A stretch of 64,000 nucleotides of DNA, from contig JAZQIV010000176.1 in assembly GCA_045541305.1 (NCBI GenBank), positions 3,173 through 67,172 on the forward strand, read 5' to 3'. Under the pieces are notes generated by a model, which was not told where the DNA came from, ran no database searches, and saw nothing but the letters and a program-made list of their open reading frames with translations. Source of the stretch: Acutalibacteraceae bacterium. Its GTDB lineage: Bacteria > Bacillota > Clostridia > Oscillospirales > Acutalibacteraceae. The position numbers and the translations under genes were made by a program. Positions 1-64,000 of this stretch are shown one piece after another (position 1 is the first letter of the stretch; each line of letters opens with the position of its first letter).

Positions 1-124
1 GGTTGAACACGAAGAAGGATATGGGATATTTCTCCGCTTCGGATGAGTTGCTCCAGACCTATCGCGACGTATGGGTGCAGAATAAATAAGTATCGAACGA
101 AACCGAGCGAAGGAGAAAAACGGT

Positions 125-1390
125 ATGGATTTTGTATTTCAATGCGAAAGCATCCGCACACATCCCGCCAACAGCGGACGTGATTTCACGGTAAACGGTC
201 GTATTGAGGAACAAGCACTGAAAAATTATCTTTCCCGCTCCGTGGTTGTGGAATCGCTGACGGCGAGGGATGATTTCACGGGGTGGATGAATACGCTGTT
301 TGCTGCAGGAGCGAAATATCTTGCGCGGTCGGCGGGGGCTTGGCACCCAAGCGCGGTGGAAGAAGCAAGGTTTGAGATGTATGCCCAACGGATTGAAGCC
401 GTGCACACGGTGGATCCTGATATGATCTTTGAATTTTGTATTTTTGAATGTGTTTCCGAAGAGGGCGTTGGTGGTATTGCCATTCCCGATTGGGTGTTTC
501 AGGCATTTGGCTTACCTGCCGAAGAGCGAAACTTTGATATGCACCGTATGACGTTTAAAGACGGCGCACACGTCGGGGACTACGGAGCGAAAACCTGCAA
601 TCCGGATATTACCCGCACGGAAACACAGATGTTTTATTACTACCGTGCGTGCCGCTTGATTGATGTTGGCTTTGAAGGTATTCACTGGGGGTCGATGCAT
701 ATTACCGGCGAACGTGATAAAGAAAACGGTTACGCCGATTGGACCAAAGTGGTAAACATGGTGCGTGAGTACGCAAAGCTGCATGCACGCAGAGGGTTTG
801 TGCTCCATAACGCTCACACGGTCGGCATTATGGGAGCAGACGGCAAGCTGCTGTTTGATTTTCATTGCAAGCCGACACGCGTTTATCCGCCGGCCAGTGC
901 ATCCGATCATATCCCAACGGAGAGCGAGCCACAGGAGGGGGTTATTTCGTTGACACCCCCGCTTCCGTTGCAAAACAAATACCTGTTCGGCAGAAGCCTC
1001 GGCGGCATGACACACAGCGGGTGGTCCTGCGAACGGTTACCGTATTTTTTGGAATTGGATAACTGGGGCGGTGTTCACCGCCAATATCAGGATACAACCG
1101 AATATCCCTATTGGCCGTGGGGGTATGACGAGATCAGTTGGTTTGTGCGCCAACCGCTTTGGTATCAACAGAAGTGGCTGGTATATGCTTACCAAACCAT
1201 ACACGAATTGGATTCACAGGCATTTTTCGAGATGCCGGGTATTCGTACGGCGTATCTTGCTGAACAGGATGCCGTGTCTACGTTTTACGCCTGTCCCGAC
1301 CTGTGGGACACCATTGGTGAGGTATGGGCGGCACATCACACGTCAGAACATCCCGAAGGATCGGTTGAACAGATCGGAGGGGTTGAATGA
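125..1390 (+). CDS. Hypothetical cytoplasmic protein, possibly glycoside-hydrolase-like; function unassigned
   Basis: 421-aa ORF with AAGGAG 9 nt upstream of the ATG. No signal peptide. No family motif recognised by eye. Confidence 0.6.
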   Translation: MDFVFQCESIRTHPANSGRDFTVNGRIEEQALKNYLSRSVVVESLTARDDFTGWMNTLFAAGAKYLARSAGAWHPSAVEEARFEMYAQRIEAVHTVDPDMIFEFCIFECVSEEGVGGIAIPDWVFQAFGLPAEERNFDMHRMTFKDGAHVGDYGAKTCNPDITRTETQMFYYYRACRLIDVGFEGIHWGSMHITGERDKENGYADWTKVVNMVREYAKLHARRGFVLHNAHTVGIMGADGKLLFDFHCKPTRVYPPASASDHIPTESEPQEGVISLTPPLPLQNKYLFGRSLGGMTHSGWSCERLPYFLELDNWGGVHRQYQDTTEYPYWPWGYDEISWFVRQPLWYQQKWLVYAYQTIHELDSQAFFEMPGIRTAYLAEQDAVSTFYACPDLWDTIGEVWAAHHTSEHPEGSVEQIGGVE

Positions 1391-1455
1391 AATATATCGC
1401 AGTTCCTTGTTATTCCCAAGTACAAAAACAACACTTTTTCAAGGAGGCACACACA

Positions 1456-3333
1456 ATGATGAAGCAAATTTCCCGCAAAACAATTTCTTTGATGTTGGTG
1501 GTTGCCATGCTGTTGGTGGCAGTCCCGAGTGCGATGGTCGTGTCGGCGGACACAACCGCAAAAACCACGGTGCATATGCCGTCGGTTTTGAACAATGCGA
1601 CGAACGGTATTGATACGTTCAAGAACATGGATCTTATGTCGGATTATGCCGGACGTAAAGAGCAGTATACCGTCGCTAAAAGCGATGCCAGCCAGGATCC
1701 GGACGGTTCGGAAATGATCTTTCTGTCCGCCACGGCTTACAGTGATATTTTGACCGGGATGACCGGCGAAAGCTATCGCGATTTTTATGGCACTGCCGGT
1801 CCTTGGTTTGCCTGGAACGTATACGGTGGTTCCACCATCACGTTTTTAGGCAGATTGAGCAAAAACGCTCTTTACCAGAATTTAGACAATTGCATGAACA
1901 ATGAGAACACCTTTAAGTTTCAGTATTGGGTAAACGGCAGTACACAAGGATGGATGACCGTTACTTCGGGTGTTACGCTCCAGCGTATCAGCAGCCAAAC
2001 CGATATTAATAATCTGAAAGATACGATTCCCGGAATTGATAACGAATTCCGCGGTACTGCCGGTACCACCAGACGTAATAACGATTTTAACAACTATGCG
2101 TTTGTTCTCAGCACATTTACATTGCCGGCGGAGGCTTGCGCAGTGCGTGTGGTGTTCCCGTGTATCGATAAAATGTTGTCAAATAACGGAAACGGTTATT
2201 TTTCCACCGGTTTGATGATGCGTGCTACCGGTGGTCAAGAGGCTGCTCCGACGGCATTTGAGGTGGATACTGCTTTGGGTGCTGACTTGAACAACGCAGC
2301 CGTGGCGGATTATTTGGGCGTGGGTGCTGTGTCCGGTGCTATTACCAGAAACGAGACGGCACCGGCCGCAGGAGAAGCGGCCAAAACATCCGCTTATGTT
2401 ACCTATGAGGTGAAAGGCGGTTCGCCTTTTGTGGTAAAAGGTCAGCTTACACCGTACGCAAGACGTTTTAATTTAAAATTTGAACTTTCTTGGTCTTCGG
2501 ATAACCAGAATTTTCAACCGTTGTATCCGCGTTACAGCTATGCCTATAACGCCGGTAGTAACAAGTATATTTTGACGGCTGCTTTGGCGGATATTCCGTA
2601 CAATGCACGGTATATTCGTGTGAAAAACCCTGTGGATTATAACAACCTGGGTATGACGCTGCCCGGCAATACGACCAAAACGTATGACTATACCTTGTGG
2701 GATACGCTTGGTATCATTGGTGTCTATTTCGATTCGGTAGACCATGCGAATAAACCTCAGATGCAGGGTGCTACGATCAGCACCGACGGTCAGGCAAAGC
2801 TTCGCTTCATGACCGAGCAGGGTATTGGTTTGCCGGAGGGCGCAAAGGTGGTTTCTTACGGTACGGTCATGATGCCGAACCAGTATATGGATCCTGCGAA
2901 GAAAGCGTATAAGCACGACGCTGCCTTGACGGTCGGCAACCCGTATGTGGCGACAGCGCGTGAAACAAGCGATACCTTGCCCGAAACGTGGGTAGCGCGT
3001 TTGTCCAACTCCGAGGCGTATTTGGGCGTGAAGATCGCGGCTCGTTCCTTTGTGGAGTACACGCTGGACGGTGGTGCGACTACGCAGATTATCTATGGTA
3101 ATACGCATGTGCGTGCGGTGTATCAGATCTCGTATGCGATGGCCACCGCTATTGTGGGCAAGAAAACCGAGATTGAAGACGGCGGAGTAGCGATCAACTG
3201 GACTGTGGCCGTTCCCAACACCACTGAAGAGGCGGCTGTTGCCTCCCTTGCTGCAGCAGACGTTCACACGTTCATTTTAGGTAATGTGGCGGCAGTGTCG
3301 TATTATGTCGAGCATTTCCAGAGTCAATCCTGA
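1456..3333 (+). CDS. Secreted multi-domain beta-sandwich (carbohydrate-binding-like) surface protein
   Basis: Start moved to the ATG at 1456 (AAGGAGG at 1441). Signal peptide MMKQISRKTISLMLVVAMLLVAVPSAMVVSA. It carries one copy of the ~200-aa domain repeated 4x in the 3961 gene (PWFAWNV...FLG...FKFQ..V.G..W...AVRVVFP...MMRATGG). It shares a second domain with that gene (TYVTYEVKGGSPF...WSSDNQNF.PL...GVYFD). It shares its C-terminal domain with the 39667 gene (PEGAKVVSYGTVMMP / GVKIAARSFVEY). Confidence 0.8.
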   Translation: MMKQISRKTISLMLVVAMLLVAVPSAMVVSADTTAKTTVHMPSVLNNATNGIDTFKNMDLMSDYAGRKEQYTVAKSDASQDPDGSEMIFLSATAYSDILTGMTGESYRDFYGTAGPWFAWNVYGGSTITFLGRLSKNALYQNLDNCMNNENTFKFQYWVNGSTQGWMTVTSGVTLQRISSQTDINNLKDTIPGIDNEFRGTAGTTRRNNDFNNYAFVLSTFTLPAEACAVRVVFPCIDKMLSNNGNGYFSTGLMMRATGGQEAAPTAFEVDTALGADLNNAAVADYLGVGAVSGAITRNETAPAAGEAAKTSAYVTYEVKGGSPFVVKGQLTPYARRFNLKFELSWSSDNQNFQPLYPRYSYAYNAGSNKYILTAALADIPYNARYIRVKNPVDYNNLGMTLPGNTTKTYDYTLWDTLGIIGVYFDSVDHANKPQMQGATISTDGQAKLRFMTEQGIGLPEGAKVVSYGTVMMPNQYMDPAKKAYKHDAALTVGNPYVATARETSDTLPETWVARLSNSEAYLGVKIAARSFVEYTLDGGATTQIIYGNTHVRAVYQISYAMATAIVGKKTEIEDGGVAINWTVAVPNTTEEAAVASLAAADVHTFILGNVAAVSYYVEHFQSQS

Positions 3334-3362
3334 TTAAGCGATATTTGAGAAAGGATGCGAAC

Positions 3363-3494
3363 ATGATGAAAAAACGTTACACAACGCCGCTCATGGATGT
3401 CGTGTGTGAACAGGTGAAAGAGTTCTTTACCACCAGCGATTTGGTCACGGACGGAAGCTGGGATAACAGTGATTTGGAAAATGATTACAACTGA
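3363..3494 (+). CDS. Unannotated 43-codon mini-ORF (acidic peptide MMKKRYTTPLMDVVCEQVKEFFTTSDLVTDGSWDNSDLENDYN)
   Basis: Hand-translated; below the ORF-track length cutoff. AAAGGA lies ~7 nt upstream. A paralogous mini-ORF sits at 41234-41362 in the same gene context, sharing KK.Y..P at the N-terminus and NS(D/E)(D)L..D at the C-terminus. Confidence 0.5.
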   Translation: MMKKRYTTPLMDVVCEQVKEFFTTSDLVTDGSWDNSDLENDYN

Positions 3495-3921
3495 TTGTCC
3501 GAAAAAAGCGGCCACTTTATTGTTGATTGTGGCAGTTGTCATCCTTGCATGTAGCGGGTGCGCGCCCGTTCATATCACGGATACGCCCACTTCCACCATA
3601 ACCACTACCACTGCGGATTTGGTTCTGGACGCAGGCGATCAATGGACAGATTTGGAGCAGGATGCTTTTGAAGAGGAAGATGGTATCGGGGGAGAGAGCC
3701 GGACGGTTGCCCCTGATACCACAACCGCTGCCAACAGCACTGCGGCAGGAACGCAGGTCACAACAAGCAGCGTGACAAGTGGTAAAACTTCGACTGTTGG
3801 ATCAGGTTCACAAACTGGTACGGTGAAAACCGATACAACAAATTCGGTGAGTCAAAATACAACGTCCAAGGACGTAACAACGACTACGGTCGATCGCGAG
3901 TATATGCCCGGTGTTTGGTGA
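3481..3921 (+). CDS. Thr/Ser-rich lipoprotein
   Basis: Lipobox-like VVILACSGC after a hydrophobic segment, then long low-complexity T/S tracts. The start is ambiguous (GTG 3469 or ATG 3481) and overlaps the end of the mini-ORF. Confidence 0.65.
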   Translation: MITTDCPKKAATLLLIVAVVILACSGCAPVHITDTPTSTITTTTADLVLDAGDQWTDLEQDAFEEEDGIGGESRTVAPDTTTAANSTAAGTQVTTSSVTSGKTSTVGSGSQTGTVKTDTTNSVSQNTTSKDVTTTTVDREYMPGVW

Positions 3922-3960
3922 TCTTTGTGACATGCCGCCAATCAACGGTAAGGGGAGAAA

Positions 3961-6900
3961 ATGATGAACATGCCGATTCACAATTTTGAACGCAGATTGT
4001 GTTCGATTCTGGCCGTGTGCTGTTTGCTCACAGTCATGGTATTGCCATGTCTGTTAGTCGGTGCGCAGGAGCCGGAGTATGTTACGCAGGATGTGGCTGC
4101 GCTGGAAGGGACCGATACCCTTGCCAATGCGAGCAAAATGTCCGGTTATGCGGGAAAAATCGCGCAGTATCAGTTTGAACACAGCGGAAATGCTGTTCGT
4201 ATGCACTATGCATGGAATGTTGCGGGTACGATGACACCGAGCTATTACGGCGATTTGTTGGCGCCGTGGATGTCCTGGAAAATCGCGAACGGTGCCAACA
4301 TCGAGTTTTTAGGTCTGTTCCATAAGGACGTCCCCGGCATTACGACAGAAATCGGCTTTGCCAATGCGGACAATCATTTCCGTTTTCAGACGTCTGTTGA
4401 TGGGCAAACTTGGACGGATATGGGTTCCGTGACGATTGATAAGATCGTGAACGAAACCGAAGCAACCGCCAAAAACGTGCGGGATGAATTCCGCGATGTC
4501 GATTTGACGGGTAACTGGGTAGGCGCTCTGTATACTTTCACGGCACCTGCCACAGCAACAGCAGTACGTGTAGTGTTCCCCAAGGGGTTGACCGAGCTTT
4601 CGCTCAGCAGCGGCAATCATTGGTTGGTAAACGCCATGATGATGCGCACAAGCGGAGGCGGAACGCCGCCTCCCACACCGCCCGTGCAGCCTGAGTTTGT
4701 GACACAGGATGTTCCGGCGTTAGAGGGAACGGATACCCTTGCCAATGTGAGCAAAATGTCCGGTTATGCGGGAAAAATTGCGCAATATCAGTTTGAACAC
4801 AGCGGAAACACCGTCCGCATGCACTATGCGTGGAATGTTACGGGCACGATTACGCCGAGCTATTACGGCGAGTTGTTGGCACCGTGGATGTCCTGGAATA
4901 TCACGAGTGGTAACAAAATCGAGTTTTTAGGTTTGTTCCACAAGGATGTTCCCGGCATTACAACCGAAATCGGCTTTGCCAATGCAGATAATCATTTCCG
5001 CATCCAGACATCTGTTGACGGTCAAACTTGGACCGATGTGGAGGCAAGTGATTTAACCATCGATAAGATCGTGAACGAAACCGAGGCAACCGCCAAAAAT
5101 GTGCGGGACGAATTTCGCGATGCCGATCTCACAGGTAACTGGGTTGGCGCTCTGTACAGCTTCACGGCACCTGCCACAGCAACAGCCGTGCGTGTGGTGT
5201 TCCCGAAGGGGTTGACCGAGCTTTCGCTTCAAAACGGCAATCACTGGTTGGTGAACGCCATGATGATGCGTGCTACCGCGATGGATGATGACGATGATGG
5301 ACCGGGACCTGTTACCGAATTGGATCACGTGGTGCAGGATGCGGCCGCGTTGGATGGCACCGATACCATCAAGAATCTTAGCAAAGTATATAGTTACGTA
5401 GGTGCACCTCAACAGTATCAGTTTGAGCACGACGGCAATGCCGTTCGTATGCACTATTCGTGGAATGTGGCCGGTACGCTCACACCGGCTCACTACGGCG
5501 AGCTGGCTGCACCGTGGCTGGTATGGAAGATCAACGCCGGTGCCAAAGTTGAGTTTTTGGGATTGTTCCACAAAGACGTTCCCGGTATTATGACCGACAT
5601 TGGTTTTGCAAATGCGGATAATCACTTCCGTTTTCAAACCTCTGTTGATGGTCAAACATGGGTAGATATGGGTTCTGTAACGATCGATAAGATCGTGGAC
5701 GAAACCACGGCCACCGCTAAAAACGTACGAGACGAATTCCGTGATGCCGATCTGACGGGTAATTGGATTGGTGCGTTGTATACCTTTACGGCACCCGAAA
5801 CCGCCATCGCGGTGCGTGTTGTGTTTCCGAAAGGGCTTACGGAATTATCGCTTCAAAACGGCAATCACTGGCTGGTCAACGCCATGATGATACGTACCGA
5901 AGGCGGTGTTGTCGATAACACCGCTCCCGAGCAGGTTGGCATCGTGCTGCCGAAAGACGGCGATCCCAATAAGGTAACGCTGGATACCAATGTTTTGAGC
6001 GGCACGGATTCCATTGAGAATTTTGATAAGATGTCGGATTGGGCAGGCAAGGGTTTGCACTATCAGTTTGAACACAGCGGCGATATTTCCCGTTTGCATT
6101 ATTCATGGAACATCGCCGGAACGATCTTGCCGGAATACTACGGCGAGCTGGCGGCACCGTGGTTGTCGTGGAATGTGAACACCGGGGCGGATGTCCAATT
6201 CTTAGGGTTATTGCATAAAAATGTGCCGGATATCATGACGGACGCCGGCTTTGCAAATGCGGATAATCACTTCCGTTTCCAATCATCTGCAGACGGGAAA
6301 ACCTGGGTTACGCTTGACAAGTCAGCTGTGACCATCAATAAGATCACGACCGCTGCCGAAGCGTCTCAGCACAAGGTTCTCAATGAGTTCCGCGAAGGTG
6401 ATTTGAACGGCAATTGGGTAGGTGTGCTGTATTCTTTCACGCTTCCCCAAAACCATACCGCTGTGCGCGTGATGTTCCCGAAGGGATTGACCGAACTTTC
6501 TTTGAAGCGGGATAACCATTGGCTGGTCAGTGCCATGATGTTCCGCTCCACAGGCGGTACGGCACCGACGCCGATCCAAACCGATAAAGAATTATTCGGT
6601 GCTGATTTAATTGATCTGGAATCGATTTACGTGGCAGACAGTCAATGCATGGCGCTCGGATACATCAACGAGGTTGACCACTTATGCATGGACTTTGAAA
6701 ACATGCCGGAGGAAGAGGGCGCACCGGTATTCGAATCGACGTATGTCACCTACCGTGTGAAACCTGGTTCTTCTTTCGGTGTGCGCGGCGTTCTCGGCGA
6801 TAGCGGGCGAGCCATCTCAATGCGGCTTCGCTTGTATTGGTCTGCGGACAACCGTTCCTTTACGCCCTTAGATGCCGACACTGTCTTTGTGTCTGAAAGC

Positions 6901-7278
6901 GGGCTGGGTGCCAACCGTTATGATTTCATGAGCATTGTAAAGGCTCTTCCGCAAACGGCCAAATATGTCAAAGTGGAATTGCCGATCGATTACAATTACA
7001 CGGGCGGAGAGATTCCCGGCTTAACCGAAGGGCATGGCGGCACTCTGGTAGATGCCGTGTTACTCACGGGTGTTTATTTGGATGTCGATTCGGATTTCGT
7101 AGAAGAGGATGACACCGATATCGAGGATGAAGACGGCGAAGCCGATACGGATATCGACGATGATGACTCCGTCGAAAATCCTGTTACCGGTGAAGCGCAT
7201 GAACCTAGCGCGTGGGTGTTGATCGGTTTGATCGTTTCCGCAACTGCGGCTTGCTTCCTTCGCAAAAAAGTGGTATAA
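3961..7278 (+). CDS. Large cell-surface protein: signal peptide, 4 tandem ~206-215-aa beta-sandwich-like repeats, C-terminal domain, acidic tract, NPVTG-type sorting signal
   Basis: 1105-aa ORF with GGGGAG before the ATG and an N-terminal hydrophobic signal. The internal repeats are visible at both protein and DNA level. The C-terminus reads NPVTG + hydrophobic stretch + RKKVV. Confidence 0.9.
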   Translation: MMNMPIHNFERRLCSILAVCCLLTVMVLPCLLVGAQEPEYVTQDVAALEGTDTLANASKMSGYAGKIAQYQFEHSGNAVRMHYAWNVAGTMTPSYYGDLLAPWMSWKIANGANIEFLGLFHKDVPGITTEIGFANADNHFRFQTSVDGQTWTDMGSVTIDKIVNETEATAKNVRDEFRDVDLTGNWVGALYTFTAPATATAVRVVFPKGLTELSLSSGNHWLVNAMMMRTSGGGTPPPTPPVQPEFVTQDVPALEGTDTLANVSKMSGYAGKIAQYQFEHSGNTVRMHYAWNVTGTITPSYYGELLAPWMSWNITSGNKIEFLGLFHKDVPGITTEIGFANADNHFRIQTSVDGQTWTDVEASDLTIDKIVNETEATAKNVRDEFRDADLTGNWVGALYSFTAPATATAVRVVFPKGLTELSLQNGNHWLVNAMMMRATAMDDDDDGPGPVTELDHVVQDAAALDGTDTIKNLSKVYSYVGAPQQYQFEHDGNAVRMHYSWNVAGTLTPAHYGELAAPWLVWKINAGAKVEFLGLFHKDVPGIMTDIGFANADNHFRFQTSVDGQTWVDMGSVTIDKIVDETTATAKNVRDEFRDADLTGNWIGALYTFTAPETAIAVRVVFPKGLTELSLQNGNHWLVNAMMIRTEGGVVDNTAPEQVGIVLPKDGDPNKVTLDTNVLSGTDSIENFDKMSDWAGKGLHYQFEHSGDISRLHYSWNIAGTILPEYYGELAAPWLSWNVNTGADVQFLGLLHKNVPDIMTDAGFANADNHFRFQSSADGKTWVTLDKSAVTINKITTAAEASQHKVLNEFREGDLNGNWVGVLYSFTLPQNHTAVRVMFPKGLTELSLKRDNHWLVSAMMFRSTGGTAPTPIQTDKELFGADLIDLESIYVADSQCMALGYINEVDHLCMDFENMPEEEGAPVFESTYVTYRVKPGSSFGVRGVLGDSGRAISMRLRLYWSADNRSFTPLDADTVFVSESGLGANRYDFMSIVKALPQTAKYVKVELPIDYNYTGGEIPGLTEGHGGTLVDAVLLTGVYLDVDSDFVEEDDTDIEDEDGEADTDIDDDDSVENPVTGEAHEPSAWVLIGLIVSATAACFLRKKVV
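4069..6555 (+). repeat. Four in-frame tandem repeats inside the 3961 gene (periods 618, 630 and 645 bp)
   Basis: The landmark codons ACC/ACG-GAT recur at 4114, 4732, 5362 and 6007. Repeats 1 and 2 are roughly 85-90% identical at the nucleotide level by eye; repeats 3 and 4 are more diverged. Confidence 0.85.
7177..7278 (+). other. Sortase-type cell-wall sorting signal (NPVTG-EAHEPSA-WVLIGLIVSATAACFL-RKKVV)
   Basis: A pentapeptide of the [LN]PxTG type, followed by ~17 hydrophobic residues and a basic tail at the extreme C-terminus. Confidence 0.55.
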
Positions 7279-7295
7279 TAAACCATTACCATATT

Positions 7296-7335
7296 TTACC
7301 GTTTCCGGCGCCCGTTCAGGTGCCGGAAACGGTAA
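7296..7335 (+). terminator. Perfect 14-bp stem hairpin between the surface-protein gene and the LacI gene (no U-tract)
   Basis: ttaccgtttccggc (7296-7309) pairs with gccggaaacggtaa (7322-7335) around a 12-nt loop. It is not followed by a T-run, so its role as a terminator is uncertain. Confidence 0.35.
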
Positions 7336-7351
7336 AGCGGGAGGAATTACA

Positions 7352-8380
7352 ATGAGCATGACGGTAAAAGAGATTGCAGCCTGTGTAGGGGTGTCCCGAG
7401 CAACGGTATATCGGGTCATGAGCGGCCATCCGTATGTGAAACCCGAAATTCGCAAAGTTGTTGAGGAGTATATTGCCAAATACGGATGTTCTCCCAATAC
7501 GATGGGCAAGGGCCTTGCCTTAAAAAAGCAGGAACTCAAGATTTCGATTGTTGTCAGTGATCTCGAAGACGAGTTTTATACCGATATTTGCAGCGGTGCG
7601 TATGAAGCATACGAGCGCATCAAAGATTCCGGTGTCGCTATTGAAATCTTGGAGATGCACGACGGCATTTCCGGAAAAGAAACCGAGGCGATACGGCGTG
7701 CGATCCAAAGTCGCACATCGGCACTTGCTATTGCGCCGATTAAAACAAATGAAATGACAGAAGCCAGTCGCGAATTATCGGAAGCAGGAATACCGTTGGT
7801 TACCTTTGCGGCGGATATTGATAAAGAAGATCGCCTGTTTTATGTGGGGCACAAGAATTACCAAAGCGGCCGCACGTGCGGTTATATGATGGATCAGTAT
7901 TTGTCCGGAAAGGGGAAAGTATTGGTCTTGGAAGCGTTAATGAACAGCGATGCGCATAATCAGCGTCATTGCGGATTCCGGGATTATTTGGCCGAAAATT
8001 CTCCCCATATTCAAATGGTGGATTACATTGATGTTAAAAACGATCACGAGATCGCCTACCGGGCGGTTTTGTCGGTTTTACAGCAACATCCAGATCTTGC
8101 CGGTATCTATATTGTATCGCGCGGTATAAGCGGTGCTGTGAGAGCCTTGAAAGAAAAGCATTTGGAGAAGCAAGTGCGCGTGTTTGCGTATGACCTGACG
8201 CGTGAAACCCGGCAATATTTGCAGGATGGTTCGCTGGATGTGGTGATACAACAAGACCCCGTTCAGCAGGGGCGTGTGATTGTGGAAACGCTTTATCAGT
8301 ATTTGATCAATCAACAAAAACCGATGAACGATTCCTATTGTACGGACACGGTCATCACGGTGAAAGAGATGCTGGAATAA
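7352..8380 (+). CDS. LacI-family transcriptional regulator
   Basis: N-terminal HTH VKEIAACVGVSRATVYRVMSG followed by a periplasmic-binding-protein-like sugar-binding fold. GGGAGG ribosome-binding site. Confidence 0.9.
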   Translation: MSMTVKEIAACVGVSRATVYRVMSGHPYVKPEIRKVVEEYIAKYGCSPNTMGKGLALKKQELKISIVVSDLEDEFYTDICSGAYEAYERIKDSGVAIEILEMHDGISGKETEAIRRAIQSRTSALAIAPIKTNEMTEASRELSEAGIPLVTFAADIDKEDRLFYVGHKNYQSGRTCGYMMDQYLSGKGKVLVLEALMNSDAHNQRHCGFRDYLAENSPHIQMVDYIDVKNDHEIAYRAVLSVLQQHPDLAGIYIVSRGISGAVRALKEKHLEKQVRVFAYDLTRETRQYLQDGSLDVVIQQDPVQQGRVIVETLYQYLINQQKPMNDSYCTDTVITVKEMLE

Positions 8381-8414
8381 TAAATAGCACAGGTAAGAGG
8401 AAGGGAAAACAACC

Positions 8415-10592
8415 ATGGAGTGGCAGGTTGGCTTCAGTCAAACAGAAAACGAATATCCGGAGTTGTTTTACCCGGCAACGGTGCCCGGCGCGGTTCAGTT
8501 GGATATGAAAGCGGCGCTCGGGTATCCGGATTACAACATTGGCACCAACGTGTTGGAGTACCGTTGGATGGAAGACCGATACTGGTGGTACCGCACTGTC
8601 ATTCAGGTGGACGATCGGGAGGATTGCACCCCTGTTTTGGTGTTTCTGGGAATTGAATATGCCTTTGTCATTCGGATCAACGGTGAGAGAAAGTGCGAGC
8701 AGGAAGGCATGTTCACACCGGTTGAACTGGATATGTCCGAGTATGCGGGAAAAACCGCATCAATAGAGGTTATGATTTACCCCTCTCCGCGGCGTGCGGG
8801 TGTGGAGGAGAATACCGCTGCACAGGCGTCAGCGTCGTGCAAACCCCCGTTTTCATACGGATGGGATTGGTGTCCTCGATTGGTTTCGCTCGGTATTTAT
8901 CGAGATGTTGTGTTGGAATACCGTCCGTACAGCCATATTGCAGAGTGGGATGTTGACTATCGGTTAAACGAAACGATAGACCGCGCAGATTTAAAAATAT
9001 CCTATTATTTGGCGCAGGTCAAAAAAGGGGCAAAGCTTTCTTTTGTCTTGACGGATCAGCACGGAGCCGTTGTGCTGAAAAGGGAAGAGACGGTCACAAG
9101 CGCCGCAGGCGAACTTTTATGCACCTTGGATAACCCCCAGCTTTGGTGGCCCAATGGGCATGGAGATCCGACACGGTACCGTGCACAGCTCACGTACGCA
9201 CTCCCGGGTGAGAGCACTTCGTGCGTGGAACGGTGGATTGGTTTTCGATGTGTACAGCTGTCCATGAATGCAAAAGCATGGGATCCCATGCCATTTCCTA
9301 CGACTAGAGCCAATCCACCGATCACCATTCAGATAAACGGAAAACGAATTTTTGCGAAGGGCAGCAATCTGGTACCGCCGGATATTTTCCCCTCGCGTTG
9401 CACACCGGCGGTATGTGAAGAATTGGTGCGTACCGCCAAAGAATTGAATATGAATATTCTGCGCCTGTGGGGCGGTGGATATATTTTGCCGAACGAGTTT
9501 TATGAGTTGTGTGATCGGTACGGGATCATGGTGTGGCAGGAGTTCCCGCTTGCCTGCAATAACTATCCCGATGACGCACAGTATTTGCGTATTCTCGATC
9601 AGGAATCGCGTTCGATTATTCGTCAGCTTCGTCGGCACCCTGCGCTGGTCATGTGGTGCGGTGGTAATGAGTTGTTTTGCTACTGGTCGGGTATGACGGA
9701 TCAGTCGTTGGCATTGCGGTTGTTGGATCACAACTGTTTGGAGTTGGACCCGTTAACACCGTTTATTGCGTCGTCACCGTTGCACGGTATGGTACATGGG
9801 TTTTATTGTCCCATTGATCCGGAAAGCGGCACGGAGGCGATCAGCATGATGTGCAATGCGCATGCTACCGCCTATACCGAGTTTGGGTGCGGTGCACCGT
9901 CACCGTGGGAGTATTTGACCACGTTCATGCCACCGGAGGAATTGCGTGAGCTGACACAAAGCGGTAGTTGGAAATTACACCATGCAGTGGAAGCGTGGGA
10001 TGAAAAGGATACGTGGTTTTCCCCGAAGTTGATTGAGTATTTTGTGGGAAAATCCGAAGATCTTCAAACTGCAGTTGTACAAGGAAATGCCATACAAACG
10101 CTCATATATCGGCATTTGTTCGAAGAAGCACGTATGCAATGGCCGATATGTTCCATGGCGTTGAATTGGTGCTATAACGAACCGTGGCCGACTGCGGCGG
10201 GAAACAGTCTTATGAATTATCCCGCCGTTCGAAAGCCGTGTTGTGAAGCGGTAAAAGCCGCACTTGCTGATCAGGCGGTGGCGGTGCGCATTCCGCGATT
10301 GGCATGGTCGGTCGGTGAACAATTCACCGCTACCGTGTGGCTGTTAAATGACAGCGATCGTACCATCAGCGCCGGACGCATTCAGGTAAAGTTGATGCGC
10401 GAGAATGCCCAAAGCGAACGGCTGCTTTTATGGGAACACGATGAGATAGCGCCGCGTACGAACTGTGAAGGAAAATCGATTTCCTGGGTAATCCCGAACG
10501 ACGCAAAGGGTAAGTTTACACTTTGTGTTGAATCTGTGGAGCATCCGGAATGGAACACAACCTATACGATCTTGATCCGCCCCGAAGCATAA
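8415..10592 (+). CDS. Glycoside hydrolase family 2 (beta-mannosidase / exo-beta-glucosaminidase-like), intracellular
   Basis: GH2-type TIM-barrel motifs: NILRLWGGG, VMWCGGNELF (acid/base NE) and AYTEFGCGAP (nucleophile EFG). No signal peptide. Confidence 0.8.
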   Translation: MEWQVGFSQTENEYPELFYPATVPGAVQLDMKAALGYPDYNIGTNVLEYRWMEDRYWWYRTVIQVDDREDCTPVLVFLGIEYAFVIRINGERKCEQEGMFTPVELDMSEYAGKTASIEVMIYPSPRRAGVEENTAAQASASCKPPFSYGWDWCPRLVSLGIYRDVVLEYRPYSHIAEWDVDYRLNETIDRADLKISYYLAQVKKGAKLSFVLTDQHGAVVLKREETVTSAAGELLCTLDNPQLWWPNGHGDPTRYRAQLTYALPGESTSCVERWIGFRCVQLSMNAKAWDPMPFPTTRANPPITIQINGKRIFAKGSNLVPPDIFPSRCTPAVCEELVRTAKELNMNILRLWGGGYILPNEFYELCDRYGIMVWQEFPLACNNYPDDAQYLRILDQESRSIIRQLRRHPALVMWCGGNELFCYWSGMTDQSLALRLLDHNCLELDPLTPFIASSPLHGMVHGFYCPIDPESGTEAISMMCNAHATAYTEFGCGAPSPWEYLTTFMPPEELRELTQSGSWKLHHAVEAWDEKDTWFSPKLIEYFVGKSEDLQTAVVQGNAIQTLIYRHLFEEARMQWPICSMALNWCYNEPWPTAAGNSLMNYPAVRKPCCEAVKAALADQAVAVRIPRLAWSVGEQFTATVWLLNDSDRTISAGRIQVKLMRENAQSERLLLWEHDEIAPRTNCEGKSISWVIPNDAKGKFTLCVESVEHPEWNTTYTILIRPEA

Positions 10593-10663
10593 AAGAGCGC
10601 TTTTTGTTCTTTGTGTCGCGTTAGGAGGAATGGCTTATCAAAATTTTCAATCATATAGTATCG

Positions 10664-13513
10664 ATGGTTTGCGTTGCGGCGCTGTTAACGACAGCGGTGT
10701 GCACGCTTCCGACCGAACGTGTATCGGCAGAAACGTTCGACACAGAAACAACAGCGGTAACCGAAGGTTCCAACAAACGTGAAGACGGGTATCGGCATTA
10801 TCTGGAGCAATATCAGGGGAAAGCCAAACCGGTCAGTTCCATTATCATTCCCGCTGCCGACACGTATCGTCCGGAAACAGATGATACTGTCGCAGAGATT
10901 GTTGACGGACAACTGGGTGAAGATCATGTGCTGGCTTGGACAAGCGCCACCGGCAAAATTGCGTGGAAGTTTACTGTCCCGCAAGAGGGCTTGTATGCGT
11001 TCCGCATGCAATATCTTATGTTGAATCGCAATGCCCCTCAATTGGAAATGTCCTTATCGATCGATGGAGAGTCGCCGTTCTTGGCGGCTGAAAACCTGAT
11101 TTTTCCGCAGGCATTTGTCGACGAAACTGAGATCGGCACCGATAGCCGCGGTAACGATATCCGGCCCAAACAGATTTCGGTGGCTATGTGGTTGAATGAA
11201 TCGGCTGGGGATCGGGAAGGCACGGAAAACGACGCTTTCTTATTTTACTTATCTGAGGGTCAACACACGGTGTCGTTGGAGTCTTTACAGGCGCAGGTTG
11301 TCATTAAGCAACTGGAGTTTTATAACCAAGCGGCTTTGCCAACGTACCAAGAGTATGCCGCATCGGCAACGATCGAAAACGGTGTTTACGCGGATGTGAT
11401 AGAAGCGGAAAATGCCCTTTACAAATCGGCATCCATGCTATCACCGATCTATGACAGAACCAGTCCGGATACCAGTCCTTCCGATCCGGTTTGCTTGAAA
11501 TACAACACAATCGGCGGCAGCCGATACGCTTCTCAGGGATTGTACATTGTGTGGGAAGTCACGGCACCGAGGGATGGGTATTATCGGTTGGGACTCCGTG
11601 TCCGACAAAACGGCAACCGCGGTTTGAACTCCTATCGCCGTTTGTACATAAACGATGAGGTTCCGTTTAAAGAAGCGCAAGCCATCCCGTTCCCGTTCAG
11701 CGAGGATTGGCAAAACGTGGTGTTGGGCGATGAATCCGGCGAATGGTTATTCCGATTGAAAGAAGGCACCAATACCATTCGTTTGGAAGTTGTACCCGGC
11801 ACTTCGGCCGATCTCTCCGCCGCGTTAAGCGACGTTGTATATGAATTAAACTACCTGTATCGCAAATTGATTGCGGTGACGGGTGTTAACCCCGACCCGT
11901 ATCGCGATTATCAGATCGAGCGCGACGTACCGGGGGCATTGGATGCGATCAAATCGATCCGTGCACAGGTAGCCGATATTTTAGATGCCGCCCAGGCATT
12001 GGGTAATCAAACCACAGGTGCGCTCTCTTCCATCGAACAGATGGTAGTGCTGCTGGATGGTTTGATTGATAAACCCAACACGATTGCCCTGCGTGTTTCG
12101 CGGCTCAAAGATCGTATCAGCGCACTATCCTCGTTGATGCTTACTTTGCAATCCCATCCGTTGGAAGTGGACTATTTGGCAGTAGGGGAGCAGAATGCTT
12201 CTTTGTTCAAAGCGCGCCGCGGATGGTTAGATAAACTGTCCTATTCCGTTCAGGCGTTTTTGGGTACCTTCTGGTTTGACTACAGCACAATCGGTGACAG
12301 TAAACAAGCTGCCGAAACCATTGACGTGTGGGTGCAACAATCCCGCGATCAGGCAAACGTGCTCAAATCGTTGACCGACAGTATGTTCACGCCGGAATAC
12401 AACATTGCGGTCAATGTTAGTTTGGTGCAACAAAGTTTGGTGCAAGCTGCGCTTTCGGGCAGGGGTCCGGATGTGGTGGTGTTTGCAGGACCGAGTGAGC
12501 CGATCAATCTGGCATTCCGCAACGCAATGGAACCGTTGGATCAATATCCCAATTTCAAAGAGATCACCCAACGCTTTTCCAAGTACGCCATGTCACCGTA
12601 TTATTACAACGGCAGTACATATGCGTTGCCCGTGCAGGAAAACTTCTATATCATGTTTTACCGCACCGATATTTTTGAAGAACTCGGTTTGTCCGTTCCC
12701 AAAACATGGACAGAGTTTTACCGCATGGTACAGGTGTTGCAGCGCAGTAACATGACCGCGGGTGTGCCGAATATGCCGGTGGAAACGCAAATGCAGGCGG
12801 ATATCAGCGTGTTTGCTACCTTGCTAGCGCAAAACGGCGGGCGGTTCTATAACGATGAGCTATCGGCCACCTGCTTTACCACCGAAGAAGCGGTGGAAGC
12901 GTTTCAGCAATGGACATCCTTGTATAAAGATTACGGACTGCCGTATCAGTTTGACTTTTATAACCGTTTCCGTTCAGGAGAAATGCCGATTGGTATTTCG
13001 TATTACACGATGTACAACCAATTGAGTGCCGCTGCGCCCGAAATTCGCGGGTTGTGGGATTTTGCGCCGGTACCAGGTACCGTACAAGAGGATGGCACCG
13101 TGAACAACCGGGTGTGTGGCAGCGGAGCTTGCGCTGTTTTGTTCAAGGATAGTGAGAACAAGGATGCCGCTTGGAAGTTCATGGATTGGTTTACCGGTAA
13201 AGATGCCCAGGTGGCGTATGGCCTTGAATTGGAGTCGTTATTGGGTCCGGTTGGACGTTATGCCACCGCTAATTTGGAAGCGTTTGATTCTCTGCCTTGG
13301 AACAACAGTCAGCGCAATACGATCAAGCAGCAATGGGAGAGCGTGTTCCATTTGGAGCAGGTTCCCGGTGGCTATTTTGTGGATCGTAACATTACCAATG
13401 CGTTTCGCAAGGTGGTGTTCAAGCAGGCGAATGCCCGCGAAACATTGATTGAATACAACAAAGTGATCAACACGGAAATTACGCGTAAGCGTAAGGATTT
13501 TGGTTTGGAATGA
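10664..13513 (+). CDS. Large extracellular solute-binding protein with an N-terminal ~420-aa CBM-like extension (locus copy A)
   Basis: The C-terminal ~430 aa is family-1 sugar SBP-like. The N-terminal part has two beta-sandwich CBM6/35-like modules (IEAENALYKS...GYYRLGLRVRQNG) and a helical linker. The true start is probably upstream of 10664 (see finding on 10622-10666). Paralog at 48284. Confidence 0.85.
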   Translation: MVCVAALLTTAVCTLPTERVSAETFDTETTAVTEGSNKREDGYRHYLEQYQGKAKPVSSIIIPAADTYRPETDDTVAEIVDGQLGEDHVLAWTSATGKIAWKFTVPQEGLYAFRMQYLMLNRNAPQLEMSLSIDGESPFLAAENLIFPQAFVDETEIGTDSRGNDIRPKQISVAMWLNESAGDREGTENDAFLFYLSEGQHTVSLESLQAQVVIKQLEFYNQAALPTYQEYAASATIENGVYADVIEAENALYKSASMLSPIYDRTSPDTSPSDPVCLKYNTIGGSRYASQGLYIVWEVTAPRDGYYRLGLRVRQNGNRGLNSYRRLYINDEVPFKEAQAIPFPFSEDWQNVVLGDESGEWLFRLKEGTNTIRLEVVPGTSADLSAALSDVVYELNYLYRKLIAVTGVNPDPYRDYQIERDVPGALDAIKSIRAQVADILDAAQALGNQTTGALSSIEQMVVLLDGLIDKPNTIALRVSRLKDRISALSSLMLTLQSHPLEVDYLAVGEQNASLFKARRGWLDKLSYSVQAFLGTFWFDYSTIGDSKQAAETIDVWVQQSRDQANVLKSLTDSMFTPEYNIAVNVSLVQQSLVQAALSGRGPDVVVFAGPSEPINLAFRNAMEPLDQYPNFKEITQRFSKYAMSPYYYNGSTYALPVQENFYIMFYRTDIFEELGLSVPKTWTEFYRMVQVLQRSNMTAGVPNMPVETQMQADISVFATLLAQNGGRFYNDELSATCFTTEEAVEAFQQWTSLYKDYGLPYQFDFYNRFRSGEMPIGISYYTMYNQLSAAAPEIRGLWDFAPVPGTVQEDGTVNNRVCGSGACAVLFKDSENKDAAWKFMDWFTGKDAQVAYGLELESLLGPVGRYATANLEAFDSLPWNNSQRNTIKQQWESVFHLEQVPGGYFVDRNITNAFRKVVFKQANARETLIEYNKVINTEITRKRKDFGLE

Positions 13514-13526
13514 GGAGGGTTGCCGC

Positions 13527-14456
13527 ATGTCAAAGTTAACTGAAAAGTCGGCACTTGCCTCTCCGCGAGACAGTTTTGCAGGAGTGTGGCGGAAGCATGG
13601 CGAAAAATACTTGCTGCTGTTACCCTACATGATATTTTTCGTGGTTTTCACAATCATTCCGCTGCTGATGTCCGTCGCGTTGAGTTTCACGAACTTCAAT
13701 TTGTTGGAAACCCCGCAGTTTGTGGGCTTTGATAACTATTTGAAGTTGTTTTTGGAGGACGATGTTTTTCTGATCTCCTTAAAAAACACCATTGTTTTCG
13801 CTTTCGTCACCGGTCCTGTCAGTTACTTCTTAGCGTTGTTTTTGGCATGGTTTATTAACGAGATCGGAGCAAAGGGGCGGACGTTCTTCACGTTTCTGTT
13901 TTACAGTCCCAGTATTGCCGCCAATCTGTATGTGATTTGGAGTGCCATTTTCTCCGGCGATATGTATGGCTTTGCCAACAGCATTTTGATGAGCCTTGGT
14001 ATCATCAATGACCCCATCAACTGGTTAAGCGACCCTTCGTATGTGTTGGGTGTCATTATCTTGGTACAACTGTGGATGAGCATGGGCTCCGGCTTCTTGG
14101 CGTTCATCGCCGGTTTGCAAAATGTGGATAAGAGCCTGTATGAGGCCGGTGCTTTGGATGGTGTAAAAAACCGTTGGCAGGAATTGATCTATATTACCCT
14201 TCCGTCCATGGGCCCACAGCTTATGTTCGGTGCCGTTATGCAGATCAGTTCTTCGTTTGCCGCCGGCCGCATCAGTATTTCGCTGGCGGGTAACCCGACT
14301 ACCGACTACGCAGCGAACACGATCATCACCCATATTGTCGACTACGGTACAACACGCTATGAGTTGGGATACGCCTCGGCAATTGCCGTTGTTCTCTTCG
14401 CGGCCATGTTGCTGGCCAACGAGTTTATTTCCCGCTTTTTGAAGAAGTATAATTGA
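13527..14456 (+). CDS. Carbohydrate ABC transporter permease (MalF/UgpA type)
   Basis: Start moved to ATG 13527 (GGAGGG upstream). Six hydrophobic segments. EAA loop LYEAGALDGVKNRWQELIYITLP. Confidence 0.9.
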   Translation: MSKLTEKSALASPRDSFAGVWRKHGEKYLLLLPYMIFFVVFTIIPLLMSVALSFTNFNLLETPQFVGFDNYLKLFLEDDVFLISLKNTIVFAFVTGPVSYFLALFLAWFINEIGAKGRTFFTFLFYSPSIAANLYVIWSAIFSGDMYGFANSILMSLGIINDPINWLSDPSYVLGVIILVQLWMSMGSGFLAFIAGLQNVDKSLYEAGALDGVKNRWQELIYITLPSMGPQLMFGAVMQISSSFAAGRISISLAGNPTTDYAANTIITHIVDYGTTRYELGYASAIAVVLFAAMLLANEFISRFLKKYN

Positions 14457-14469
14457 GGGAGAACACCGT

Positions 14470-15348
14470 ATGACACATGCAAAAGCTCTCAGAGCATCAA
14501 AACCAAAAAAAGCAATCAAGCGAAATCCGATCGGGAACGCTTTCATTTTTACGATTTTGGGTCTTTTGGGATTGTTTACGGCTCTTCCGTTTTTGTACGC
14601 CGTTGTGCAGTCTTTCAAGCCCATGGAGGAGATCTTTATTTATCCTCCGCGCTTTATCGTGCAAAATCCGACGTGGGATAACTATCGCATACTCGGTCAA
14701 TTGGCAACCAACTCGTGGGTGACTTTGTCGCGGTACGTCTTCAACAGCGTGTTCGTTACGCTGGCAGCTACCGGAGCACACGTAGTGTTGGCATCGATGG
14801 CAGCTTTCCCGTTGGCAAAGTTCAAATTCCCGGGATCTCGTTTGATCAGCAGTATCGTGACCATGGCGCTGCTTTTCACGTCAGAGGTCATGATGATTCC
14901 GCAGTTTATCCTGATTTCTTCCATGGGGATCATGGATACATACTGGGCATTGATCGCACCGCCGATTGCCAGCACTCTCGGTCTGTTCTTGATGAAACAG
15001 TTCATGGGTCAGGTGCACGATTCGTTGATCGAGGCAGCCCGCATCGACGGTGCTACCCTGCACCGTGTATTTTGGAGCGTGGTTATGCCGTCCGTTAAGC
15101 CGGCATGGATGACGCTGATCATTTTCAGTTTCCAAGCAGTTTGGAATCGCGAGGGCGTAGAATTTATATTTAGCGAACAACTGAAAATGTTGCCTACCAT
15201 GCTGCGTCAGATCTCGTCTACCGGTATCGCCCGTGTAGGTGCTTCTTCCGCAGCGGCGGTTATCTTGCTGGTTCCGCCGATCGTCGTGTTTGTGTTTGCA
15301 CAATCCAACGTTCTGGAAACGATGTCCAGCGCAGGTATTAAGGAGTGA
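14470..15348 (+). CDS. Carbohydrate ABC transporter permease (MalG/UgpE type)
   Basis: EAA loop LIEAARIDGATLHRVFWSVVMPSVKP. GAGGGAG ribosome-binding site. Confidence 0.9.
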   Translation: MTHAKALRASKPKKAIKRNPIGNAFIFTILGLLGLFTALPFLYAVVQSFKPMEEIFIYPPRFIVQNPTWDNYRILGQLATNSWVTLSRYVFNSVFVTLAATGAHVVLASMAAFPLAKFKFPGSRLISSIVTMALLFTSEVMMIPQFILISSMGIMDTYWALIAPPIASTLGLFLMKQFMGQVHDSLIEAARIDGATLHRVFWSVVMPSVKPAWMTLIIFSFQAVWNREGVEFIFSEQLKMLPTMLRQISSTGIARVGASSAAAVILLVPPIVVFVFAQSNVLETMSSAGIKE

Positions 15349-15353
15349 TGTCC

Positions 15354-17447
15354 ATGAAAATTACAAGATGGATAGCGGCGCTTCTTGTCCTGATTTCCCT
15401 GTTTTCTGTCTCTGTTTCGGCCGCGGAACCGTATCGTGGTTACAACTATGATGCCTGGGGTGATTCCATACCGGCCCCCAACGGCTACACAGTACAGCAG
15501 ATTCTCACGTTTGCCGATACTGCGTTGCTTGGCTTGAAGCAACCGCAGGATCTGGTGCTTGAGGGAGAGTATCTGTACATTTTGGATAGCGGAAACAGCC
15601 GTATTGTTGTGTGTGATACGCAGTTGCAGCCGATCCAAGCGATTACGGTCACGGATTCAGCCGCACAGGCGGTGGATATCAGCGGCGCCAAAGGTTTGTT
15701 CGTGAAGGACGGCCGCCTGGTAATTGCCGATACCGTGAACGCCCGTGTGCTGATCACGGACGCTGACGGCGTCATCGTACGGGTAGTGGGAGGGCCTGCC
15801 GAAGGGACGTTGCCCACCGAGTCGCCTTACGCACCTTGTAAAGTGATTCTGGATGACCTGGAAAACTTGTATGTCATCAGCGAAAACTGCTATCTTGGCG
15901 CGTTGGTGTTCAACGCTGCCGGTGAGTTTGATGGTTTTTTTGGTGCGAACAAGGTAAGTCTTACAGCGGCACAATTGGTTCAGCGCTTGTGGCGAAAGCT
16001 GATGACGGAAAAGCAAGCCAGCTACACCGCGAACTATGTGCCGATCGACTATAAGAATTTTGATATTGACGGTCAGGGCTTTATTTATACCTGCTCCGCC
16101 AATGCCAATTTGGATCAGTTATCGCGCAATGAGATCAAAAAGCTGAATGCACTCGGCGACAATATTCTGTTGACCGACACCACGTCACGGGGTGTTATGA
16201 AGAGTGATTACGGTGACAAAGAACGTGTGACAATCGAAAAAATCTACTATGATACCAGTTTCATCGATGTTGACGTTTGTCGAAATGGATTCATCAATGC
16301 GTTGGATGCCACACGCGGTCGTGTGTTCCAATACAATCAGGACAGCGATCTTTTGACAGTGTTCGGTGGTATTGACGAACAAAAGGGGACTTTTGTAAAA
16401 CCGATTGCGATTGAAAGTGTCGGCGACAGCGTGTTGGTGTTGGACGAAGCAAAGAATTCGATCACTGTTTTCACACCGACACAGTACGGTGCGGTTGTGC
16501 GAAAAGCGGTCATGCAACAGAGCGCCGGTCGGTTTGATGAGTGCTTGGAATCTTGGCGGGAAGTGTTGCGCTATAATTCCAACAGCGAACTGGCGAACTC
16601 CAGCATCGGGCGTGTACTGATGCAGAAAGAACAGTATAAAGAAGCCCTGCACTACTTCAAGCTGGGACAGGATCGAACCGGTTATTCCAGCGCCTTCCGC
16701 TTTTACCGGTCCGAGTTGCTCAAAATCTTTTTCCCTGTGCTGGCGATTGCACTGATCGCGTTGGTAACCTATGCGTTGATGCATACCAAGATCAAGCAAC
16801 GTATTTACGAAAAACGCGGATACGGTCCGCGTGAAAAGAGTTTATATATCAGCCACACGCTGACGCACCCCCTCAATTTCTTTGAGGATCTGTTTTATAA
16901 CAAGAGTAAAAGCGCCCTGGTTGGCTCTTTTGCGGTTGCGGCATTATTGGTGTTGGCAACGGCGTTGGAAAGCCAGGCAACAGGCTTCATTTTTAACCAG
17001 AACAAGCCGTCCGAGTTCAATATTTTCTTGGTTTTGGCCTTCTCGCTCGGTTTGATTTTGTTGCTCACCGTATCGAACTGGATCGTCAGTACTTTGCTGT
17101 GGGGTGAGGGTACCTTTAAGCAGGCGTGGATGGGTACTTGCTATGCGCTGGTTCCGTATATCATCGCACTGTACGTATCGGTCATTTTGAGCAACATTTT
17201 GGTGTTGGAAGAGGGCGCTCTCACCGACATGGTCCTGACAGCGGGTCTGTTATATTCGGTGTTTTTATTATTCACCTCCGTGCGGCTGATGCAGCAATAC
17301 ACTTTCAAACGCGCCGTAGCGGCTACTGTTTTGATTGTGCTGGTTTCGCTGCTATTGTTGTTCCTGTTGGTATTGGTCTATAGTTTGTTAAGACAAATTT
17401 TTGTATTTGCGCTCACGTTGGTTACAGAAATATTGTTTAGGGTTTAA
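15354..17447 (+). CDS. Signal peptide + NHL-repeat beta-propeller + TPR-like region + TM helix + C-terminal 5-TM Yip1-like domain
   Basis: Start moved to ATG 15354 (AAGGAG 8 nt upstream). NHL-like blades: LYILDSGNSRIVVCD, LVIADTVNARVLITD, VLVLDEAKNSITVF. TPR-like segment: QKEQYKEALHYFKLGQD. Six hydrophobic helices lie in the last ~240 aa. Paralog at 53055. Confidence 0.7.
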   Translation: MKITRWIAALLVLISLFSVSVSAAEPYRGYNYDAWGDSIPAPNGYTVQQILTFADTALLGLKQPQDLVLEGEYLYILDSGNSRIVVCDTQLQPIQAITVTDSAAQAVDISGAKGLFVKDGRLVIADTVNARVLITDADGVIVRVVGGPAEGTLPTESPYAPCKVILDDLENLYVISENCYLGALVFNAAGEFDGFFGANKVSLTAAQLVQRLWRKLMTEKQASYTANYVPIDYKNFDIDGQGFIYTCSANANLDQLSRNEIKKLNALGDNILLTDTTSRGVMKSDYGDKERVTIEKIYYDTSFIDVDVCRNGFINALDATRGRVFQYNQDSDLLTVFGGIDEQKGTFVKPIAIESVGDSVLVLDEAKNSITVFTPTQYGAVVRKAVMQQSAGRFDECLESWREVLRYNSNSELANSSIGRVLMQKEQYKEALHYFKLGQDRTGYSSAFRFYRSELLKIFFPVLAIALIALVTYALMHTKIKQRIYEKRGYGPREKSLYISHTLTHPLNFFEDLFYNKSKSALVGSFAVAALLVLATALESQATGFIFNQNKPSEFNIFLVLAFSLGLILLLTVSNWIVSTLLWGEGTFKQAWMGTCYALVPYIIALYVSVILSNILVLEEGALTDMVLTAGLLYSVFLLFTSVRLMQQYTFKRAVAATVLIVLVSLLLLFLLVLVYSLLRQIFVFALTLVTEILFRV

Positions 17448-17469
17448 TGTCGGGATAGGAGGTACACAG

Positions 17470-19722
17470 ATGAAGCGTAACGGATGGAAGTCACTTGCAA
17501 AACGCTTAGCTTTATTGGTGACTGCAATTTCGTTGTTTTTACTGACGGGCCTATCCGGATCCGTATTAGCAAGCGGTTCCACACCGCTCATATTGGATGA
17601 TAGTGATGCCGACGAACCCACATTTATTGAAGGGCGTCAGTTCGAAAAAATGGGTGAAACCTCTGCATTGGCGCTGTACGTTGTCAAAAACGGCACCTAC
17701 GCTGGCGAATTTTACATCGAGCAAAAGGCGAACGGCACCAAATGGTTTTCAAATCCGCAAGATCGGTTTACGGATGAAGAATCACGCGGTGCCGCCAAAA
17801 TGGCCTTAAACGCGCAATTGTTGTTCTATTACTACGATAGCGAGTTGAACGCCAGAAGCGCGGTTGTAAACAGTTTTGTCGGTAAAGACAACGACGTTGA
17901 GGTGCTGGTGCGCGAAATCGAAAACGGCGCAAAACTGATCTACCGTTTTTCCAATCTCAAGATTGCCTTAGCGCTGTATGTGGAATTGCACAACGATGCG
18001 TTCAAGGCCTATATCAAAACGGATGAAATTGTGGAGCAGGGCGGCAATTATGTGATGGATATTTCCCTTTTGCCGTACTTCGGCAGTGCCGGCAAGGGGG
18101 AATCCGGATATTTGTTGGTGTCTGACGGATCGGGTGGCGTGATTGAGTTTGCCAATGCAAATGCGCACCAGCCGTACGTGGAGCGCATATACGGGGAAGA
18201 TCTCGGCTTTGCTAAAGACTCCCAATCCCATAAAGGTGAACAGGTACATTTGCCGGTTTACGGGCTTTCCCGTGAGGATGGCGGCTTTTTGGGAATCATT
18301 ACGGGTGGTGACGCAGTAGCCGGTATCAATGCATATGTATCCGGCTTGTACAATTCGCAAAATAATATCTATACTTCATACACAGTCCGTAACGCCGGTG
18401 TTATCTCACTTGGCCAAAGCAACACAATGTGGACTGCGTCCAATGAGCAATTCGACCTGGAGAATAAGCAGACCGATCTGTGTGAGATGACCTATTATTT
18501 CCTGGATGCACAGGCCGGCTACAGTGGCATGGCACAACGTTATCGCCAGTATTTGTCGGATACCAAACAGCTGCAAGCAACCGAGGTCGCGGCCATGCCG
18601 CCCCTGTACTTGGAATTGTATGGCGGCGTTATGAAACAAACCCACTTTTTGGGTATTCCGATTCAGCGCTATACGCCGATGACAAGTTTTTCCCAAGCAG
18701 AGGAAATGGTACGGTATTTTACCGAGCAAGGGGCAGACGATACTATTGTGCTGTTGCGCAATACCGATAGTGCACAAGCAAAAGGTAAGCTGCAAAACAA
18801 GGTTCGTTTCGCAAGCGGAATGGGTGGCAAAAAGGCACTCGCCGGACTTGTCGAAACGGCGGGGCAGACGTTTTTAACCTATCAGCCGATGAATATCACC
18901 AGCGGCGGTAACGGGTTCAGCCGTTTCTTCCACGCCGCCAAGCGCTACGATCGCAATCCCTTGATTCAGATTTCGTATAAGCCCAGCACTTACTATAAGG
19001 ATTTAACGGTGAAGGACCGTTTTGTGATGCGTCCGGAGCTGTTTGTGAAAAAGAGTGCGCAGTATGCAGCCTCGGTGGGCAAACTGTCCGGCGTCGGTAT
19101 TGCAACGGTTGATGTGGGAACGGTGTTGCCCGCCAATTATGACGAAAAGCACTATGTCACACGCACACAGTCTGTCGATTATATGCAGGAAACCTTGGCA
19201 CAGTTGAGCGGCGCTGTATACGCCCCCAACGCCTATGCACTCAAAAATGCTTCCGTGTTGACGGATATCCCGTTCGGGAACTCCGAATTGGATATTATCA
19301 GCTACAACGTTCCTTTCTATCAGCTGGTTGTGAGCGGGCAAAAAGAATTTTCGCTTACCGCGTTTAACATCGGCGATGCCATGGAGGAGGATTTCTTCTT
19401 AAAATCGGTAGAAACCGGCGCAGGTATGAAAGGCACGTTGGTATATGAAAATGCCGATGCGGTCATTGATACGCCGCTTGATCATCTGTACGGCACGAAT
19501 TTCGATTTGTGGAAATCCGTACTGACCGAACGGCAAAACCAATTGCAACAGATCTTCACGGAAATCGGTTCCCGTGAAATGATCGCACACGAACAGCTGT
19601 CGGCAGGTGTATACTGTACGACCTTCCGTTCCGGTAAAAAAGCGGTTGTGAATTACAATCAATCGTCCGTTGATACCGTGTACGGAACGGTATCGGCCAA
19701 ATCGTGGCTGATTGTGAAATAG
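17470..19722 (+). CDS. Uncharacterised ~750-aa secreted protein (recalled as DUF5696-like; unverified)
   Basis: Start moved to ATG 17470 (TAGGAGG upstream). Signal peptide MKRNGWKSLAKRLALLVTAISLFLLTGLSGSVLASG. Motifs shared with the paralog at 55177: LLP.FG...GYL.V.DGSG..., Y.VPFYQ.V..G. Confidence 0.6.
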   Translation: MKRNGWKSLAKRLALLVTAISLFLLTGLSGSVLASGSTPLILDDSDADEPTFIEGRQFEKMGETSALALYVVKNGTYAGEFYIEQKANGTKWFSNPQDRFTDEESRGAAKMALNAQLLFYYYDSELNARSAVVNSFVGKDNDVEVLVREIENGAKLIYRFSNLKIALALYVELHNDAFKAYIKTDEIVEQGGNYVMDISLLPYFGSAGKGESGYLLVSDGSGGVIEFANANAHQPYVERIYGEDLGFAKDSQSHKGEQVHLPVYGLSREDGGFLGIITGGDAVAGINAYVSGLYNSQNNIYTSYTVRNAGVISLGQSNTMWTASNEQFDLENKQTDLCEMTYYFLDAQAGYSGMAQRYRQYLSDTKQLQATEVAAMPPLYLELYGGVMKQTHFLGIPIQRYTPMTSFSQAEEMVRYFTEQGADDTIVLLRNTDSAQAKGKLQNKVRFASGMGGKKALAGLVETAGQTFLTYQPMNITSGGNGFSRFFHAAKRYDRNPLIQISYKPSTYYKDLTVKDRFVMRPELFVKKSAQYAASVGKLSGVGIATVDVGTVLPANYDEKHYVTRTQSVDYMQETLAQLSGAVYAPNAYALKNASVLTDIPFGNSELDIISYNVPFYQLVVSGQKEFSLTAFNIGDAMEEDFFLKSVETGAGMKGTLVYENADAVIDTPLDHLYGTNFDLWKSVLTERQNQLQQIFTEIGSREMIAHEQLSAGVYCTTFRSGKKAVVNYNQSSVDTVYGTVSAKSWLIVK

Positions 19723-19733
19723 GTGGTGGAAAC

Positions 19734-20651
19734 ATGCGAACAACAACACAAACAACTGGGAAGCTGCGTAAGAAGCTTTCTTATGAAAAGCGCCGTTCGC
19801 TTTTCGGTTACGGTTTTATCGCGATGTGGTTTGTCGGGTTTATCGTATTTTTCCTGCGGCCGCTCATTATGATCATGGTCTACACGGTCGCCAGTCCCGA
19901 ACTCGGTGCCGAAGGATACGTTTTGAGTTTTGTGGGCCTTGAAAACTACCGACGCCTATTCCTGGAAGACCCGGAATTCTTACAACGGTTATTCAATTCC
20001 TTTTTGGATTTAGTGATGAATGTCCCCATCATCGTAGCAGTCAGCTTGTTGGTGGCGGTCATTTTGAACCAGAAGTTTGTGGGAAGAACCTTTTTCCGCG
20101 GCGTGTTTTTTGTGCCGGTCATTGTGGCAACAGGTTTGGTGATCGGTATTTTGAAAGGCGAAACTATGTCCTCCTACATGATGGAGGGCGGCAGTTCCGC
20201 CATGATGAGCGTCAGCAGTATTGATGTTGTGCTGGAACGGATGAACGTGCCGACAGCGCTCAGTACATGGCTGATTGATGCCGCTAACTCCATTTTTGAT
20301 CTCCTTTGGAAATCGGGTATTCAAATTCTGCTCTTCATTGCGGCTTTGCAGACGATTCCCGCCAGCGTTTACGAGGCTTCGTCGGTCGAGGGGGCGTCAG
20401 GCTGGATCAACTTCTGGAAGATCACCATTCCCATGATTTCGCCTATGATCCTGCTCAGCGTTGTCTATACGATCATCGATTCGTTCGTGGATTCCAATAA
20501 CAAATTGATGAGTTACATCGATGAGCTTTCCCGTAATCTGCAAACGTCGTACAGCTCTACCATGGCGGTTATCTATTTCGTTTGCGTGCTGGTCTTTATC
20601 GGTGCCGTATATAAACTGATGAGTCGTTTTGTCTTTTATTCTGTTGATTAA
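19734..20651 (+). CDS. Carbohydrate ABC transporter permease (MalF type), second pair
   Basis: Start moved to ATG 19734. EAA loop VYEASSVEGASGWINFWKITIPMISP. Confidence 0.9.
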   Translation: MRTTTQTTGKLRKKLSYEKRRSLFGYGFIAMWFVGFIVFFLRPLIMIMVYTVASPELGAEGYVLSFVGLENYRRLFLEDPEFLQRLFNSFLDLVMNVPIIVAVSLLVAVILNQKFVGRTFFRGVFFVPVIVATGLVIGILKGETMSSYMMEGGSSAMMSVSSIDVVLERMNVPTALSTWLIDAANSIFDLLWKSGIQILLFIAALQTIPASVYEASSVEGASGWINFWKITIPMISPMILLSVVYTIIDSFVDSNNKLMSYIDELSRNLQTSYSSTMAVIYFVCVLVFIGAVYKLMSRFVFYSVD

Positions 20652-20662
20652 GGAGGGACGGT

Positions 20663-21664
20663 ATGTTTCGTGTATTTACGAAAGCGCGTGTGTCCGATGG
20701 GCAACGGAGTCCGTTGCGTGACCGCGATATCAAAACACGACAAAAACCTGTGCAGGTTTTGTGGGCGTTTGCTCGGTATGCTTTGCTGATCAGCTTGTCG
20801 TTCGTGCTGTTGTATCCGCTGATCTACATGCTGAGTATGGCGTTGCGCACACCGTCCTCCATGTTTGATCCGTCGGTTGTCTGGTTGCCTCGCGCTCCCA
20901 CTTTCAAGAGCATTATGGAAGTGTGGAACCTGATGAACTACGGCGAGGCGATCTGGAACACCATTTACATCTGCATTACCAGTTCGCTGTTGCAGATGGT
21001 TTCCTGCGCATTGACCGGTTACGGTTTTGCTCGCTTTAACTTCAAATACAAGAATTTGTTATTTGGCGGTGTCCTGCTGACAATTTTAGTGCCGCCGCAG
21101 ACAATCATCATTCCGCTGTTCGTTGATATGCGGTATTTTGATTTTATGTTTATCGGACAGTTGGGACGGTTGTTTAGCGACGGTGCGTGGACGGTCAATC
21201 TGTATGACAGCCCGCTTGTTATGTTCATCCCGGCATTGTTTGCCAATGGTATCCGCGGCGGGTTGTTCATCTACATTTTCCGCCAATTCTTCCGAGGTTT
21301 GCCTCGCGATTTGGAGGACGCGGCAGCGGTGGACGGTTGCGGTATCCTGCGGATGTTTGTCAAAATTGTGATTCCGTGCTCCGGTGCCGCATTTTTAACG
21401 GTTTCGTTATTTTCTTTTGTGTTTTACTGGAACGATTATTATTATACCGGCATGTTTTTCTCAGAACTGAACATCGTATCTTCCGTGTTGCGAAACTTAC
21501 AAACCAGTATCAGCCAACTCGGCATACACCAGTTCGATCGCATCCTGACAGCACCGTATATGCAGGCGGGTGCACTTTTGGCCATTATTTTTCCCTTGAG
21601 TATCTATTTGATATTCCAACGCTTCTTTACGGAAAGTATTGAACGTACCGGCATTGTTGGTTAA
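20663..21664 (+). CDS. Carbohydrate ABC transporter permease (MalG type), second pair
   Basis: EAA loop LEDAAAVDGCGILRMFVKIVIPCSG. AAGGAGGG ribosome-binding site. Confidence 0.9.
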   Translation: MFRVFTKARVSDGQRSPLRDRDIKTRQKPVQVLWAFARYALLISLSFVLLYPLIYMLSMALRTPSSMFDPSVVWLPRAPTFKSIMEVWNLMNYGEAIWNTIYICITSSLLQMVSCALTGYGFARFNFKYKNLLFGGVLLTILVPPQTIIIPLFVDMRYFDFMFIGQLGRLFSDGAWTVNLYDSPLVMFIPALFANGIRGGLFIYIFRQFFRGLPRDLEDAAAVDGCGILRMFVKIVIPCSGAAFLTVSLFSFVFYWNDYYYTGMFFSELNIVSSVLRNLQTSISQLGIHQFDRILTAPYMQAGALLAIIFPLSIYLIFQRFFTESIERTGIVG

Positions 21665-21706
21665 GTGGCAACACATACCATACACACAATCTAAGGAGGT
21701 CTTTTT

Positions 21707-23161
21707 ATGAAGAAAGGTTTACGCTGTTTGGCTATCCTGTTGGCGGTGTGCTTATTGATGACAGTCACTGCTTGTGGACCGCAAGATTCGGGTGACGTGG
21801 AAAACACCACAACTACGACGAATCCGGACATGTCTTTTGAGGATACACCGTCTGACGGTGAGGGCTCGCAGGGCACAGCATCCGGTGCAACAACCACTAA
21901 GAATCCCGCATCGGATAAAACGACTACCGGCAAAACATCGTCTTCTTCCGGCAAGACAACGACGACCGTTGCCGTGGACGTGGAAGATACGATGAAGGAG
22001 ATCAATGTTAACGGAAAAACCGTTACGATCATGACGCACGGTTCCGCCAACTCTACCGGTGGTAAACTGTTGAGTTCAAACTTCAAAAAGTATGCCAACG
22101 GCAAGATCAAGTTCATGACCTATGATTTTAACGATCTTGCAGTGAAACTCCAGGCGGCGGTATTGGCACAGTCACCTCCGGACATCTACCAATTCCGCAA
22201 TCAGGATTTCCCGACCATTTTGTATAAGAACCTGCTGGAACCCTTGGAAGATCACATTGACATGAGCAGTGCTGTTTGGAAAAACGTCAAGGATTCCATG
22301 GCTCCATACGTATGGGGAGGCAAAAGCTATTTTATCCCGCAAATCTCGGTAGACCGTTATATTTGGTACAACAAAACCGTTTTCACCAATGCCGGTGTCA
22401 CTTCGCCCGACGAACTCTTTAAGGCCAATAACTGGACTTGGGACACCTTCAAGAAAGCGGCGGAAGACGTCACGGATGATCGCGCCGGTGTTTATGGCTT
22501 TGCGAACGGCGCTAACTTGTGTTATGCCGCATTGGCAAGCGCGAACACTGATTTGATCACCGTTACCAACCAAGGAATCACGAACAACGTCATGTCGGCT
22601 GAGGTTACCAAGGCTATGAACTTCCTGTCCGCGATTCAGACCTCCGGTGCGGTGCCGAAGAATTCCTCGGATACGGCAGTTAACATGTTTAAACAAGGCA
22701 AGATTGCCATGCTGTACGAAGGCTCGTGGCTTGCTTCCTCGGATAAGACGTTGCAGAACATGATCGCAAACGGTTCTGTAGATATGGTCATGTTCCCGCG
22801 TATGGATGTGAGCAGCCCGTACCGCAGTCATGTCGGTATCAGCGGTTACGGTATCGGCAAAGGCACAAAAAATATCGAATGTGCCAAGGCGTTCATCACG
22901 ATGATGGCGCTTAGCGATTCGTTGAAGGAAGAAACGGTTTCGAAGATGCATCAGGCCGAAAAGCATTCCGAAGCCTTCAAAGCGATTTACAAGCAAGCAA
23001 ACGAAAGCCTTTTGGTTCCGGCATATTCTCTTGGCGTTTCCACGATCAACGATGTGTATTGGCCGGCGGTTACCAGCTTGTACAACGGTACTCCTTGGAG
23101 CACTCTGGCGAATGAGCTCAAGCCGAAAATCGATAGCGCACTGGACTATTTGGGTAAATAA
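21707..23161 (+). CDS. Extracellular sugar-binding lipoprotein (family-1 SBP) with a Thr/Ser-rich tether
   Basis: Lipobox LMTVTAC, a T/S-rich linker, then an SBP-like body (KIAMLYEGSW...). AAGGAGG ribosome-binding site. Confidence 0.85.
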   Translation: MKKGLRCLAILLAVCLLMTVTACGPQDSGDVENTTTTTNPDMSFEDTPSDGEGSQGTASGATTTKNPASDKTTTGKTSSSSGKTTTTVAVDVEDTMKEINVNGKTVTIMTHGSANSTGGKLLSSNFKKYANGKIKFMTYDFNDLAVKLQAAVLAQSPPDIYQFRNQDFPTILYKNLLEPLEDHIDMSSAVWKNVKDSMAPYVWGGKSYFIPQISVDRYIWYNKTVFTNAGVTSPDELFKANNWTWDTFKKAAEDVTDDRAGVYGFANGANLCYAALASANTDLITVTNQGITNNVMSAEVTKAMNFLSAIQTSGAVPKNSSDTAVNMFKQGKIAMLYEGSWLASSDKTLQNMIANGSVDMVMFPRMDVSSPYRSHVGISGYGIGKGTKNIECAKAFITMMALSDSLKEETVSKMHQAEKHSEAFKAIYKQANESLLVPAYSLGVSTINDVYWPAVTSLYNGTPWSTLANELKPKIDSALDYLGK

Positions 23162-23191
23162 AAACGCGTTTTAATGTAAGGGAGAAAGGCA

Positions 23192-24832
23192 ATGCCGAAA
23201 CTAATTGCAACGATTGCCGATTCGCTGAAAAAGATTGAGTGGAACAGTCCGGCCCCTAAGGGGCTGGACTGTCCGCTTACCATGTTTTCAAACGAGCGGT
23301 TATCTTTTCAGATCAGCTACCTCTACGACGGAAATCTGACCATGGAACCGTGCTGGTTGTCCTTGTCCGTAAAGTCGGCGTTGGCACCGTACGTGACCGT
23401 CCGTGAGGTAGATATGGTGCCATGCACGTTTCCGTGTTATTCCGAGCATGACGATCACTATCTGTTTACCGAGCCTCGGCTGGTTCCGGATATTTTGCAA
23501 CCGTTGCGTTATCATGAGCTTCCGGTGATTCCGGGGCGCCGCAGCACGTTGTGGTTCATGGTCTGTGGCAACGATTTGCCGGCAGGCAAACACACCGTTG
23601 AGATCGAACTGTCCTGCGCAGAGGAAACCGAAACGGTAACGGTCGACATTGAGGTGTACCCCCAAGCGTTGCCGGAGCAACGGCTCTTGTTTACGCAATG
23701 GTTGCATCACGATTGTATTGCGCACACGCATCATGTTGCTATGTTCTCGGAAGAGTATTGGCACCTGCTTCGGCAGTATGTGCAGATGGCGGCCGATTAC
23801 GGTGTTAACACCATCTTGACCCCGTTGGTTACCCCGCCGTTGGATATTGCGGAAGGGTTAGAGCGCATGACCTGTCAGCTGGTCGATATCTATTGCGATA
23901 ACGGTCGGTATACCTATGGCTTTGAGCGTCTGGAACGTTTTATCGACCTGTGTCTGGAATGCGGGATCACCCATTTTGAAATGGGACATCTTTTCACGCA
24001 ATGGGGTGCCAAAGCAGCACCGAAAGTCATGGCAGTTATCGATGGCCGCGAGCAACGGATTTTCGGTTGGGAAACGCAGGCGGACGGGGAGGAATACCGT
24101 GCGTTTTTGCGTAATTTTTTGCCGAAGCTGGATCAGTTTTTGCATCAGAAAAACATCGCAGACCGTTGTCTTTTCCACGCGTCCGATGAACCGAGTGTCA
24201 CCGATATGGGTCCCTATTGCTCAGCGGTTGCTGAGCTGAAGGCGTTGCTGCCAAATTATCCGCTCATGGATGCTTTGTCTTCGCTGGAGGTGGCCAAACG
24301 AAGCGAGGTTATCTATCCGGTTGTGGCAATCGACCATATCCAACCGTTTTTGGATCAAGGCATCACCCCTCTGTGGGGGTATTATTGTTGCGGTCAGTAT
24401 AAAGACGTTAGCAATCGATTCATGGCCATGCCTTCTTGCCGTAATCGCATTTTGGGAATTCAAAGCTATAAGTTTAACCTCATGGGCTTTTTACATTGGG
24501 GTTATAATTTTTACAATTGTCGGTTATCGCGATACCCCATTGATCCGTATCACGTTACCGATGCGGATCGTGCGTTCCCGTCGGGCGATGCCTTCTCGGT
24601 GTACCCGACAGAGGACGGCTGTATCGAATCGTTACGTCTTGTCGTATTCCATGAAGGATTACAGGATTATCGTGCACTGACCCTGTTAGAGCAATTGATC
24701 GGTCGCGCACAAACTTTACAATGGTTGGAAACACAGTTGCCCGGGATCACGTTTTCCGAGTACCCGTGTGACGATGCGATCCTTTCCAAGTTCCGTTATG
24801 CGCTCAACCAAGAAATCTTGAAGCATCTGTAA
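23192..24832 (+). CDS. DUF4091 / GH123-like glycoside hydrolase candidate (intracellular)
   Basis: 546 aa with no signal peptide. Motifs recalled from DUF4091 proteins: FHASDEP, FLHWGYNFYN, PSGDAFSVYP. The family assignment is from memory only. Confidence 0.55.
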   Translation: MPKLIATIADSLKKIEWNSPAPKGLDCPLTMFSNERLSFQISYLYDGNLTMEPCWLSLSVKSALAPYVTVREVDMVPCTFPCYSEHDDHYLFTEPRLVPDILQPLRYHELPVIPGRRSTLWFMVCGNDLPAGKHTVEIELSCAEETETVTVDIEVYPQALPEQRLLFTQWLHHDCIAHTHHVAMFSEEYWHLLRQYVQMAADYGVNTILTPLVTPPLDIAEGLERMTCQLVDIYCDNGRYTYGFERLERFIDLCLECGITHFEMGHLFTQWGAKAAPKVMAVIDGREQRIFGWETQADGEEYRAFLRNFLPKLDQFLHQKNIADRCLFHASDEPSVTDMGPYCSAVAELKALLPNYPLMDALSSLEVAKRSEVIYPVVAIDHIQPFLDQGITPLWGYYCCGQYKDVSNRFMAMPSCRNRILGIQSYKFNLMGFLHWGYNFYNCRLSRYPIDPYHVTDADRAFPSGDAFSVYPTEDGCIESLRLVVFHEGLQDYRALTLLEQLIGRAQTLQWLETQLPGITFSEYPCDDAILSKFRYALNQEILKHL

Positions 24833-24850
24833 TAAAGGGGAGAAGCCATC

Positions 24851-25876
24851 ATGAAAGCAAAACAGATTTTATTCACCGCCCCGCGGGTTGTGGAACTGGT
24901 CGACGTTGACTTGCCGGAACCGGGCGAGGAAGAGGTTACCGTACGCATGGAATATACGACCATCAGCGCCGGCACGGAGCGGGCGAACCTGCTCGGTGAT
25001 CCCAACGTAGATGCGCGCATCAAAAAAGAAGATACCGTTGCCGTTTTTCCGCGCGAGTTGGGGTATAGCGGTTCCGGTGTTGTGGTAAAGGTTGGTGCAC
25101 GCATCGATCATGTGGCGGTAGGTGACCGTGTTGTCTGTATTGGATACCACAAAAATTATTGTAATTTACATAAGAGCAATGTGATTAAGATCAATCGCGA
25201 TTGCATCACCATGCAGGAAGCGGCCATGACCGTGATCGCCAGCTTCTCCGCAGCAGGTGTGCGCAAAACCAAGCTGGAAATGGGCGAAGCGGCCATCGTA
25301 ATGGGACTGGGTATCTTGGGCCAATTTGCCATTCAGTTTTGTCGGGCGGCGGGGGCTTATCCTGTGATCGCCGCCGATCCGATTGCCGAACGACGCGCAC
25401 AAGCATTGGAACTGGGTGCGGATTTTGCCGTTGATCCGTTTGCGCCGGATTTTGAAGAACAAGTGAAAGCGTTGACCGACGGAAACGGCTGTAACGTAGC
25501 AATCGAGGTGACCGGTAAAGGGCAGGCGTTGGATCAAGTACTGGATTGCATGGCACGTCAAGGGCGTGTGTCGTTGCTGGGCTGCACCAGAGATTCCGAT
25601 TTCTCAATTGATTATTACCGTAAAATACACTATCCGGGCATCGTTTTGGTGGGTGCACACACCGGTGTGCGTCCGTGGTACCAGTCGTACCCCGGTTATT
25701 GGTGCTATACAGATGAAATGCAGGGCATTTTCAAGCTGATCGAAGGCGGACGTGTCAACTTCCAAAAAATGATTTCCGAAACGCATTCACCGAATGAAGC
25801 CATTGAAGTGTACGACCGACTGCTCAACGATAAGAACTTCCCATTAGCCGTGCAATTCGATTGGTCAAAGCTGTGA
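24851..25876 (+). CDS. Medium-chain (zinc-type) alcohol/sugar dehydrogenase
   Basis: GroES-like N-terminus (GYSGSGVVVKVG) and a Rossmann motif GLGILGQFAIQFCRAAGA. Confidence 0.8.
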   Translation: MKAKQILFTAPRVVELVDVDLPEPGEEEVTVRMEYTTISAGTERANLLGDPNVDARIKKEDTVAVFPRELGYSGSGVVVKVGARIDHVAVGDRVVCIGYHKNYCNLHKSNVIKINRDCITMQEAAMTVIASFSAAGVRKTKLEMGEAAIVMGLGILGQFAIQFCRAAGAYPVIAADPIAERRAQALELGADFAVDPFAPDFEEQVKALTDGNGCNVAIEVTGKGQALDQVLDCMARQGRVSLLGCTRDSDFSIDYYRKIHYPGIVLVGAHTGVRPWYQSYPGYWCYTDEMQGIFKLIEGGRVNFQKMISETHSPNEAIEVYDRLLNDKNFPLAVQFDWSKL

Positions 25877-25890
25877 GATAGGGTGAAAAT

Positions 25891-26910
25891 ATGAGGAAAA
25901 TTAAAATCGGGCATCTTGGCACAAAGCACGACCACAGCTGGGGTATTTTACAATCCATCCAAAAATATCCCGAAGTGTTTGAGCTGGTGGGTGTGGTGGC
26001 AGAGGATGCCGAAACGCAAGCTGTCAAATCTCAAATGCCGCAGTATGCCGGTGTGACGTGGATGACAGAGGAAGAACTGTTTGCCGTTCCGGATCTGGAG
26101 GCCGTTCTGGTGGAAGGCCACGAGTTTGATTTGGTGTCGGCGGGTCAGCGTTGCATTGATCGCGGCTTGCACATTCACATGGATAAACCGGCAGGTGCTG
26201 ATATTGTTGCCTATGAAAAGTTGTTGCGATCTGCCAAAGCCAAAGGATTAACGGTACAGCTTGGCTATATGTATCGTTATAATACGGCTATTCAGTATAC
26301 CTATGATTTGTTCAAAAACGGAACACTGGGTAAATTGACCGGCATTGAAACGGTGATGAGTACCGAACACGAGCCGGGAAAGCGCCAATGGCTGGAACAA
26401 TTCCCCGGGGGTATCATGTTTTTCTTGGGTTGTCACTTAGTGGACTTGGTCTATCGTTTTGCCGGCATGCCGAAAAATGTTGTAACCTTTAATAAGTCCA
26501 CCGGTCTTGACGGCAATCATTCCATTGATAACAGCTGTGTTGTGTTTGACTATGGTGATTTTGTTGCGACAATCCGTTTGAATTCAACCGAGGTCAACGG
26601 TTTCGGCAGACGTCAGTTTGTCTTATGCGGAAGCGGCGGTACGGTTGAAATCAAACCACTTGAAAAACCAACCAAAATGACAATCTCGTTGCCGCACATG
26701 ACAAAGGAGGATATTTTTCAAGATATCAAAGAAGAAGTTGTACCGATTCCGATGATCGGCCGATACGAGGAAATGATGTTGGATTTTGCAGCGATGGTGC
26801 GCGGCGAAAAGGTTAATCCCTATTCGTATGAATACGAGCTTGGCCTGCACAAATTGATCCTCAAAGCGTGTGATTTTGATATTGACCTGAAGGAGGATAT
26901 ACTTCTGTGA
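25891..26910 (+). CDS. Gfo/Idh/MocA-family oxidoreductase
   Basis: N-terminal Rossmann segment IKIGHLGTKHDH and the EKP-variant motif HMDKPAG. Confidence 0.75.
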   Translation: MRKIKIGHLGTKHDHSWGILQSIQKYPEVFELVGVVAEDAETQAVKSQMPQYAGVTWMTEEELFAVPDLEAVLVEGHEFDLVSAGQRCIDRGLHIHMDKPAGADIVAYEKLLRSAKAKGLTVQLGYMYRYNTAIQYTYDLFKNGTLGKLTGIETVMSTEHEPGKRQWLEQFPGGIMFFLGCHLVDLVYRFAGMPKNVVTFNKSTGLDGNHSIDNSCVVFDYGDFVATIRLNSTEVNGFGRRQFVLCGSGGTVEIKPLEKPTKMTISLPHMTKEDIFQDIKEEVVPIPMIGRYEEMMLDFAAMVRGEKVNPYSYEYELGLHKLILKACDFDIDLKEDILL

Positions 26911-27899
26911 AAGCGGTTTTAATAGACGAAAATCGGGCATTGCATTGGTCCGATGTTCCCGATCCGGTGATTCGGGAAGATGAGGTTTTAGTTAGAATAC
27001 ATGCGGCGGCGTTGAACCGTGCCGATTTGATGCAACGCGAAGGCAATTATCCGCCCCCGCCCGGTTGCCCTGAGTGGATGGGCTTGGAAATTTCCGGGGT
27101 TATCGAGCAAATGGGTGCGGATGTACCGGCTCTTTCCAATTGGAAACTCGGCGACCGCGTTTGTGCCTTGTTGGGCGGCGGTGGCTATGCCGAGTATGTA
27201 GCGGTCAAGTACGATATGCTCATGCCCATTCCCAATGGCTTATCCATGGTGGAGGCTGCGGCATTGCCCGAGGCTTTTGCAACGGCATATTTAAATTTGT
27301 TTATCGAGGGTAAAATCCAAAAAGGAAACACCTTGCTCATGCATGCGGGTGCCAGCGGTTTGGCGAGTGTTGTGATTCCTATGGCAAAGGCATTCGGAAT
27401 TCGTGTGATCACAACGGTTTTGTCGGATGACATTGCAAAATCGATTCGGCATCTGAACGCCGATGTTATTATCAACACTTCCACGCAAAACATTGCCACA
27501 GAACTGAAAAAGCAGCTCGATGCGGGTCACCCGGTCGATGTGGCAATCGACTGCCTCGGCGGTCGGATGATGGGCCAATGCTTGCCTTATATGCAGCATG
27601 GCGGTCGTTGGATCATGATCGCAACCTTGGCAGGGGATATGACCAAAGTGGATCTGCGTAACATTTATGTTCGTAACGTCCGCATCATTGGCAGTACACT
27701 GCGTTCCCGCACACCGAAGGTGAAAGCAGAAATTCTGGCATCGCTTGTCAAAGATGTGTGGAGCAAGGTGGAAAGCGGTGAGGTTCGACCCACCGTCTAC
27801 AAAGTCTTGCCGATTACTGAGGCGGAAGAAGCACATAGCATTCTTGAACGCGGTGAAAATGTCGGCAAAGTCGTGCTGACAGTTTGCGAGGAAGCATAA
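26907..27899 (+). CDS. NAD(P)H:quinone oxidoreductase-like MDR (zeta-crystallin/PIG3 type)
   Basis: GTG start overlapping the upstream stop (GTGA). Motifs AAALNRADLMQREGNYPPPPG and HAGASGLASVVIPMAKAFG. Confidence 0.8.
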   Translation: MKAVLIDENRALHWSDVPDPVIREDEVLVRIHAAALNRADLMQREGNYPPPPGCPEWMGLEISGVIEQMGADVPALSNWKLGDRVCALLGGGGYAEYVAVKYDMLMPIPNGLSMVEAAALPEAFATAYLNLFIEGKIQKGNTLLMHAGASGLASVVIPMAKAFGIRVITTVLSDDIAKSIRHLNADVIINTSTQNIATELKKQLDAGHPVDVAIDCLGGRMMGQCLPYMQHGGRWIMIATLAGDMTKVDLRNIYVRNVRIIGSTLRSRTPKVKAEILASLVKDVWSKVESGEVRPTVYKVLPITEAEEAHSILERGENVGKVVLTVCEEA

Positions 27900-27911
27900 A
27901 GGAGGCATTGT

Positions 27912-28451
27912 ATGAAACGTTCAGTTTATGATGAGCAGGTACGCAAAGCCCTGGCTTATTACGAAAAAGCTCACATTGTGTTAACAAAACAAGAACAGCA
28001 ATCCATCGAGGTTGCGGATTTCGGCATGAACGACGTGGAAAATGTCGGCTTGCAGTTGCTTACCTATATTAACACAGAACGTGTATGCGCCAAGGAAATG
28101 GTTTTACTTCCGTATCAAACCTGTCCCGAGCACAAGCATGTACCGTCTTATGGAAAAAATGGCAAGGAGGAAACCTTCCGCTGCCGTTACGGTATGGTGT
28201 ATTTGTACGTGAGCGGTGAGGGAAATCTCCATGCGATACAGGGAAAACTACCGCCTACAGATGTGACGGTGTTCCACGAGGTGGTGCTGCATGCCGGTGA
28301 ACAGTACACGATTTACCCCGAAACCCTGCACTGGTTTCAGGCAGGCAAAGACGGTGCGGTGATCTCGGAGTTTTCCACCACCAGCACCGATGAAACCGAC
28401 TATTTTACCGATGCGCGCATTGTGCGTGAAACGGTAATTGAAGAGTCCTAA
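27912..28451 (+). CDS. D-lyxose/D-mannose ketol-isomerase-like cupin
   Basis: 179 aa. The cupin metal-site pattern CPEHKHV...GKEETFRCRYG resembles the YdaE/D-lyxose isomerase family. AAAGGAGG ribosome-binding site. Confidence 0.65.
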   Translation: MKRSVYDEQVRKALAYYEKAHIVLTKQEQQSIEVADFGMNDVENVGLQLLTYINTERVCAKEMVLLPYQTCPEHKHVPSYGKNGKEETFRCRYGMVYLYVSGEGNLHAIQGKLPPTDVTVFHEVVLHAGEQYTIYPETLHWFQAGKDGAVISEFSTTSTDETDYFTDARIVRETVIEES

Positions 28452-28485
28452 CCTGTGTGGCGACACTCTGCCACAATGCGCAAGA

Positions 28486-28505
28486 TTTCTAAAAATCTTC
28501 TAAAA
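28486..28505. repeat. 20-bp direct repeat, copy 1 (tttctaaaaatcttctaaaa)
   Basis: An exact second copy lies at 29067-29086. Together they bracket the tRNA-fragment/att region. Confidence 0.8.
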
Positions 28506-28672
28506 GTTTTTAGAAATATCAAATTTGTGGATGTTTTCGTGATCGTGTAATAAAAAAGTACAGCACCCTCGAAAAGCCTAGTATTCAAGCGGGTTTTCAG
28601 GGGTGCTGTTCGGTTTTGGATAACGAAAAACATGGCGTTTTAAATGATATTATTCGCCCATGGGGTTCAAGA

Positions 28673-28704
28673 GGCCGCAGGTTCGACTCCTGTCACTCGG
28701 ACCA
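28673..28704 (+). other. tRNA 3'-end fragment (T-arm + acceptor 3' strand + ACCA), tRNA-Pro-like; no intact tRNA
   Basis: ggccGCAGGTTCGACTCCTGTcactcggACCA has a canonical T-arm (G53-TTCGAnT-C61) and a CCA end. No complementary 5' acceptor strand (ccgagtg) lies ~70 nt upstream. It resembles the 3' end of Bacillus tRNA-Pro from memory. Confidence 0.55.
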
Positions 28705-28748
28705 TAAAAAAGAGGACTGACTTGTGTCAGTCCTCTTTTTTATGGTCC
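28699..28748. terminator. Perfect 23-bp-arm palindrome, likely a bidirectional intrinsic terminator
   Basis: ggaccataaaaaagaggactgac - ttgt - gtcagtcctcttttttatggtcc. The arms contain an A-run and a T-run, and the palindrome overlaps the tRNA-like CCA end. Confidence 0.7.
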
Positions 28749-28992
28749 AATGGATAGATTCAAGCGGCCTCTTGAACCCGAGAGGGTTTCGGCGAATAGC
28801 AAAGTTGCCGGTGGCAAGTTTGCCGCCGAAAATGGCGCAGCGCTGTGCGCAAGCCTCCGTCTGCAAGCGAATGCGAAGCAGACGACAAGAGGCCGCATTT
28901 GTTACTCGTAACAACCCAAGATGGGTGCTAACGGGACGTCGAGGGTGCCGTCCCCTACAAAGACGAGAAGTAATTACCGCACTGTACAGTAA

Positions 28993-29008
28993 CCTGTCAC
29001 TCGGACCA
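28993..29008 (+). repeat. 16-bp duplicate of the tRNA-fragment end (cctgtcactcggacca), att-like
   Basis: Exact copy of 28689-28704, located ~85 bp from the end of the integrase remnant. Confidence 0.6.
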
Positions 29009-29066
29009 GTTGTAGCAAGGGTTTCAAGGTTTTTTACAATCTTGGAACTCTTCTTTTTCTGCCGTT

Positions 29067-29086
29067 TTTCTAAAAATCTTCTAAAA
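29067..29086. repeat. 20-bp direct repeat, copy 2
   Basis: Exact copy of 28486-28505. Confidence 0.8.
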
Positions 29087-29093
29087 ATGGGGC

Positions 29094-29639
29094 TCACGAA
29101 ATTTTATCCCCGAAAAGGGTGTTGATTTTTTCCGCCATTCCTACTTTCATTCCGATATCAATATGGGTGTAAATGTTCATCGTGGTGCTGATATCGGAAT
29201 GCCCTAACCAGATCTGAATTTCCTTGGGAGAGAACCCTAACTTATTCAAATAACTGGCGGTGGAATGCCGCAGATCGTGCAGGCGAATGTGGCGCAGCCC
29301 ATTCGCCTTTAATAATTTTGTGAGGGCTCGGTTTAAGTAACCAATGTCGGGTAATTGCCCATTGTCCCATACGTACACATAATCGCTGTCCATGTATGCC
29401 TCACGCATCACACGGCGATTCTCTTCCTGTTGCGCTTTGACTTTGAGGAGATGTTCTTTAACAGACGCGATCAAGGGAAACGTGCGGCGGCTGGCCTCGT
29501 TCTTTGGCTGCTTTTCCACATCGGTGCTGACCCGTACGCGCGTGTTGACAATGCTGATGGTGTTTTCCTCAAAATCAATATCGCACCATCGAAGTCCCAA
29601 GATCTCACCGCGGCGCAGCCCGTGGGGTCACTTCTTTAA
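29094..29639 (-). pseudogene. Tyrosine recombinase (phage-type integrase), 5'-truncated remnant
   Basis: Only the C-terminal catalytic domain is present: GLRRGEILGLRWCDID (Arg I box, extending upstream of the tracked TTG), HDLRHSTAS (HxxR), and LGHSDISTTMNIYTH (catalytic Tyr). An in-frame TGA lies directly upstream of PHGLRRGE. No N-terminal core-binding domain is present. Confidence 0.8.
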
Positions 29640-29867
29640 AACAACAAGGGTCCTACCGTCGGGGGGTGCGCAGCGTAATTTTCGCATATGGAGAAATGCG
29701 CGTGCGGTGTTTGTTAGGACTGGCACAAAAATAGCCGACGTGGGGCAGAGAAGAAGGCGGGAAAGGGGACAAAGCGAATCGCTTTGCCCCCTGCCACGCC
29801 TTTATTTTATTAGAGTGATTGGCTTTTGAGGGGCGACGAATGAAACAAGGAGCTTGATAGTAGTGCT

Positions 29868-30704
29868 CTATTTTGTATTTTTCCTGTAATACGTTGGTGG
29901 AAAACCGAAATGTTTTTTGAATGATCGAGCGAAGTAATTTGCATCAGAAAAACCACATTCTACAGCGATTTCTCCAATGGAGAGGGCAGTATGCTTGATT
30001 CTTTCAAAGGCCCGTTCCAAGCGATAAATGTTAAGATATTGGATAGGGGATAGACCGATAGCTTCTTTGAACATTCGATAGAGATGTGTTATCGAATACC
30101 CAAACTGATTGCTCAATAAGGCGGAATTCATATCTTGGTTAAAGTTTTGTTCGAGATAATTCACTATCTCTTGGACTGTCGTACTTTTCTGCCGCTCCTG
30201 CAGCTGTAAAAGATTATTTTCAAGCAGGAGGAAGAGAAGGAGGTAGATCTTGTGGGTGATCTCTAACGATTCCTTGTGATGACAATTACATATTTCTTGA
30301 AAGCACTGTATGGTAAACATATCTAAAGTAATCGGCTTTAGTTTTGCCCTGCCGTCATAAAGGGTTGGTAGAAGATTTTTACAGATTTCAGTATTGTTAT
30401 AAAATGAACGCACATCAAACATTAGTACATCGTAGTCAACTTCTTGAGTTTTCGTGTACCCTTTGTGCGACATTTTTGGTGGGATGATAACCAGGGAGCC
30501 GGCATGAGCGGTGAGAGTGGTTGTACCGTAATCTAATATCATTTCGCCTTGCCGAATATATAAGAGCTCCATACGGTCATGCCAGTGTATTCTGAAACAA
30601 GACGATTGTGCTTGATAGTTAAAATGCAGCACTTTAATTGCGGTAGCCGTATAGTGAACCTTTGCCAGTTCTTTGATTGTATTGCTCATAAGGGGACACA
30701 CCAC
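29868..30704 (-). CDS. AraC-family transcriptional regulator (cupin sensor + HTH)
   Basis: C-terminal HTH LSIGEIAVECGFSDANYFARSFKKHFGFPPTYYRK and an N-terminal cupin-like domain. Confidence 0.9.
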   Translation of the reverse strand: MVCPLMSNTIKELAKVHYTATAIKVLHFNYQAQSSCFRIHWHDRMELLYIRQGEMILDYGTTTLTAHAGSLVIIPPKMSHKGYTKTQEVDYDVLMFDVRSFYNNTEICKNLLPTLYDGRAKLKPITLDMFTIQCFQEICNCHHKESLEITHKIYLLLFLLLENNLLQLQERQKSTTVQEIVNYLEQNFNQDMNSALLSNQFGYSITHLYRMFKEAIGLSPIQYLNIYRLERAFERIKHTALSIGEIAVECGFSDANYFARSFKKHFGFPPTYYRKNTK

Positions 30705-30810
30705 CTTTCTTAAAATGGTAAAGAAATGCTGACAAACGGCAAGTCCGTCCTATTATTCATGTTAGATTTATGCTAACATGAAGTCAAACATCGACATGCG
30801 GGAGGACAGT

Positions 30811-32112
30811 ATGAAAACATTTTCTGTAATTCTGATTGGCGCAGGTATGCGCGGGACGAGCTATACGACAATTATGAAGAATCATCCCGATCAGTTTAAG
30901 GTGGTTGCAGTTGCCGAGCCAAACGAAGGACGACGCAGACAAATTCAAGAACTGCATAACCTATCGGATGATTGCTGCTTCTATTCTTGGGAGGACATCT
31001 TGTCCAAGCCAAAGATGGCGGATATTGCGTTGATCTGTACCATGGACAACATGCACTATGAGGCGGCGCTGAAAGCAATTGCATTAGGGTACAATCTCGT
31101 CTTGGAAAAACCCGTTGCGCAGACGGCTAAACAATGTGCGGATATTGCATTGGCCGCCAAACAAAAAGGTGTCAAGGTTCTGGTTTGCCACGTGTTACGT
31201 TACACTCCGTTTTTCAACACGGTTAAGAAACTTGTGATGGACGGGACGATTGGTAAAGTTATGTCAGTCATACACGTAGAGTCGGTAGGCGTTATCCATC
31301 AGAGTCACAGCTATGTTCGGGGCAACTGGCATAGCGAAAAAGAGACTTCTCCGATGTTGTTAGCAAAATGCTGCCACGATATTGATATTCTTCAATGGCT
31401 GATCGACAAACCGTGTAAAAAGGTGCAATCATTTGGCAATCGAACGTATTTTAGAGAAGAAAATGCGCCGGAAGGAGCACCGGCCCGTTGTATTGATGGC
31501 GGTTGTCCCATTGAAGAAACTTGCCCGTACAATTGCAAAAAAGTCTATTATTATCATCACAGTCAAAGTCAATGGCTGAGGCCGGCGTGTGCACAGGGCA
31601 TTGCCAAGGAATACGATCCGACGGACGACGAGATCTTGGCTGCTCTTCATACAACGGATTATGGTTTGTGTGTGTTCCGTGCGAATAATGATGTCGTGGA
31701 TCATCAAATTGTGAATATGGAGTTTGAAGGCGGGGCAACGGCATCCTTAACGATGAACGGTTTTGGCCGCGGTGGCCGATATATTCGCATTTTCGGAACC
31801 AAAGGAGAGCTTTATGCTAACATGTCGGATAAAGAGATCACATTCTATACGTTCTCGGATGCACAGTTTCATAACGTAAAGGTTTCAAGTTTGGATGAAG
31901 GCATTATGAGCGGTCACGGAGGCGGCGATCAAGGTATTATATCCGAGTTGTACGATTATTTGAGTGGCAATTATGCCGGATACCGTGCGGCAGATATTGA
32001 AATATCTGTTAAAAATCATTTGATTGGTTTTGCCGCCGAAAGATCACGGTATAACAATACGGTTGAAGATATCACTGCATTCTTTAAAGAATTCGGCATG
32101 ACGAACGAATAA
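30811..32112 (+). CDS. Gfo/Idh/MocA-family oxidoreductase
   Basis: Start moved to ATG 30811 (GGGAGG upstream). Rossmann segment VILIGAGMRGTSY and EKP motif LVLEKPVAQT. Confidence 0.8.
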   Translation: MKTFSVILIGAGMRGTSYTTIMKNHPDQFKVVAVAEPNEGRRRQIQELHNLSDDCCFYSWEDILSKPKMADIALICTMDNMHYEAALKAIALGYNLVLEKPVAQTAKQCADIALAAKQKGVKVLVCHVLRYTPFFNTVKKLVMDGTIGKVMSVIHVESVGVIHQSHSYVRGNWHSEKETSPMLLAKCCHDIDILQWLIDKPCKKVQSFGNRTYFREENAPEGAPARCIDGGCPIEETCPYNCKKVYYYHHSQSQWLRPACAQGIAKEYDPTDDEILAALHTTDYGLCVFRANNDVVDHQIVNMEFEGGATASLTMNGFGRGGRYIRIFGTKGELYANMSDKEITFYTFSDAQFHNVKVSSLDEGIMSGHGGGDQGIISELYDYLSGNYAGYRAADIEISVKNHLIGFAAERSRYNNTVEDITAFFKEFGMTNE

Positions 32113-32134
32113 ACAAATGCGATTCCGATTATAA

Positions 32135-32172
32135 CTGCAAACAGCCCTTGATATTTCAAGGGCTGTTTGCAG
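32135..32172. terminator. Bidirectional intrinsic terminator between convergent genes
   Basis: ctgcaaacagccctt - gatatttc - aagggctgtttgcag: a 15-bp perfect stem. Confidence 0.7.
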
Positions 32173-32225
32173 TCGTCTACCACCTGTAATGAAAGCGACT
32201 ACAGAAAGAAAGCTATAGCATACCA

Positions 32226-33029
32226 CTATTCATTAAGTTGTTTACACTTAAAATCGTTTAGCAGTTGAGGATATAGCTGACAACTCATACCACCGTCAAC
32301 CACAAGCTCTGTACCCGTTACGTTTTTAGACATATCCGTACCAAAATACCAAACGGCGTTTGCAATATCTTCATAATCGGAAATGTCGCCGATGGGGGTT
32401 AACTCTCCGTTTACGATTTGTTTGTTACCCATGGCGTACCAACGTTCGGTTTTTATGGTTCCCGGCAGTACGACGTTGCTTCGGATGCCATATTGTCCCA
32501 AATCGACGGCTAAAGCTTTAGAAAAGGCGTTGATACCGCCTTTTGAAGCCGAATATGCTGCGCGGTTTGGGATTGCTCTGTAAGAGGTGTTTGAGCTTAA
32601 AAACACAATGGAACCTTTATGATGTTCTTTCATTCGGATTGCCGCCTGGCGAATCATCATAAAATTCCAAACCAGGTTTGTTTCAAACACTTCTTGAAAA
32701 TCACGAACGTCTTGCGTAAAGAAGTCAAGTCCCTTGGCGGGGTCGGAACCATAGCCCATATTTGCCGCGTTTAATACGATTGTCTCAACAAATCTACCGG
32801 TTTTATCGATATCGTTAAAAATATCGATCACTTGTTGCTCATTGCGAATATTGCATTCGTAGCCTTTTGAAAAAATGCCATATGTGTCCGCTAAAATCTT
32901 GGCAGACTTTTCAGCCTCTTCTCCTTTGCGGCTGGTGATAAAAACGTCCCAACCTTGCTTCGCAAAGAACTCGGCAATTCCGTAACCTGTACAGGACTGA
33001 GCACCTGTAATAAAAACTGCTTTATTCAT
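32226..33029 (-). CDS. Short-chain dehydrogenase/reductase (SDR)
   Basis: Start moved to the internal ATG (MNKAVFITGAQSCTGYG) with GAGGTG upstream, which removes the overlap with the dehydratase gene. TGxxxGxG and YSASK (YxxxK) motifs are present. Confidence 0.85.
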   Translation of the reverse strand: MNKAVFITGAQSCTGYGIAEFFAKQGWDVFITSRKGEEAEKSAKILADTYGIFSKGYECNIRNEQQVIDIFNDIDKTGRFVETIVLNAANMGYGSDPAKGLDFFTQDVRDFQEVFETNLVWNFMMIRQAAIRMKEHHKGSIVFLSSNTSYRAIPNRAAYSASKGGINAFSKALAVDLGQYGIRSNVVLPGTIKTERWYAMGNKQIVNGELTPIGDISDYEDIANAVWYFGTDMSKNVTGTELVVDGGMSCQLYPQLLNDFKCKQLNE

Positions 33030-33073
33030 GGTACACCTCGTTGATATTTTCATATGCTTAATAACAATCGAAA

Positions 33074-34234
33074 TTAAAAATAAAACTCGCTCTTTGCGGG
33101 ACGAATATTCGTTAAGGCACCGGTATAGTGGCGCAATGTATGTGGTTGATAAGGGTGCTTTAGACATTCTTCCTCGTTGATTTCAATGCCAATGCCCGGC
33201 TTGTCCGGGATCGTGATATACCCATCTTTATATTCCAACTCTTCATTTGTGACATCTTTACGCCACTCAACATCCGAATACATGATCTCCAGTATTTCAA
33301 AATTAGGACAGCAAGCAGCGAGCTGAAGGGTTGCCGCATTCGCAACCGGGCCGGAAGGATTGTGAGGGGCAAAGGGGATATAGTGCGCCTCCGCTTGAGC
33401 GGCGATCTTTTTCAGTTCCATAATGCCACCTGCGTGGGAAATATCGGGTTGGATATAATCCGCAGCTCGCAGTTCAAACAATTCCCGGTAATCTCGGCGG
33501 CTGTAGAGCCGTTCTCCGGCGGAAATCGCAACAGGAGACTTTTCTCGGACTGCTTTGAGGGCTTCCAGATTATCGGGTGGAACGGGTTCCTCAAAGAATA
33601 GGGGCTTGAACTGTTCCAATTCTTTGGCGATGCGTATGCCGGTGGGTACATCAAATCTGCCGTGACCCTCTATCAGTAAATCGACCTCATTGCCAACAGC
33701 CTCGCGCACAGCCGCCACGTTGCGAAGTGCTTTGTTTAGCTCAGCGTTGGATATGTTCATATAGTTTTTGCCGAACGGATCCCACTTCATTGCAGTCACT
33801 CCGCGTTTGACCGCAATTTTTGCCTTTTCGGCAAATTCTTCAGGCTCTTTTGCTCCGGCAAACCAACCATTAACATAAATGCGTACTTTATCGTGCACCT
33901 TACCGCCTAACAGCTGATAAACCGGAACATTAAGGTGCTTACCTAAAATATCCCACAATGCTACTTCAACAGCGGATAAGGCAGACATAAGTACGGGCCC
34001 TCCGCGCCAATATGCATTCCGATAAATATCATGATAATGTTTTTCGATTTCAAGCGGGTTTTTGCCGATCAGGTATTCTTTAATATGCTCGAGCGCTCCT
34101 AAAAAGGCTTTTTCCTTGTATTCCAACGTGCCTTCTCCCACGCCGGTGATGCCCTCATCGGTATACACTTTTACAAAAATCCAATTTGTTCTGAAGCAAT
34201 CGACAACAAAAGGTTTAACATCCGTGATTTTCAT
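33074..34234 (-). CDS. Enolase-superfamily sugar-acid dehydratase (mandelate racemase/galactonate dehydratase family)
   Basis: MKITDVKPFVV...WIFVKVYTDEGITGVGEG capping domain. Barrel acidic ligands in DLLIEGHGRF, FFEEPV and AGERLYS. PDISHAGGI motif. Confidence 0.85.
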   Translation of the reverse strand: MKITDVKPFVVDCFRTNWIFVKVYTDEGITGVGEGTLEYKEKAFLGALEHIKEYLIGKNPLEIEKHYHDIYRNAYWRGGPVLMSALSAVEVALWDILGKHLNVPVYQLLGGKVHDKVRIYVNGWFAGAKEPEEFAEKAKIAVKRGVTAMKWDPFGKNYMNISNAELNKALRNVAAVREAVGNEVDLLIEGHGRFDVPTGIRIAKELEQFKPLFFEEPVPPDNLEALKAVREKSPVAISAGERLYSRRDYRELFELRAADYIQPDISHAGGIMELKKIAAQAEAHYIPFAPHNPSGPVANAATLQLAACCPNFEILEIMYSDVEWRKDVTNEELEYKDGYITIPDKPGIGIEINEEECLKHPYQPHTLRHYTGALTNIRPAKSEFYF

Positions 34235-34905
34235 ATGACTATCTCCTCGTAAATGGTAGGAATGATTTTGTTGTTGACGTGAAAATCATTTGGGTTTATC
34301 TCGTCAAACATTCCCCAGTGGATGGGAACGACCAATTTTGCACCGATTTTTTTACTGAAAGTTTCCGCATCGTGCATATTCATATTATTGCCCACCCCGT
34401 TTATCGGCACAAAAGCAATATCGGGTTTGGTACCGATATCGTTAATAACCTTTTCGTTGTATAAGGTATCGCCGGCAATATAATAGGTTTTATCGCCATA
34501 TGACAAGATGACGCCGATGGCGCTTGTGTCGCTATGTTCAGCATAGACTGCTTCAAATGTAATGCCCTTCTCTGTCCAAACCGTGCCGCGATTAAAAAGC
34601 ACATAGTTATGAGTTGCGCCATGCTTCCTTGCGACTTGCCAGGCGTTCCCCGAAGCCAAAACACAAATGTTTTCGTGCTTGCTTAAAATAACATTCAATG
34701 TTTCGGGATCGGTGTGATCCAGGTGGTTATGCGTTAAAACCAGTATGTCGGGTTTTATCTCGAAAAAATGCGCGTCAATGGGTTGCCGACGGTAATTGCG
34801 GGGATTTATTTTTTCCACACTGTTTGACAGATAAGGATCCACCATCACTTTTATGCCCGCAAAATCCAATAAAAGGCCGGCTTGCCCTAACCAAACGACT
34901 TTCAT
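34231..34905 (-). CDS. MBL-fold metallo-hydrolase
   Basis: Start moved to the internal ATG (MKVVWLGQAGLL) with GAGGT upstream. HxHxDH motif LTHNHLDHTD. Its stop overlaps the dehydratase start (ATGA). Confidence 0.8.
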   Translation of the reverse strand: MKVVWLGQAGLLLDFAGIKVMVDPYLSNSVEKINPRNYRRQPIDAHFFEIKPDILVLTHNHLDHTDPETLNVILSKHENICVLASGNAWQVARKHGATHNYVLFNRGTVWTEKGITFEAVYAEHSDTSAIGVILSYGDKTYYIAGDTLYNEKVINDIGTKPDIAFVPINGVGNNMNMHDAETFSKKIGAKLVVPIHWGMFDEINPNDFHVNNKIIPTIYEEIVI

Positions 34906-34980
34906 TTTCAACCTCGTTCTTTCGCTCTTGAAAAAATAAGAAAAAACTGTATAATTCAGTATATAATACTTCAAGGAGTT

Positions 34981-35025
34981 TTGTTTAAGTATACTGTATG
35001 ATTTTTTAAAAATACTGTATTTCAG
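34981..35025 (-). promoter_or_regulatory. Operator/promoter element, copy 1 (two ATACAGTAT half-sites 21 bp apart on the - strand)
   Basis: atactgtat at 34991-34999 and 35012-35020. The 42-bp core matches 35977-36018 in inverted orientation with 2 mismatches. It lies between the divergent MBL operon and the AraC gene. Confidence 0.5.
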
Positions 35026-35036
35026 GAGGTTGAAAT

Positions 35037-35810
35037 ATGCTTAGAAATCTAGGCGCCGGTCTTTTTAGAAGCGAAAGAATATTCGGCAATTTAGAGCGCT
35101 CAACTGAACGAGTAGTCACCACGTTCGAGATCGATTTGTATCGGAGAGATGGCGGTATCGCACACTTGAACGGCGAAAAGTTGCCGATAAAAAAAGGTGC
35201 AATCTTGGTCGCATCCCCCGGCGATAAGCGATATAGCATTTTACCTTTTTCATGCTATTATTTACATTTCGAGACCGATGATGAGCAAATCATTTCTCTG
35301 ATGCAAGAAATCAACGGACTTTACGATTATTGTAATTATGAAAAATTGTCGCAAAAAATTAAAGAATTAGATATACTTTATAAAGCGCAAGAGAATTATT
35401 TCGGTCTTAAAGAAACGGCCCTCATTATCGATATTCTGTACGAAATCTATCAAACAAAGCAAAAGCAATTTCACTCAAGTTTCCCAACCTCGCTGAACAT
35501 AGCACTGTCACATATTGAAAACAACTTCGCTGAAAAAATGACTGTCAAGGAACTGGCAGGACTTGGCAATATCAGTGAATCGCTATTACAGAAGCTCTTC
35601 GTAAAACATTTGGGCGATACACCGAATTCCTATTTAATTAAAGTGCGATTGCGGGAAGCTAAAAAAATGCTGACCGAAACAGACTGGAATTTGCAGGTGG
35701 TTTCCGAAAAATGCGGTTTCTTTTCCATGAGCTATTTTTGCGACTGTTTCAAGCGGAACGTTGGTATTTCTCCAAATAAATATCGTAAAATGAATCGATA
35801 CAACATCTAA
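35037..35810 (+). CDS. AraC-family transcriptional regulator
   Basis: C-terminal HTH domain (MTVKELAGLGNISESLLQKLF...GFFSMSYFCDCFKRNVGISPNKYRK). AGGAGG ribosome-binding site. Confidence 0.9.
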   Translation: MLRNLGAGLFRSERIFGNLERSTERVVTTFEIDLYRRDGGIAHLNGEKLPIKKGAILVASPGDKRYSILPFSCYYLHFETDDEQIISLMQEINGLYDYCNYEKLSQKIKELDILYKAQENYFGLKETALIIDILYEIYQTKQKQFHSSFPTSLNIALSHIENNFAEKMTVKELAGLGNISESLLQKLFVKHLGDTPNSYLIKVRLREAKKMLTETDWNLQVVSEKCGFFSMSYFCDCFKRNVGISPNKYRKMNRYNI

Positions 35811-35873
35811 ACTGCACACTTATACCTATTAAAGGAAGTTGACGCTATTTTGGTAATTGTGTGCCATCAATTG

Positions 35874-35909
35874 AAATCCACTCTACCGTTTGGCGGAGTG
35901 GATTTTTGC
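35874..35909 (+). terminator. Intrinsic terminator after the AraC gene
   Basis: aaatccactc - 12-nt loop - gagtggattt, followed by tt(gc): a 10-bp stem running into a T-run. Confidence 0.65.
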
Positions 35910-35976
35910 TTCGCTTTCGTATTTTTTGTGCCTGAGATTTGACAAAGGATGCATGACGAAAATCCGCAGCATATCA

Positions 35977-36038
35977 AAATACAGGATTTTTAAAAAATCA
36001 TACAGCATACTTAAACAAATGTCGTCCGAATCCTGTAT
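35977..36038 (+). promoter_or_regulatory. Operator/promoter element, copy 2 (ATACAGGAT, ATACAGCAT 21 bp apart, plus an inverted third site)
   Basis: atacaggat at 35979-35987, atacagcat at 36000-36008, and atcctgtat at 36030-36038 (exact reverse complement of the first). It lies ~160-220 bp upstream of the aldolase gene. Confidence 0.5.
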
Positions 36039-36199
36039 ACTGAACGTGTAGTATTTTTACATTTTATGTTCAGGAACGCCCAAAAAGGCTTTCGGGTGTT
36101 TTGGCAAGACGGCTGGTTGAATGTGGTTTTACGAAAGATTCCAGATAATTCCACATAATTCCCAGAAATATTCAGTGTGAAAGAATTTGTTTGAGGTGT

Positions 36200-36967
36200 A
36201 TGATGAATAAGTATATAAACCTTGCAGAGAAGCTTGAAAAAAGGGAAAAAGTTATCGGTACTACTATGACCGTTCAGACCAGTACGATTATTCTGGAAGC
36301 GATGAATAGAGATGACTTGGATTTTGTGCTGTTTGATTGTGAGCACGGCATTTTTGATACGCAAAACGTCGTTTCCCAACTTCAAATTTGCCGCCTTATT
36401 GGTTTGCCTGCCTTTTTGCGCGCACAGGATGCAGAATATCACCTGATTGCCAAAGCGATTGATATGGGTGCTGACGGTGTCATGGTCCCTCGTACGGAGA
36501 GTTTAGAACAGTTACGCACGGCGGTTGACGCGTTACTTTTCTATCCCGATGGCAGAAAGGGTGCCGGTGGATTTGGACAATTCAGGAAAGGAGAACAATA
36601 CAACGATTTTTCAAAAACGCGTTTTTTGTTTCCGCAAATTGAATCGCCAAAAGGTATCGAAATACTGCCTCGCATGTTGGAGAAATACGGTAAGTACATA
36701 AGTGCGGTTATGATCGGTCCCTACGATCTTTCGATCATGGTGGGGACACCGCGCGATATCAAGAGCCCTGAAATGATATCTGCAATACAAAAAATCTTCG
36801 ACATTAGCAACTCTTATGGTAAATCCTGTGGTATTTTTTGCGATGATGAGGTTTTGGCGCAAAAATATCGCGATATGGGATGCAATGTTCTTTGGACGGG
36901 TTGCGACAAAGATTTCTTTATGAGAGGTTTTAATCAAGAAATGGATGTCCTATCCGATATAAGATAA
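36200..36967 (+). CDS. HpcH/HpaI-family 2-keto-3-deoxy-sugar-acid aldolase
   Basis: FVLFDCEHG and DGVMVPRTES motifs in a TIM-barrel aldolase. The start is ATG 36200 or 36203, after GAGG. Confidence 0.8.
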   Translation: MMNKYINLAEKLEKREKVIGTTMTVQTSTIILEAMNRDDLDFVLFDCEHGIFDTQNVVSQLQICRLIGLPAFLRAQDAEYHLIAKAIDMGADGVMVPRTESLEQLRTAVDALLFYPDGRKGAGGFGQFRKGEQYNDFSKTRFLFPQIESPKGIEILPRMLEKYGKYISAVMIGPYDLSIMVGTPRDIKSPEMISAIQKIFDISNSYGKSCGIFCDDEVLAQKYRDMGCNVLWTGCDKDFFMRGFNQEMDVLSDIR

Positions 36968-37004
36968 TACGTTTTGATGATATCTTCGGAAAGCGAGGAC
37001 GGTA

Positions 37005-37961
37005 ATGAAAATTGTTATATTAGACTATCCGACTGAAAACCCGGGCGAAATCGATTGGAGTGGGTTCGACCGGTATGGTGAGGTCGTTCGGTATGAATAC
37101 GATAAAGATGCCGATGTTGGGGAAAGAATCGGCGATGCGGATATTGCCTTTTTAAACAAGAGCAAAGTGACACGGGCCGATCTTGAAAAATGTCCCAACC
37201 TTAAATTTATCTCCATCATTGCTACCGGATATAATGCAGTCGATATTAAAGCTGCTCGAGAAATGGGAATCTCTGTTTCTAACGTCCCCTCGTACGGAAC
37301 GGAAGCTATCGGACAACACGCTATTGCACTGTTAATGGAGATTACCAACCGTGTTGCTCACCATGATGCCGAGGTGCGCAAAGGCCGAAAACGAGATGAG
37401 GGTGACTGGTGTTTTTGGGATTATCCCAGCATTGAGTTGGAAAACAAAACAATGGGGATTATCGGACTTGGAAGAATTGGACAGATAACTTCAAGGGTCG
37501 CCCAAGCCTTTGGGATGAAGGTGTTAGCATACGATTCGTTTCAAAACGAGAGCCTGGTAAACGAAAACTGTCAATATACGGATTTGGATACATTGTTTGA
37601 AAAGTCTGATGTCATAGCTCTTCATTGCCCACTGTTCCCCGAAACAGAGAATCTTATCAACAAGGATACAATCGCTAAAATGAAGGATGGCGTTATCCTT
37701 ATTAATAACAGCCGAGGCGCACTCATTGTTGAACAAGACCTTGCGGATGCGTTAAATAGAGGTAAAGTGTATGCTGCGGGGCTGGATGCCGTGCGAAAAG
37801 AACCGATTGACATGGATAACCCGCTTCTCAAAGCGAAAAACTGCTTTATCACGCCACATATCAGCTGGGCAGCCTTGGAGTGCAGACAAAGACTTATCTC
37901 ATATTCCTTGGAAAATCTAAAACAATATCTGGCCGGTACACCGACGAACATCGTGAATTGA
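37005..37961 (+). CDS. D-isomer-specific 2-hydroxyacid dehydrogenase (glycerate/hydroxypyruvate reductase-like)
   Basis: NAD motif GIIGLGRIGQ, the NNSRGALIVEQDL segment, and the catalytic His in TPHISWA. Confidence 0.85.
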   Translation: MKIVILDYPTENPGEIDWSGFDRYGEVVRYEYDKDADVGERIGDADIAFLNKSKVTRADLEKCPNLKFISIIATGYNAVDIKAAREMGISVSNVPSYGTEAIGQHAIALLMEITNRVAHHDAEVRKGRKRDEGDWCFWDYPSIELENKTMGIIGLGRIGQITSRVAQAFGMKVLAYDSFQNESLVNENCQYTDLDTLFEKSDVIALHCPLFPETENLINKDTIAKMKDGVILINNSRGALIVEQDLADALNRGKVYAAGLDAVRKEPIDMDNPLLKAKNCFITPHISWAALECRQRLISYSLENLKQYLAGTPTNIVN

Positions 37962-38092
37962 TTCGCCAGGATTAGTGCCGTCTTGAAAAAGTTTGCAAAA
38001 CAGAATGTTTATGATAAAGGGGAGTGTAAAATTAAAAGGTTACATGATACGCCAGTTTACTATGCGATTATACAAAAAAGGAGATTGATCTT

Positions 38093-39634
38093 ATGAAAAT
38101 GCGGTCATTATTGGCGGTCTTGGTGGTGCTGTGTCTGCTGCTGTCTTTAACGGCTTGCGGTAAGCCCAATACGCCCGATCCTGTGACTACAACCACCACC
38201 GGTTCCCAGGCAGACGGAAGTGATCAGCAAACTACTTCAACCGACGCAGACGCATCCGGGGACGAAGGAACCGGCAGCACCAAAGCGACAAGCGGTACTG
38301 GGAAAACCAGTGCTTCGGGTTCAGGCGTTACCAAAACGACGAGCACCACAAAAACGCAAACAGGCGCATCCGTCGGGGCTGGTTTTATCGGTACAAGTAT
38401 CAAGCTGCGTCCCGGTACAAAGGGTGCGGAAGAAGGCCTGGATTTTGGTGGAAAAACCTTTACGATGGCAGGCCCCGACAGTGAAACCTATCGCCAGATG
38501 CTTGCGGAATTCGGAAAAGAATTTAACTGTAAGGTTGAAGTTACTCGATATGATAACGCCAACTATACGCAAGCGGTTGCGGCGGCAATGGTAGCCGGAA
38601 AGCCGTTTGATATTTTGATGATGAACAGCCAAACGACTTATCCCAGCTTGGTGATTGCAAACTGTGCTGTTCCGTTACAGAAGTATCTTACGACTGCCGA
38701 TATCTGGGATGGCTCCAATCCGAAAAAAGGTGGCTTTCTGACCAGCTCTATGGAAGGGTTATCCTGGAAAGGTAACATTTACGGTGTTGCCGGTGCCGGT
38801 TTGTCGTCGCCGACTGTTATGTACTACAATAAAAAGGTATTCAAAGATGAACGATTGACAGACCCTTATGAGCTGTGGGAAAAGGGCAAATGGACTTGGG
38901 ATAAGTTCCAAGAATACGGTGCTCTTTTGACTGATCCTTCCAAAGACTTCTATATGTGCGGAAATCTTATGCAACGTATTTCGTTCTCTGTACCTGCCAC
39001 TTTCGACACGGACTACATTAAAGTCGAAAATGGATATATGAAAGAGAACTTATCCGACACAAAGCTCTATAATGCATTAAACCTGTTGCAAAAAATGTCC
39101 AGAGGTACTACGCAAATTATCCATCCGACCGCCAGTATGGATGCGGCTTTGATGAACGGTAAAACGGCGTGTATCATTTACAGTTCTTCTGCATGGCAAC
39201 CGCTGTACAACCAGGCAAAAGAGTCGAATGCATTTGCGAAGGATGTAAACAATTTAGGTGTTGTTCCCATGCCGTCCGTTAAGGAAAACTCCAATAAATA
39301 TAAGGGTATCATTTGGAGCTGGATGGGTTACTGTGCCGGTAACGGAACCGAAGAACCTCTTGCGGCAATTGCATTGGCGAAATTCGATAGTACGCACAAC
39401 CTTCTGGAAATCGACCAAAAATCTATGCCGGATAAGGTTAGACAAATGTTCTATAACATCGTTGGCGAGGATGATCTTTACGCACCGTACTGGGGTTTAA
39501 AATCGTCTTTTGGCAGTGTACAAGACGTGCAAGCCAATATTGTCAAACAGGTTGTCAGCGGAAAGAACATCGCCCAGGTCCTTTCGGCATATAAAAAATC
39601 TTTGCAAAACATCATCGACGACGCAACGAAATAA
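38093..39634 (+). CDS. Extracellular sugar-binding lipoprotein (family-1 SBP) with a long Thr/Ser/Gly tether
   Basis: Lipobox LSLTAC, a ~90-aa T/S-rich linker, and an SBP-like body. AAAGGAG ribosome-binding site. Confidence 0.85.
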   Translation: MKMRSLLAVLVVLCLLLSLTACGKPNTPDPVTTTTTGSQADGSDQQTTSTDADASGDEGTGSTKATSGTGKTSASGSGVTKTTSTTKTQTGASVGAGFIGTSIKLRPGTKGAEEGLDFGGKTFTMAGPDSETYRQMLAEFGKEFNCKVEVTRYDNANYTQAVAAAMVAGKPFDILMMNSQTTYPSLVIANCAVPLQKYLTTADIWDGSNPKKGGFLTSSMEGLSWKGNIYGVAGAGLSSPTVMYYNKKVFKDERLTDPYELWEKGKWTWDKFQEYGALLTDPSKDFYMCGNLMQRISFSVPATFDTDYIKVENGYMKENLSDTKLYNALNLLQKMSRGTTQIIHPTASMDAALMNGKTACIIYSSSAWQPLYNQAKESNAFAKDVNNLGVVPMPSVKENSNKYKGIIWSWMGYCAGNGTEEPLAAIALAKFDSTHNLLEIDQKSMPDKVRQMFYNIVGEDDLYAPYWGLKSSFGSVQDVQANIVKQVVSGKNIAQVLSAYKKSLQNIIDDATK

Positions 39635-39666
39635 GTGTCAAGATGAGTATGAAAGGAGCAACTACT

Positions 39667-41214
39667 ATGAAAATAAGCACTCGCAAATTGTTATCGTTGA
39701 TCTTGGCAGTGGCACTTGTAGTGGGCATTCCCTTTTTTCACCTGGATATGGATGTGTTAGCGGATAGCGGAACCATAAACCTTTTTGGTGCTGACGGTTT
39801 GTTGACTACCAAAACCGCGTGGACGACCGGCGGTGTCGTCGACCAGACCGCAGGACATGATGGCGGAGCCTGTATTAAACTAACACAAAGTCAGTATATC
39901 CAGTACAAGAATGCTCTGCTTTCCCAAATGACGGTAGGGCAACCGTATGAGCTGAGCTTTTGGTATAAAACCGACAATATTCCCACCGCTGTAAACCATC
40001 TTTTTAAATTGTCCTTTATGCAAACATCCAGCAGTATCGGTGGTGTGATTGCGAAAGATTCCGAACTTCCGCCTACAAACGGCGCGTGGAAAAAAATGAC
40101 GCTGTACGTTACCAACAATATCGAAACAACGGAAAACGGATATTTTCGGTTGCAGGCGCCGGGTGCCAGCGGAACCTACTATGTAGACGATATCAGTCTT
40201 GTACCCACGAATGCTGTTACATCCACTAATCTGGTGATGAACGGTGACTTTGAATTTGGTGCCGATTATTTTTCGTACTGGCTGGGCGGCAGCACGGCGG
40301 TACAAGCGAGTCAAGAAGCGGGTCGCGGCTGGGTAATGACACATACCGGCAGTTACTTAAAATACAACAGAGCGTTGCTGGGCCTGATGCAAGCAGGGGT
40401 AACGTATGAATTGAGCTTTGATTATAAGCTGAATAAAGACACGAAATTTGCATTGAAACATGGTAGCAGTTGTGTTGCACTGAGCGATACGACTTTGGAG
40501 GCAACCGATGCGTGGCGGCATGTGTCCTATGATGTTGCCATTGCGAACGCTATGACTACGAATTCTACTTCGGGTAATTTAACGTTTCAACTTGCTGCAG
40601 GGACCACCATGTCCCTCGACAATCTCGTCTTGAAAAAGAAAGTGGCGGAGGTTATACCGCCGGCACCGACAGTAGGTGAGGTTTCGGGTGCCACGCTGTA
40701 TATTGCCGATGAGAACAACACCGCCTATCCCGACGGGACTCTCGCCATTAAGACGGATGCGCCGGCAGTTGCTGTTCCGGAAGGATGTTCCGTGGTAGAA
40801 TACGGGACCATTGCCCATCCGTATCAGTTGTTGAACGGCACAGATTTGACTTTGGGAACGGAAAACCTCGGAAGTCCGGCTCGCGCCAAAGGGGAAGTTC
40901 TCACAGTGGGTTCCTACTACGCCGTGTTCCCCAATTCGACGAGTATCAGCGGCGGCGTGAAGATTGCCGTGCGGTCGTATATCAAGTACAAGGATGCGGA
41001 GAACGTCGAGCAGACGATTTATTCCGAGGAGACGTATGTCAAATCTACCAATCAAATCAAACGGGCAATGGCAAAAGATTTGATTAATAATTATTCTAAT
41101 GTAACGTATGATTCGGCGGATATTAGCGGAGGCACAGTGGATATCGCTGCTGCTGATATCGCAAAGGTGTGGGCGTTTGTCAAACGAAATCGTGCATATT
41201 TCGATAGTTTGTAA
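39667..41214 (+). CDS. Secreted protein with two CBM4/9/22-like (CenC-type) modules and a C-terminal domain shared with the 1456 gene
   Basis: Start moved to ATG 39667 (AAAGGAG upstream). Signal peptide MKISTRKLLSLILAVALVV. CBM-type motifs GQPYELSFWYKT and GVTYELSFDYKL with YYVDDISLV / SLDNLVLKK ends. C-terminus PEGCSVVEYGTIAHP...GVKIAVRSYIKY. Confidence 0.75.
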   Translation: MKISTRKLLSLILAVALVVGIPFFHLDMDVLADSGTINLFGADGLLTTKTAWTTGGVVDQTAGHDGGACIKLTQSQYIQYKNALLSQMTVGQPYELSFWYKTDNIPTAVNHLFKLSFMQTSSSIGGVIAKDSELPPTNGAWKKMTLYVTNNIETTENGYFRLQAPGASGTYYVDDISLVPTNAVTSTNLVMNGDFEFGADYFSYWLGGSTAVQASQEAGRGWVMTHTGSYLKYNRALLGLMQAGVTYELSFDYKLNKDTKFALKHGSSCVALSDTTLEATDAWRHVSYDVAIANAMTTNSTSGNLTFQLAAGTTMSLDNLVLKKKVAEVIPPAPTVGEVSGATLYIADENNTAYPDGTLAIKTDAPAVAVPEGCSVVEYGTIAHPYQLLNGTDLTLGTENLGSPARAKGEVLTVGSYYAVFPNSTSISGGVKIAVRSYIKYKDAENVEQTIYSEETYVKSTNQIKRAMAKDLINNYSNVTYDSADISGGTVDIAAADIAKVWAFVKRNRAYFDSL

Positions 41215-41233
41215 TGGGATAGGAGTGGTTTGC

Positions 41234-41362
41234 TTGAAAAAAATATATATTCAACCGGATATCATCATTACCTCATTTAGCAGTCGGGAAATGATTGCCA
41301 ACAATATTTTTTCCGGTGTTATTTACAATTCCGAAGATTTGGTAGACGATGATGCGGAATGA
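41234..41362 (+). CDS. 42-codon mini-ORF (MKKIYIQPDIIITSFSSREMIANNIFSGVIYNSEDLVDDDAE with the TTG start read as M), paralog of 3363-3494
   Basis: TTG start 8 nt after AGGAG (41221-41225). It sits in the same position (after the CBM protein, before the T-rich lipoprotein) and has the same terminal motifs as the first mini-ORF. Confidence 0.5.
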   Translation: MKKIYIQPDIIITSFSSREMIANNIFSGVIYNSEDLVDDDAE

Positions 41363-41422
41363 TCGCCGGCAGATGTGCCGTGCCAAACAGTTACTGTCTC
41401 TTATAAAAAAGGAGGGACCTTT

Positions 41423-41662
41423 TTGAAGGGAATAGTATTCGGTATGTTACTGTTAGCCTGCCTTACGTTGGCAGGCTGTGCGGGCGGTGACCGTGATTCG
41501 TCCGCCATTACCACGACCACAGCAGCTACATCTCAGGATTTGACCAGCGGCAAGACATCAAATCAGAAGTCTACTGAAACAGGAACCGGTACGACCTCTT
41601 CTGTGGTGATGGAAAATATTTTTTCTTCAAAACCGGATGGCTTTGCCGGAGGACTTTACTGA
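41423..41662 (+). CDS. Small Thr/Ser-rich lipoprotein
   Basis: TTG start after AAGGAGGG. Lipobox LTLAGC, then low-complexity T/S sequence. Confidence 0.6.
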   Translation: MKGIVFGMLLLACLTLAGCAGGDRDSSAITTTTAATSQDLTSGKTSNQKSTETGTGTTSSVVMENIFSSKPDGFAGGLY

Positions 41663-41723
41663 TAAGTCCTTCAAACAGAAACAACTCAGATCCTCTTGGT
41701 TAAGCGAAAATTCAACACAAACT

Positions 41724-41770
41724 GTAATCCGCTTTGTGAGAATTACATCAATTCTTGCAAAGCGGATTAC
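41724..41770 (+). promoter_or_regulatory. Long near-perfect hairpin/palindrome directly upstream of the RBS of the 41791 gene
   Basis: gtaatccgctttg (41724-41736) pairs with caaagcggattac (41758-41770). An inner agaatt/aattct stem surrounds a 5-nt loop. There is no U-tract. Confidence 0.35.
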
Positions 41771-41790
41771 GGTAAAGAGGGAAGGTAATC

Positions 41791-43788
41791 ATGATGGGAA
41801 ACATTCGCAATTTACAATTTGACATTTGTCAAAACGGAAGTTTTACGTTTTGGAGTGACGAATTCCATCCGATATTGACCGGTGGCGGAGATTTTTGGAG
41901 AATGTTTCTCGATAATGGTGAAAACCGAGAAATAGGGGTGTATTCCTCTGCCCAAATTCCTACGCATGTAAAAAAAGGGAAGGATACCGTAACGATTGTT
42001 TATGACGGCGTTATCGCTGAAGATATGCAGCGGTACGATATACCGTTCACCATATATATCACAGCGGTTGACGGAGTGTTGCATTTTAGTTCAGATATTG
42101 AAAATCGTGATGATATCCGTGTGAATGAAGTGCAACTCCCTTTTATTGATTTCGATACCATATCCTCAAATACAGAGGATGAAATTTTGTATGTGCCGGA
42201 TGGGTTAGGCAGACGATACAAAAATCCGCGGAAGTTTGTGGAAACGAATTTTCACACCGAGTATATGTCTGCGGACTATAAAAACATTTGGTTTTCGGCT
42301 ACGTATCCGAGTTCTGCCTTTTCGGCAGCGGCACTGTCCATGCCCTGGATCGGCATCCAAAGCGGGGCAAATTTTATCTATGTCGGTAAACACGATGAAT
42401 TTTTCAGAATACATAATTTTTCCATTGGAACCGGACCGCGAGATTCCCAATCCAAGCTTATTACAACAATAGGTCAATATATCGCTTTGAAAAAAGGCGA
42501 AAAGCTTCACTGCGGAGATAGTGTTATCGCCGTTTTTGATGGGGACTGGCGTGATGGCTCAAGCTTTTACAAACAATGGTCCCAAAACACGTGGTATTCC
42601 GATGTTCCGCACGTTGACTGGATAAAAGACATGACCGGCTGGCAAAGAATCATTTTAAAACACCAGCACGGGGATGTTCATTTTACCTATTCTCAGTTAC
42701 CCGAAATCTACAAACACGGTCAACAATACGGAATCAATGCGCTCCTTGTTTTCGGATGGTGGAAAGGTTGCTTTGACAATCATTATCCGGAATACGAAGC
42801 CGATCCTGCTTTAGGGGGAGAAGAGGAACTCAAAAAAGCAATCGAAGAAATTCATGCTCTTGGCGGTAAGGTGATTTTGTATACCAACGGTAACCTTATC
42901 GACGTTAAGACGGATTATTATAAAGAAATTGGGCACAGAATCTGCTCAAAAGATATCGATGGTAATGACTACCGCGAACATTATCGTTTTTCCAACAACG
43001 GCACAACGTTACGAAATTTCGGGTATAAATCCTTCGCTTCCGGCTGCCACGCAACGGATGAGTGGCGAGAAAAATTAGCCCAAAACGCCAAATTGAAACT
43101 GGGGTTCGGTGCAGATGCCATTTTTTATGACCAGCTATGCGGTATGTATAAGTTGTGCTTTGACGACAGTCATCCGCATCAAAACCGAGTAGATGAAGAA
43201 CCGCATTACAGAGAGCGGAACGTAGACTATATACGAAGCTTGCTGCCGGAAGGAAAAGGAATCGGCACCGAAGGCGTAGTGGATAGAATTTCTGCAAAAA
43301 TGGATTTTATTCACGGTTGTGGGGCGGGAATGTGGTACAAATATGCGCGTGCATATAATCCCGATTATTTCCCCGATCTGTTTCGTCATACTTTCCCCGA
43401 ATGTGTGATATCCAATCGACTGATTCACGATGATCGGTGGGACTATCAGGAGCATTTGAACTATGCATTTGTGACCGGCCTCATTTTTGATGTCTCCATC
43501 TATCGGGGAAGAGCGGTGGATATATCTGCCGTACCCGATTATGGCGCACATGTCAAATATTTATTAGAGCTGAAGGATAAGTATTTCGAATTCTTCTATC
43601 TTGGTCGATATGAATCTGCCTGTGATTTGGTGCTTCCGCCAAACGTATTTGCGGCCAAATACCGGTATAAGAACCGTTTTATTGTTGCCTTGTGGAACAA
43701 CTGTGAGGAAGCTGTTGACATCAATGTTTATGGACAAAAGACGACGGTCTGTTCGAAGAGTGTGTTGGTAGTTGAGAATGATGAATGA
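41791..43788 (+). CDS. Hypothetical intracellular protein, glycoside-hydrolase-like barrel candidate
   Basis: 665-aa ORF with a GAGGGAAGG ribosome-binding site and no signal peptide. The central segment GINALLVFGWWKGCFDNHYPEY...GGKVILYTNG...DAIFYDQL suggests a (beta/alpha)8 fold. No family was assigned. Confidence 0.55.
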   Translation: MMGNIRNLQFDICQNGSFTFWSDEFHPILTGGGDFWRMFLDNGENREIGVYSSAQIPTHVKKGKDTVTIVYDGVIAEDMQRYDIPFTIYITAVDGVLHFSSDIENRDDIRVNEVQLPFIDFDTISSNTEDEILYVPDGLGRRYKNPRKFVETNFHTEYMSADYKNIWFSATYPSSAFSAAALSMPWIGIQSGANFIYVGKHDEFFRIHNFSIGTGPRDSQSKLITTIGQYIALKKGEKLHCGDSVIAVFDGDWRDGSSFYKQWSQNTWYSDVPHVDWIKDMTGWQRIILKHQHGDVHFTYSQLPEIYKHGQQYGINALLVFGWWKGCFDNHYPEYEADPALGGEEELKKAIEEIHALGGKVILYTNGNLIDVKTDYYKEIGHRICSKDIDGNDYREHYRFSNNGTTLRNFGYKSFASGCHATDEWREKLAQNAKLKLGFGADAIFYDQLCGMYKLCFDDSHPHQNRVDEEPHYRERNVDYIRSLLPEGKGIGTEGVVDRISAKMDFIHGCGAGMWYKYARAYNPDYFPDLFRHTFPECVISNRLIHDDRWDYQEHLNYAFVTGLIFDVSIYRGRAVDISAVPDYGAHVKYLLELKDKYFEFFYLGRYESACDLVLPPNVFAAKYRYKNRFIVALWNNCEEAVDINVYGQKTTVCSKSVLVVENDE

Positions 43789-44131
43789 TATTGAAATTTT
43801 AGACTATGTGGATGAAGGCTATCACAAAACGATGAATTTTGAATCGTGGCGAGTAGCGTTTCTGAACTATGCGCCGCGATTTGACGAAGCGAATTTCACT
43901 CGTATGGAACGCCATCTGTTAACAGACGAGGTGTTCGTTTTAATTCGCGGGGAAGGCACGTTGATTGTCGGAGAACACAAAACAGTGTATAAAATGGAAA
44001 CGGGAAAGATCTATAATATCAGAAAAGGCGTTTGGCATCAGATATTTGTGAGCAGGGATGCGAAAGTTTTGATCGTAGAAAATCATAATACCGGACCTGA
44101 AAATACGGAATATATGAGTGTGCCTGTTTGA
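43778..44131 (+). CDS. Small cupin-like protein
   Basis: ~117 aa. Its start overlaps the upstream stop by ~11 nt. The beta-rich pattern EVFVLIRGEGTLIVGE...GVWHQI suggests a cupin fold. Confidence 0.5.
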   Translation: MMNDIEILDYVDEGYHKTMNFESWRVAFLNYAPRFDEANFTRMERHLLTDEVFVLIRGEGTLIVGEHKTVYKMETGKIYNIRKGVWHQIFVSRDAKVLIVENHNTGPENTEYMSVPV

Positions 44132-44162
44132 GAGGATTATCTTGTAGTAGGGGATCAAGCGT

Positions 44163-46061
44163 ATGGATGTAAATGTTAAGCGTGCTGTGCAGATAGATTT
44201 AGCCAGACAAATCGAAACCATGCCGACCGTTTTTCGGTTTTTCGATGTGGCGCATGTTGCGGGAATGAACATGGTTTTTCTCTATCTGGAAGATCGGATC
44301 AAAACAAAATCCTATCCTTATTCTCCGGATAGTGAAAGTTATCTGCCGGAGCAAATCAGGCAAATGGTGGAATATGCCGATAAGCTGGGATTGGAACTTG
44401 TGCCGATTGTTTCCGGACTGGGACATGTGGAACGGTTTATGCGGCATCCCGAACTGGCTCATCTTGCGGAACTGCACGGAAATATTGAGGGGTGCTTTAC
44501 CGAGGCGGGTCAGGCACCATATAAAGACGTCTGCCCCTCCAAGCGTGAGACCTATGAGTTTTTCGATACGTATTTAACGGAAATTGCCGAATTGTTTCCT
44601 TCTGCTTATTTCCATGCAGGGTACGACGAGGTGTTTGATATCGGTTACTGCGATTTATGCAAGCCGATAGCAGAAAAAGAGGGCATGGGCAATATATTCT
44701 TGCAGCATATGCTCCATACCCATCATCTTTTATCTTCAAAAGGCAAGCGGATGCTGATATGGGATGATATGTTTGAGGAATATCCACAGATACTGCAAGA
44801 ACTTCCTCGTGATATTATTATCTGCTCATGGCATTACAATTTTATCGACCGTCGGCCGGAAGGGCAGTTTAACAATCGAAAACGTGAAGATTCTTTTAAG
44901 TTGTACGAGGATCTTGGCTTTTCGTATTTCGGCGCAACGTTCTTTAGTGTTGCGAACATTGATACTTTCACGGATTATGCTGAACGTCATAATCCGACGG
45001 GGATGCTGCTGACAATTTGGGAAATGTCCGCTGAACAGCTCACACTCATTTATCCGATCATCATGTATGCGGGCATGCTGTGGAATGACGATACGTTGTT
45101 ACCGTCTGCCGAGCGCCTGGTGCGAGCAACCGAAATCTTAGTCGGTTCCCATGAATTGGCTGAAGTTCTTAGCATCGGACTTTCCACAAGATTAAAAAAT
45201 CCTCTCTTCTCAGGGGTTCGCAAGGCCATTGAATTGCCCTGCTTGGATGATCATCGACAGGATGAAATCTGTATGTTGGTTGAAAGCAAATTGTTGGATT
45301 TCCATGCAACCGACAGCCAGAAGCAATACATTGATGCGGTACTCGGACGCATTCAGTTTTTTAGAATCTCGTATCGTATCAGCTTGCTCGCTTATCGTTT
45401 CTTCGAATTCCGTACCGGTGAACGCAAAACGGATATTCCCGCTTTATTAGCGGAATTGGTCGATTGCAAGGAGCGATTGCATGCATTGTATCAACGACAA
45501 AAAGAGTTATGGGAATCCGTTCGTCCCGGGATGCCGTCTCCGGATTTGGACGCAAAGTACAAACGTGCTTTTATCGCAATCGATCAGATTATAGAGGATG
45601 TACAATCCTCTGATTTTGGAGAGATAGGACGATTGGATGTACACTTTGCCTATCCCGATCAGACCAGCTCTGTTAAAACAAAAATCACATTGCATTTTGA
45701 AGATAGAGCGGATATGGAAGTGGCAAATGCGAAATTTAAAGCACACGATTTCAAAAATCCGTACTTTTCATATGCGTTCCCGATCCCTGCGGATAGTTCA
45801 CCGTCAGCAGTTTCGATAGAGGTATCGGGATACGGTTCTACCGGTATTGCCTATGTTGACGTCACCACTTTAAAGGGGTGTTTTGTGCCCGGCGAAGTTG
45901 TGGAAACAATCGGCCATACCGAGAACGCTCACTATCTATTGGTGGATGATGCAAGAGCCGCTGTCTTGGGTGAACCGGAGGTTCAGTATTCATTAAAAAA
46001 TCACTCGAGAAAAAAAGACATTCACCTTATCCGATTATGTCTGAAAACATCGTCGGTATGA
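44163..46061 (+). CDS. GH20-like hexosaminidase-family candidate (intracellular)
   Basis: RAVQIDLARQ at the barrel start and FHAGYDEV (a D-E pair in an H-x-G-x-DE context) resemble the GH20 catalytic domain. The ~300-aa C-terminal extension is unassigned. Confidence 0.55.
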   Translation: MDVNVKRAVQIDLARQIETMPTVFRFFDVAHVAGMNMVFLYLEDRIKTKSYPYSPDSESYLPEQIRQMVEYADKLGLELVPIVSGLGHVERFMRHPELAHLAELHGNIEGCFTEAGQAPYKDVCPSKRETYEFFDTYLTEIAELFPSAYFHAGYDEVFDIGYCDLCKPIAEKEGMGNIFLQHMLHTHHLLSSKGKRMLIWDDMFEEYPQILQELPRDIIICSWHYNFIDRRPEGQFNNRKREDSFKLYEDLGFSYFGATFFSVANIDTFTDYAERHNPTGMLLTIWEMSAEQLTLIYPIIMYAGMLWNDDTLLPSAERLVRATEILVGSHELAEVLSIGLSTRLKNPLFSGVRKAIELPCLDDHRQDEICMLVESKLLDFHATDSQKQYIDAVLGRIQFFRISYRISLLAYRFFEFRTGERKTDIPALLAELVDCKERLHALYQRQKELWESVRPGMPSPDLDAKYKRAFIAIDQIIEDVQSSDFGEIGRLDVHFAYPDQTSSVKTKITLHFEDRADMEVANAKFKAHDFKNPYFSYAFPIPADSSPSAVSIEVSGYGSTGIAYVDVTTLKGCFVPGEVVETIGHTENAHYLLVDDARAAVLGEPEVQYSLKNHSRKKDIHLIRLCLKTSSV

Positions 46062-46101
46062 TGTCAATTGGAAGAAATCTTTGTAAGCCGGGAGCAGACG
46101 T

Positions 46102-48255
46102 ATGATGAACCTTGATATAACGGGCAATGCCTTGTGCGCACCTAAAATCGAACATTTTCCTTCACCGGCTGTTGCACTGATTTGGCGCAACTGGGGCATG
46201 ATTCCCGTCGCACGTATTGCCAAGGCTTTGGAATCAACCGAGGGAGCGGTATGCAAAATTGCCGAGTTATTGGGGTTGGACGCTGATCCTTACATAGACC
46301 CGAACTGGATACGTCGCGGTTACTTGACAATTATACGCAACAACTGGAATCTTTGCGAAATTGACCAATTGTTGTGTCTGCTCGATATGAATGAAGAACA
46401 GTTGTCTTTTATATTGAAAGAAGATGACTTCATGTTTGTCAAAATGGGACGCTATAAGCCGAAAGTAGAGCGTCCCCGTCTTTCGACGCTCTCTGAGCAA
46501 GAGCTTTTACAAATCAAACATATTGCCGATATCACAAAACCGTGGGCAAACCTAAAAGAGAACGCTTTTGAATTTTTAGAGAAAAAAAAGCAATCTGTTG
46601 CCCAAAATGTTACGACAAAAAGCCGCCATCTTCGACTGGTATATTCGTATTCAGCTGTTTATGGAGATGCTTTACTGGATGAAAGTTTGGACCCCTATCC
46701 GGATCACTTGTTGCAGGAATATGCCCGTTGCGGCATTAACGGAATCTGGATACACGCTGTTTTATACCAAATTCAACCCTATAAGTGGGATTTATCCCTG
46801 TCAGAAAACTGGGAAAAGCGTGTAGAGGCACTGCGGAGATTAGCAGTCAGAGCACGCAAATATGGTATTGGAACATATTTGTATTTGAATGAACCTCGTC
46901 CGATGAGCGAGAGTTTCTATGAGGAATTCCCTCATTTGAAAGGGGCGACTTTCCGATCCACCTCCTGTCTATGTTCATCCTCGGAAGAGGTGTTGGATTA
47001 CCTTGAGAATACCATGGAAAGTTTGTTCAAAAGTGTGCCGGAGTTAGCAGGATATTTTCATATCAGTTATTCGGAAAACTTTACAAATTGTGCTTCTCGC
47101 GATTTCTCGGTACAACAAACATGTCCTCGTTGCAAAGACCGATCCACAGCGGAAATCCAGGCAGAATTGCATAATCGAATGGCAAAAGGTGCACATCGTG
47201 CTAACCCTGACGCGCTCGCAATTGTTCACACGTGGGGTTGGAATTCGAACTGGGACACGGAGACGATTTGTCTTCTAAATGAAAACCAAGCCGTTTTGTC
47301 CGTTAGCGAAGAAAAAATGCCGTTTGTACTCAATGGAATCAAGGGAGAGGTTATTGATTACTCTATTTCTAAAATCGGTCCCGGCAACGTTGCACGAAAA
47401 CGGTGGGAGGCAGCGAAAGATAAAGGGTTATGTCCCATGGCAAAAATCCAGATTAACTGTAGCTGGGAGATGTCGGCGACTCCGTTTATACCGGTGTTCA
47501 GCTTAGTTGCGGAGCATGTTGAAAAAGTGAAAGAAAACGAAATCAAAGATTTTATGCTCACGTGGACCTTGGGGGGCAGTCCCTCTCCTATTACGGAGTT
47601 GGTTTGCCAATTATTGGATAACGATTTGCCGAAGGAAACTGTGCTGAATCGGTTTTTGCAAGAAAAGTACGGTGCCGCTGCACAGTTGATTTGTAAGGCG
47701 GAACGCAAATTTTCCCAAGCCTTTCGTGAGTTCCCATTCCATGTAAAGACGTTGTATTTCGGACCGCAAAACTACGGTCCTATGGCACCTTTTTATGTTG
47801 TGCCAACCCAAAGGGAGGCTACCATGGTTGGGTTTCCCTACGATGATATCAAAAACTGGTGCGGCTCCTTTACAGAAGAGCAATTGGAAGAACAGTTTTA
47901 CAGGATGGTTACTCTTTGGGAAAAAGGCTTGGAGATTCTTGAAACCAATACGTTTGTGAGCGATAGAAATGTTCATGAATTTCGAAATATGGCGGAAGGC
48001 TTTTATTGTCACGCCTCCTCTGCTCTTAACCATATCCGTTTTGTTCGTTGTCGAGAAAAGGGCGATACAAACGCACTTATTGAAGCCATTCGCAAGGAGC
48101 GTGGAATCGTTAAGCGGTTACTTGTTTTGCGTTCAAAAGACTCCCGCATCGGTTTTGAAGCAAGTAACCAATACTATTACACTTTTCAAGACTTGCGGGA
48201 AAAACTGATCAACTTAGATTATTGTGAAGAGTATTACAAGCGTTTCGTTACCTGA
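46102..48255 (+). CDS. Hypothetical intracellular protein (717 aa), function unassigned
   Basis: Long ORF with a GGGAGC ribosome-binding site, co-oriented within the glycan locus. No motif recognised. Confidence 0.6.
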   Translation: MMNLDITGNALCAPKIEHFPSPAVALIWRNWGMIPVARIAKALESTEGAVCKIAELLGLDADPYIDPNWIRRGYLTIIRNNWNLCEIDQLLCLLDMNEEQLSFILKEDDFMFVKMGRYKPKVERPRLSTLSEQELLQIKHIADITKPWANLKENAFEFLEKKKQSVAQNVTTKSRHLRLVYSYSAVYGDALLDESLDPYPDHLLQEYARCGINGIWIHAVLYQIQPYKWDLSLSENWEKRVEALRRLAVRARKYGIGTYLYLNEPRPMSESFYEEFPHLKGATFRSTSCLCSSSEEVLDYLENTMESLFKSVPELAGYFHISYSENFTNCASRDFSVQQTCPRCKDRSTAEIQAELHNRMAKGAHRANPDALAIVHTWGWNSNWDTETICLLNENQAVLSVSEEKMPFVLNGIKGEVIDYSISKIGPGNVARKRWEAAKDKGLCPMAKIQINCSWEMSATPFIPVFSLVAEHVEKVKENEIKDFMLTWTLGGSPSPITELVCQLLDNDLPKETVLNRFLQEKYGAAAQLICKAERKFSQAFREFPFHVKTLYFGPQNYGPMAPFYVVPTQREATMVGFPYDDIKNWCGSFTEEQLEEQFYRMVTLWEKGLEILETNTFVSDRNVHEFRNMAEGFYCHASSALNHIRFVRCREKGDTNALIEAIRKERGIVKRLLVLRSKDSRIGFEASNQYYYTFQDLREKLINLDYCEEYYKRFVT

Positions 48256-48283
48256 TTATTCTGTTGATTGTGAGGATTATGCG

Positions 48284-51175
48284 ATGAAATTACAGTACCG
48301 TATAGTGATGAAAAGAATAGTAGCCGCACTTTTAGTGACCGTATTATGTATGACGGGGGTACCCTTCACACATGTTGCGGCGAATCAGCTGCCGCAAGAG
48401 GGGATGCAACCCGCCGATGAACAGGCACTATACGGTTATGAGGATTACTGTGCCGGTATCTCCGAACAATCTTTTTTACAATCGCCGATCGACATAACCT
48501 GCGATAATATTACCGCTACCGATAACGGAATGCTTGACATTCAAGAGTTTGATAACAAAGCAGCAGTGGTGATCGGCAAGGATACTGAATGGTGCGAATG
48601 GACTTTTGAAGTTCCCGACGACGGGATTTATAACATCAGTCTTGAATACTTTCCGTTGGAAGGTACGGGGTTGAACATAACGGCGGGCTTGTATCTGGAT
48701 AACGAAATTCCGTTTGCCGAGTTGCGCACATTTGATCTTCCGCGTATTTGGAAAGACAAAACTGAAATAAAGCAAGACGAGCAAGGGAATGATCTGCGCC
48801 CGACGCAGATTGAAAAAGTTCGATGGATCGATACGAAACTTTGTGACACCTCCGGCAAGTTTGAAAACCCCTATTTATTTTACAGTAAGGCCGGCAGCCA
48901 TACATTGAAACTGAGAGTTACCCGTGAGAGCATGGCGATCGCTTGTATTCGCTTGAGTGCCCCCGAAGAGATCCTGAGTTATGAGGAATATATTGCTCAA
49001 TATGGTGAGTCTGACAAAGTATCCAATATTACATATCGCTTTGAAGCAGAAAACTCATTTGAAAAAAACAGTGCGATGTTGTATGCGCTGACGGATAAGA
49101 GCAGCATAGCCACACAACCAAACGATCCTTTTATATCTCGCTTGAATGTGATCGGTCAAGAGAACTGGGACACGCCGGGACAGTTTATCACTTGGAAGGT
49201 AACAGTTCCTCAAAACGGCTTATATACCCTTGCATTCCGAGCAAGACAAAATATGAATCAGGGCATGCACTCGTATCGCACCTTATCCATCAATGGAGAA
49301 GTGCCGTTCAAGGAAGCCGAAAACATCGAATTTAAATATAATTCAGATTGGTATATCAAGGTGTTGGGGGATGAAGCACCGTTTCAGGTATATCTCAAAA
49401 GTGGCGATGAAATTACGCTAACGTGTTCCTCGGGTAAGCTGTGTGAGGTTTTCAGACAGATACAAAAATCTGTTTTAAATCTGAATGAGGTCTACCGTAA
49501 GATTATATTCGTAACCGGTGTGTCTCCGGACGTATACCGAGATTATTCTCTTGAAACCGAAATTCCCGATCTTTCCGATCGCCTTCAAGAGGAATTGGAT
49601 CGGATCACAAGCGCATTGAATGCAACTATGCAGTTGACGGGTGCAGTGAATGCACAAACAGCCACGCTGAACAAAACGATCGAGATCCTGCAGGAGTTTA
49701 TCGACACGCCTCACAGAGTAACTGAAAAACTGGGTACTTTTAAATCCAACATTGAAAGTCTGAGTTCTTTGTTATTGTCTTTCGGTGAACAACCGCTTGA
49801 ATTGGATTGCTTATATTTCTTATCTGAAGACCAAGAGTTACCCAAAGCGAACGAAAGCTTTTGGGAGTCGTTTGCATTCAATTTTTCGAAGTTTATCGGG
49901 TCTTTTATAAACGATTACAGTACCGACAACCCTTTCGCCGATGAATCGAAGGAACTTAAAGTTTGGGTCACCACCGGACGGGATCAGTTGCAAATTTTAA
50001 CGACCATGATCAAGGACTCTTTTACACAAGAAACAAAGATCCCGGTAAAATTAAGTTTAGTTGATACCGGAGATACCTTGATTCAGGCAACAATGGCGGG
50101 GAAAGGTCCGGATATTGCGTTGATGATTTCGCCGGACCATGTCATCAATCTTTCTGCACGAGGCGTATTGGTGGATTTAGCGAAGCCTGAGTTTAATGTT
50201 GAACTTGAAATGAAAGATTGGTTCCAGGAAGCGGCTTGGACTCGCTTTCGATATAACAACGGGGTATATGCCGTTCCCGAAACGTTGAGTTTCCCGATGC
50301 TGTTTTATCGCACAGACATATTCTCGGAATTAAACATTTCTCCTCCCGATACGTGGGATGAGTTTTATTCAGTGCTGCAAAAATTGCAATACAACAATAT
50401 GAATGTGAGCATTCCCGAGTCCAGTACCACTGCTGTAGGTGTGTCGGGGAGTATCGGCTTGTTCCAAAGCTTTTTGTTGCAAAAGGGTGGCGATTATTAT
50501 AATGAATCGCTCACGGCAACCCTGTTCGATACGCCGGAAGCGTATGAGTCGTTTGAAGACTGGGCGAAACTGTATGCGGAATTCGGTGTTGCCAGAAGTG
50601 TGGACTTTTTCAGCCGTTTCAGGACGGGTGATGTTCCGCTGGGTTTATCAGACTATACCACCTATAATCAGCTGGTAGCAGCAGCTCCGGAATTAAACGG
50701 TCTTTGGGCAATGGCTCCTTATCCGGGGACAAAACGGGAGGACGGTACGATTGACCGCACGGTTCCGGCCAGCGGAACAGGTGCTGTAATTCTCGCCGAT
50801 TCCACAAGCAAGCGAGACGTTACAAGTGAAGCATTTGCGTTTCTTAAGTGGTGGGCTAGCCCAACTTCTCAATTGCGGTACGGCAAAGAACTGGAAGCAA
50901 CATTAGGCGTTGCTGCTCGTTATGCTCCTGCAAGTGTAGAAGCGTTTGAAAATATCGGCTGGACGAGTGATGAATTACAACTTTTACAACAACAATCGAA
51001 AAGTTTGAAAAATGTTCTTCCCGTACCGGGGGATTATATGCTCGTTCGTTCCTTAACAAATGCTCTTCGTGCTACTTTGGATGATGGTGAAACCCCACGT
51101 CGTGCGTTATCGATGTATAATCGTCAAATTAACAAAGAGATACAGCGAAAACGCAAAGAGTTTAAGCTCGATTAA
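48284..51175 (+). CDS. Large extracellular solute-binding protein with an N-terminal CBM-like extension (locus copy B)
   Basis: Start moved to ATG 48284 (MKLQYRIVMKRIVAALLVTVLCMTG signal). Collinear with the 10664 protein (FEAENSFEKN..., LNEVYRKIIFVTGVSPDVYRDY, SBP body). Confidence 0.85.
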   Translation: MKLQYRIVMKRIVAALLVTVLCMTGVPFTHVAANQLPQEGMQPADEQALYGYEDYCAGISEQSFLQSPIDITCDNITATDNGMLDIQEFDNKAAVVIGKDTEWCEWTFEVPDDGIYNISLEYFPLEGTGLNITAGLYLDNEIPFAELRTFDLPRIWKDKTEIKQDEQGNDLRPTQIEKVRWIDTKLCDTSGKFENPYLFYSKAGSHTLKLRVTRESMAIACIRLSAPEEILSYEEYIAQYGESDKVSNITYRFEAENSFEKNSAMLYALTDKSSIATQPNDPFISRLNVIGQENWDTPGQFITWKVTVPQNGLYTLAFRARQNMNQGMHSYRTLSINGEVPFKEAENIEFKYNSDWYIKVLGDEAPFQVYLKSGDEITLTCSSGKLCEVFRQIQKSVLNLNEVYRKIIFVTGVSPDVYRDYSLETEIPDLSDRLQEELDRITSALNATMQLTGAVNAQTATLNKTIEILQEFIDTPHRVTEKLGTFKSNIESLSSLLLSFGEQPLELDCLYFLSEDQELPKANESFWESFAFNFSKFIGSFINDYSTDNPFADESKELKVWVTTGRDQLQILTTMIKDSFTQETKIPVKLSLVDTGDTLIQATMAGKGPDIALMISPDHVINLSARGVLVDLAKPEFNVELEMKDWFQEAAWTRFRYNNGVYAVPETLSFPMLFYRTDIFSELNISPPDTWDEFYSVLQKLQYNNMNVSIPESSTTAVGVSGSIGLFQSFLLQKGGDYYNESLTATLFDTPEAYESFEDWAKLYAEFGVARSVDFFSRFRTGDVPLGLSDYTTYNQLVAAAPELNGLWAMAPYPGTKREDGTIDRTVPASGTGAVILADSTSKRDVTSEAFAFLKWWASPTSQLRYGKELEATLGVAARYAPASVEAFENIGWTSDELQLLQQQSKSLKNVLPVPGDYMLVRSLTNALRATLDDGETPRRALSMYNRQINKEIQRKRKEFKLD

Positions 51176-51207
51176 GTTACATTTTTAATGGTATCATCTC
51201 CGAAAGG

Positions 51208-52128
51208 ATGATTGTAGGGATGAAAAAAAGAACTCGAAACCTATCCTCAGAAAGATCCAAAAGCAGTATCGCTCATTATACCATGTTAGCGCCTTTTCTG
51301 ATTTTGTTTATTCTGTTTACCGTAATACCGGTGATAACCGCTATGGTATTAAGTTTTACAGATTTTAACATGATGCAAATGCCAAGCTTCGTTGGCTTAG
51401 ACAATTACATGCGCATGTTGTTTGAAGACGACGTTTTTATGATCGCTCTAAAAAACACCCTGGTTTTGGCGCTGGTTACGGGTCCTATCGGTTACATTCT
51501 TAGTTTTGTTGTGGCTTGGCTTGTGAATGAGTTTAGGCGCCGTACAAGAATGATCTTTACCTTTTTCATTTATTTGCCCGCTTTAGGTGGTAATGCTTTT
51601 TTAATTTGGCAATACATATTCTCACAAGACAGCAGAGGACTTTTAAATGACGTTTTGTTAAAGTTGGGCATTCTTTCCGACCCGATCGGATGGTTAACTA
51701 ATCCCGCTTATAATCTCACGATTTGTGCCGTGGTTATTATCTGGCAAAGTTTTGGCGCAGGATTCCTTTCGTTTATTTCGGGATTGCAATCACTGGATAG
51801 AACGTATTTTGAAGCGGCGGCCATCGACGGGTTGAAAAATCGCTGGCAGGAGCTCTACTACGTTACGTTCCCGCAGATGAAAGAATTTTTACTGTTCGGT
51901 GCGGTCATGTCCATTTCCAGTGCCTTTTCTGTGGGCGGAATTAACAGGGCACTTACCGGTATGCCCAGTACCAGGTATTCGACGCACACGATTTTATTAT
52001 ACATTTCGGATTATGCGAACATTCGTTATGAAATGGGTTTTGCATCTGCTGCTGCCGTCTTGCTCTTCTTCATGATGTTGGTTTCGTGGAGCTTAACGAA
52101 GAAGGCATTAAACAAAGTTTCGGTTTAA
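51208..52128 (+). CDS. Carbohydrate ABC transporter permease (MalF type)
   Basis: EAA loop YFEAAAIDGLKNRWQELYYVTFP. Paralog of the 13527 gene. Confidence 0.9.
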   Translation: MIVGMKKRTRNLSSERSKSSIAHYTMLAPFLILFILFTVIPVITAMVLSFTDFNMMQMPSFVGLDNYMRMLFEDDVFMIALKNTLVLALVTGPIGYILSFVVAWLVNEFRRRTRMIFTFFIYLPALGGNAFLIWQYIFSQDSRGLLNDVLLKLGILSDPIGWLTNPAYNLTICAVVIIWQSFGAGFLSFISGLQSLDRTYFEAAAIDGLKNRWQELYYVTFPQMKEFLLFGAVMSISSAFSVGGINRALTGMPSTRYSTHTILLYISDYANIRYEMGFASAAAVLLFFMMLVSWSLTKKALNKVSV

Positions 52129-52139
52129 GGGGTTTTTCG

Positions 52140-53033
52140 ATGATTGCAAAAATTAAAAAATCACTCCGTAATACGATATTTTTCAAATACAAACAAGTTG
52201 TCTTGTCGCGTTCCAAAGCCGGCACATTCGCCATTGCGGTTTTTCTAACGTTAATGTCTGCCTTTATGTTCCTTCCGGTGTTTTATTCACTCGTGCAGGC
52301 ATTCAAACCGATTGAAGAGCTTTTTGTTTATCCGCCTCGTTTCTTCGTGATCAATCCGACACTGGAAAACTTCAAATCCATTTTTCAATTGGCGGAAACA
52401 TTGGATGTTCCGTTTGGTCGATATCTGTTTAATAGTTTATTTGTCGCAATTGTTGGAACCGTCACGTATGTGTTCCTTTCTTCACTGGCGGCGTATCCTT
52501 TGGCCAAGGGGAAATTTTCCGGACGTATATTGATTTCCAATCTGATCGTTTGGGCTCTTTTGTTTAATGCCGAAGTGACAGCCATGCCTCGGTATATTGT
52601 GATCGCCAAACTTGGGTTAATCGATACGTATTGGGCACTCTTTTTGCCGGCATTTGCAGGAACGATGGGCGTTTTTTTGATGAAACAATTCATTTCGTCT
52701 GCCATACCGGATTCCATATTGGAAGCTGCCAGGATTGACGGTGCAGGCGAATATAAAATATTTTTCAAAATCGTCATGCCGAGCGTGAAAGCGGCGTGGC
52801 TGACTGTTATCATCTTTTCCTTCCAATCGTTTTGGGGGAGCTCCGGTTCCTATATCTACACGGAAAATCTGAAACAGCTCCCTGCCGTTTTATCATCCAT
52901 TACGGCAGCGGGTATTGCTCGTGCAGGCGCAGGTGCGGCGGTAGGGGTTGTGATGATGATTTTACCTGTAACGGTTTTCTTGATATCACAAAGTTCCATT
53001 ACCGAAACGATGGCACATTCGGGATTGAAGTAA
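52140..53033 (+). CDS. Carbohydrate ABC transporter permease (MalG type)
   Basis: Start moved to ATG 52140. EAA loop ILEAARIDGAGEYKIFFKIVMPSVKA. Paralog of the 14470 gene. Confidence 0.9.
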   Translation: MIAKIKKSLRNTIFFKYKQVVLSRSKAGTFAIAVFLTLMSAFMFLPVFYSLVQAFKPIEELFVYPPRFFVINPTLENFKSIFQLAETLDVPFGRYLFNSLFVAIVGTVTYVFLSSLAAYPLAKGKFSGRILISNLIVWALLFNAEVTAMPRYIVIAKLGLIDTYWALFLPAFAGTMGVFLMKQFISSAIPDSILEAARIDGAGEYKIFFKIVMPSVKAAWLTVIIFSFQSFWGSSGSYIYTENLKQLPAVLSSITAAGIARAGAGAAVGVVMMILPVTVFLISQSSITETMAHSGLK

Positions 53034-53054
53034 TTGCTAAAAGGAGGCGGTATC

Positions 53055-55175
53055 ATGCTGCGAAAATTTTTGAAATACTGTGTTTCTTTTCTTGCCGTTT
53101 TGGCTATTACTTCCGTTCCCGCTGTGTCGGCTCAACCGAATTTGTTTGTTCCCTATACAACCTACGATTACAACCAATACAGCGAATCTATCCCCGCTCC
53201 CGTTGGCTATACTGTAGTCGAAAAAATAACCGGTGAATCACTTGGGTTGGACAAATCGTTCGAAACCCCTACCGATCTATTTTTCGATGACAAGGATACG
53301 CTCTATGTATTGGATAGTGGGAATAGCAGAATTGTTATCTTGGATACCCATTTTCATTTGAAAGGTGTTATGCAAGAATTCCAGGATGAAAACGGGGAGA
53401 TTTTCGATTTTTCCGGAGCGGAAGGTTTTACTGTGGCTCATGATGGCACAGTCTATATTGCGGATACCGAACGTGAACGAATACTGGTATTTAACGGTGA
53501 TGGTTCGTTTCGTCAAATGATTACCAAACCGGAACAAACCGATCAAAGCAGTGAATTACCTTTTGATGTGAGTAAACTCATCATCGATGAAAACAACTAT
53601 TTATATGCCATTGCTAAAAGTTGCAATTTGGGCGCATTCGTATTTAATGAAAACGGTGAATTTGAAAAATATTTCGGTAGTAATCCGGTCGTGAAAACCA
53701 GCGAAGTCGTTATGAACTATTTTCTTCGCCGCTTTTTAACGCAAGAGCAGCTGGATGGTTTAGTAAAATCAACACCGATTACGATTTCAAATTTTGATAT
53801 TGATGATAACGGGTTTATTTATTCGGCAACAATAAGTTCCGGTTCCTCTACTATAGGTGCCGGAATGATTCGGAAATTGAATTATCTTGATAAGGACACA
53901 CTGACAAGCGGAATCATTTTCGGAGATTTAGAATGGGACCGAAAGTCTGTAGATAGTACCGTAATTACCACTTTTGGGGATATTGATGTTGACAACCGGG
54001 GATTCCTCAATTTGTTGGATACCGGACGTGCAAAGGTCTTTCAATATACTCAAGACGGCCAGCTGATCAGCGTTTTCGGTTCGTACGGAGATCAAAGTGG
54101 ATGCTTTGGGCAACCCACGGCAATCGTATCGAGTGGGGATAAAGTATACGTAGCAGATTCGGGGAAGAACTGTATTCATGTTTTTGCTCCGACTGCTTAT
54201 GCAACTCAATATCGCAATGCAATACTGAAATTGCAAAAAAATGAATTTGAAAGTTCACTGAATGAATTTGAGGAATTACTTTCCCTAAACACCAATAATG
54301 AGCAAGCGTATTATGGCATGGGCCTTGTGTACGATGTGCAGGGCAATTATAAAGAGGCGATGCGCTGCTTTAAGTTGGCGAACCATACTGAAGGTTACTC
54401 GGAAGCGTTCCGTGAATATCGCAGAATTACCCTTAAAAATCTCACAATCCCGCTTATCATTTTCGTGGTTGCGGTTTTAGGTGTTTTAAAGCTACTTGCT
54501 GTTAAAAAAGCCAAGGTCGTTACAACAACTTCTAATGGATATTCTAAATGGGAAACGAAATACGCTTTCCCGTTATACACGCTTTTTCACCCATTAGACG
54601 GCTTTTATCAAGTTAAGACGCGAAAAATCGGTTCGTTAAAAGTTGCGTTTATCTTGATAGTGGCGGTGTTTGCAGTTACCACTTTTAGTTTTTTCAGCAC
54701 GGGGTATCTTTTCAACACCAACAGAATATCGGACTACAACATCTTTATCATGCTGCTTCAGACGGTTGGTCTGCTTGTTCTGTTTATTGTTGCAAACTGG
54801 TCTGTGTGTACGTTGCTGAACGGAAATGGCAGTTTAAAAGAAATCACAATCGTTACCTCGTACGCAATGGTGCCGTGGTTAGGCTGCACCGTACTGAAGG
54901 TTGTTTTATCGAATTTCTTGGTTTTGCAAGAATACGCTTTCTTGGATATCCTTGTTACCGTCGGGCTGCTTTGGTCTATTCTGTTGCTGATATGTGGCAT
55001 GTATTGTATCCATGAGTATACCGTGTTTCAAACCGTTTTCGCCATTATTATGACGCTGCTTGGAATGGCTATTATCGTTTTCCTGATTGCGATGTTCTTT
55101 AGCTTATTACAGCAGACCGGAAGTTTCTTTGACTCAATCATCACCGAAGCAATTTTCAAATGGGGGAGGGGATAA
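53055..55175 (+). CDS. Signal peptide + NHL-repeat propeller + TPR-like region + Yip1-like multi-TM domain (copy B)
   Basis: Start moved to ATG 53055 (AAGGAGG upstream). NHL-like blades LYVLDSGNSRIVILD, VYIADTERERILVF, VYVADSGKNCIHVF. TPR-like NEQAYYGMGLVYDVQGNYKEAMRCFKLA. Six C-terminal hydrophobic helices. Confidence 0.7.
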   Translation: MLRKFLKYCVSFLAVLAITSVPAVSAQPNLFVPYTTYDYNQYSESIPAPVGYTVVEKITGESLGLDKSFETPTDLFFDDKDTLYVLDSGNSRIVILDTHFHLKGVMQEFQDENGEIFDFSGAEGFTVAHDGTVYIADTERERILVFNGDGSFRQMITKPEQTDQSSELPFDVSKLIIDENNYLYAIAKSCNLGAFVFNENGEFEKYFGSNPVVKTSEVVMNYFLRRFLTQEQLDGLVKSTPITISNFDIDDNGFIYSATISSGSSTIGAGMIRKLNYLDKDTLTSGIIFGDLEWDRKSVDSTVITTFGDIDVDNRGFLNLLDTGRAKVFQYTQDGQLISVFGSYGDQSGCFGQPTAIVSSGDKVYVADSGKNCIHVFAPTAYATQYRNAILKLQKNEFESSLNEFEELLSLNTNNEQAYYGMGLVYDVQGNYKEAMRCFKLANHTEGYSEAFREYRRITLKNLTIPLIIFVVAVLGVLKLLAVKKAKVVTTTSNGYSKWETKYAFPLYTLFHPLDGFYQVKTRKIGSLKVAFILIVAVFAVTTFSFFSTGYLFNTNRISDYNIFIMLLQTVGLLVLFIVANWSVCTLLNGNGSLKEITIVTSYAMVPWLGCTVLKVVLSNFLVLQEYAFLDILVTVGLLWSILLLICGMYCIHEYTVFQTVFAIIMTLLGMAIIVFLIAMFFSLLQQTGSFFDSIITEAIFKWGRG

Positions 55176-55176
55176 A

Positions 55177-57444
55177 ATGAAAAGAATTTTTAAAAATTGG
55201 TTCTGTGCATTTCTTTCATCTTTTATCCTTTTCTCCTTGGTTGCTTGCTCTCCGGTGACAGAGAATGAGCAAGGTCAAAAGGTTAACCAAGACATTGATA
55301 CCACCGTGCAAACGGATGCTGAACCTTGGGACGGATCTCTAAATTACGTTTTTGTATGTAAAAATGACGATTCGGCACTTTATGCAGATATGAAAACCGG
55401 CCATTTTTATATTGAATCGTTACAGAGCGCTCATAAGTGGTATAGTGTTCCCGCTGATGCGGACTTGGATAGTATCACAACCGGTTCAAAACGGTTGGAT
55501 GTTCGCTCACAAATGGTGATCGAGTATATTTACAAAGAAGACGAATCGATAACCGAATATGTCCAGACGGCGAACAGTTTAACCGAATGTATCGACAACG
55601 GCGGCATTGCCGTTCAGCTGATTGAAGAAGGTATTCGAGTTACATATAACTTTGTAACACTTGGTATTACCATTCCGGTCGAGTACACCTTGGAGAATGA
55701 CTATTTGAACGCAAAAGTCGAGATGGACAGTATCACTGAAAACGGCGTCGGCTTGTTGACGGCGATTAATCTTTTGCCGACGTTTGGCGCAGGAAACTGG
55801 GACGATCAAGGATATTTGTTCGTTCCCGACGGAAGCGGCGCAATTGTCAATTTTAATAATCAAGTCAAGATGAATGCGCCTTATGACGTTAGGGTGTATG
55901 GGAACGATTTGATAGATGATGTGCCTACCCGTGTTACCTATAAAGAAACCATACGTTTACCGGTTTTTGGAACGGTCAGTAACGGTGAGGCGTTAATGGG
56001 CCTAATTACAAAGGGTGATGGTGATTCATCCATTACCGTTCTGAACGGTAACAGCAGTTGCGGGTACAACGGAATCAGCAGCAAATTTCATGTTCGATTG
56101 CTGTCTAACCAATACAATATCTTCAACAAGAAAAATGTCGGTAAATTGTCACAGACCCCGGCCGATCTTGATTCTTATGAGGTTCGGTATTACACCTTGA
56201 GCGGAGAAGACGCCGATTATGTAGGTATGGCCGGTGTTTACCGCAACTATTTAATTAACGAAAAAGGGCTGACTAAGCAAGAAAGCAAGCCGGCTTTTCA
56301 TCTCGATTTAATCGGTGGCGTAGAAGTTCAGTCATCCTTCTTGGGAATCCCTTATACGAAGCGTCTGGTTCTTACCGATTTTGAGCAAGCGGTTGAAATT
56401 ATGGAGACGTTATCTGCCCTTAACGTTGATTCTTTCTCAATTCGTTATTTGGGTTGGAGCAACAACGGGTTAGAGAATAAAAAGGTTCCGGTATCTGCCG
56501 CTCCTTTAAAAGCGCTCGGAGGCACTAAAAGCTTTACCGCTCTTAGGGATTATGTGGGTACCAAAGGCTATTCTTTATATCCGGATGTTGATTTCCTAAA
56601 CTTTTCCGCAGGTGGAAACGGCATTAAAAAAGATGCGGATGCTATTCACAATATCTTTGATAAAATTATTTATCAAAATTCCTACATGCTTTCCGTGTAT
56701 GAAAAATCTTTAGACAGCGTTCCCACACGTTTGTTAACTCCCTCTAAATTATCGGATGTGGGTTTACGGTATTTGGAGTCGGTGAAATCGCAAGCTCTTA
56801 CCGCCATGAGTTTTAGCACATTGGGGGATTTGTGCTATTCGGATCTTGGCTCTAAAGGTTCTCGCGTGCCATTTTCAAAGTATTGTGAGCAGGTGATCTC
56901 CCACTATAAAAAGAACGGAGTAAATCTGGCGTTTGAGGGCGGTAATGCTTATGTATTGCCGTATGCCGATCTGATTGTGAATGCCCCCGGTTCTTCAAGC
57001 GGTTACGATATTTTTGATTACGACGTTCCTTTCTATCAAATTGTGTTGCACGGTTATGTGCCGTATACCACGGCCTCTTTGGGCAATGTACCTGACGTAA
57101 CCAAGGCATATTTAGCAGCTGTTGAGACCGGAAGCGAACTCATGTATACCGGAACCTACGAAGATACTATTTTGTTAAAGGATACGCAATACAATACATT
57201 TTATAATTCGGCGTACTCGTTATGGGCAAAGTCAGCATCAGATCGGTACAGCCGGTATGCACCGTTGCTTAAAAAGGTATACGATAAAACAATTGTCAGG
57301 CATGAAGAGGTATTGGACGATGTGTATCTAACCACCTATGAAGATTCGACGCAAGTGATTGTCAATTACAATGAAGAAGCAGTAACCATTAACGGGCAAA
57401 CCGTATCGGCATTAGGATTTTATGTGGGGGAGGGGATTCGATGA
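55177..57444 (+). CDS. Uncharacterised ~755-aa lipoprotein (DUF5696-like, unverified), copy B
   Basis: Start moved to ATG 55177. Lipobox FSLVAC. Collinear with the 17470 protein. Confidence 0.6.
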   Translation: MKRIFKNWFCAFLSSFILFSLVACSPVTENEQGQKVNQDIDTTVQTDAEPWDGSLNYVFVCKNDDSALYADMKTGHFYIESLQSAHKWYSVPADADLDSITTGSKRLDVRSQMVIEYIYKEDESITEYVQTANSLTECIDNGGIAVQLIEEGIRVTYNFVTLGITIPVEYTLENDYLNAKVEMDSITENGVGLLTAINLLPTFGAGNWDDQGYLFVPDGSGAIVNFNNQVKMNAPYDVRVYGNDLIDDVPTRVTYKETIRLPVFGTVSNGEALMGLITKGDGDSSITVLNGNSSCGYNGISSKFHVRLLSNQYNIFNKKNVGKLSQTPADLDSYEVRYYTLSGEDADYVGMAGVYRNYLINEKGLTKQESKPAFHLDLIGGVEVQSSFLGIPYTKRLVLTDFEQAVEIMETLSALNVDSFSIRYLGWSNNGLENKKVPVSAAPLKALGGTKSFTALRDYVGTKGYSLYPDVDFLNFSAGGNGIKKDADAIHNIFDKIIYQNSYMLSVYEKSLDSVPTRLLTPSKLSDVGLRYLESVKSQALTAMSFSTLGDLCYSDLGSKGSRVPFSKYCEQVISHYKKNGVNLAFEGGNAYVLPYADLIVNAPGSSSGYDIFDYDVPFYQIVLHGYVPYTTASLGNVPDVTKAYLAAVETGSELMYTGTYEDTILLKDTQYNTFYNSAYSLWAKSASDRYSRYAPLLKKVYDKTIVRHEEVLDDVYLTTYEDSTQVIVNYNEEAVTINGQTVSALGFYVGEGIR

Positions 57445-58367
57445 AACTAAAATCCAAGAAAATGACATTGGCCCAAAAAAGTGCTTGGACCGGCAGACTC
57501 TTCGTTTTACCACTGTATATCGGTTTGATCTTTTTTGTGGTAACCCCTTTTGTGCAGTCTTTATTGTTTTCCTTTGCTGATGTTAAAATGGACTCAAGCG
57601 GATATGCAACCAATTTTATTGGGTTGGAGAATTTCAGGGTTATTTTTAAAGCGGACCCCAATTTCACACGGTTACTTGTTGAAAGCATCACCAACTTACT
57701 TTGGCAGGTTCCGGTTATTATTATTGCCAGCTTATTTATTGCGGTGATTTTAAAATCAAAATTTGTGGGACGCACCTTTGTCAGAAGCGTGTTCTTTTTA
57801 CCCGTCATACTGGCATCCGGCTTTTTATTATCGATTGTGAACTTTGATGAGGCCGCACGTAATGTCATGGAAGGGAACCTGGTTTCTTCCGGTGCGGTAG
57901 TAGAAACGTCTGCCCTGAATGATTTTTTGGTGAACTTAGGGTTGGGATCGAAGATCGTTACGTTGTTCAGTAGGATTTATAATAATATTTTCACCGTGCT
58001 TTGGAAATCGGGTATACAAATTGTCATCTTTTTGGCGGCGCTGCAAAGTATTTCTCCCACGCTCTATGAGGCATCGGCAGTTGAAGGTGCCACTGCATGG
58101 GAAGACTTTTGGAAAATTACCATTCCCATGATCAAACCAATGATACTGATCAATATCTTTTTTACGGTCATAGAAAGCTTCGTGGATTCGAACAACCAAA
58201 TCATGGTAAAAATCATGACTTCCTTGCAAGGCTTACGTCTGGGGCTGGCTTCCTCCATGGCGTGGACGTATTTTCTAATTGTTGCCGTTATATTGGCGAT
58301 TGTTTCCATTATATTCAGCCGATTTGACGATAAAAATGAAGGGAGGCGGGCGCATGGCTTGCGGTAA
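57441..58367 (+). CDS. Carbohydrate ABC transporter permease (MalF type), second pair
   Basis: ATGA overlap with the upstream stop. EAA loop LYEASAVEGATAWEDFWKITIPMIKP. Paralog of the 19734 gene. Confidence 0.9.
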   Translation: MKLKSKKMTLAQKSAWTGRLFVLPLYIGLIFFVVTPFVQSLLFSFADVKMDSSGYATNFIGLENFRVIFKADPNFTRLLVESITNLLWQVPVIIIASLFIAVILKSKFVGRTFVRSVFFLPVILASGFLLSIVNFDEAARNVMEGNLVSSGAVVETSALNDFLVNLGLGSKIVTLFSRIYNNIFTVLWKSGIQIVIFLAALQSISPTLYEASAVEGATAWEDFWKITIPMIKPMILINIFFTVIESFVDSNNQIMVKIMTSLQGLRLGLASSMAWTYFLIVAVILAIVSIIFSRFDDKNEGRRAHGLR

Positions 58368-59328
58368 ACCGTTTAGAAAACCGAACTGGCTGGTAGCCAG
58401 ACGCCGCAGTACGCGTGCAATCGTTGTTTCCCTTCGAACGCTGTTATTGCTTGGCCTATGCTATTTGTTTTTATTCCCTATTTTTTACCTAATATTGTCC
58501 GCAGTGTCGGCGCCCGAAGCAATGGCTGACCCGAATGTGGTCTGGTTGCCCGATCAACTCACATTGGCAAATTTTAAAACAGCTTTTGTTGAGTTAGAGT
58601 TTTCACGGTCAGCGTTACTCAGTTTGTGTAATACCTTACTCGGAACGATAGCTTCCTTAGTATCGTGTTCTTTGATCGGATATGGTTTTGCACGGTTTCA
58701 ATTCGCCGAGAAAAAAGTCTTATTTGCCATTGTTATCCTCAACATTATTGTGCCGCCGCAGACGATGCTTATATCTCAGTATCTGCAATTCCGGTATTTT
58801 GATTTTGGCGGTATTTTGGGCGTCCTTGAACCGATTTTAAATTTTTCAAGTGTGGATCTTCTGAACACACCTTGGGTATTTTTGCTTCCTGCCATGTTGG
58901 GCGTTGGATTGCGAGATGGATTGTTTATCTTTATTTTCAGGCAATTCTTTTTGGGAATCCCGAAAGATTTAGAAGAAGCAGCACGTGTCGACGGAAGCAA
59001 TGCACTCAGAACGTTTGTCAGAATTATCGTTCCGGTAGCTGTTCCGGCGTTTATTACGGTCTTGTTGTTTTCTTTCGTGTGGCATTGGAACGATTTTTAC
59101 ACTTCGGACATGATGTTTGCTTCCGGAACAAAGCCATTGATTCCGCAGCTTGCCATTGTCAAAACGGAATTGGCGAACATGATGAATCGCGGCGGCAATG
59201 ACGCACTGAATGCACGGGGTGTCCTCGCGTCGGCAGCTTTGCTGGCGATTACCGTTCCGTTGGCATTATATACCGTAACCCAACGCTATTTTGTAGAAAG
59301 TATTGAGCGAGTGGGAATGGTTGGCTAA
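58354..59328 (+). CDS. Carbohydrate ABC transporter permease (MalG type), second pair
   Basis: Start moved to ATG 58354 (GGGAGG 7 nt upstream). EAA loop LEEAARVDGSNALRTFVRIIVPVAVP. Paralog of the 20663 gene. Confidence 0.9.
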   Translation: MACGKPFRKPNWLVARRRSTRAIVVSLRTLLLLGLCYLFLFPIFYLILSAVSAPEAMADPNVVWLPDQLTLANFKTAFVELEFSRSALLSLCNTLLGTIASLVSCSLIGYGFARFQFAEKKVLFAIVILNIIVPPQTMLISQYLQFRYFDFGGILGVLEPILNFSSVDLLNTPWVFLLPAMLGVGLRDGLFIFIFRQFFLGIPKDLEEAARVDGSNALRTFVRIIVPVAVPAFITVLLFSFVWHWNDFYTSDMMFASGTKPLIPQLAIVKTELANMMNRGGNDALNARGVLASAALLAITVPLALYTVTQRYFVESIERVGMVG

Positions 59329-59412
59329 TTCATTTTCAAAAGATAGCGCAGAGTATTTTTGAAAAGAACTCATAGGACCGTAGATGGTGTTGTGAGGAAA
59401 GGAGAACTCGTT

Positions 59413-62400
59413 ATGAAAACGAATTTTCGTAAATTTTTATGCATAATTTTATCCGCTTTGATGGTGGTTGGATTTCCCATTTCCCTTTTTCACGTAGGTG
59501 CGACCGAGACACAAAACCTGTTTGAAAACGGAACTTTCGATGAAGATTATTCGAATTATTGGACCTTCACAACCGGCACCACCGTTTCCATTGCGGAAAA
59601 TGCAGGCGTGGACGGAACTCCATGCTTACATATTGTGAACGACACGACTGCTGCCAAAATGGCAAAGTATAACAAGAAACTTATCAGTTTGATGGAAACC
59701 GGTGTTGCTTACGAGTTGAGTTTTGACTACAAAACGGTTGGTGTAGTTTCCAACAGCAAAAAACCAAAGCTCAAATTTTTCGGAACCAGCGAAAATATCA
59801 TGCTCAACGACAGCACGACCCTTCTGGATTCTGCTGCCGATTGGACACACGTATCCTACGAAGTGACGAGCAACGGTACGCCCTCCGGCAATAAAATACA
59901 AGAGTTAATCTTCACCATACTGGCATCCACGGAATTGTATTTTGACAATTTTTCTTTGACAAAAAAGGTGTCCGGTGATAACGGAAACGGCGGAGGCGAA
60001 GGTCAGCAGCCGCCATTACCTGCAACAAATATTGTCGAAAACGGAAATTTTGACGAGGATAGCGACTATACACCCTATTGGACCTTTACTGCCGGCACCA
60101 CCGTTTCAATTGCGGAAAACGTAGGTGTGGACGGAACATCGTGCTTGCGTATTGTGAACGATAGCACTGCTGCCAAAATGGCAAAGTATAATAAGCAACT
60201 CATCAGCTTGATGGAAACCGGTGTTGCTTACAAGCTGAGTTTTGACTATAAAACGGTTGGCGTGGTTTCCAATAGCAAAAAGCCGAAGCTCAAATTTTTT
60301 GGAACCAACGATAACGTTATGTTGAATGACAGCACAACGCTTCTGGATTCTGCCGCTGATTGGACACATATATCCTATGAAGTGATGAGCAATGGTACAC
60401 CGTCCAACAACAAGGTGCAGGAGCTTATTTTCACCTTGATGTCGTCCACGGAATTATATCTTGATAATTTTTCTTTGATGAAAAAAGTCTACGGCGATGA
60501 CGAAAACGGTGGAGGCGAAGGCGGGGAACCGCCGGCGACCGAAATTAACCTTGTTAAAAACGGAGATTTTGAGAATTTTGAAGACCAGCAGCTTTGGCGA
60601 GATGGTTCAAACGGAAGCTATATTGAAGCTGCTGCAGGTGTCGGTAAAGATAGTACAGGCGGTTTTCGTGTAGCGCCTGCTGAAATGACCGATACCACGG
60701 TATTCGCCCGCTATCAAATGCCATTGATTGAGGTCATGAACGTTGGCAAACCGTATGAGTTGAGCTTTTGGTATAAAACCGGCGGAAATGGTACGGCGAA
60801 GCCTTCTGTTCAATTTGGCATTCCCGATAATCTTATGCTGGGTGACACCCAGTTAGAGCGAACTAATGAATGGACGTATGTTTCCTACCGAGTCACCAGT
60901 CGGAGCACAGAAGTTCCCTCGAATCGTACAAAAAGTCAATTCTGCTTTACGGTCACGAAATCGGTTGGCGAGTTCTGCGTGGATAATATTGTGCTGAAAC
61001 AATTAGACGGCAAGCCTGCGGAATCCATTACTATCAGCCCGAAAGCCATGTCAGTTGCGCTGAATTCAGGTGCCAAGGCTTCTCTATCGGCAGTCGTTCT
61101 TCCGGATGATGCCGATCAACTGGTCACGTGGACGAGTAGCGATGAAACCATTGCGAAAGTTTCGGCGGGTGTCGGCATTACGCAGTGTAACATCACGCCG
61201 GTTGCTGTGGGCACCGTTACGATAACAGCAAAGACAACAAACGGACTGACCGATACGGCCACAATTACTGTCATACCCGAAGTGCCGGTTGACTTATCCA
61301 ATCTTTTTATTAACGGAAATTTTGAGATTGGTGATGACAGTTGGCTGCTTCCGGCAGGTTCGATGATTGAAAACGGAATGGGTTACGGAACCCCGCCCGG
61401 AAGCGGTTTGAAGATCACCGGATCGGATTCCAAAGAGCTTACCGTACGGTATCGTAAAGAATTGGCTGCCAAAATGACACCGGGTACCACCTATGAACTG
61501 AGCTTTTGGTATAAAACATCCGTGGATGCTACCACGAGATTACGATTAAATTTTGGCGATACCAGTACATCATATCCGTATAGTCCAAATGGAATGATAG
61601 CTGCGAATTCCATGTTGCCTTCCACCGATGGTGAGTGGAAACAGATTTCCATGATTGTGCAGGGCAACGGAATCGGTAGCACAGGGTTTGATTTTTACTT
61701 TAAATCCACCAAAGGTGTAGGCGTTATCTATATTGATGATGTTTCATTAAAGACAAAAGACGGGGTTCACAATTTATTCCCCAACGGCGACTTTGAATTT
61801 GGTGGCGGCCTTGATTATTGGACCAACAACGATATGGTCGTTGAAGGTGTAGGCCGCGAAGTAGGAGGAACCCCCGGCTGGGGTATGAAAATCACCGGAA
61901 CCAATACGTCGGTTGTCAACCGCTATAGCAAATCGCTTGCTTGGCTCATGGAAAAAAATAAGCCGTACGAATTGAGTTTTTGGTATCGGACTACAGGACC
62001 CAGCTATCTGCGCGTGATTTTTGGATATACGAATGCATCTTACCCGAATTCGTATAATCCAATGGTAAAAGAAACAACTCTGGAAAAAACAGATGGTGAA
62101 TGGAAACAAGCATCCTTTATTGTTACGAGTAATGGTAAGGGTGCGATAGGCTGGGACTTGACGTTAATCGCCGGTGCCGGAAACGGAGATGTTTTTATCG
62201 ATGACCTTTCTTTGGTGAGAGCTGAAGAAAGTGATGTTACTTCGGTTACCATTCAGCCCGAAACACTGGCGGTTCGAATCGGTTCCGCTACGGTTGCCAG
62301 CCTGAATGCAACCATTTTACCTGCTAATTCCGATAAAACGCTGACATGGACCAGTAGTAACGAAGGCGTGGCAACGGTTGCACCGGGCGGTGCGGTCGGT

Positions 62401-64000
62401 TCCTGTATTATTACACCGATTTTTGCGGGCAAAACCACTATTACAGCTACCTCTGTGAACGGCATAACAGCTACCGCTGAGGTGACGGTGGTGGATTCTA
62501 CCATTGATTTGGCTGTAACCGAATTAACGACCACGAACGAGTGGCCAAAACCCGGTGAAAAGGTATCGGTTGCCGCTACCGTGACAAATGTATCCGAGGA
62601 TCAAGAGGCCCCCAAAGGTGTACATGTGAAATTTATGGTAGACGGCGTGTTGCTCGCAACCGAAAAGACGGCGGAACCGTTGCCTGCCGGCGGCAGTGAA
62701 GTCGTGTTCTTGAACGTGGATTGGGAAGCAATACAGGGATCACATACAATTTCGGCCGTGTTAGATTCCAGCGTGGTTACGCTTGACGTGAATACGGCGA
62801 ATGATTATCTTAACAAAAACGTCCACGTAGCAGAGACGAAATTGCAAATCCCTGAACCTGCGGCAAGTGCCGGTTATAACACACTCACTTTCAGTGATGA
62901 CTTTGATAGTTTAGCGACGATCGATGTGAATGCGACCGGCGGAGTTGGGTACAAATGGTATACAGACATTCCGTATGCAAGACCCAACACCTCTTCCAAC
63001 GATTATTCCGTACAGGATTCGGCTATTAAAATCGCAACACCTTCCACCTTCGCACTCCCGACATATAGTACGAAATCACGAGTAGGTTTTGATTATACGT
63101 TCGGATATTTGGAAGTACGGTTCCGTTATGATCCGACGATTCCGAAAACAAAATATTGGCCGGCAATTTGGTCAATTCCGAAAGCGGCGTATCATAGTGA
63201 AATGGATCGCTCGGTGGAATTGGATTTCTTTGAGGCGGTCAAATATGGCGGCGCATTTACGGTCCACGATCGCCGATTGAGTGACAAAACCGAAGAATGG
63301 TGGGCATCTGCAGCGGGTGGTGCCGCGTGGCCGGGTAAAGATTACCAGATATTGGGCGTTCTTTGGGAAAAAGGCTCCCTTACGTGGTATTTGAACGGTG
63401 AAGTTGTGCACAGATTGTTGTACAGCGAGGATGATTACTCTTCACCGGCAGGTACAAGAGCCATATACAAAGGTATGTTCAGTCCGTTGGATGAACATGG
63501 CGCAACGATCATTTTGGGCGCTGATACAAACTGGCCCATGGAAGTAGATTACGTTCGCGTTTGGCAGTCCGGTAACGGGGAATCGGGTGATTCTAACATT
63601 CAAGACGGAGTACAAGATCCAACCGAAACGAAAACTACAACCGTAACCGGCAAATTATTCGACCAATATGGTAACACCATCTCCGACGGCTGGATTTTGA
63701 TGCAACCGGGTTATTTGGTGGAATCTACGGATGCTGAAGGCAATTTCTCGTTTAAAGACATTGAACCCGGCACCTACAAAATTTATATTTATGATGAAGT
63801 AGGAAACGAGATCGAATCGACCTATTCGGTCGAAATCAGTGAAGGCGAAAATTTAATGCTATACGCTGTTTGGGACGGTTCGAGCTTTACGGTAAGCGAG
63901 AGCAACATGTTTGAGGGGAATGTCGATGTAAATGGAGGAGAAAATGAAGTTTCTCCCGACAATCCGACAGACGGTACGGATGACCAGGTCGGCGGAGACA
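59413..64000 (+). CDS. Very large secreted multimodular glycanase (partial, continues past the window): 5 CBM4/9-like modules, 2 Big_2, CARDB-like, GH16 catalytic and CarboxypepD_reg-like domains
   Basis: Not in the ORF track because no stop is reached. Hand translation from ATG 59413 (AGGAAAGGAG upstream) stays open to 63999 (1529 codons). Signal peptide MKTNFRKFLCIILSALMVVGFPISLFHVGA. The YELSF(W/D)YKT CBM motif occurs 5 times. There are two ...TWTSS(D/N)E...TITA(K/T).. Ig-like segments. Confidence 0.85.
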   Translation, partial: MKTNFRKFLCIILSALMVVGFPISLFHVGATETQNLFENGTFDEDYSNYWTFTTGTTVSIAENAGVDGTPCLHIVNDTTAAKMAKYNKKLISLMETGVAYELSFDYKTVGVVSNSKKPKLKFFGTSENIMLNDSTTLLDSAADWTHVSYEVTSNGTPSGNKIQELIFTILASTELYFDNFSLTKKVSGDNGNGGGEGQQPPLPATNIVENGNFDEDSDYTPYWTFTAGTTVSIAENVGVDGTSCLRIVNDSTAAKMAKYNKQLISLMETGVAYKLSFDYKTVGVVSNSKKPKLKFFGTNDNVMLNDSTTLLDSAADWTHISYEVMSNGTPSNNKVQELIFTLMSSTELYLDNFSLMKKVYGDDENGGGEGGEPPATEINLVKNGDFENFEDQQLWRDGSNGSYIEAAAGVGKDSTGGFRVAPAEMTDTTVFARYQMPLIEVMNVGKPYELSFWYKTGGNGTAKPSVQFGIPDNLMLGDTQLERTNEWTYVSYRVTSRSTEVPSNRTKSQFCFTVTKSVGEFCVDNIVLKQLDGKPAESITISPKAMSVALNSGAKASLSAVVLPDDADQLVTWTSSDETIAKVSAGVGITQCNITPVAVGTVTITAKTTNGLTDTATITVIPEVPVDLSNLFINGNFEIGDDSWLLPAGSMIENGMGYGTPPGSGLKITGSDSKELTVRYRKELAAKMTPGTTYELSFWYKTSVDATTRLRLNFGDTSTSYPYSPNGMIAANSMLPSTDGEWKQISMIVQGNGIGSTGFDFYFKSTKGVGVIYIDDVSLKTKDGVHNLFPNGDFEFGGGLDYWTNNDMVVEGVGREVGGTPGWGMKITGTNTSVVNRYSKSLAWLMEKNKPYELSFWYRTTGPSYLRVIFGYTNASYPNSYNPMVKETTLEKTDGEWKQASFIVTSNGKGAIGWDLTLIAGAGNGDVFIDDLSLVRAEESDVTSVTIQPETLAVRIGSATVASLNATILPANSDKTLTWTSSNEGVATVAPGGAVGSCIITPIFAGKTTITATSVNGITATAEVTVVDSTIDLAVTELTTTNEWPKPGEKVSVAATVTNVSEDQEAPKGVHVKFMVDGVLLATEKTAEPLPAGGSEVVFLNVDWEAIQGSHTISAVLDSSVVTLDVNTANDYLNKNVHVAETKLQIPEPAASAGYNTLTFSDDFDSLATIDVNATGGVGYKWYTDIPYARPNTSSNDYSVQDSAIKIATPSTFALPTYSTKSRVGFDYTFGYLEVRFRYDPTIPKTKYWPAIWSIPKAAYHSEMDRSVELDFFEAVKYGGAFTVHDRRLSDKTEEWWASAAGGAAWPGKDYQILGVLWEKGSLTWYLNGEVVHRLLYSEDDYSSPAGTRAIYKGMFSPLDEHGATIILGADTNWPMEVDYVRVWQSGNGESGDSNIQDGVQDPTETKTTTVTGKLFDQYGNTISDGWILMQPGYLVESTDAEGNFSFKDIEPGTYKIYIYDEVGNEIESTYSVEISEGENLMLYAVWDGSSFTVSESNMFEGNVDVNGGENEVSPDNPTDGTDDQVGGD
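59515..60490 (+). repeat. Tandem duplication of a whole CBM module (period 519 bp = 173 codons)
   Basis: TATTGGACCTT recurs at 59557 and 60076. The two units are roughly 85-90% identical at the DNA level by eye. Confidence 0.8.
62869..63573 (+). other. GH16 catalytic domain within the 59413 gene
   Basis: The ExDxxE catalytic motif is present as VELDFFE (63214-63234). WPAIWSIP and VDYVRVW strands are typical of the GH16 beta-jelly-roll. Confidence 0.75.

Follow-up and report, generated by a model that had tools for sequence, protein, structure and literature searches.

A conserved dual CUT1 importer cassette of Bacillota, in two diverged copies on one Acutalibacteraceae contig, as a possible glycan capture and uptake platform

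We found two diverged copies (A and B) of a seven-gene dual sugar-importer cassette in the window, the whole 64,000-nt stretch of DNA analyzed here. On balance, we lean toward the view that this cassette, which is conserved in Bacillota, is a substrate-agnostic platform that captures and takes up glycans within substrate-specific utilization loci. A first-pass annotation had described copy A as an eight-gene unit with two importers flanking two large envelope proteins and had proposed a machine for glycan capture, processing, and import. The cassette that it observed is real, and its interpretation is partly supported. Pfam domain calls placed all eight + strand genes of copy A where the annotation had put them, and Pfam searches in both copies upheld all of its domain assignments (SBP, four BPD_transp_1 permeases, NHL/TPR/Yip1, and DUF5696). 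Copy A and its context in locus A comprise the following:

7352-8380, + strand: LacI-family regulator heading locus A (context; Pfam LacI and Peripla_BP_4, E=4e-47)
8415-10592, + strand: GH2 glycosidase (context; Glyco_hydro_2_N2/2/2_C; no signal peptide)
10664-13513, + strand: giant SBP, 949 aa (SBP_bac_1 E=1e-27 at aa 580-849)
13527-14456, + strand: MalF-type permease P1 (BPD_transp_1; Shine-Dalgarno-supported start; EAA loop)
14470-15348, + strand: MalG-type permease P2 (BPD_transp_1 E=7e-13; EAA loop 'lEAAkiDGA')
15354-17447, + strand: NHL/TPR/Yip1 protein (Yip1 49.8 bits vs. cutoff 28.6; NHL 28.3 vs. 20; TPR)
17470-19722, + strand: DUF5696 protein (PF18952 E=7e-139)
19734-20651, + strand: MalF-type permease P3 of the second pair (BPD_transp_1 23.7 bits, under the 26.4 cutoff; EAA loop)
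20663-21664, + strand: MalG-type permease P4 of the second pair (BPD_transp_1; EAA loop 'LEeAA.iDGC')
21707-23161, + strand: small lipoprotein SBP, an accessory gene (SBP_bac_1; lipobox 'VTAC')
23192-24832, + strand: GH123 glycosidase (context; GH123_cat E=8e-100; no signal peptide)

The GH2 enzyme is probably cytoplasmic, since its N-terminus lacks a signal peptide. We found no terminator-like site within the intergenic gaps of copy A and no ATPase gene in the cassette or in the 64-kb window. The annotated start of the giant SBP, 10637, turned out to be an in-frame ATC 8 nt past an AGGAGG; the earliest canonical start codon is an ATG at 10664, and translation may begin at the ATC. Gene overlaps had also been read as a sign of fixed stoichiometry. 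With Shine-Dalgarno-supported starts, however, copy A has no true overlaps, only gaps of 5-42 nt, and copy B retains one ATGA and one 14-nt overlap (the latter between P3 and P4); the stoichiometry argument was mostly built on longest-ORF artifacts.

The claim that the whole order recurs at 48284-59328 stands for seven of the eight genes, with 27-49% amino acid identity between copies gene for gene, and fails for the SBP after P4, which copy B lacks:

38093-39634, + strand: lipoprotein SBP upstream in locus B (SBP_bac_1; lipobox 'LTAC'; 8.6 kb upstream of copy B)
48284-51175, + strand: giant SBP (SBP_bac_1, weak Golvesin_C; 35% identity to copy A over 962 aligned columns)
51220-52128, + strand: permease P1 (BPD_transp_1; 49% identity to copy A P1 vs. 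25% to P3)
52140-53033, + strand: permease P2 (weak BPD_transp_1; 48% identity to copy A P2)
53055-55175, + strand: NHL/TPR/Yip1 protein (NHL E=8e-16, Yip1 E=1e-11, TPR; 36% identity to copy A)
55177-57444, + strand: DUF5696 lipoprotein (PF18952 E=2e-167; lipobox 'LVAC'; D at columns 556 and 611)
57441-58367, + strand: permease P3 (BPD_transp_1; 41% identity to copy A P3; ATGA overlap with DUF5696)
58354-59328, + strand: permease P4 (BPD_transp_1; 41% identity to copy A P4)
59413-64000, + strand: secreted multi-CBM protein, >1529 aa (context; CBM_4_9 x5, Big_2 x2; signal peptide)

The multi-CBM ORF, open through the window end, occupies the position after copy B P4. The upstream SBP at 38093-39634 shares 24% identity (E=6e-19) with the small SBP of copy A and is a candidate for the small SBP of copy B. 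As for the eight-gene unit, the seven-gene core was confirmed, and the eighth gene, for the small lipoprotein SBP, proved to be accessory: it is not adjacent to the core in 31 of the 70 complete loci.

Of 85 distinct loci in other genomes, 70 carry the seven-gene core with its order intact, and contig ends truncate 12 of the 15 that do not, which excludes chance adjacency; the gene-neighborhood survey showed that the arrangement extends well beyond this genome. All complete loci that we examined share this gene order; they come from many Gram-positive bacteria (including Paenibacillus, Cohnella, Ruminococcus flavefaciens, Oscillospiraceae, Lachnospiraceae, and Caldicellulosiruptor) as well as from metagenome-assembled genomes. 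In the Caldicellulosiruptor locus, the LacI gene also lies at the same place as in locus A. In Bacilli and Clostridia alike, colinearity holds without shuffling, with identities of about 30-45%, and the distance matrices of the components correlate at r=0.89-0.96, bearing out the view of the cassette as a functional unit. The 80 surveyed loci are the best-scoring of at least 556, and more distant DUF5696 genes may have other contexts; the DUF5696 family comprises 4270 clusters (50% identity) at E<=1e-30. The architecture had been thought uncharacterized, and indeed, no paper in the library that we searched mentions DUF5696 or PF18952 or describes the cassette. Neither middle protein proved to belong to a characterized family with an unrelated role.

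The two importers resemble the CUT1 systems of Firmicutes (MalEFG/MsmEFG with a shared MsmK/MsmX ATPase) in their SBP_bac_1 SBPs, their MalF- and MalG-type permeases with EAA loops, the lack of an ATPase gene in the locus, and the adjoining cytoplasmic exo-glycosidases. Unlike those systems, the cassette fixes two translocators together, places two obligatory nontransporter envelope proteins between the permease pairs, and has an SBP of ∼950 aa with two CBM-like modules, a helical bundle, and no lipid anchor. The AF2 model of the copy A giant SBP (pLDDT 88.4) comprises a signal, beta-sandwiches at aa 60-220 and 243-377, a helical bundle at 381-496, and the SBP at 500-945. Foldseek matches to oligosaccharide SBPs were confined to the C-terminal domain, and homologues gave sub-threshold matches to Golvesin_C (37/50) and CBM_35 (23/50). 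As modeled, the beta-sandwiches are CBM6/35-like, in keeping with the CBM-like arms first proposed, and the C-terminal part is a CUT1 oligosaccharide SBP. A lipobox is rare in this protein (6 of 117 homologues), so it would need other means of staying at the cell.

EAA loops are kept in all four permease groups (P1, conserved in 78 orthologues; P3, 'slyEaa..EGA' in 82 orthologues). In partial Mantel tests, which correct for phylogeny only partly by permutation and may mirror a common compartment or substitution rate rather than contact, the giant SBP covaried with P1 (0.34) and P2 (0.42; both p=0.001) and P3 covaried with P4 (0.59, p=0.001). For the small SBP, covariation was positive with P3 (0.63) and P4 (0.53) but negative with P1/P2. 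DUF5696 covaried with both SBPs (0.36 with the giant SBP) and with NHL (0.45; p=0.001 for each of these two values), and neither DUF5696 nor the giant SBP covaried with P3 or P4 in these tests. Taken together, the EAA loops in four permeases and the specific SBP-permease covariation support two separate ABC translocators, P1P2 and P3P4, as originally claimed. They also support the giant nonlipidated SBP as the partner of P1P2 and an ordinary lipoprotein SBP, encoded adjacent or elsewhere, as that of P3P4, with the small SBP of copy A as the cognate of P3/P4.

Between the permease pairs of complete loci lie the genes for NHL/TPR(/Yip1) and DUF5696, both with extracytoplasmic products. In copy A, the former has a signal peptide and six TM segments, with an NHL beta-propeller and TPR ectodomain followed by one TM helix and then a 5-TM Yip1 domain. 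The NHL and Yip1 parts are fused in 31 of 70 loci and split into adjoining genes in 39, with a C-terminal TM helix in 29 of 29 split NHL/TPR proteins; this occurrence as fused or split argues that they act together. Yip1 covaries with P1, P3, and P4 (partial Mantel 0.17-0.21, p=0.001). A precedent is YknW of the Bacillus subtilis YknWXYZ system, a Yip1-family membrane protein encoded with an ABC transporter whose assembly it reportedly modulates (PMC4887032). However, YknYZ belongs to the MacB-type exporters and has a membrane fusion protein, whereas in the cassette Yip1 is partnered with permeases of type I importers and has an NHL/TPR ectodomain either fused to it or encoded alongside.

The guess that the ∼750-aa protein belongs to DUF5696 was right in both copies, but the protein, described as having no recognizable catalytic motif, is not featureless. 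The copy A model (AF2 pLDDT 89.2) consists of a beta-sandwich, a (beta/alpha)8 barrel, and a second beta-sandwich; Foldseek matched it to 5opq (E=1.6e-32) and 5wzn (E=2.4e-25) with TM-scores of 0.6-0.7, and the family profile matched GH129 in the PDB at E=1e-10. On this modeling, we confidently predict that DUF5696 is an extracellular protein with a GH129-like three-domain glycosidase fold. It shares this architecture with NagBb (5wzn) and DagB (ZGAL_3152, 5opq); in contrast to them, it is only 11-14% identical, extracellular, and tied to transporters, and its glycosidase role is putative. GH129-, GH101-, GH36-, and GH31-like enzymes are mostly alpha-glycosidases. DagB combines barrel acids with an Asp of its N-domain (PMC5698469), and DUF5696 has a conserved Asp after beta-4 and conserved N-domain acids.

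Catalytic residues were mapped on GH129 by interpolation between aligned segments, not by superposition. At the candidate positions, Asp in most of the family, copy A has Asn556 and Ser611, a further departure from GH129, whereas copy B keeps both Asp. Conservation in 146 aligned sequences (the 145 best-scoring representatives plus copy A) is 90% for D556, 94% for D611, 95% for D219, and 97% for R565; D219, R565, N633, E648, and W432 all lie at 90-97%, as is typical of active sites. Both Asp residues are present in 125 of these 146 and in 93 of 139 in a mixed sample, so the pair is absent in 14-33%, depending on the sample. As a counterpoint to an enzyme, no obvious common bond for a GH129-like glycosidase links fructan, beta-mannan, and hexosaminide loci.

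Could these be two ordinary, independent CUT1 importers that are coregulated with an ordinary secreted glycosidase (DUF5696 as a new GH129-related GH family) and form no complex, with NHL/TPR/Yip1 an unrelated envelope protein, such as an adhesin or sensor? We regard this as unlikely but worth weighing. Every part resembles a known kind of stand-alone protein, SBP-permease pairing obeys the classical rule of one SBP per translocator, the catalytic-type residues are highly conserved among best-scoring representatives, and a half-cassette (L078) exists without the giant SBP and P1/P2. Strict colinearity, the covariation of NHL with DUF5696 and of Yip1 with both permease pairs, the unanchored giant SBP, and the retention of DUF5696 in copy A despite loss of both candidate Asp all speak against it.

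It is distinctly improbable that DUF5696 is mainly a noncatalytic glycan receptor or lid (a pseudo-glycosidase) family-wide, which would make the cassette purely a device for binding and import. The substitutions in copy A, the mixed-sample count, the linkage of the cassette to glycans of unrelated chemistry, and covariation with both SBPs, as expected of ligand-contacting proteins, fit such a role; the intact Asp pair in copy B and in most best-scoring sequences does not, nor does the active site-type pattern of conserved residues.

Flanking enzymes vary by locus (GH2, GH123, GH20, GH26, GH39, GH32, GH29, GH16, GH43, GH38, and GH42), and those neighboring the window cassettes as glycosidases lack signal peptides. 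Nine flanking ORFs encode GDPD membrane phosphodiesterases, mostly at R. flavefaciens-type loci, where no carbohydrate-active enzymes adjoin the cassettes; this is at odds with a simple plant-glycan story. Recycling or remodeling of the cell's own envelope glycopolymers (teichoic-acid-like or capsule) in place of nutrient uptake would suit these loci and cassettes that stand alone, such as L005, but is very improbable, as most surveyed loci and both window copies lie amid glycosidases with catabolic roles and regulators that respond to sugars (LacI, AraC, or two-component systems), the SBP domain matches oligosaccharide-binding SBPs, and homologues are present in the wall-less Acholeplasmataceae.

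Under the capture and uptake reading that we prefer, locus-specific secreted enzymes would release fragments of glycans, which the giant SBP would retain at the cell surface with its CBM-like arms and DUF5696 would trim or debranch; copy A DUF5696 probably only binds them, given the Asn at its putative nucleophile position. One product class would pass from the giant SBP to P1P2 and another from the small SBP to P3P4. From covariation and the fused-or-split NHL-Yip1, we infer a physical complex at the membrane surface, in which the Yip1 domain would contact both permease pairs in the membrane and the NHL/TPR ectodomain would position the untethered giant SBP along with DUF5696. ATP would be hydrolyzed by an MsmK-type ATPase that is shared and encoded elsewhere, and cytoplasmic exo-glycosidases would finish the breakdown (GH2 and GH123 for locus A; GH20, DUF4838, and DUF6259 for locus B).

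By functional analogy only, the cassette recalls SusC/SusD of Bacteroidota PULs, which are likewise conserved capture-import modules with several diverged copies per genome and varied neighboring carbohydrate-active enzymes; there is no homology, and the cassette is ABC driven, with no TonB-dependent transporter or outer membrane. Both window loci have the content of Gram-positive polysaccharide utilization loci (gpPULs), with a regulator (LacI or AraC), ABC transporters, and glycosidases all on one strand. However, the gpPUL is loosely defined, whereas the seven-gene core here is fixed and reappears in loci that target different glycans, much as a conserved engine would.

ORF listing and Pfam scans located eight tightly packed + strand genes at 10664-23161 (copy A), where the first-pass annotation had placed them. 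HMM searches identified its two solute-binding proteins (SBPs) through SBP_bac_1 (E = 1e-27 for the large, or giant, SBP and 6e-27 for the small SBP), placed its Yip1 and NHL domains above Pfam gathering scores, and assigned the large protein ahead of the second permease pair to DUF5696 (PF18952, E = 7e-139). An NCBIfam search gave no informative family for the NHL/TPR/Yip1 or DUF5696 proteins.

Gene content of the two copies (window coordinates)
10664-23161, + strand: copy A, eight genes in the following order
giant SBP (949 aa), with the SBP_bac_1 domain in the C-terminal 400 aa
P1 and P2, two BPD_transp_1 permeases (MalF type and MalG type)
NHL/TPR/Yip1 protein (697 aa), with NHL repeats, TPR and a Yip1 domain
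DUF5696 protein (750 aa)
P3 and P4, the second permease pair (MalF type and MalG type)
small SBP (484 aa), a lipoprotein SBP
48284-59328, + strand: copy B, the first seven genes of copy A in the same order
38093-39634, + strand: lipoprotein SBP upstream of copy B

The whole order had been described as recurring at copy B; seven genes do recur in the same order, but the eighth is absent, and P4 is followed by a secreted multi-CBM protein of more than 1529 aa instead of an SBP. In BLASTP comparisons, every gene of copy B paired best with its positional counterpart in copy A (27-49% identity); the P1 permeases of the two copies shared 49% identity, compared with 25% between P1 of one copy and P3 of the other. 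The two copies are, therefore, old paralogues rather than the products of a recent duplication. The NHL/Yip1 protein of copy A was 53% identical to proteins of other organisms and 36% identical to its copy B counterpart. The G+C content was ∼0.50 over locus A and its flanks (window 1-30000) versus 0.42-0.46 over locus B (30000-60000), a contrast suggesting that the loci may differ in history, for example, if one was gained by transfer.

We then considered whether each cassette could be transcribed as a unit. The argument from overlapping gene junctions proved weak: with starts supported by Shine-Dalgarno sequences, copy B had two real overlaps, but the genes of copy A were separated by gaps of 5-42 nt. 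Terminator prediction found no terminator-like site in the intergenic gaps of the cassette genes, with promoter and terminator counts in the window close to shuffle expectation, and an Rfam scan of the window returned no riboswitch or other RNA family. Cotranscription of the cassette as an operon is a reasonable reading of this layout. At locus A, the operon extends in both directions, with a LacI regulator and GH2 upstream and GH123 and three dehydrogenases downstream. At the 5′ end of copy A, the spacing of the only good Shine-Dalgarno sequence ahead of the giant SBP (AGGAGG, 10623-10628) suits an in-frame ATC (10637) rather than the annotated ATG (10664); with this ATC as a noncanonical start, the signal peptide would gain a basic n-region.

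The gene order was conserved well beyond this genome. We scanned one genome per species for loci with DUF5696 relatives, finding at least 556, and used the best 80; all ORFs were classified with HMMs built from the window and five other loci. Among 85 distinct loci, including those from the best 80 of the scan, 70 had the order giant SBP-P1-P2-NHL/TPR(-)Yip1-DUF5696-P3-P4. Contig ends cut 12 of the remaining 15, one locus (L058) was frameshifted, and one (L004) lacked P4. Only L078 (1-21830) truly departs from the seven-gene order: it is a half-cassette of NHL/Yip1-DUF5696-P3-P4 with three small SBPs and without the giant SBP, P1, or P2, and is flanked by GH29 and GH42. Co-occurrence with four permeases thus extends across Bacillota, and this colinearity bears out the proposal of a functional unit rather than chance adjacency. 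The unit itself is smaller than the eight genes proposed: a small SBP adjoined the cassette on the downstream side in 22 loci, on the upstream side in 13, and on both in 4, and the other 31 had none next to it, so the core comprises seven genes. All named hosts were Bacillota, plus Acholeplasmataceae, and included the fiber degraders Ruminococcus flavefaciens, Oscillospiraceae, Lachnospiraceae, Paenibacillus, and Caldicellulosiruptor, with at least three assemblies contributing two cassettes each. A profile search of 1.84 billion representatives gave 4270 clusters (50% identity) of DUF5696 at E ≤ 1e-30.

The SBPs and permeases had the features of a CUT1 carbohydrate importer. In Foldseek searches, the SBP fold was of the oligosaccharide SBP type (TMt 0.7-0.8). 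The four permeases form two pairs, and the EAA coupling motif was kept in 78-82 orthologues of each, so both pairs should be able to couple to an ATPase; P3 of copy A retained the motif even though its BPD_transp_1 score (23.7 bits) fell under the Pfam cutoff of 26.4. No ABC_tran match, and hence no MalK/MsmK-type ATPase, was found among the scanned window proteins. In Firmicutes, a shared ATPase encoded elsewhere is usual.

The giant SBP had been described as carrying CBM-like arms. An AlphaFold2 model of the copy A protein (pLDDT 88.4) contained two beta-sandwiches (aa 60-220 and 243-377), a long-helix bundle (381-496), and the SBP domain (500-945). Foldseek matches of the whole model were confined to the SBP part, where they were oligosaccharide-binding SBPs, and left the arms unmatched. 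Among 50 homologues, the arms gave recurrent matches below gathering scores to Golvesin_C (37/50), CBM_35 (23/50), and CBM_6 (2/50). The modeled sandwiches and the recurrent CBM_35 matches support a CBM-like character in terms of fold and weak homology, but the CBM6/35 HMM scores were subthreshold. Analysis of N termini identified the copy A small SBP as a lipoprotein, whereas the giant SBP had a hydrophobic N terminus without a lipobox, and only 6 of 117 giant-SBP homologues had one. Gram-positive SBPs without a lipobox are unusual, and this implies that the giant SBP would be retained by an uncleaved anchor or a partner protein. Two giant-SBP homologues (P0213 and P0233) belong to Acholeplasmataceae; these bacteria have no cell wall, and the cassette thus appears to be independent of a peptidoglycan layer.

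The NHL/TPR/Yip1 protein scored above the Pfam cutoffs for both named domains. For Yip1, copies A and B reached 49.8 and 45.2 bits (cutoff 28.6); for the NHL repeats, they reached 28.3 and 57.6 bits (cutoff 20), and the nearest solved sequences were the NHL domains of Thin and TRIM71. A cleavable signal on the NHL/TPR part indicates that this part is extracellular; the ectodomain is followed by one transmembrane helix and then by the Yip1 domain, which has five transmembrane segments at aa 520-675. In complete cassettes, NHL and Yip1 were fused in 31 loci and encoded separately in 39, and the C-terminal transmembrane helix was kept in 29 of 29 split NHL/TPR proteins. For the action of a Yip1-family protein on an ABC transporter, our searches gave a single precedent, YknW of the exporter YknWXYZ (PMC4887032).

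The protein of ∼750 aa had been described as lacking any recognizable catalytic motif; structural comparison indicated a glycosidase-like fold. An AlphaFold2 model built with 52 homologues (mean pLDDT 89.2) predicted an N-terminal beta-sandwich, a (beta/alpha)8 barrel, and a C-terminal beta-sandwich, as in GH129. The best Foldseek matches in the PDB were the GH129-like DagB (5opq, E = 1.6e-32) and GH129 NagBb (5wzn, E = 2.4e-25), with GH101, GH36, GH31, and GH97 ranking lower, and the DUF5696 sequence profile reached GH129 at E = 1e-10 (hmmsearch). Most members carry a candidate Asp pair (numbered here by alignment column): D556 in "LYSD[FY]" and D611 before "VPFYQ," ∼10 residues past barrel strands beta-4 and beta-6. 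Of 139 sequences in a mixed sample, 93 had both, as did 125 of 146 aligned sequences (the 145 best-scoring representatives plus copy A); in the latter set, D219, D244, R565, N633, and E648 were 90-97% conserved. Depending on the sample, position 556 was Asp in 83-90% of the family.

The catalytic machinery of DagB is reported to consist of Asp202 in the N-domain of a second monomer, Asp486, and Glu517/Glu531, with Asp486 as the sole catalytic residue common to NagBb (PMC5698469). We looked for the GH129 nucleophile after beta-4 (Asp435 in NagBb and Asp486 in DagB). By interpolation between HMMER-aligned segments, Asp486 falls within DUF5696 535-569, a stretch with a single conserved acid, D556, and Asp202 falls near the conserved D244/D219 motifs. 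The full profile aligned with GH129 only over the N-domain, beta-1 to beta-3, and the C-domain, and a barrel-only profile aligned only over the beta-2/beta-3 region, so that this mapping rests on interpolation and secondary-structure position rather than superposition. We read DUF5696 as a predicted, mostly active, and uncharacterized glycosidase family related to GH129. Copy B keeps both Asp residues. Copy A has Asn556 and Ser611 and also departs from the family at W432 and G436. If the interpolated mapping is right, the GH129 nucleophile is absent from copy A, where Asn556 is the same change as the D486N mutation used to trap the Michaelis complex in 8rzk; the copy A DUF5696 protein is probably a noncatalytic variant. 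At the N terminus, this protein carries a signal or anchor, and its copy B counterpart carries a lipobox. A cytoplasmic DUF6259 protein of locus B (41791-43788) is a remote relative of DUF5696 (Pfam E = 6e-4; hhalign E = 5e-4, probability 31%): its "YVPDGLG" matches "VPDGSGA" of the DUF5696 family, the barrel beta-2/beta-3 region also aligns, and it may belong to the same GH129-like superfamily.

To see which components evolve together, we compared the distance matrices of eight domains across 71 complete cassettes. All correlated at r = 0.89-0.96, indicating inheritance of the cassette as a block. After removal of the shared signal (partial Mantel tests, 999 permutations), residual covariation at p = 0.001 was strongest for P3-P4 (0.59), followed by NHL-DUF5696 (0.45), giant SBP-P2 (0.42), giant SBP-DUF5696 (0.36), giant SBP-P1 (0.34), NHL-Yip1 (0.25), and Yip1 with P1, P3, and P4 (0.17-0.21); these statistics are suggestive only, since shared compartment or substitution rate could contribute and the permutations model phylogeny incompletely. 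Where a small SBP adjoined the cassette (36 cases), it covaried with P3 (0.63) and P4 (0.53) and negatively with P1/P2. This pattern supports two classical importers, the giant SBP with P1P2 and the small SBP with P3P4. A further suggestion of these data is that the giant SBP, NHL/TPR, and DUF5696 form an outer layer under common constraints and that the Yip1 domain has ties with both permease pairs. A giant SBP feeding both translocators was unsupported (residual covariation with P3 and P4 of 0.05 and 0.09). DUF5696 as the binding partner of P3/P4, although suggested by gene order, was rejected, because it did not covary with them (0.06 and -0.05; p = 0.12 and 0.84), whereas the small SBP did so strongly.

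The enzymes and regulators around the cassette varied from genome to genome, as illustrated by five loci.

Cassette surroundings in other genomes
Caldicellulosiruptor danielii: same cassette order; LacI upstream; small SBP, GH26/CBM27, and GH39 downstream
Cohnella candidum: four GH32 genes around the cassette
one MAG: GH29 and GH16 beside the cassette
another MAG: dockerin proteins beside the cassette
one stand-alone locus: NHL and Yip1 as separate, overlapping genes

Pfam assignment of 145 flanking ORFs gave GH32 (19), membrane GDPD (9, mostly of the R. flavefaciens type), GH43, GH38, GH26, DUF4838, and GH78 together with AraC, two-component, and LacI regulators. The cassettes sit in loci of fructan, beta-mannan, hexosaminide, and fucoside type. 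Locus B carries AraC, GH20, DUF4838, and the CBM_4_9 protein. The GH2, GH123, GH20, DUF4838, and DUF6259 proteins of the window lack signal peptides, which places the final breakdown of the glycan in the cytoplasm, the usual arrangement in Firmicutes.

Several neighbors stood out individually. The DUF4838 protein (46102-48255) lies directly upstream of copy B and after GH20, and DUF4838 flanks cassettes in at least two other genomes. The secreted protein that follows copy B (59413-64000) continues past the window end and has five CBM_4_9 and two Big_2 stretches with weak signals for GH16 and a PL4 domain; it may serve locus B as an extracellular partner that binds or degrades glycans. Upstream of locus A, window 125-3333 and 3961-7278 encode 421-aa and 648-aa proteins without a Pfam match, the latter with a signal peptide, and a 1105-aa secreted protein that matches F5/8 type C weakly; all three may be uncharacterized extracellular parts of locus A. 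In the R. flavefaciens-type cassettes (L034, L036, L043, L045, L048, L053, L060, L072, and L073; ∼14100-16100 each), DUF5696 is 935-960 aa long, and NHL and Yip1 are encoded separately. After these cassettes comes a membrane glycerophosphodiester phosphodiesterase (GPDPase_memb and GDPD) in place of carbohydrate-active enzymes, and ABC-2 transporter genes precede several of them.

The best-supported reading of these comparisons is that the cassette would be a generic glycan capture and import platform, with paralogues specialized for different substrates. The presence of several diverged copies per genome, each by different enzymes, is the behavior expected of a generic uptake engine. The cassette would act as a CUT1 importer system inside a gpPUL: it has the SBPs and permeases of a CUT1 importer but no locally encoded ATPase, and the regulator, transporter, and polysaccharide-degrading enzyme of a gpPUL are all present in loci A and B. 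The role is analogous to that of SusC/D, but the proteins are not homologous; no TonB-dependent transporter or SusD-like lipoprotein domains were found among the scanned window proteins. A more ambitious reading, which we hold to be rather unlikely, is that the seven proteins form one membrane supercomplex, a Gram-positive "utilisome" physically coupling glycan capture, cleavage, and two-channel import. Here, the Yip1 domain would bridge the two ABC translocators, and the NHL/TPR ectodomain would dock the free-standing CBM-armed SBP and the GH129-like enzyme or pseudoenzyme. The first-pass interpretation was, with corrections, right in outline, and the physical complex is something that we only infer. 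In the literature searched, which covered few subscription journals, we found no paper on DUF5696, PF18952, or this combination of parts, in line with the description of the architecture as uncharacterized.

Complex-glycan capture and import by Gram-positive gut, rumen, and soil bacteria is far less understood than the Sus paradigm of Bacteroidota. If true, the utilisome would give monoderms a counterpart to the SusCD machinery, put to use again for many glycans. If confirmed, these findings would establish Yip1/NHL proteins as obligatory accessory subunits for type I ABC importers, a new SBP class with CBM-like arms and no lipid anchor, and DUF5696 as a probable new glycosidase family, and the cassette would provide a practical genomic marker for Firmicutes glycan utilization loci.
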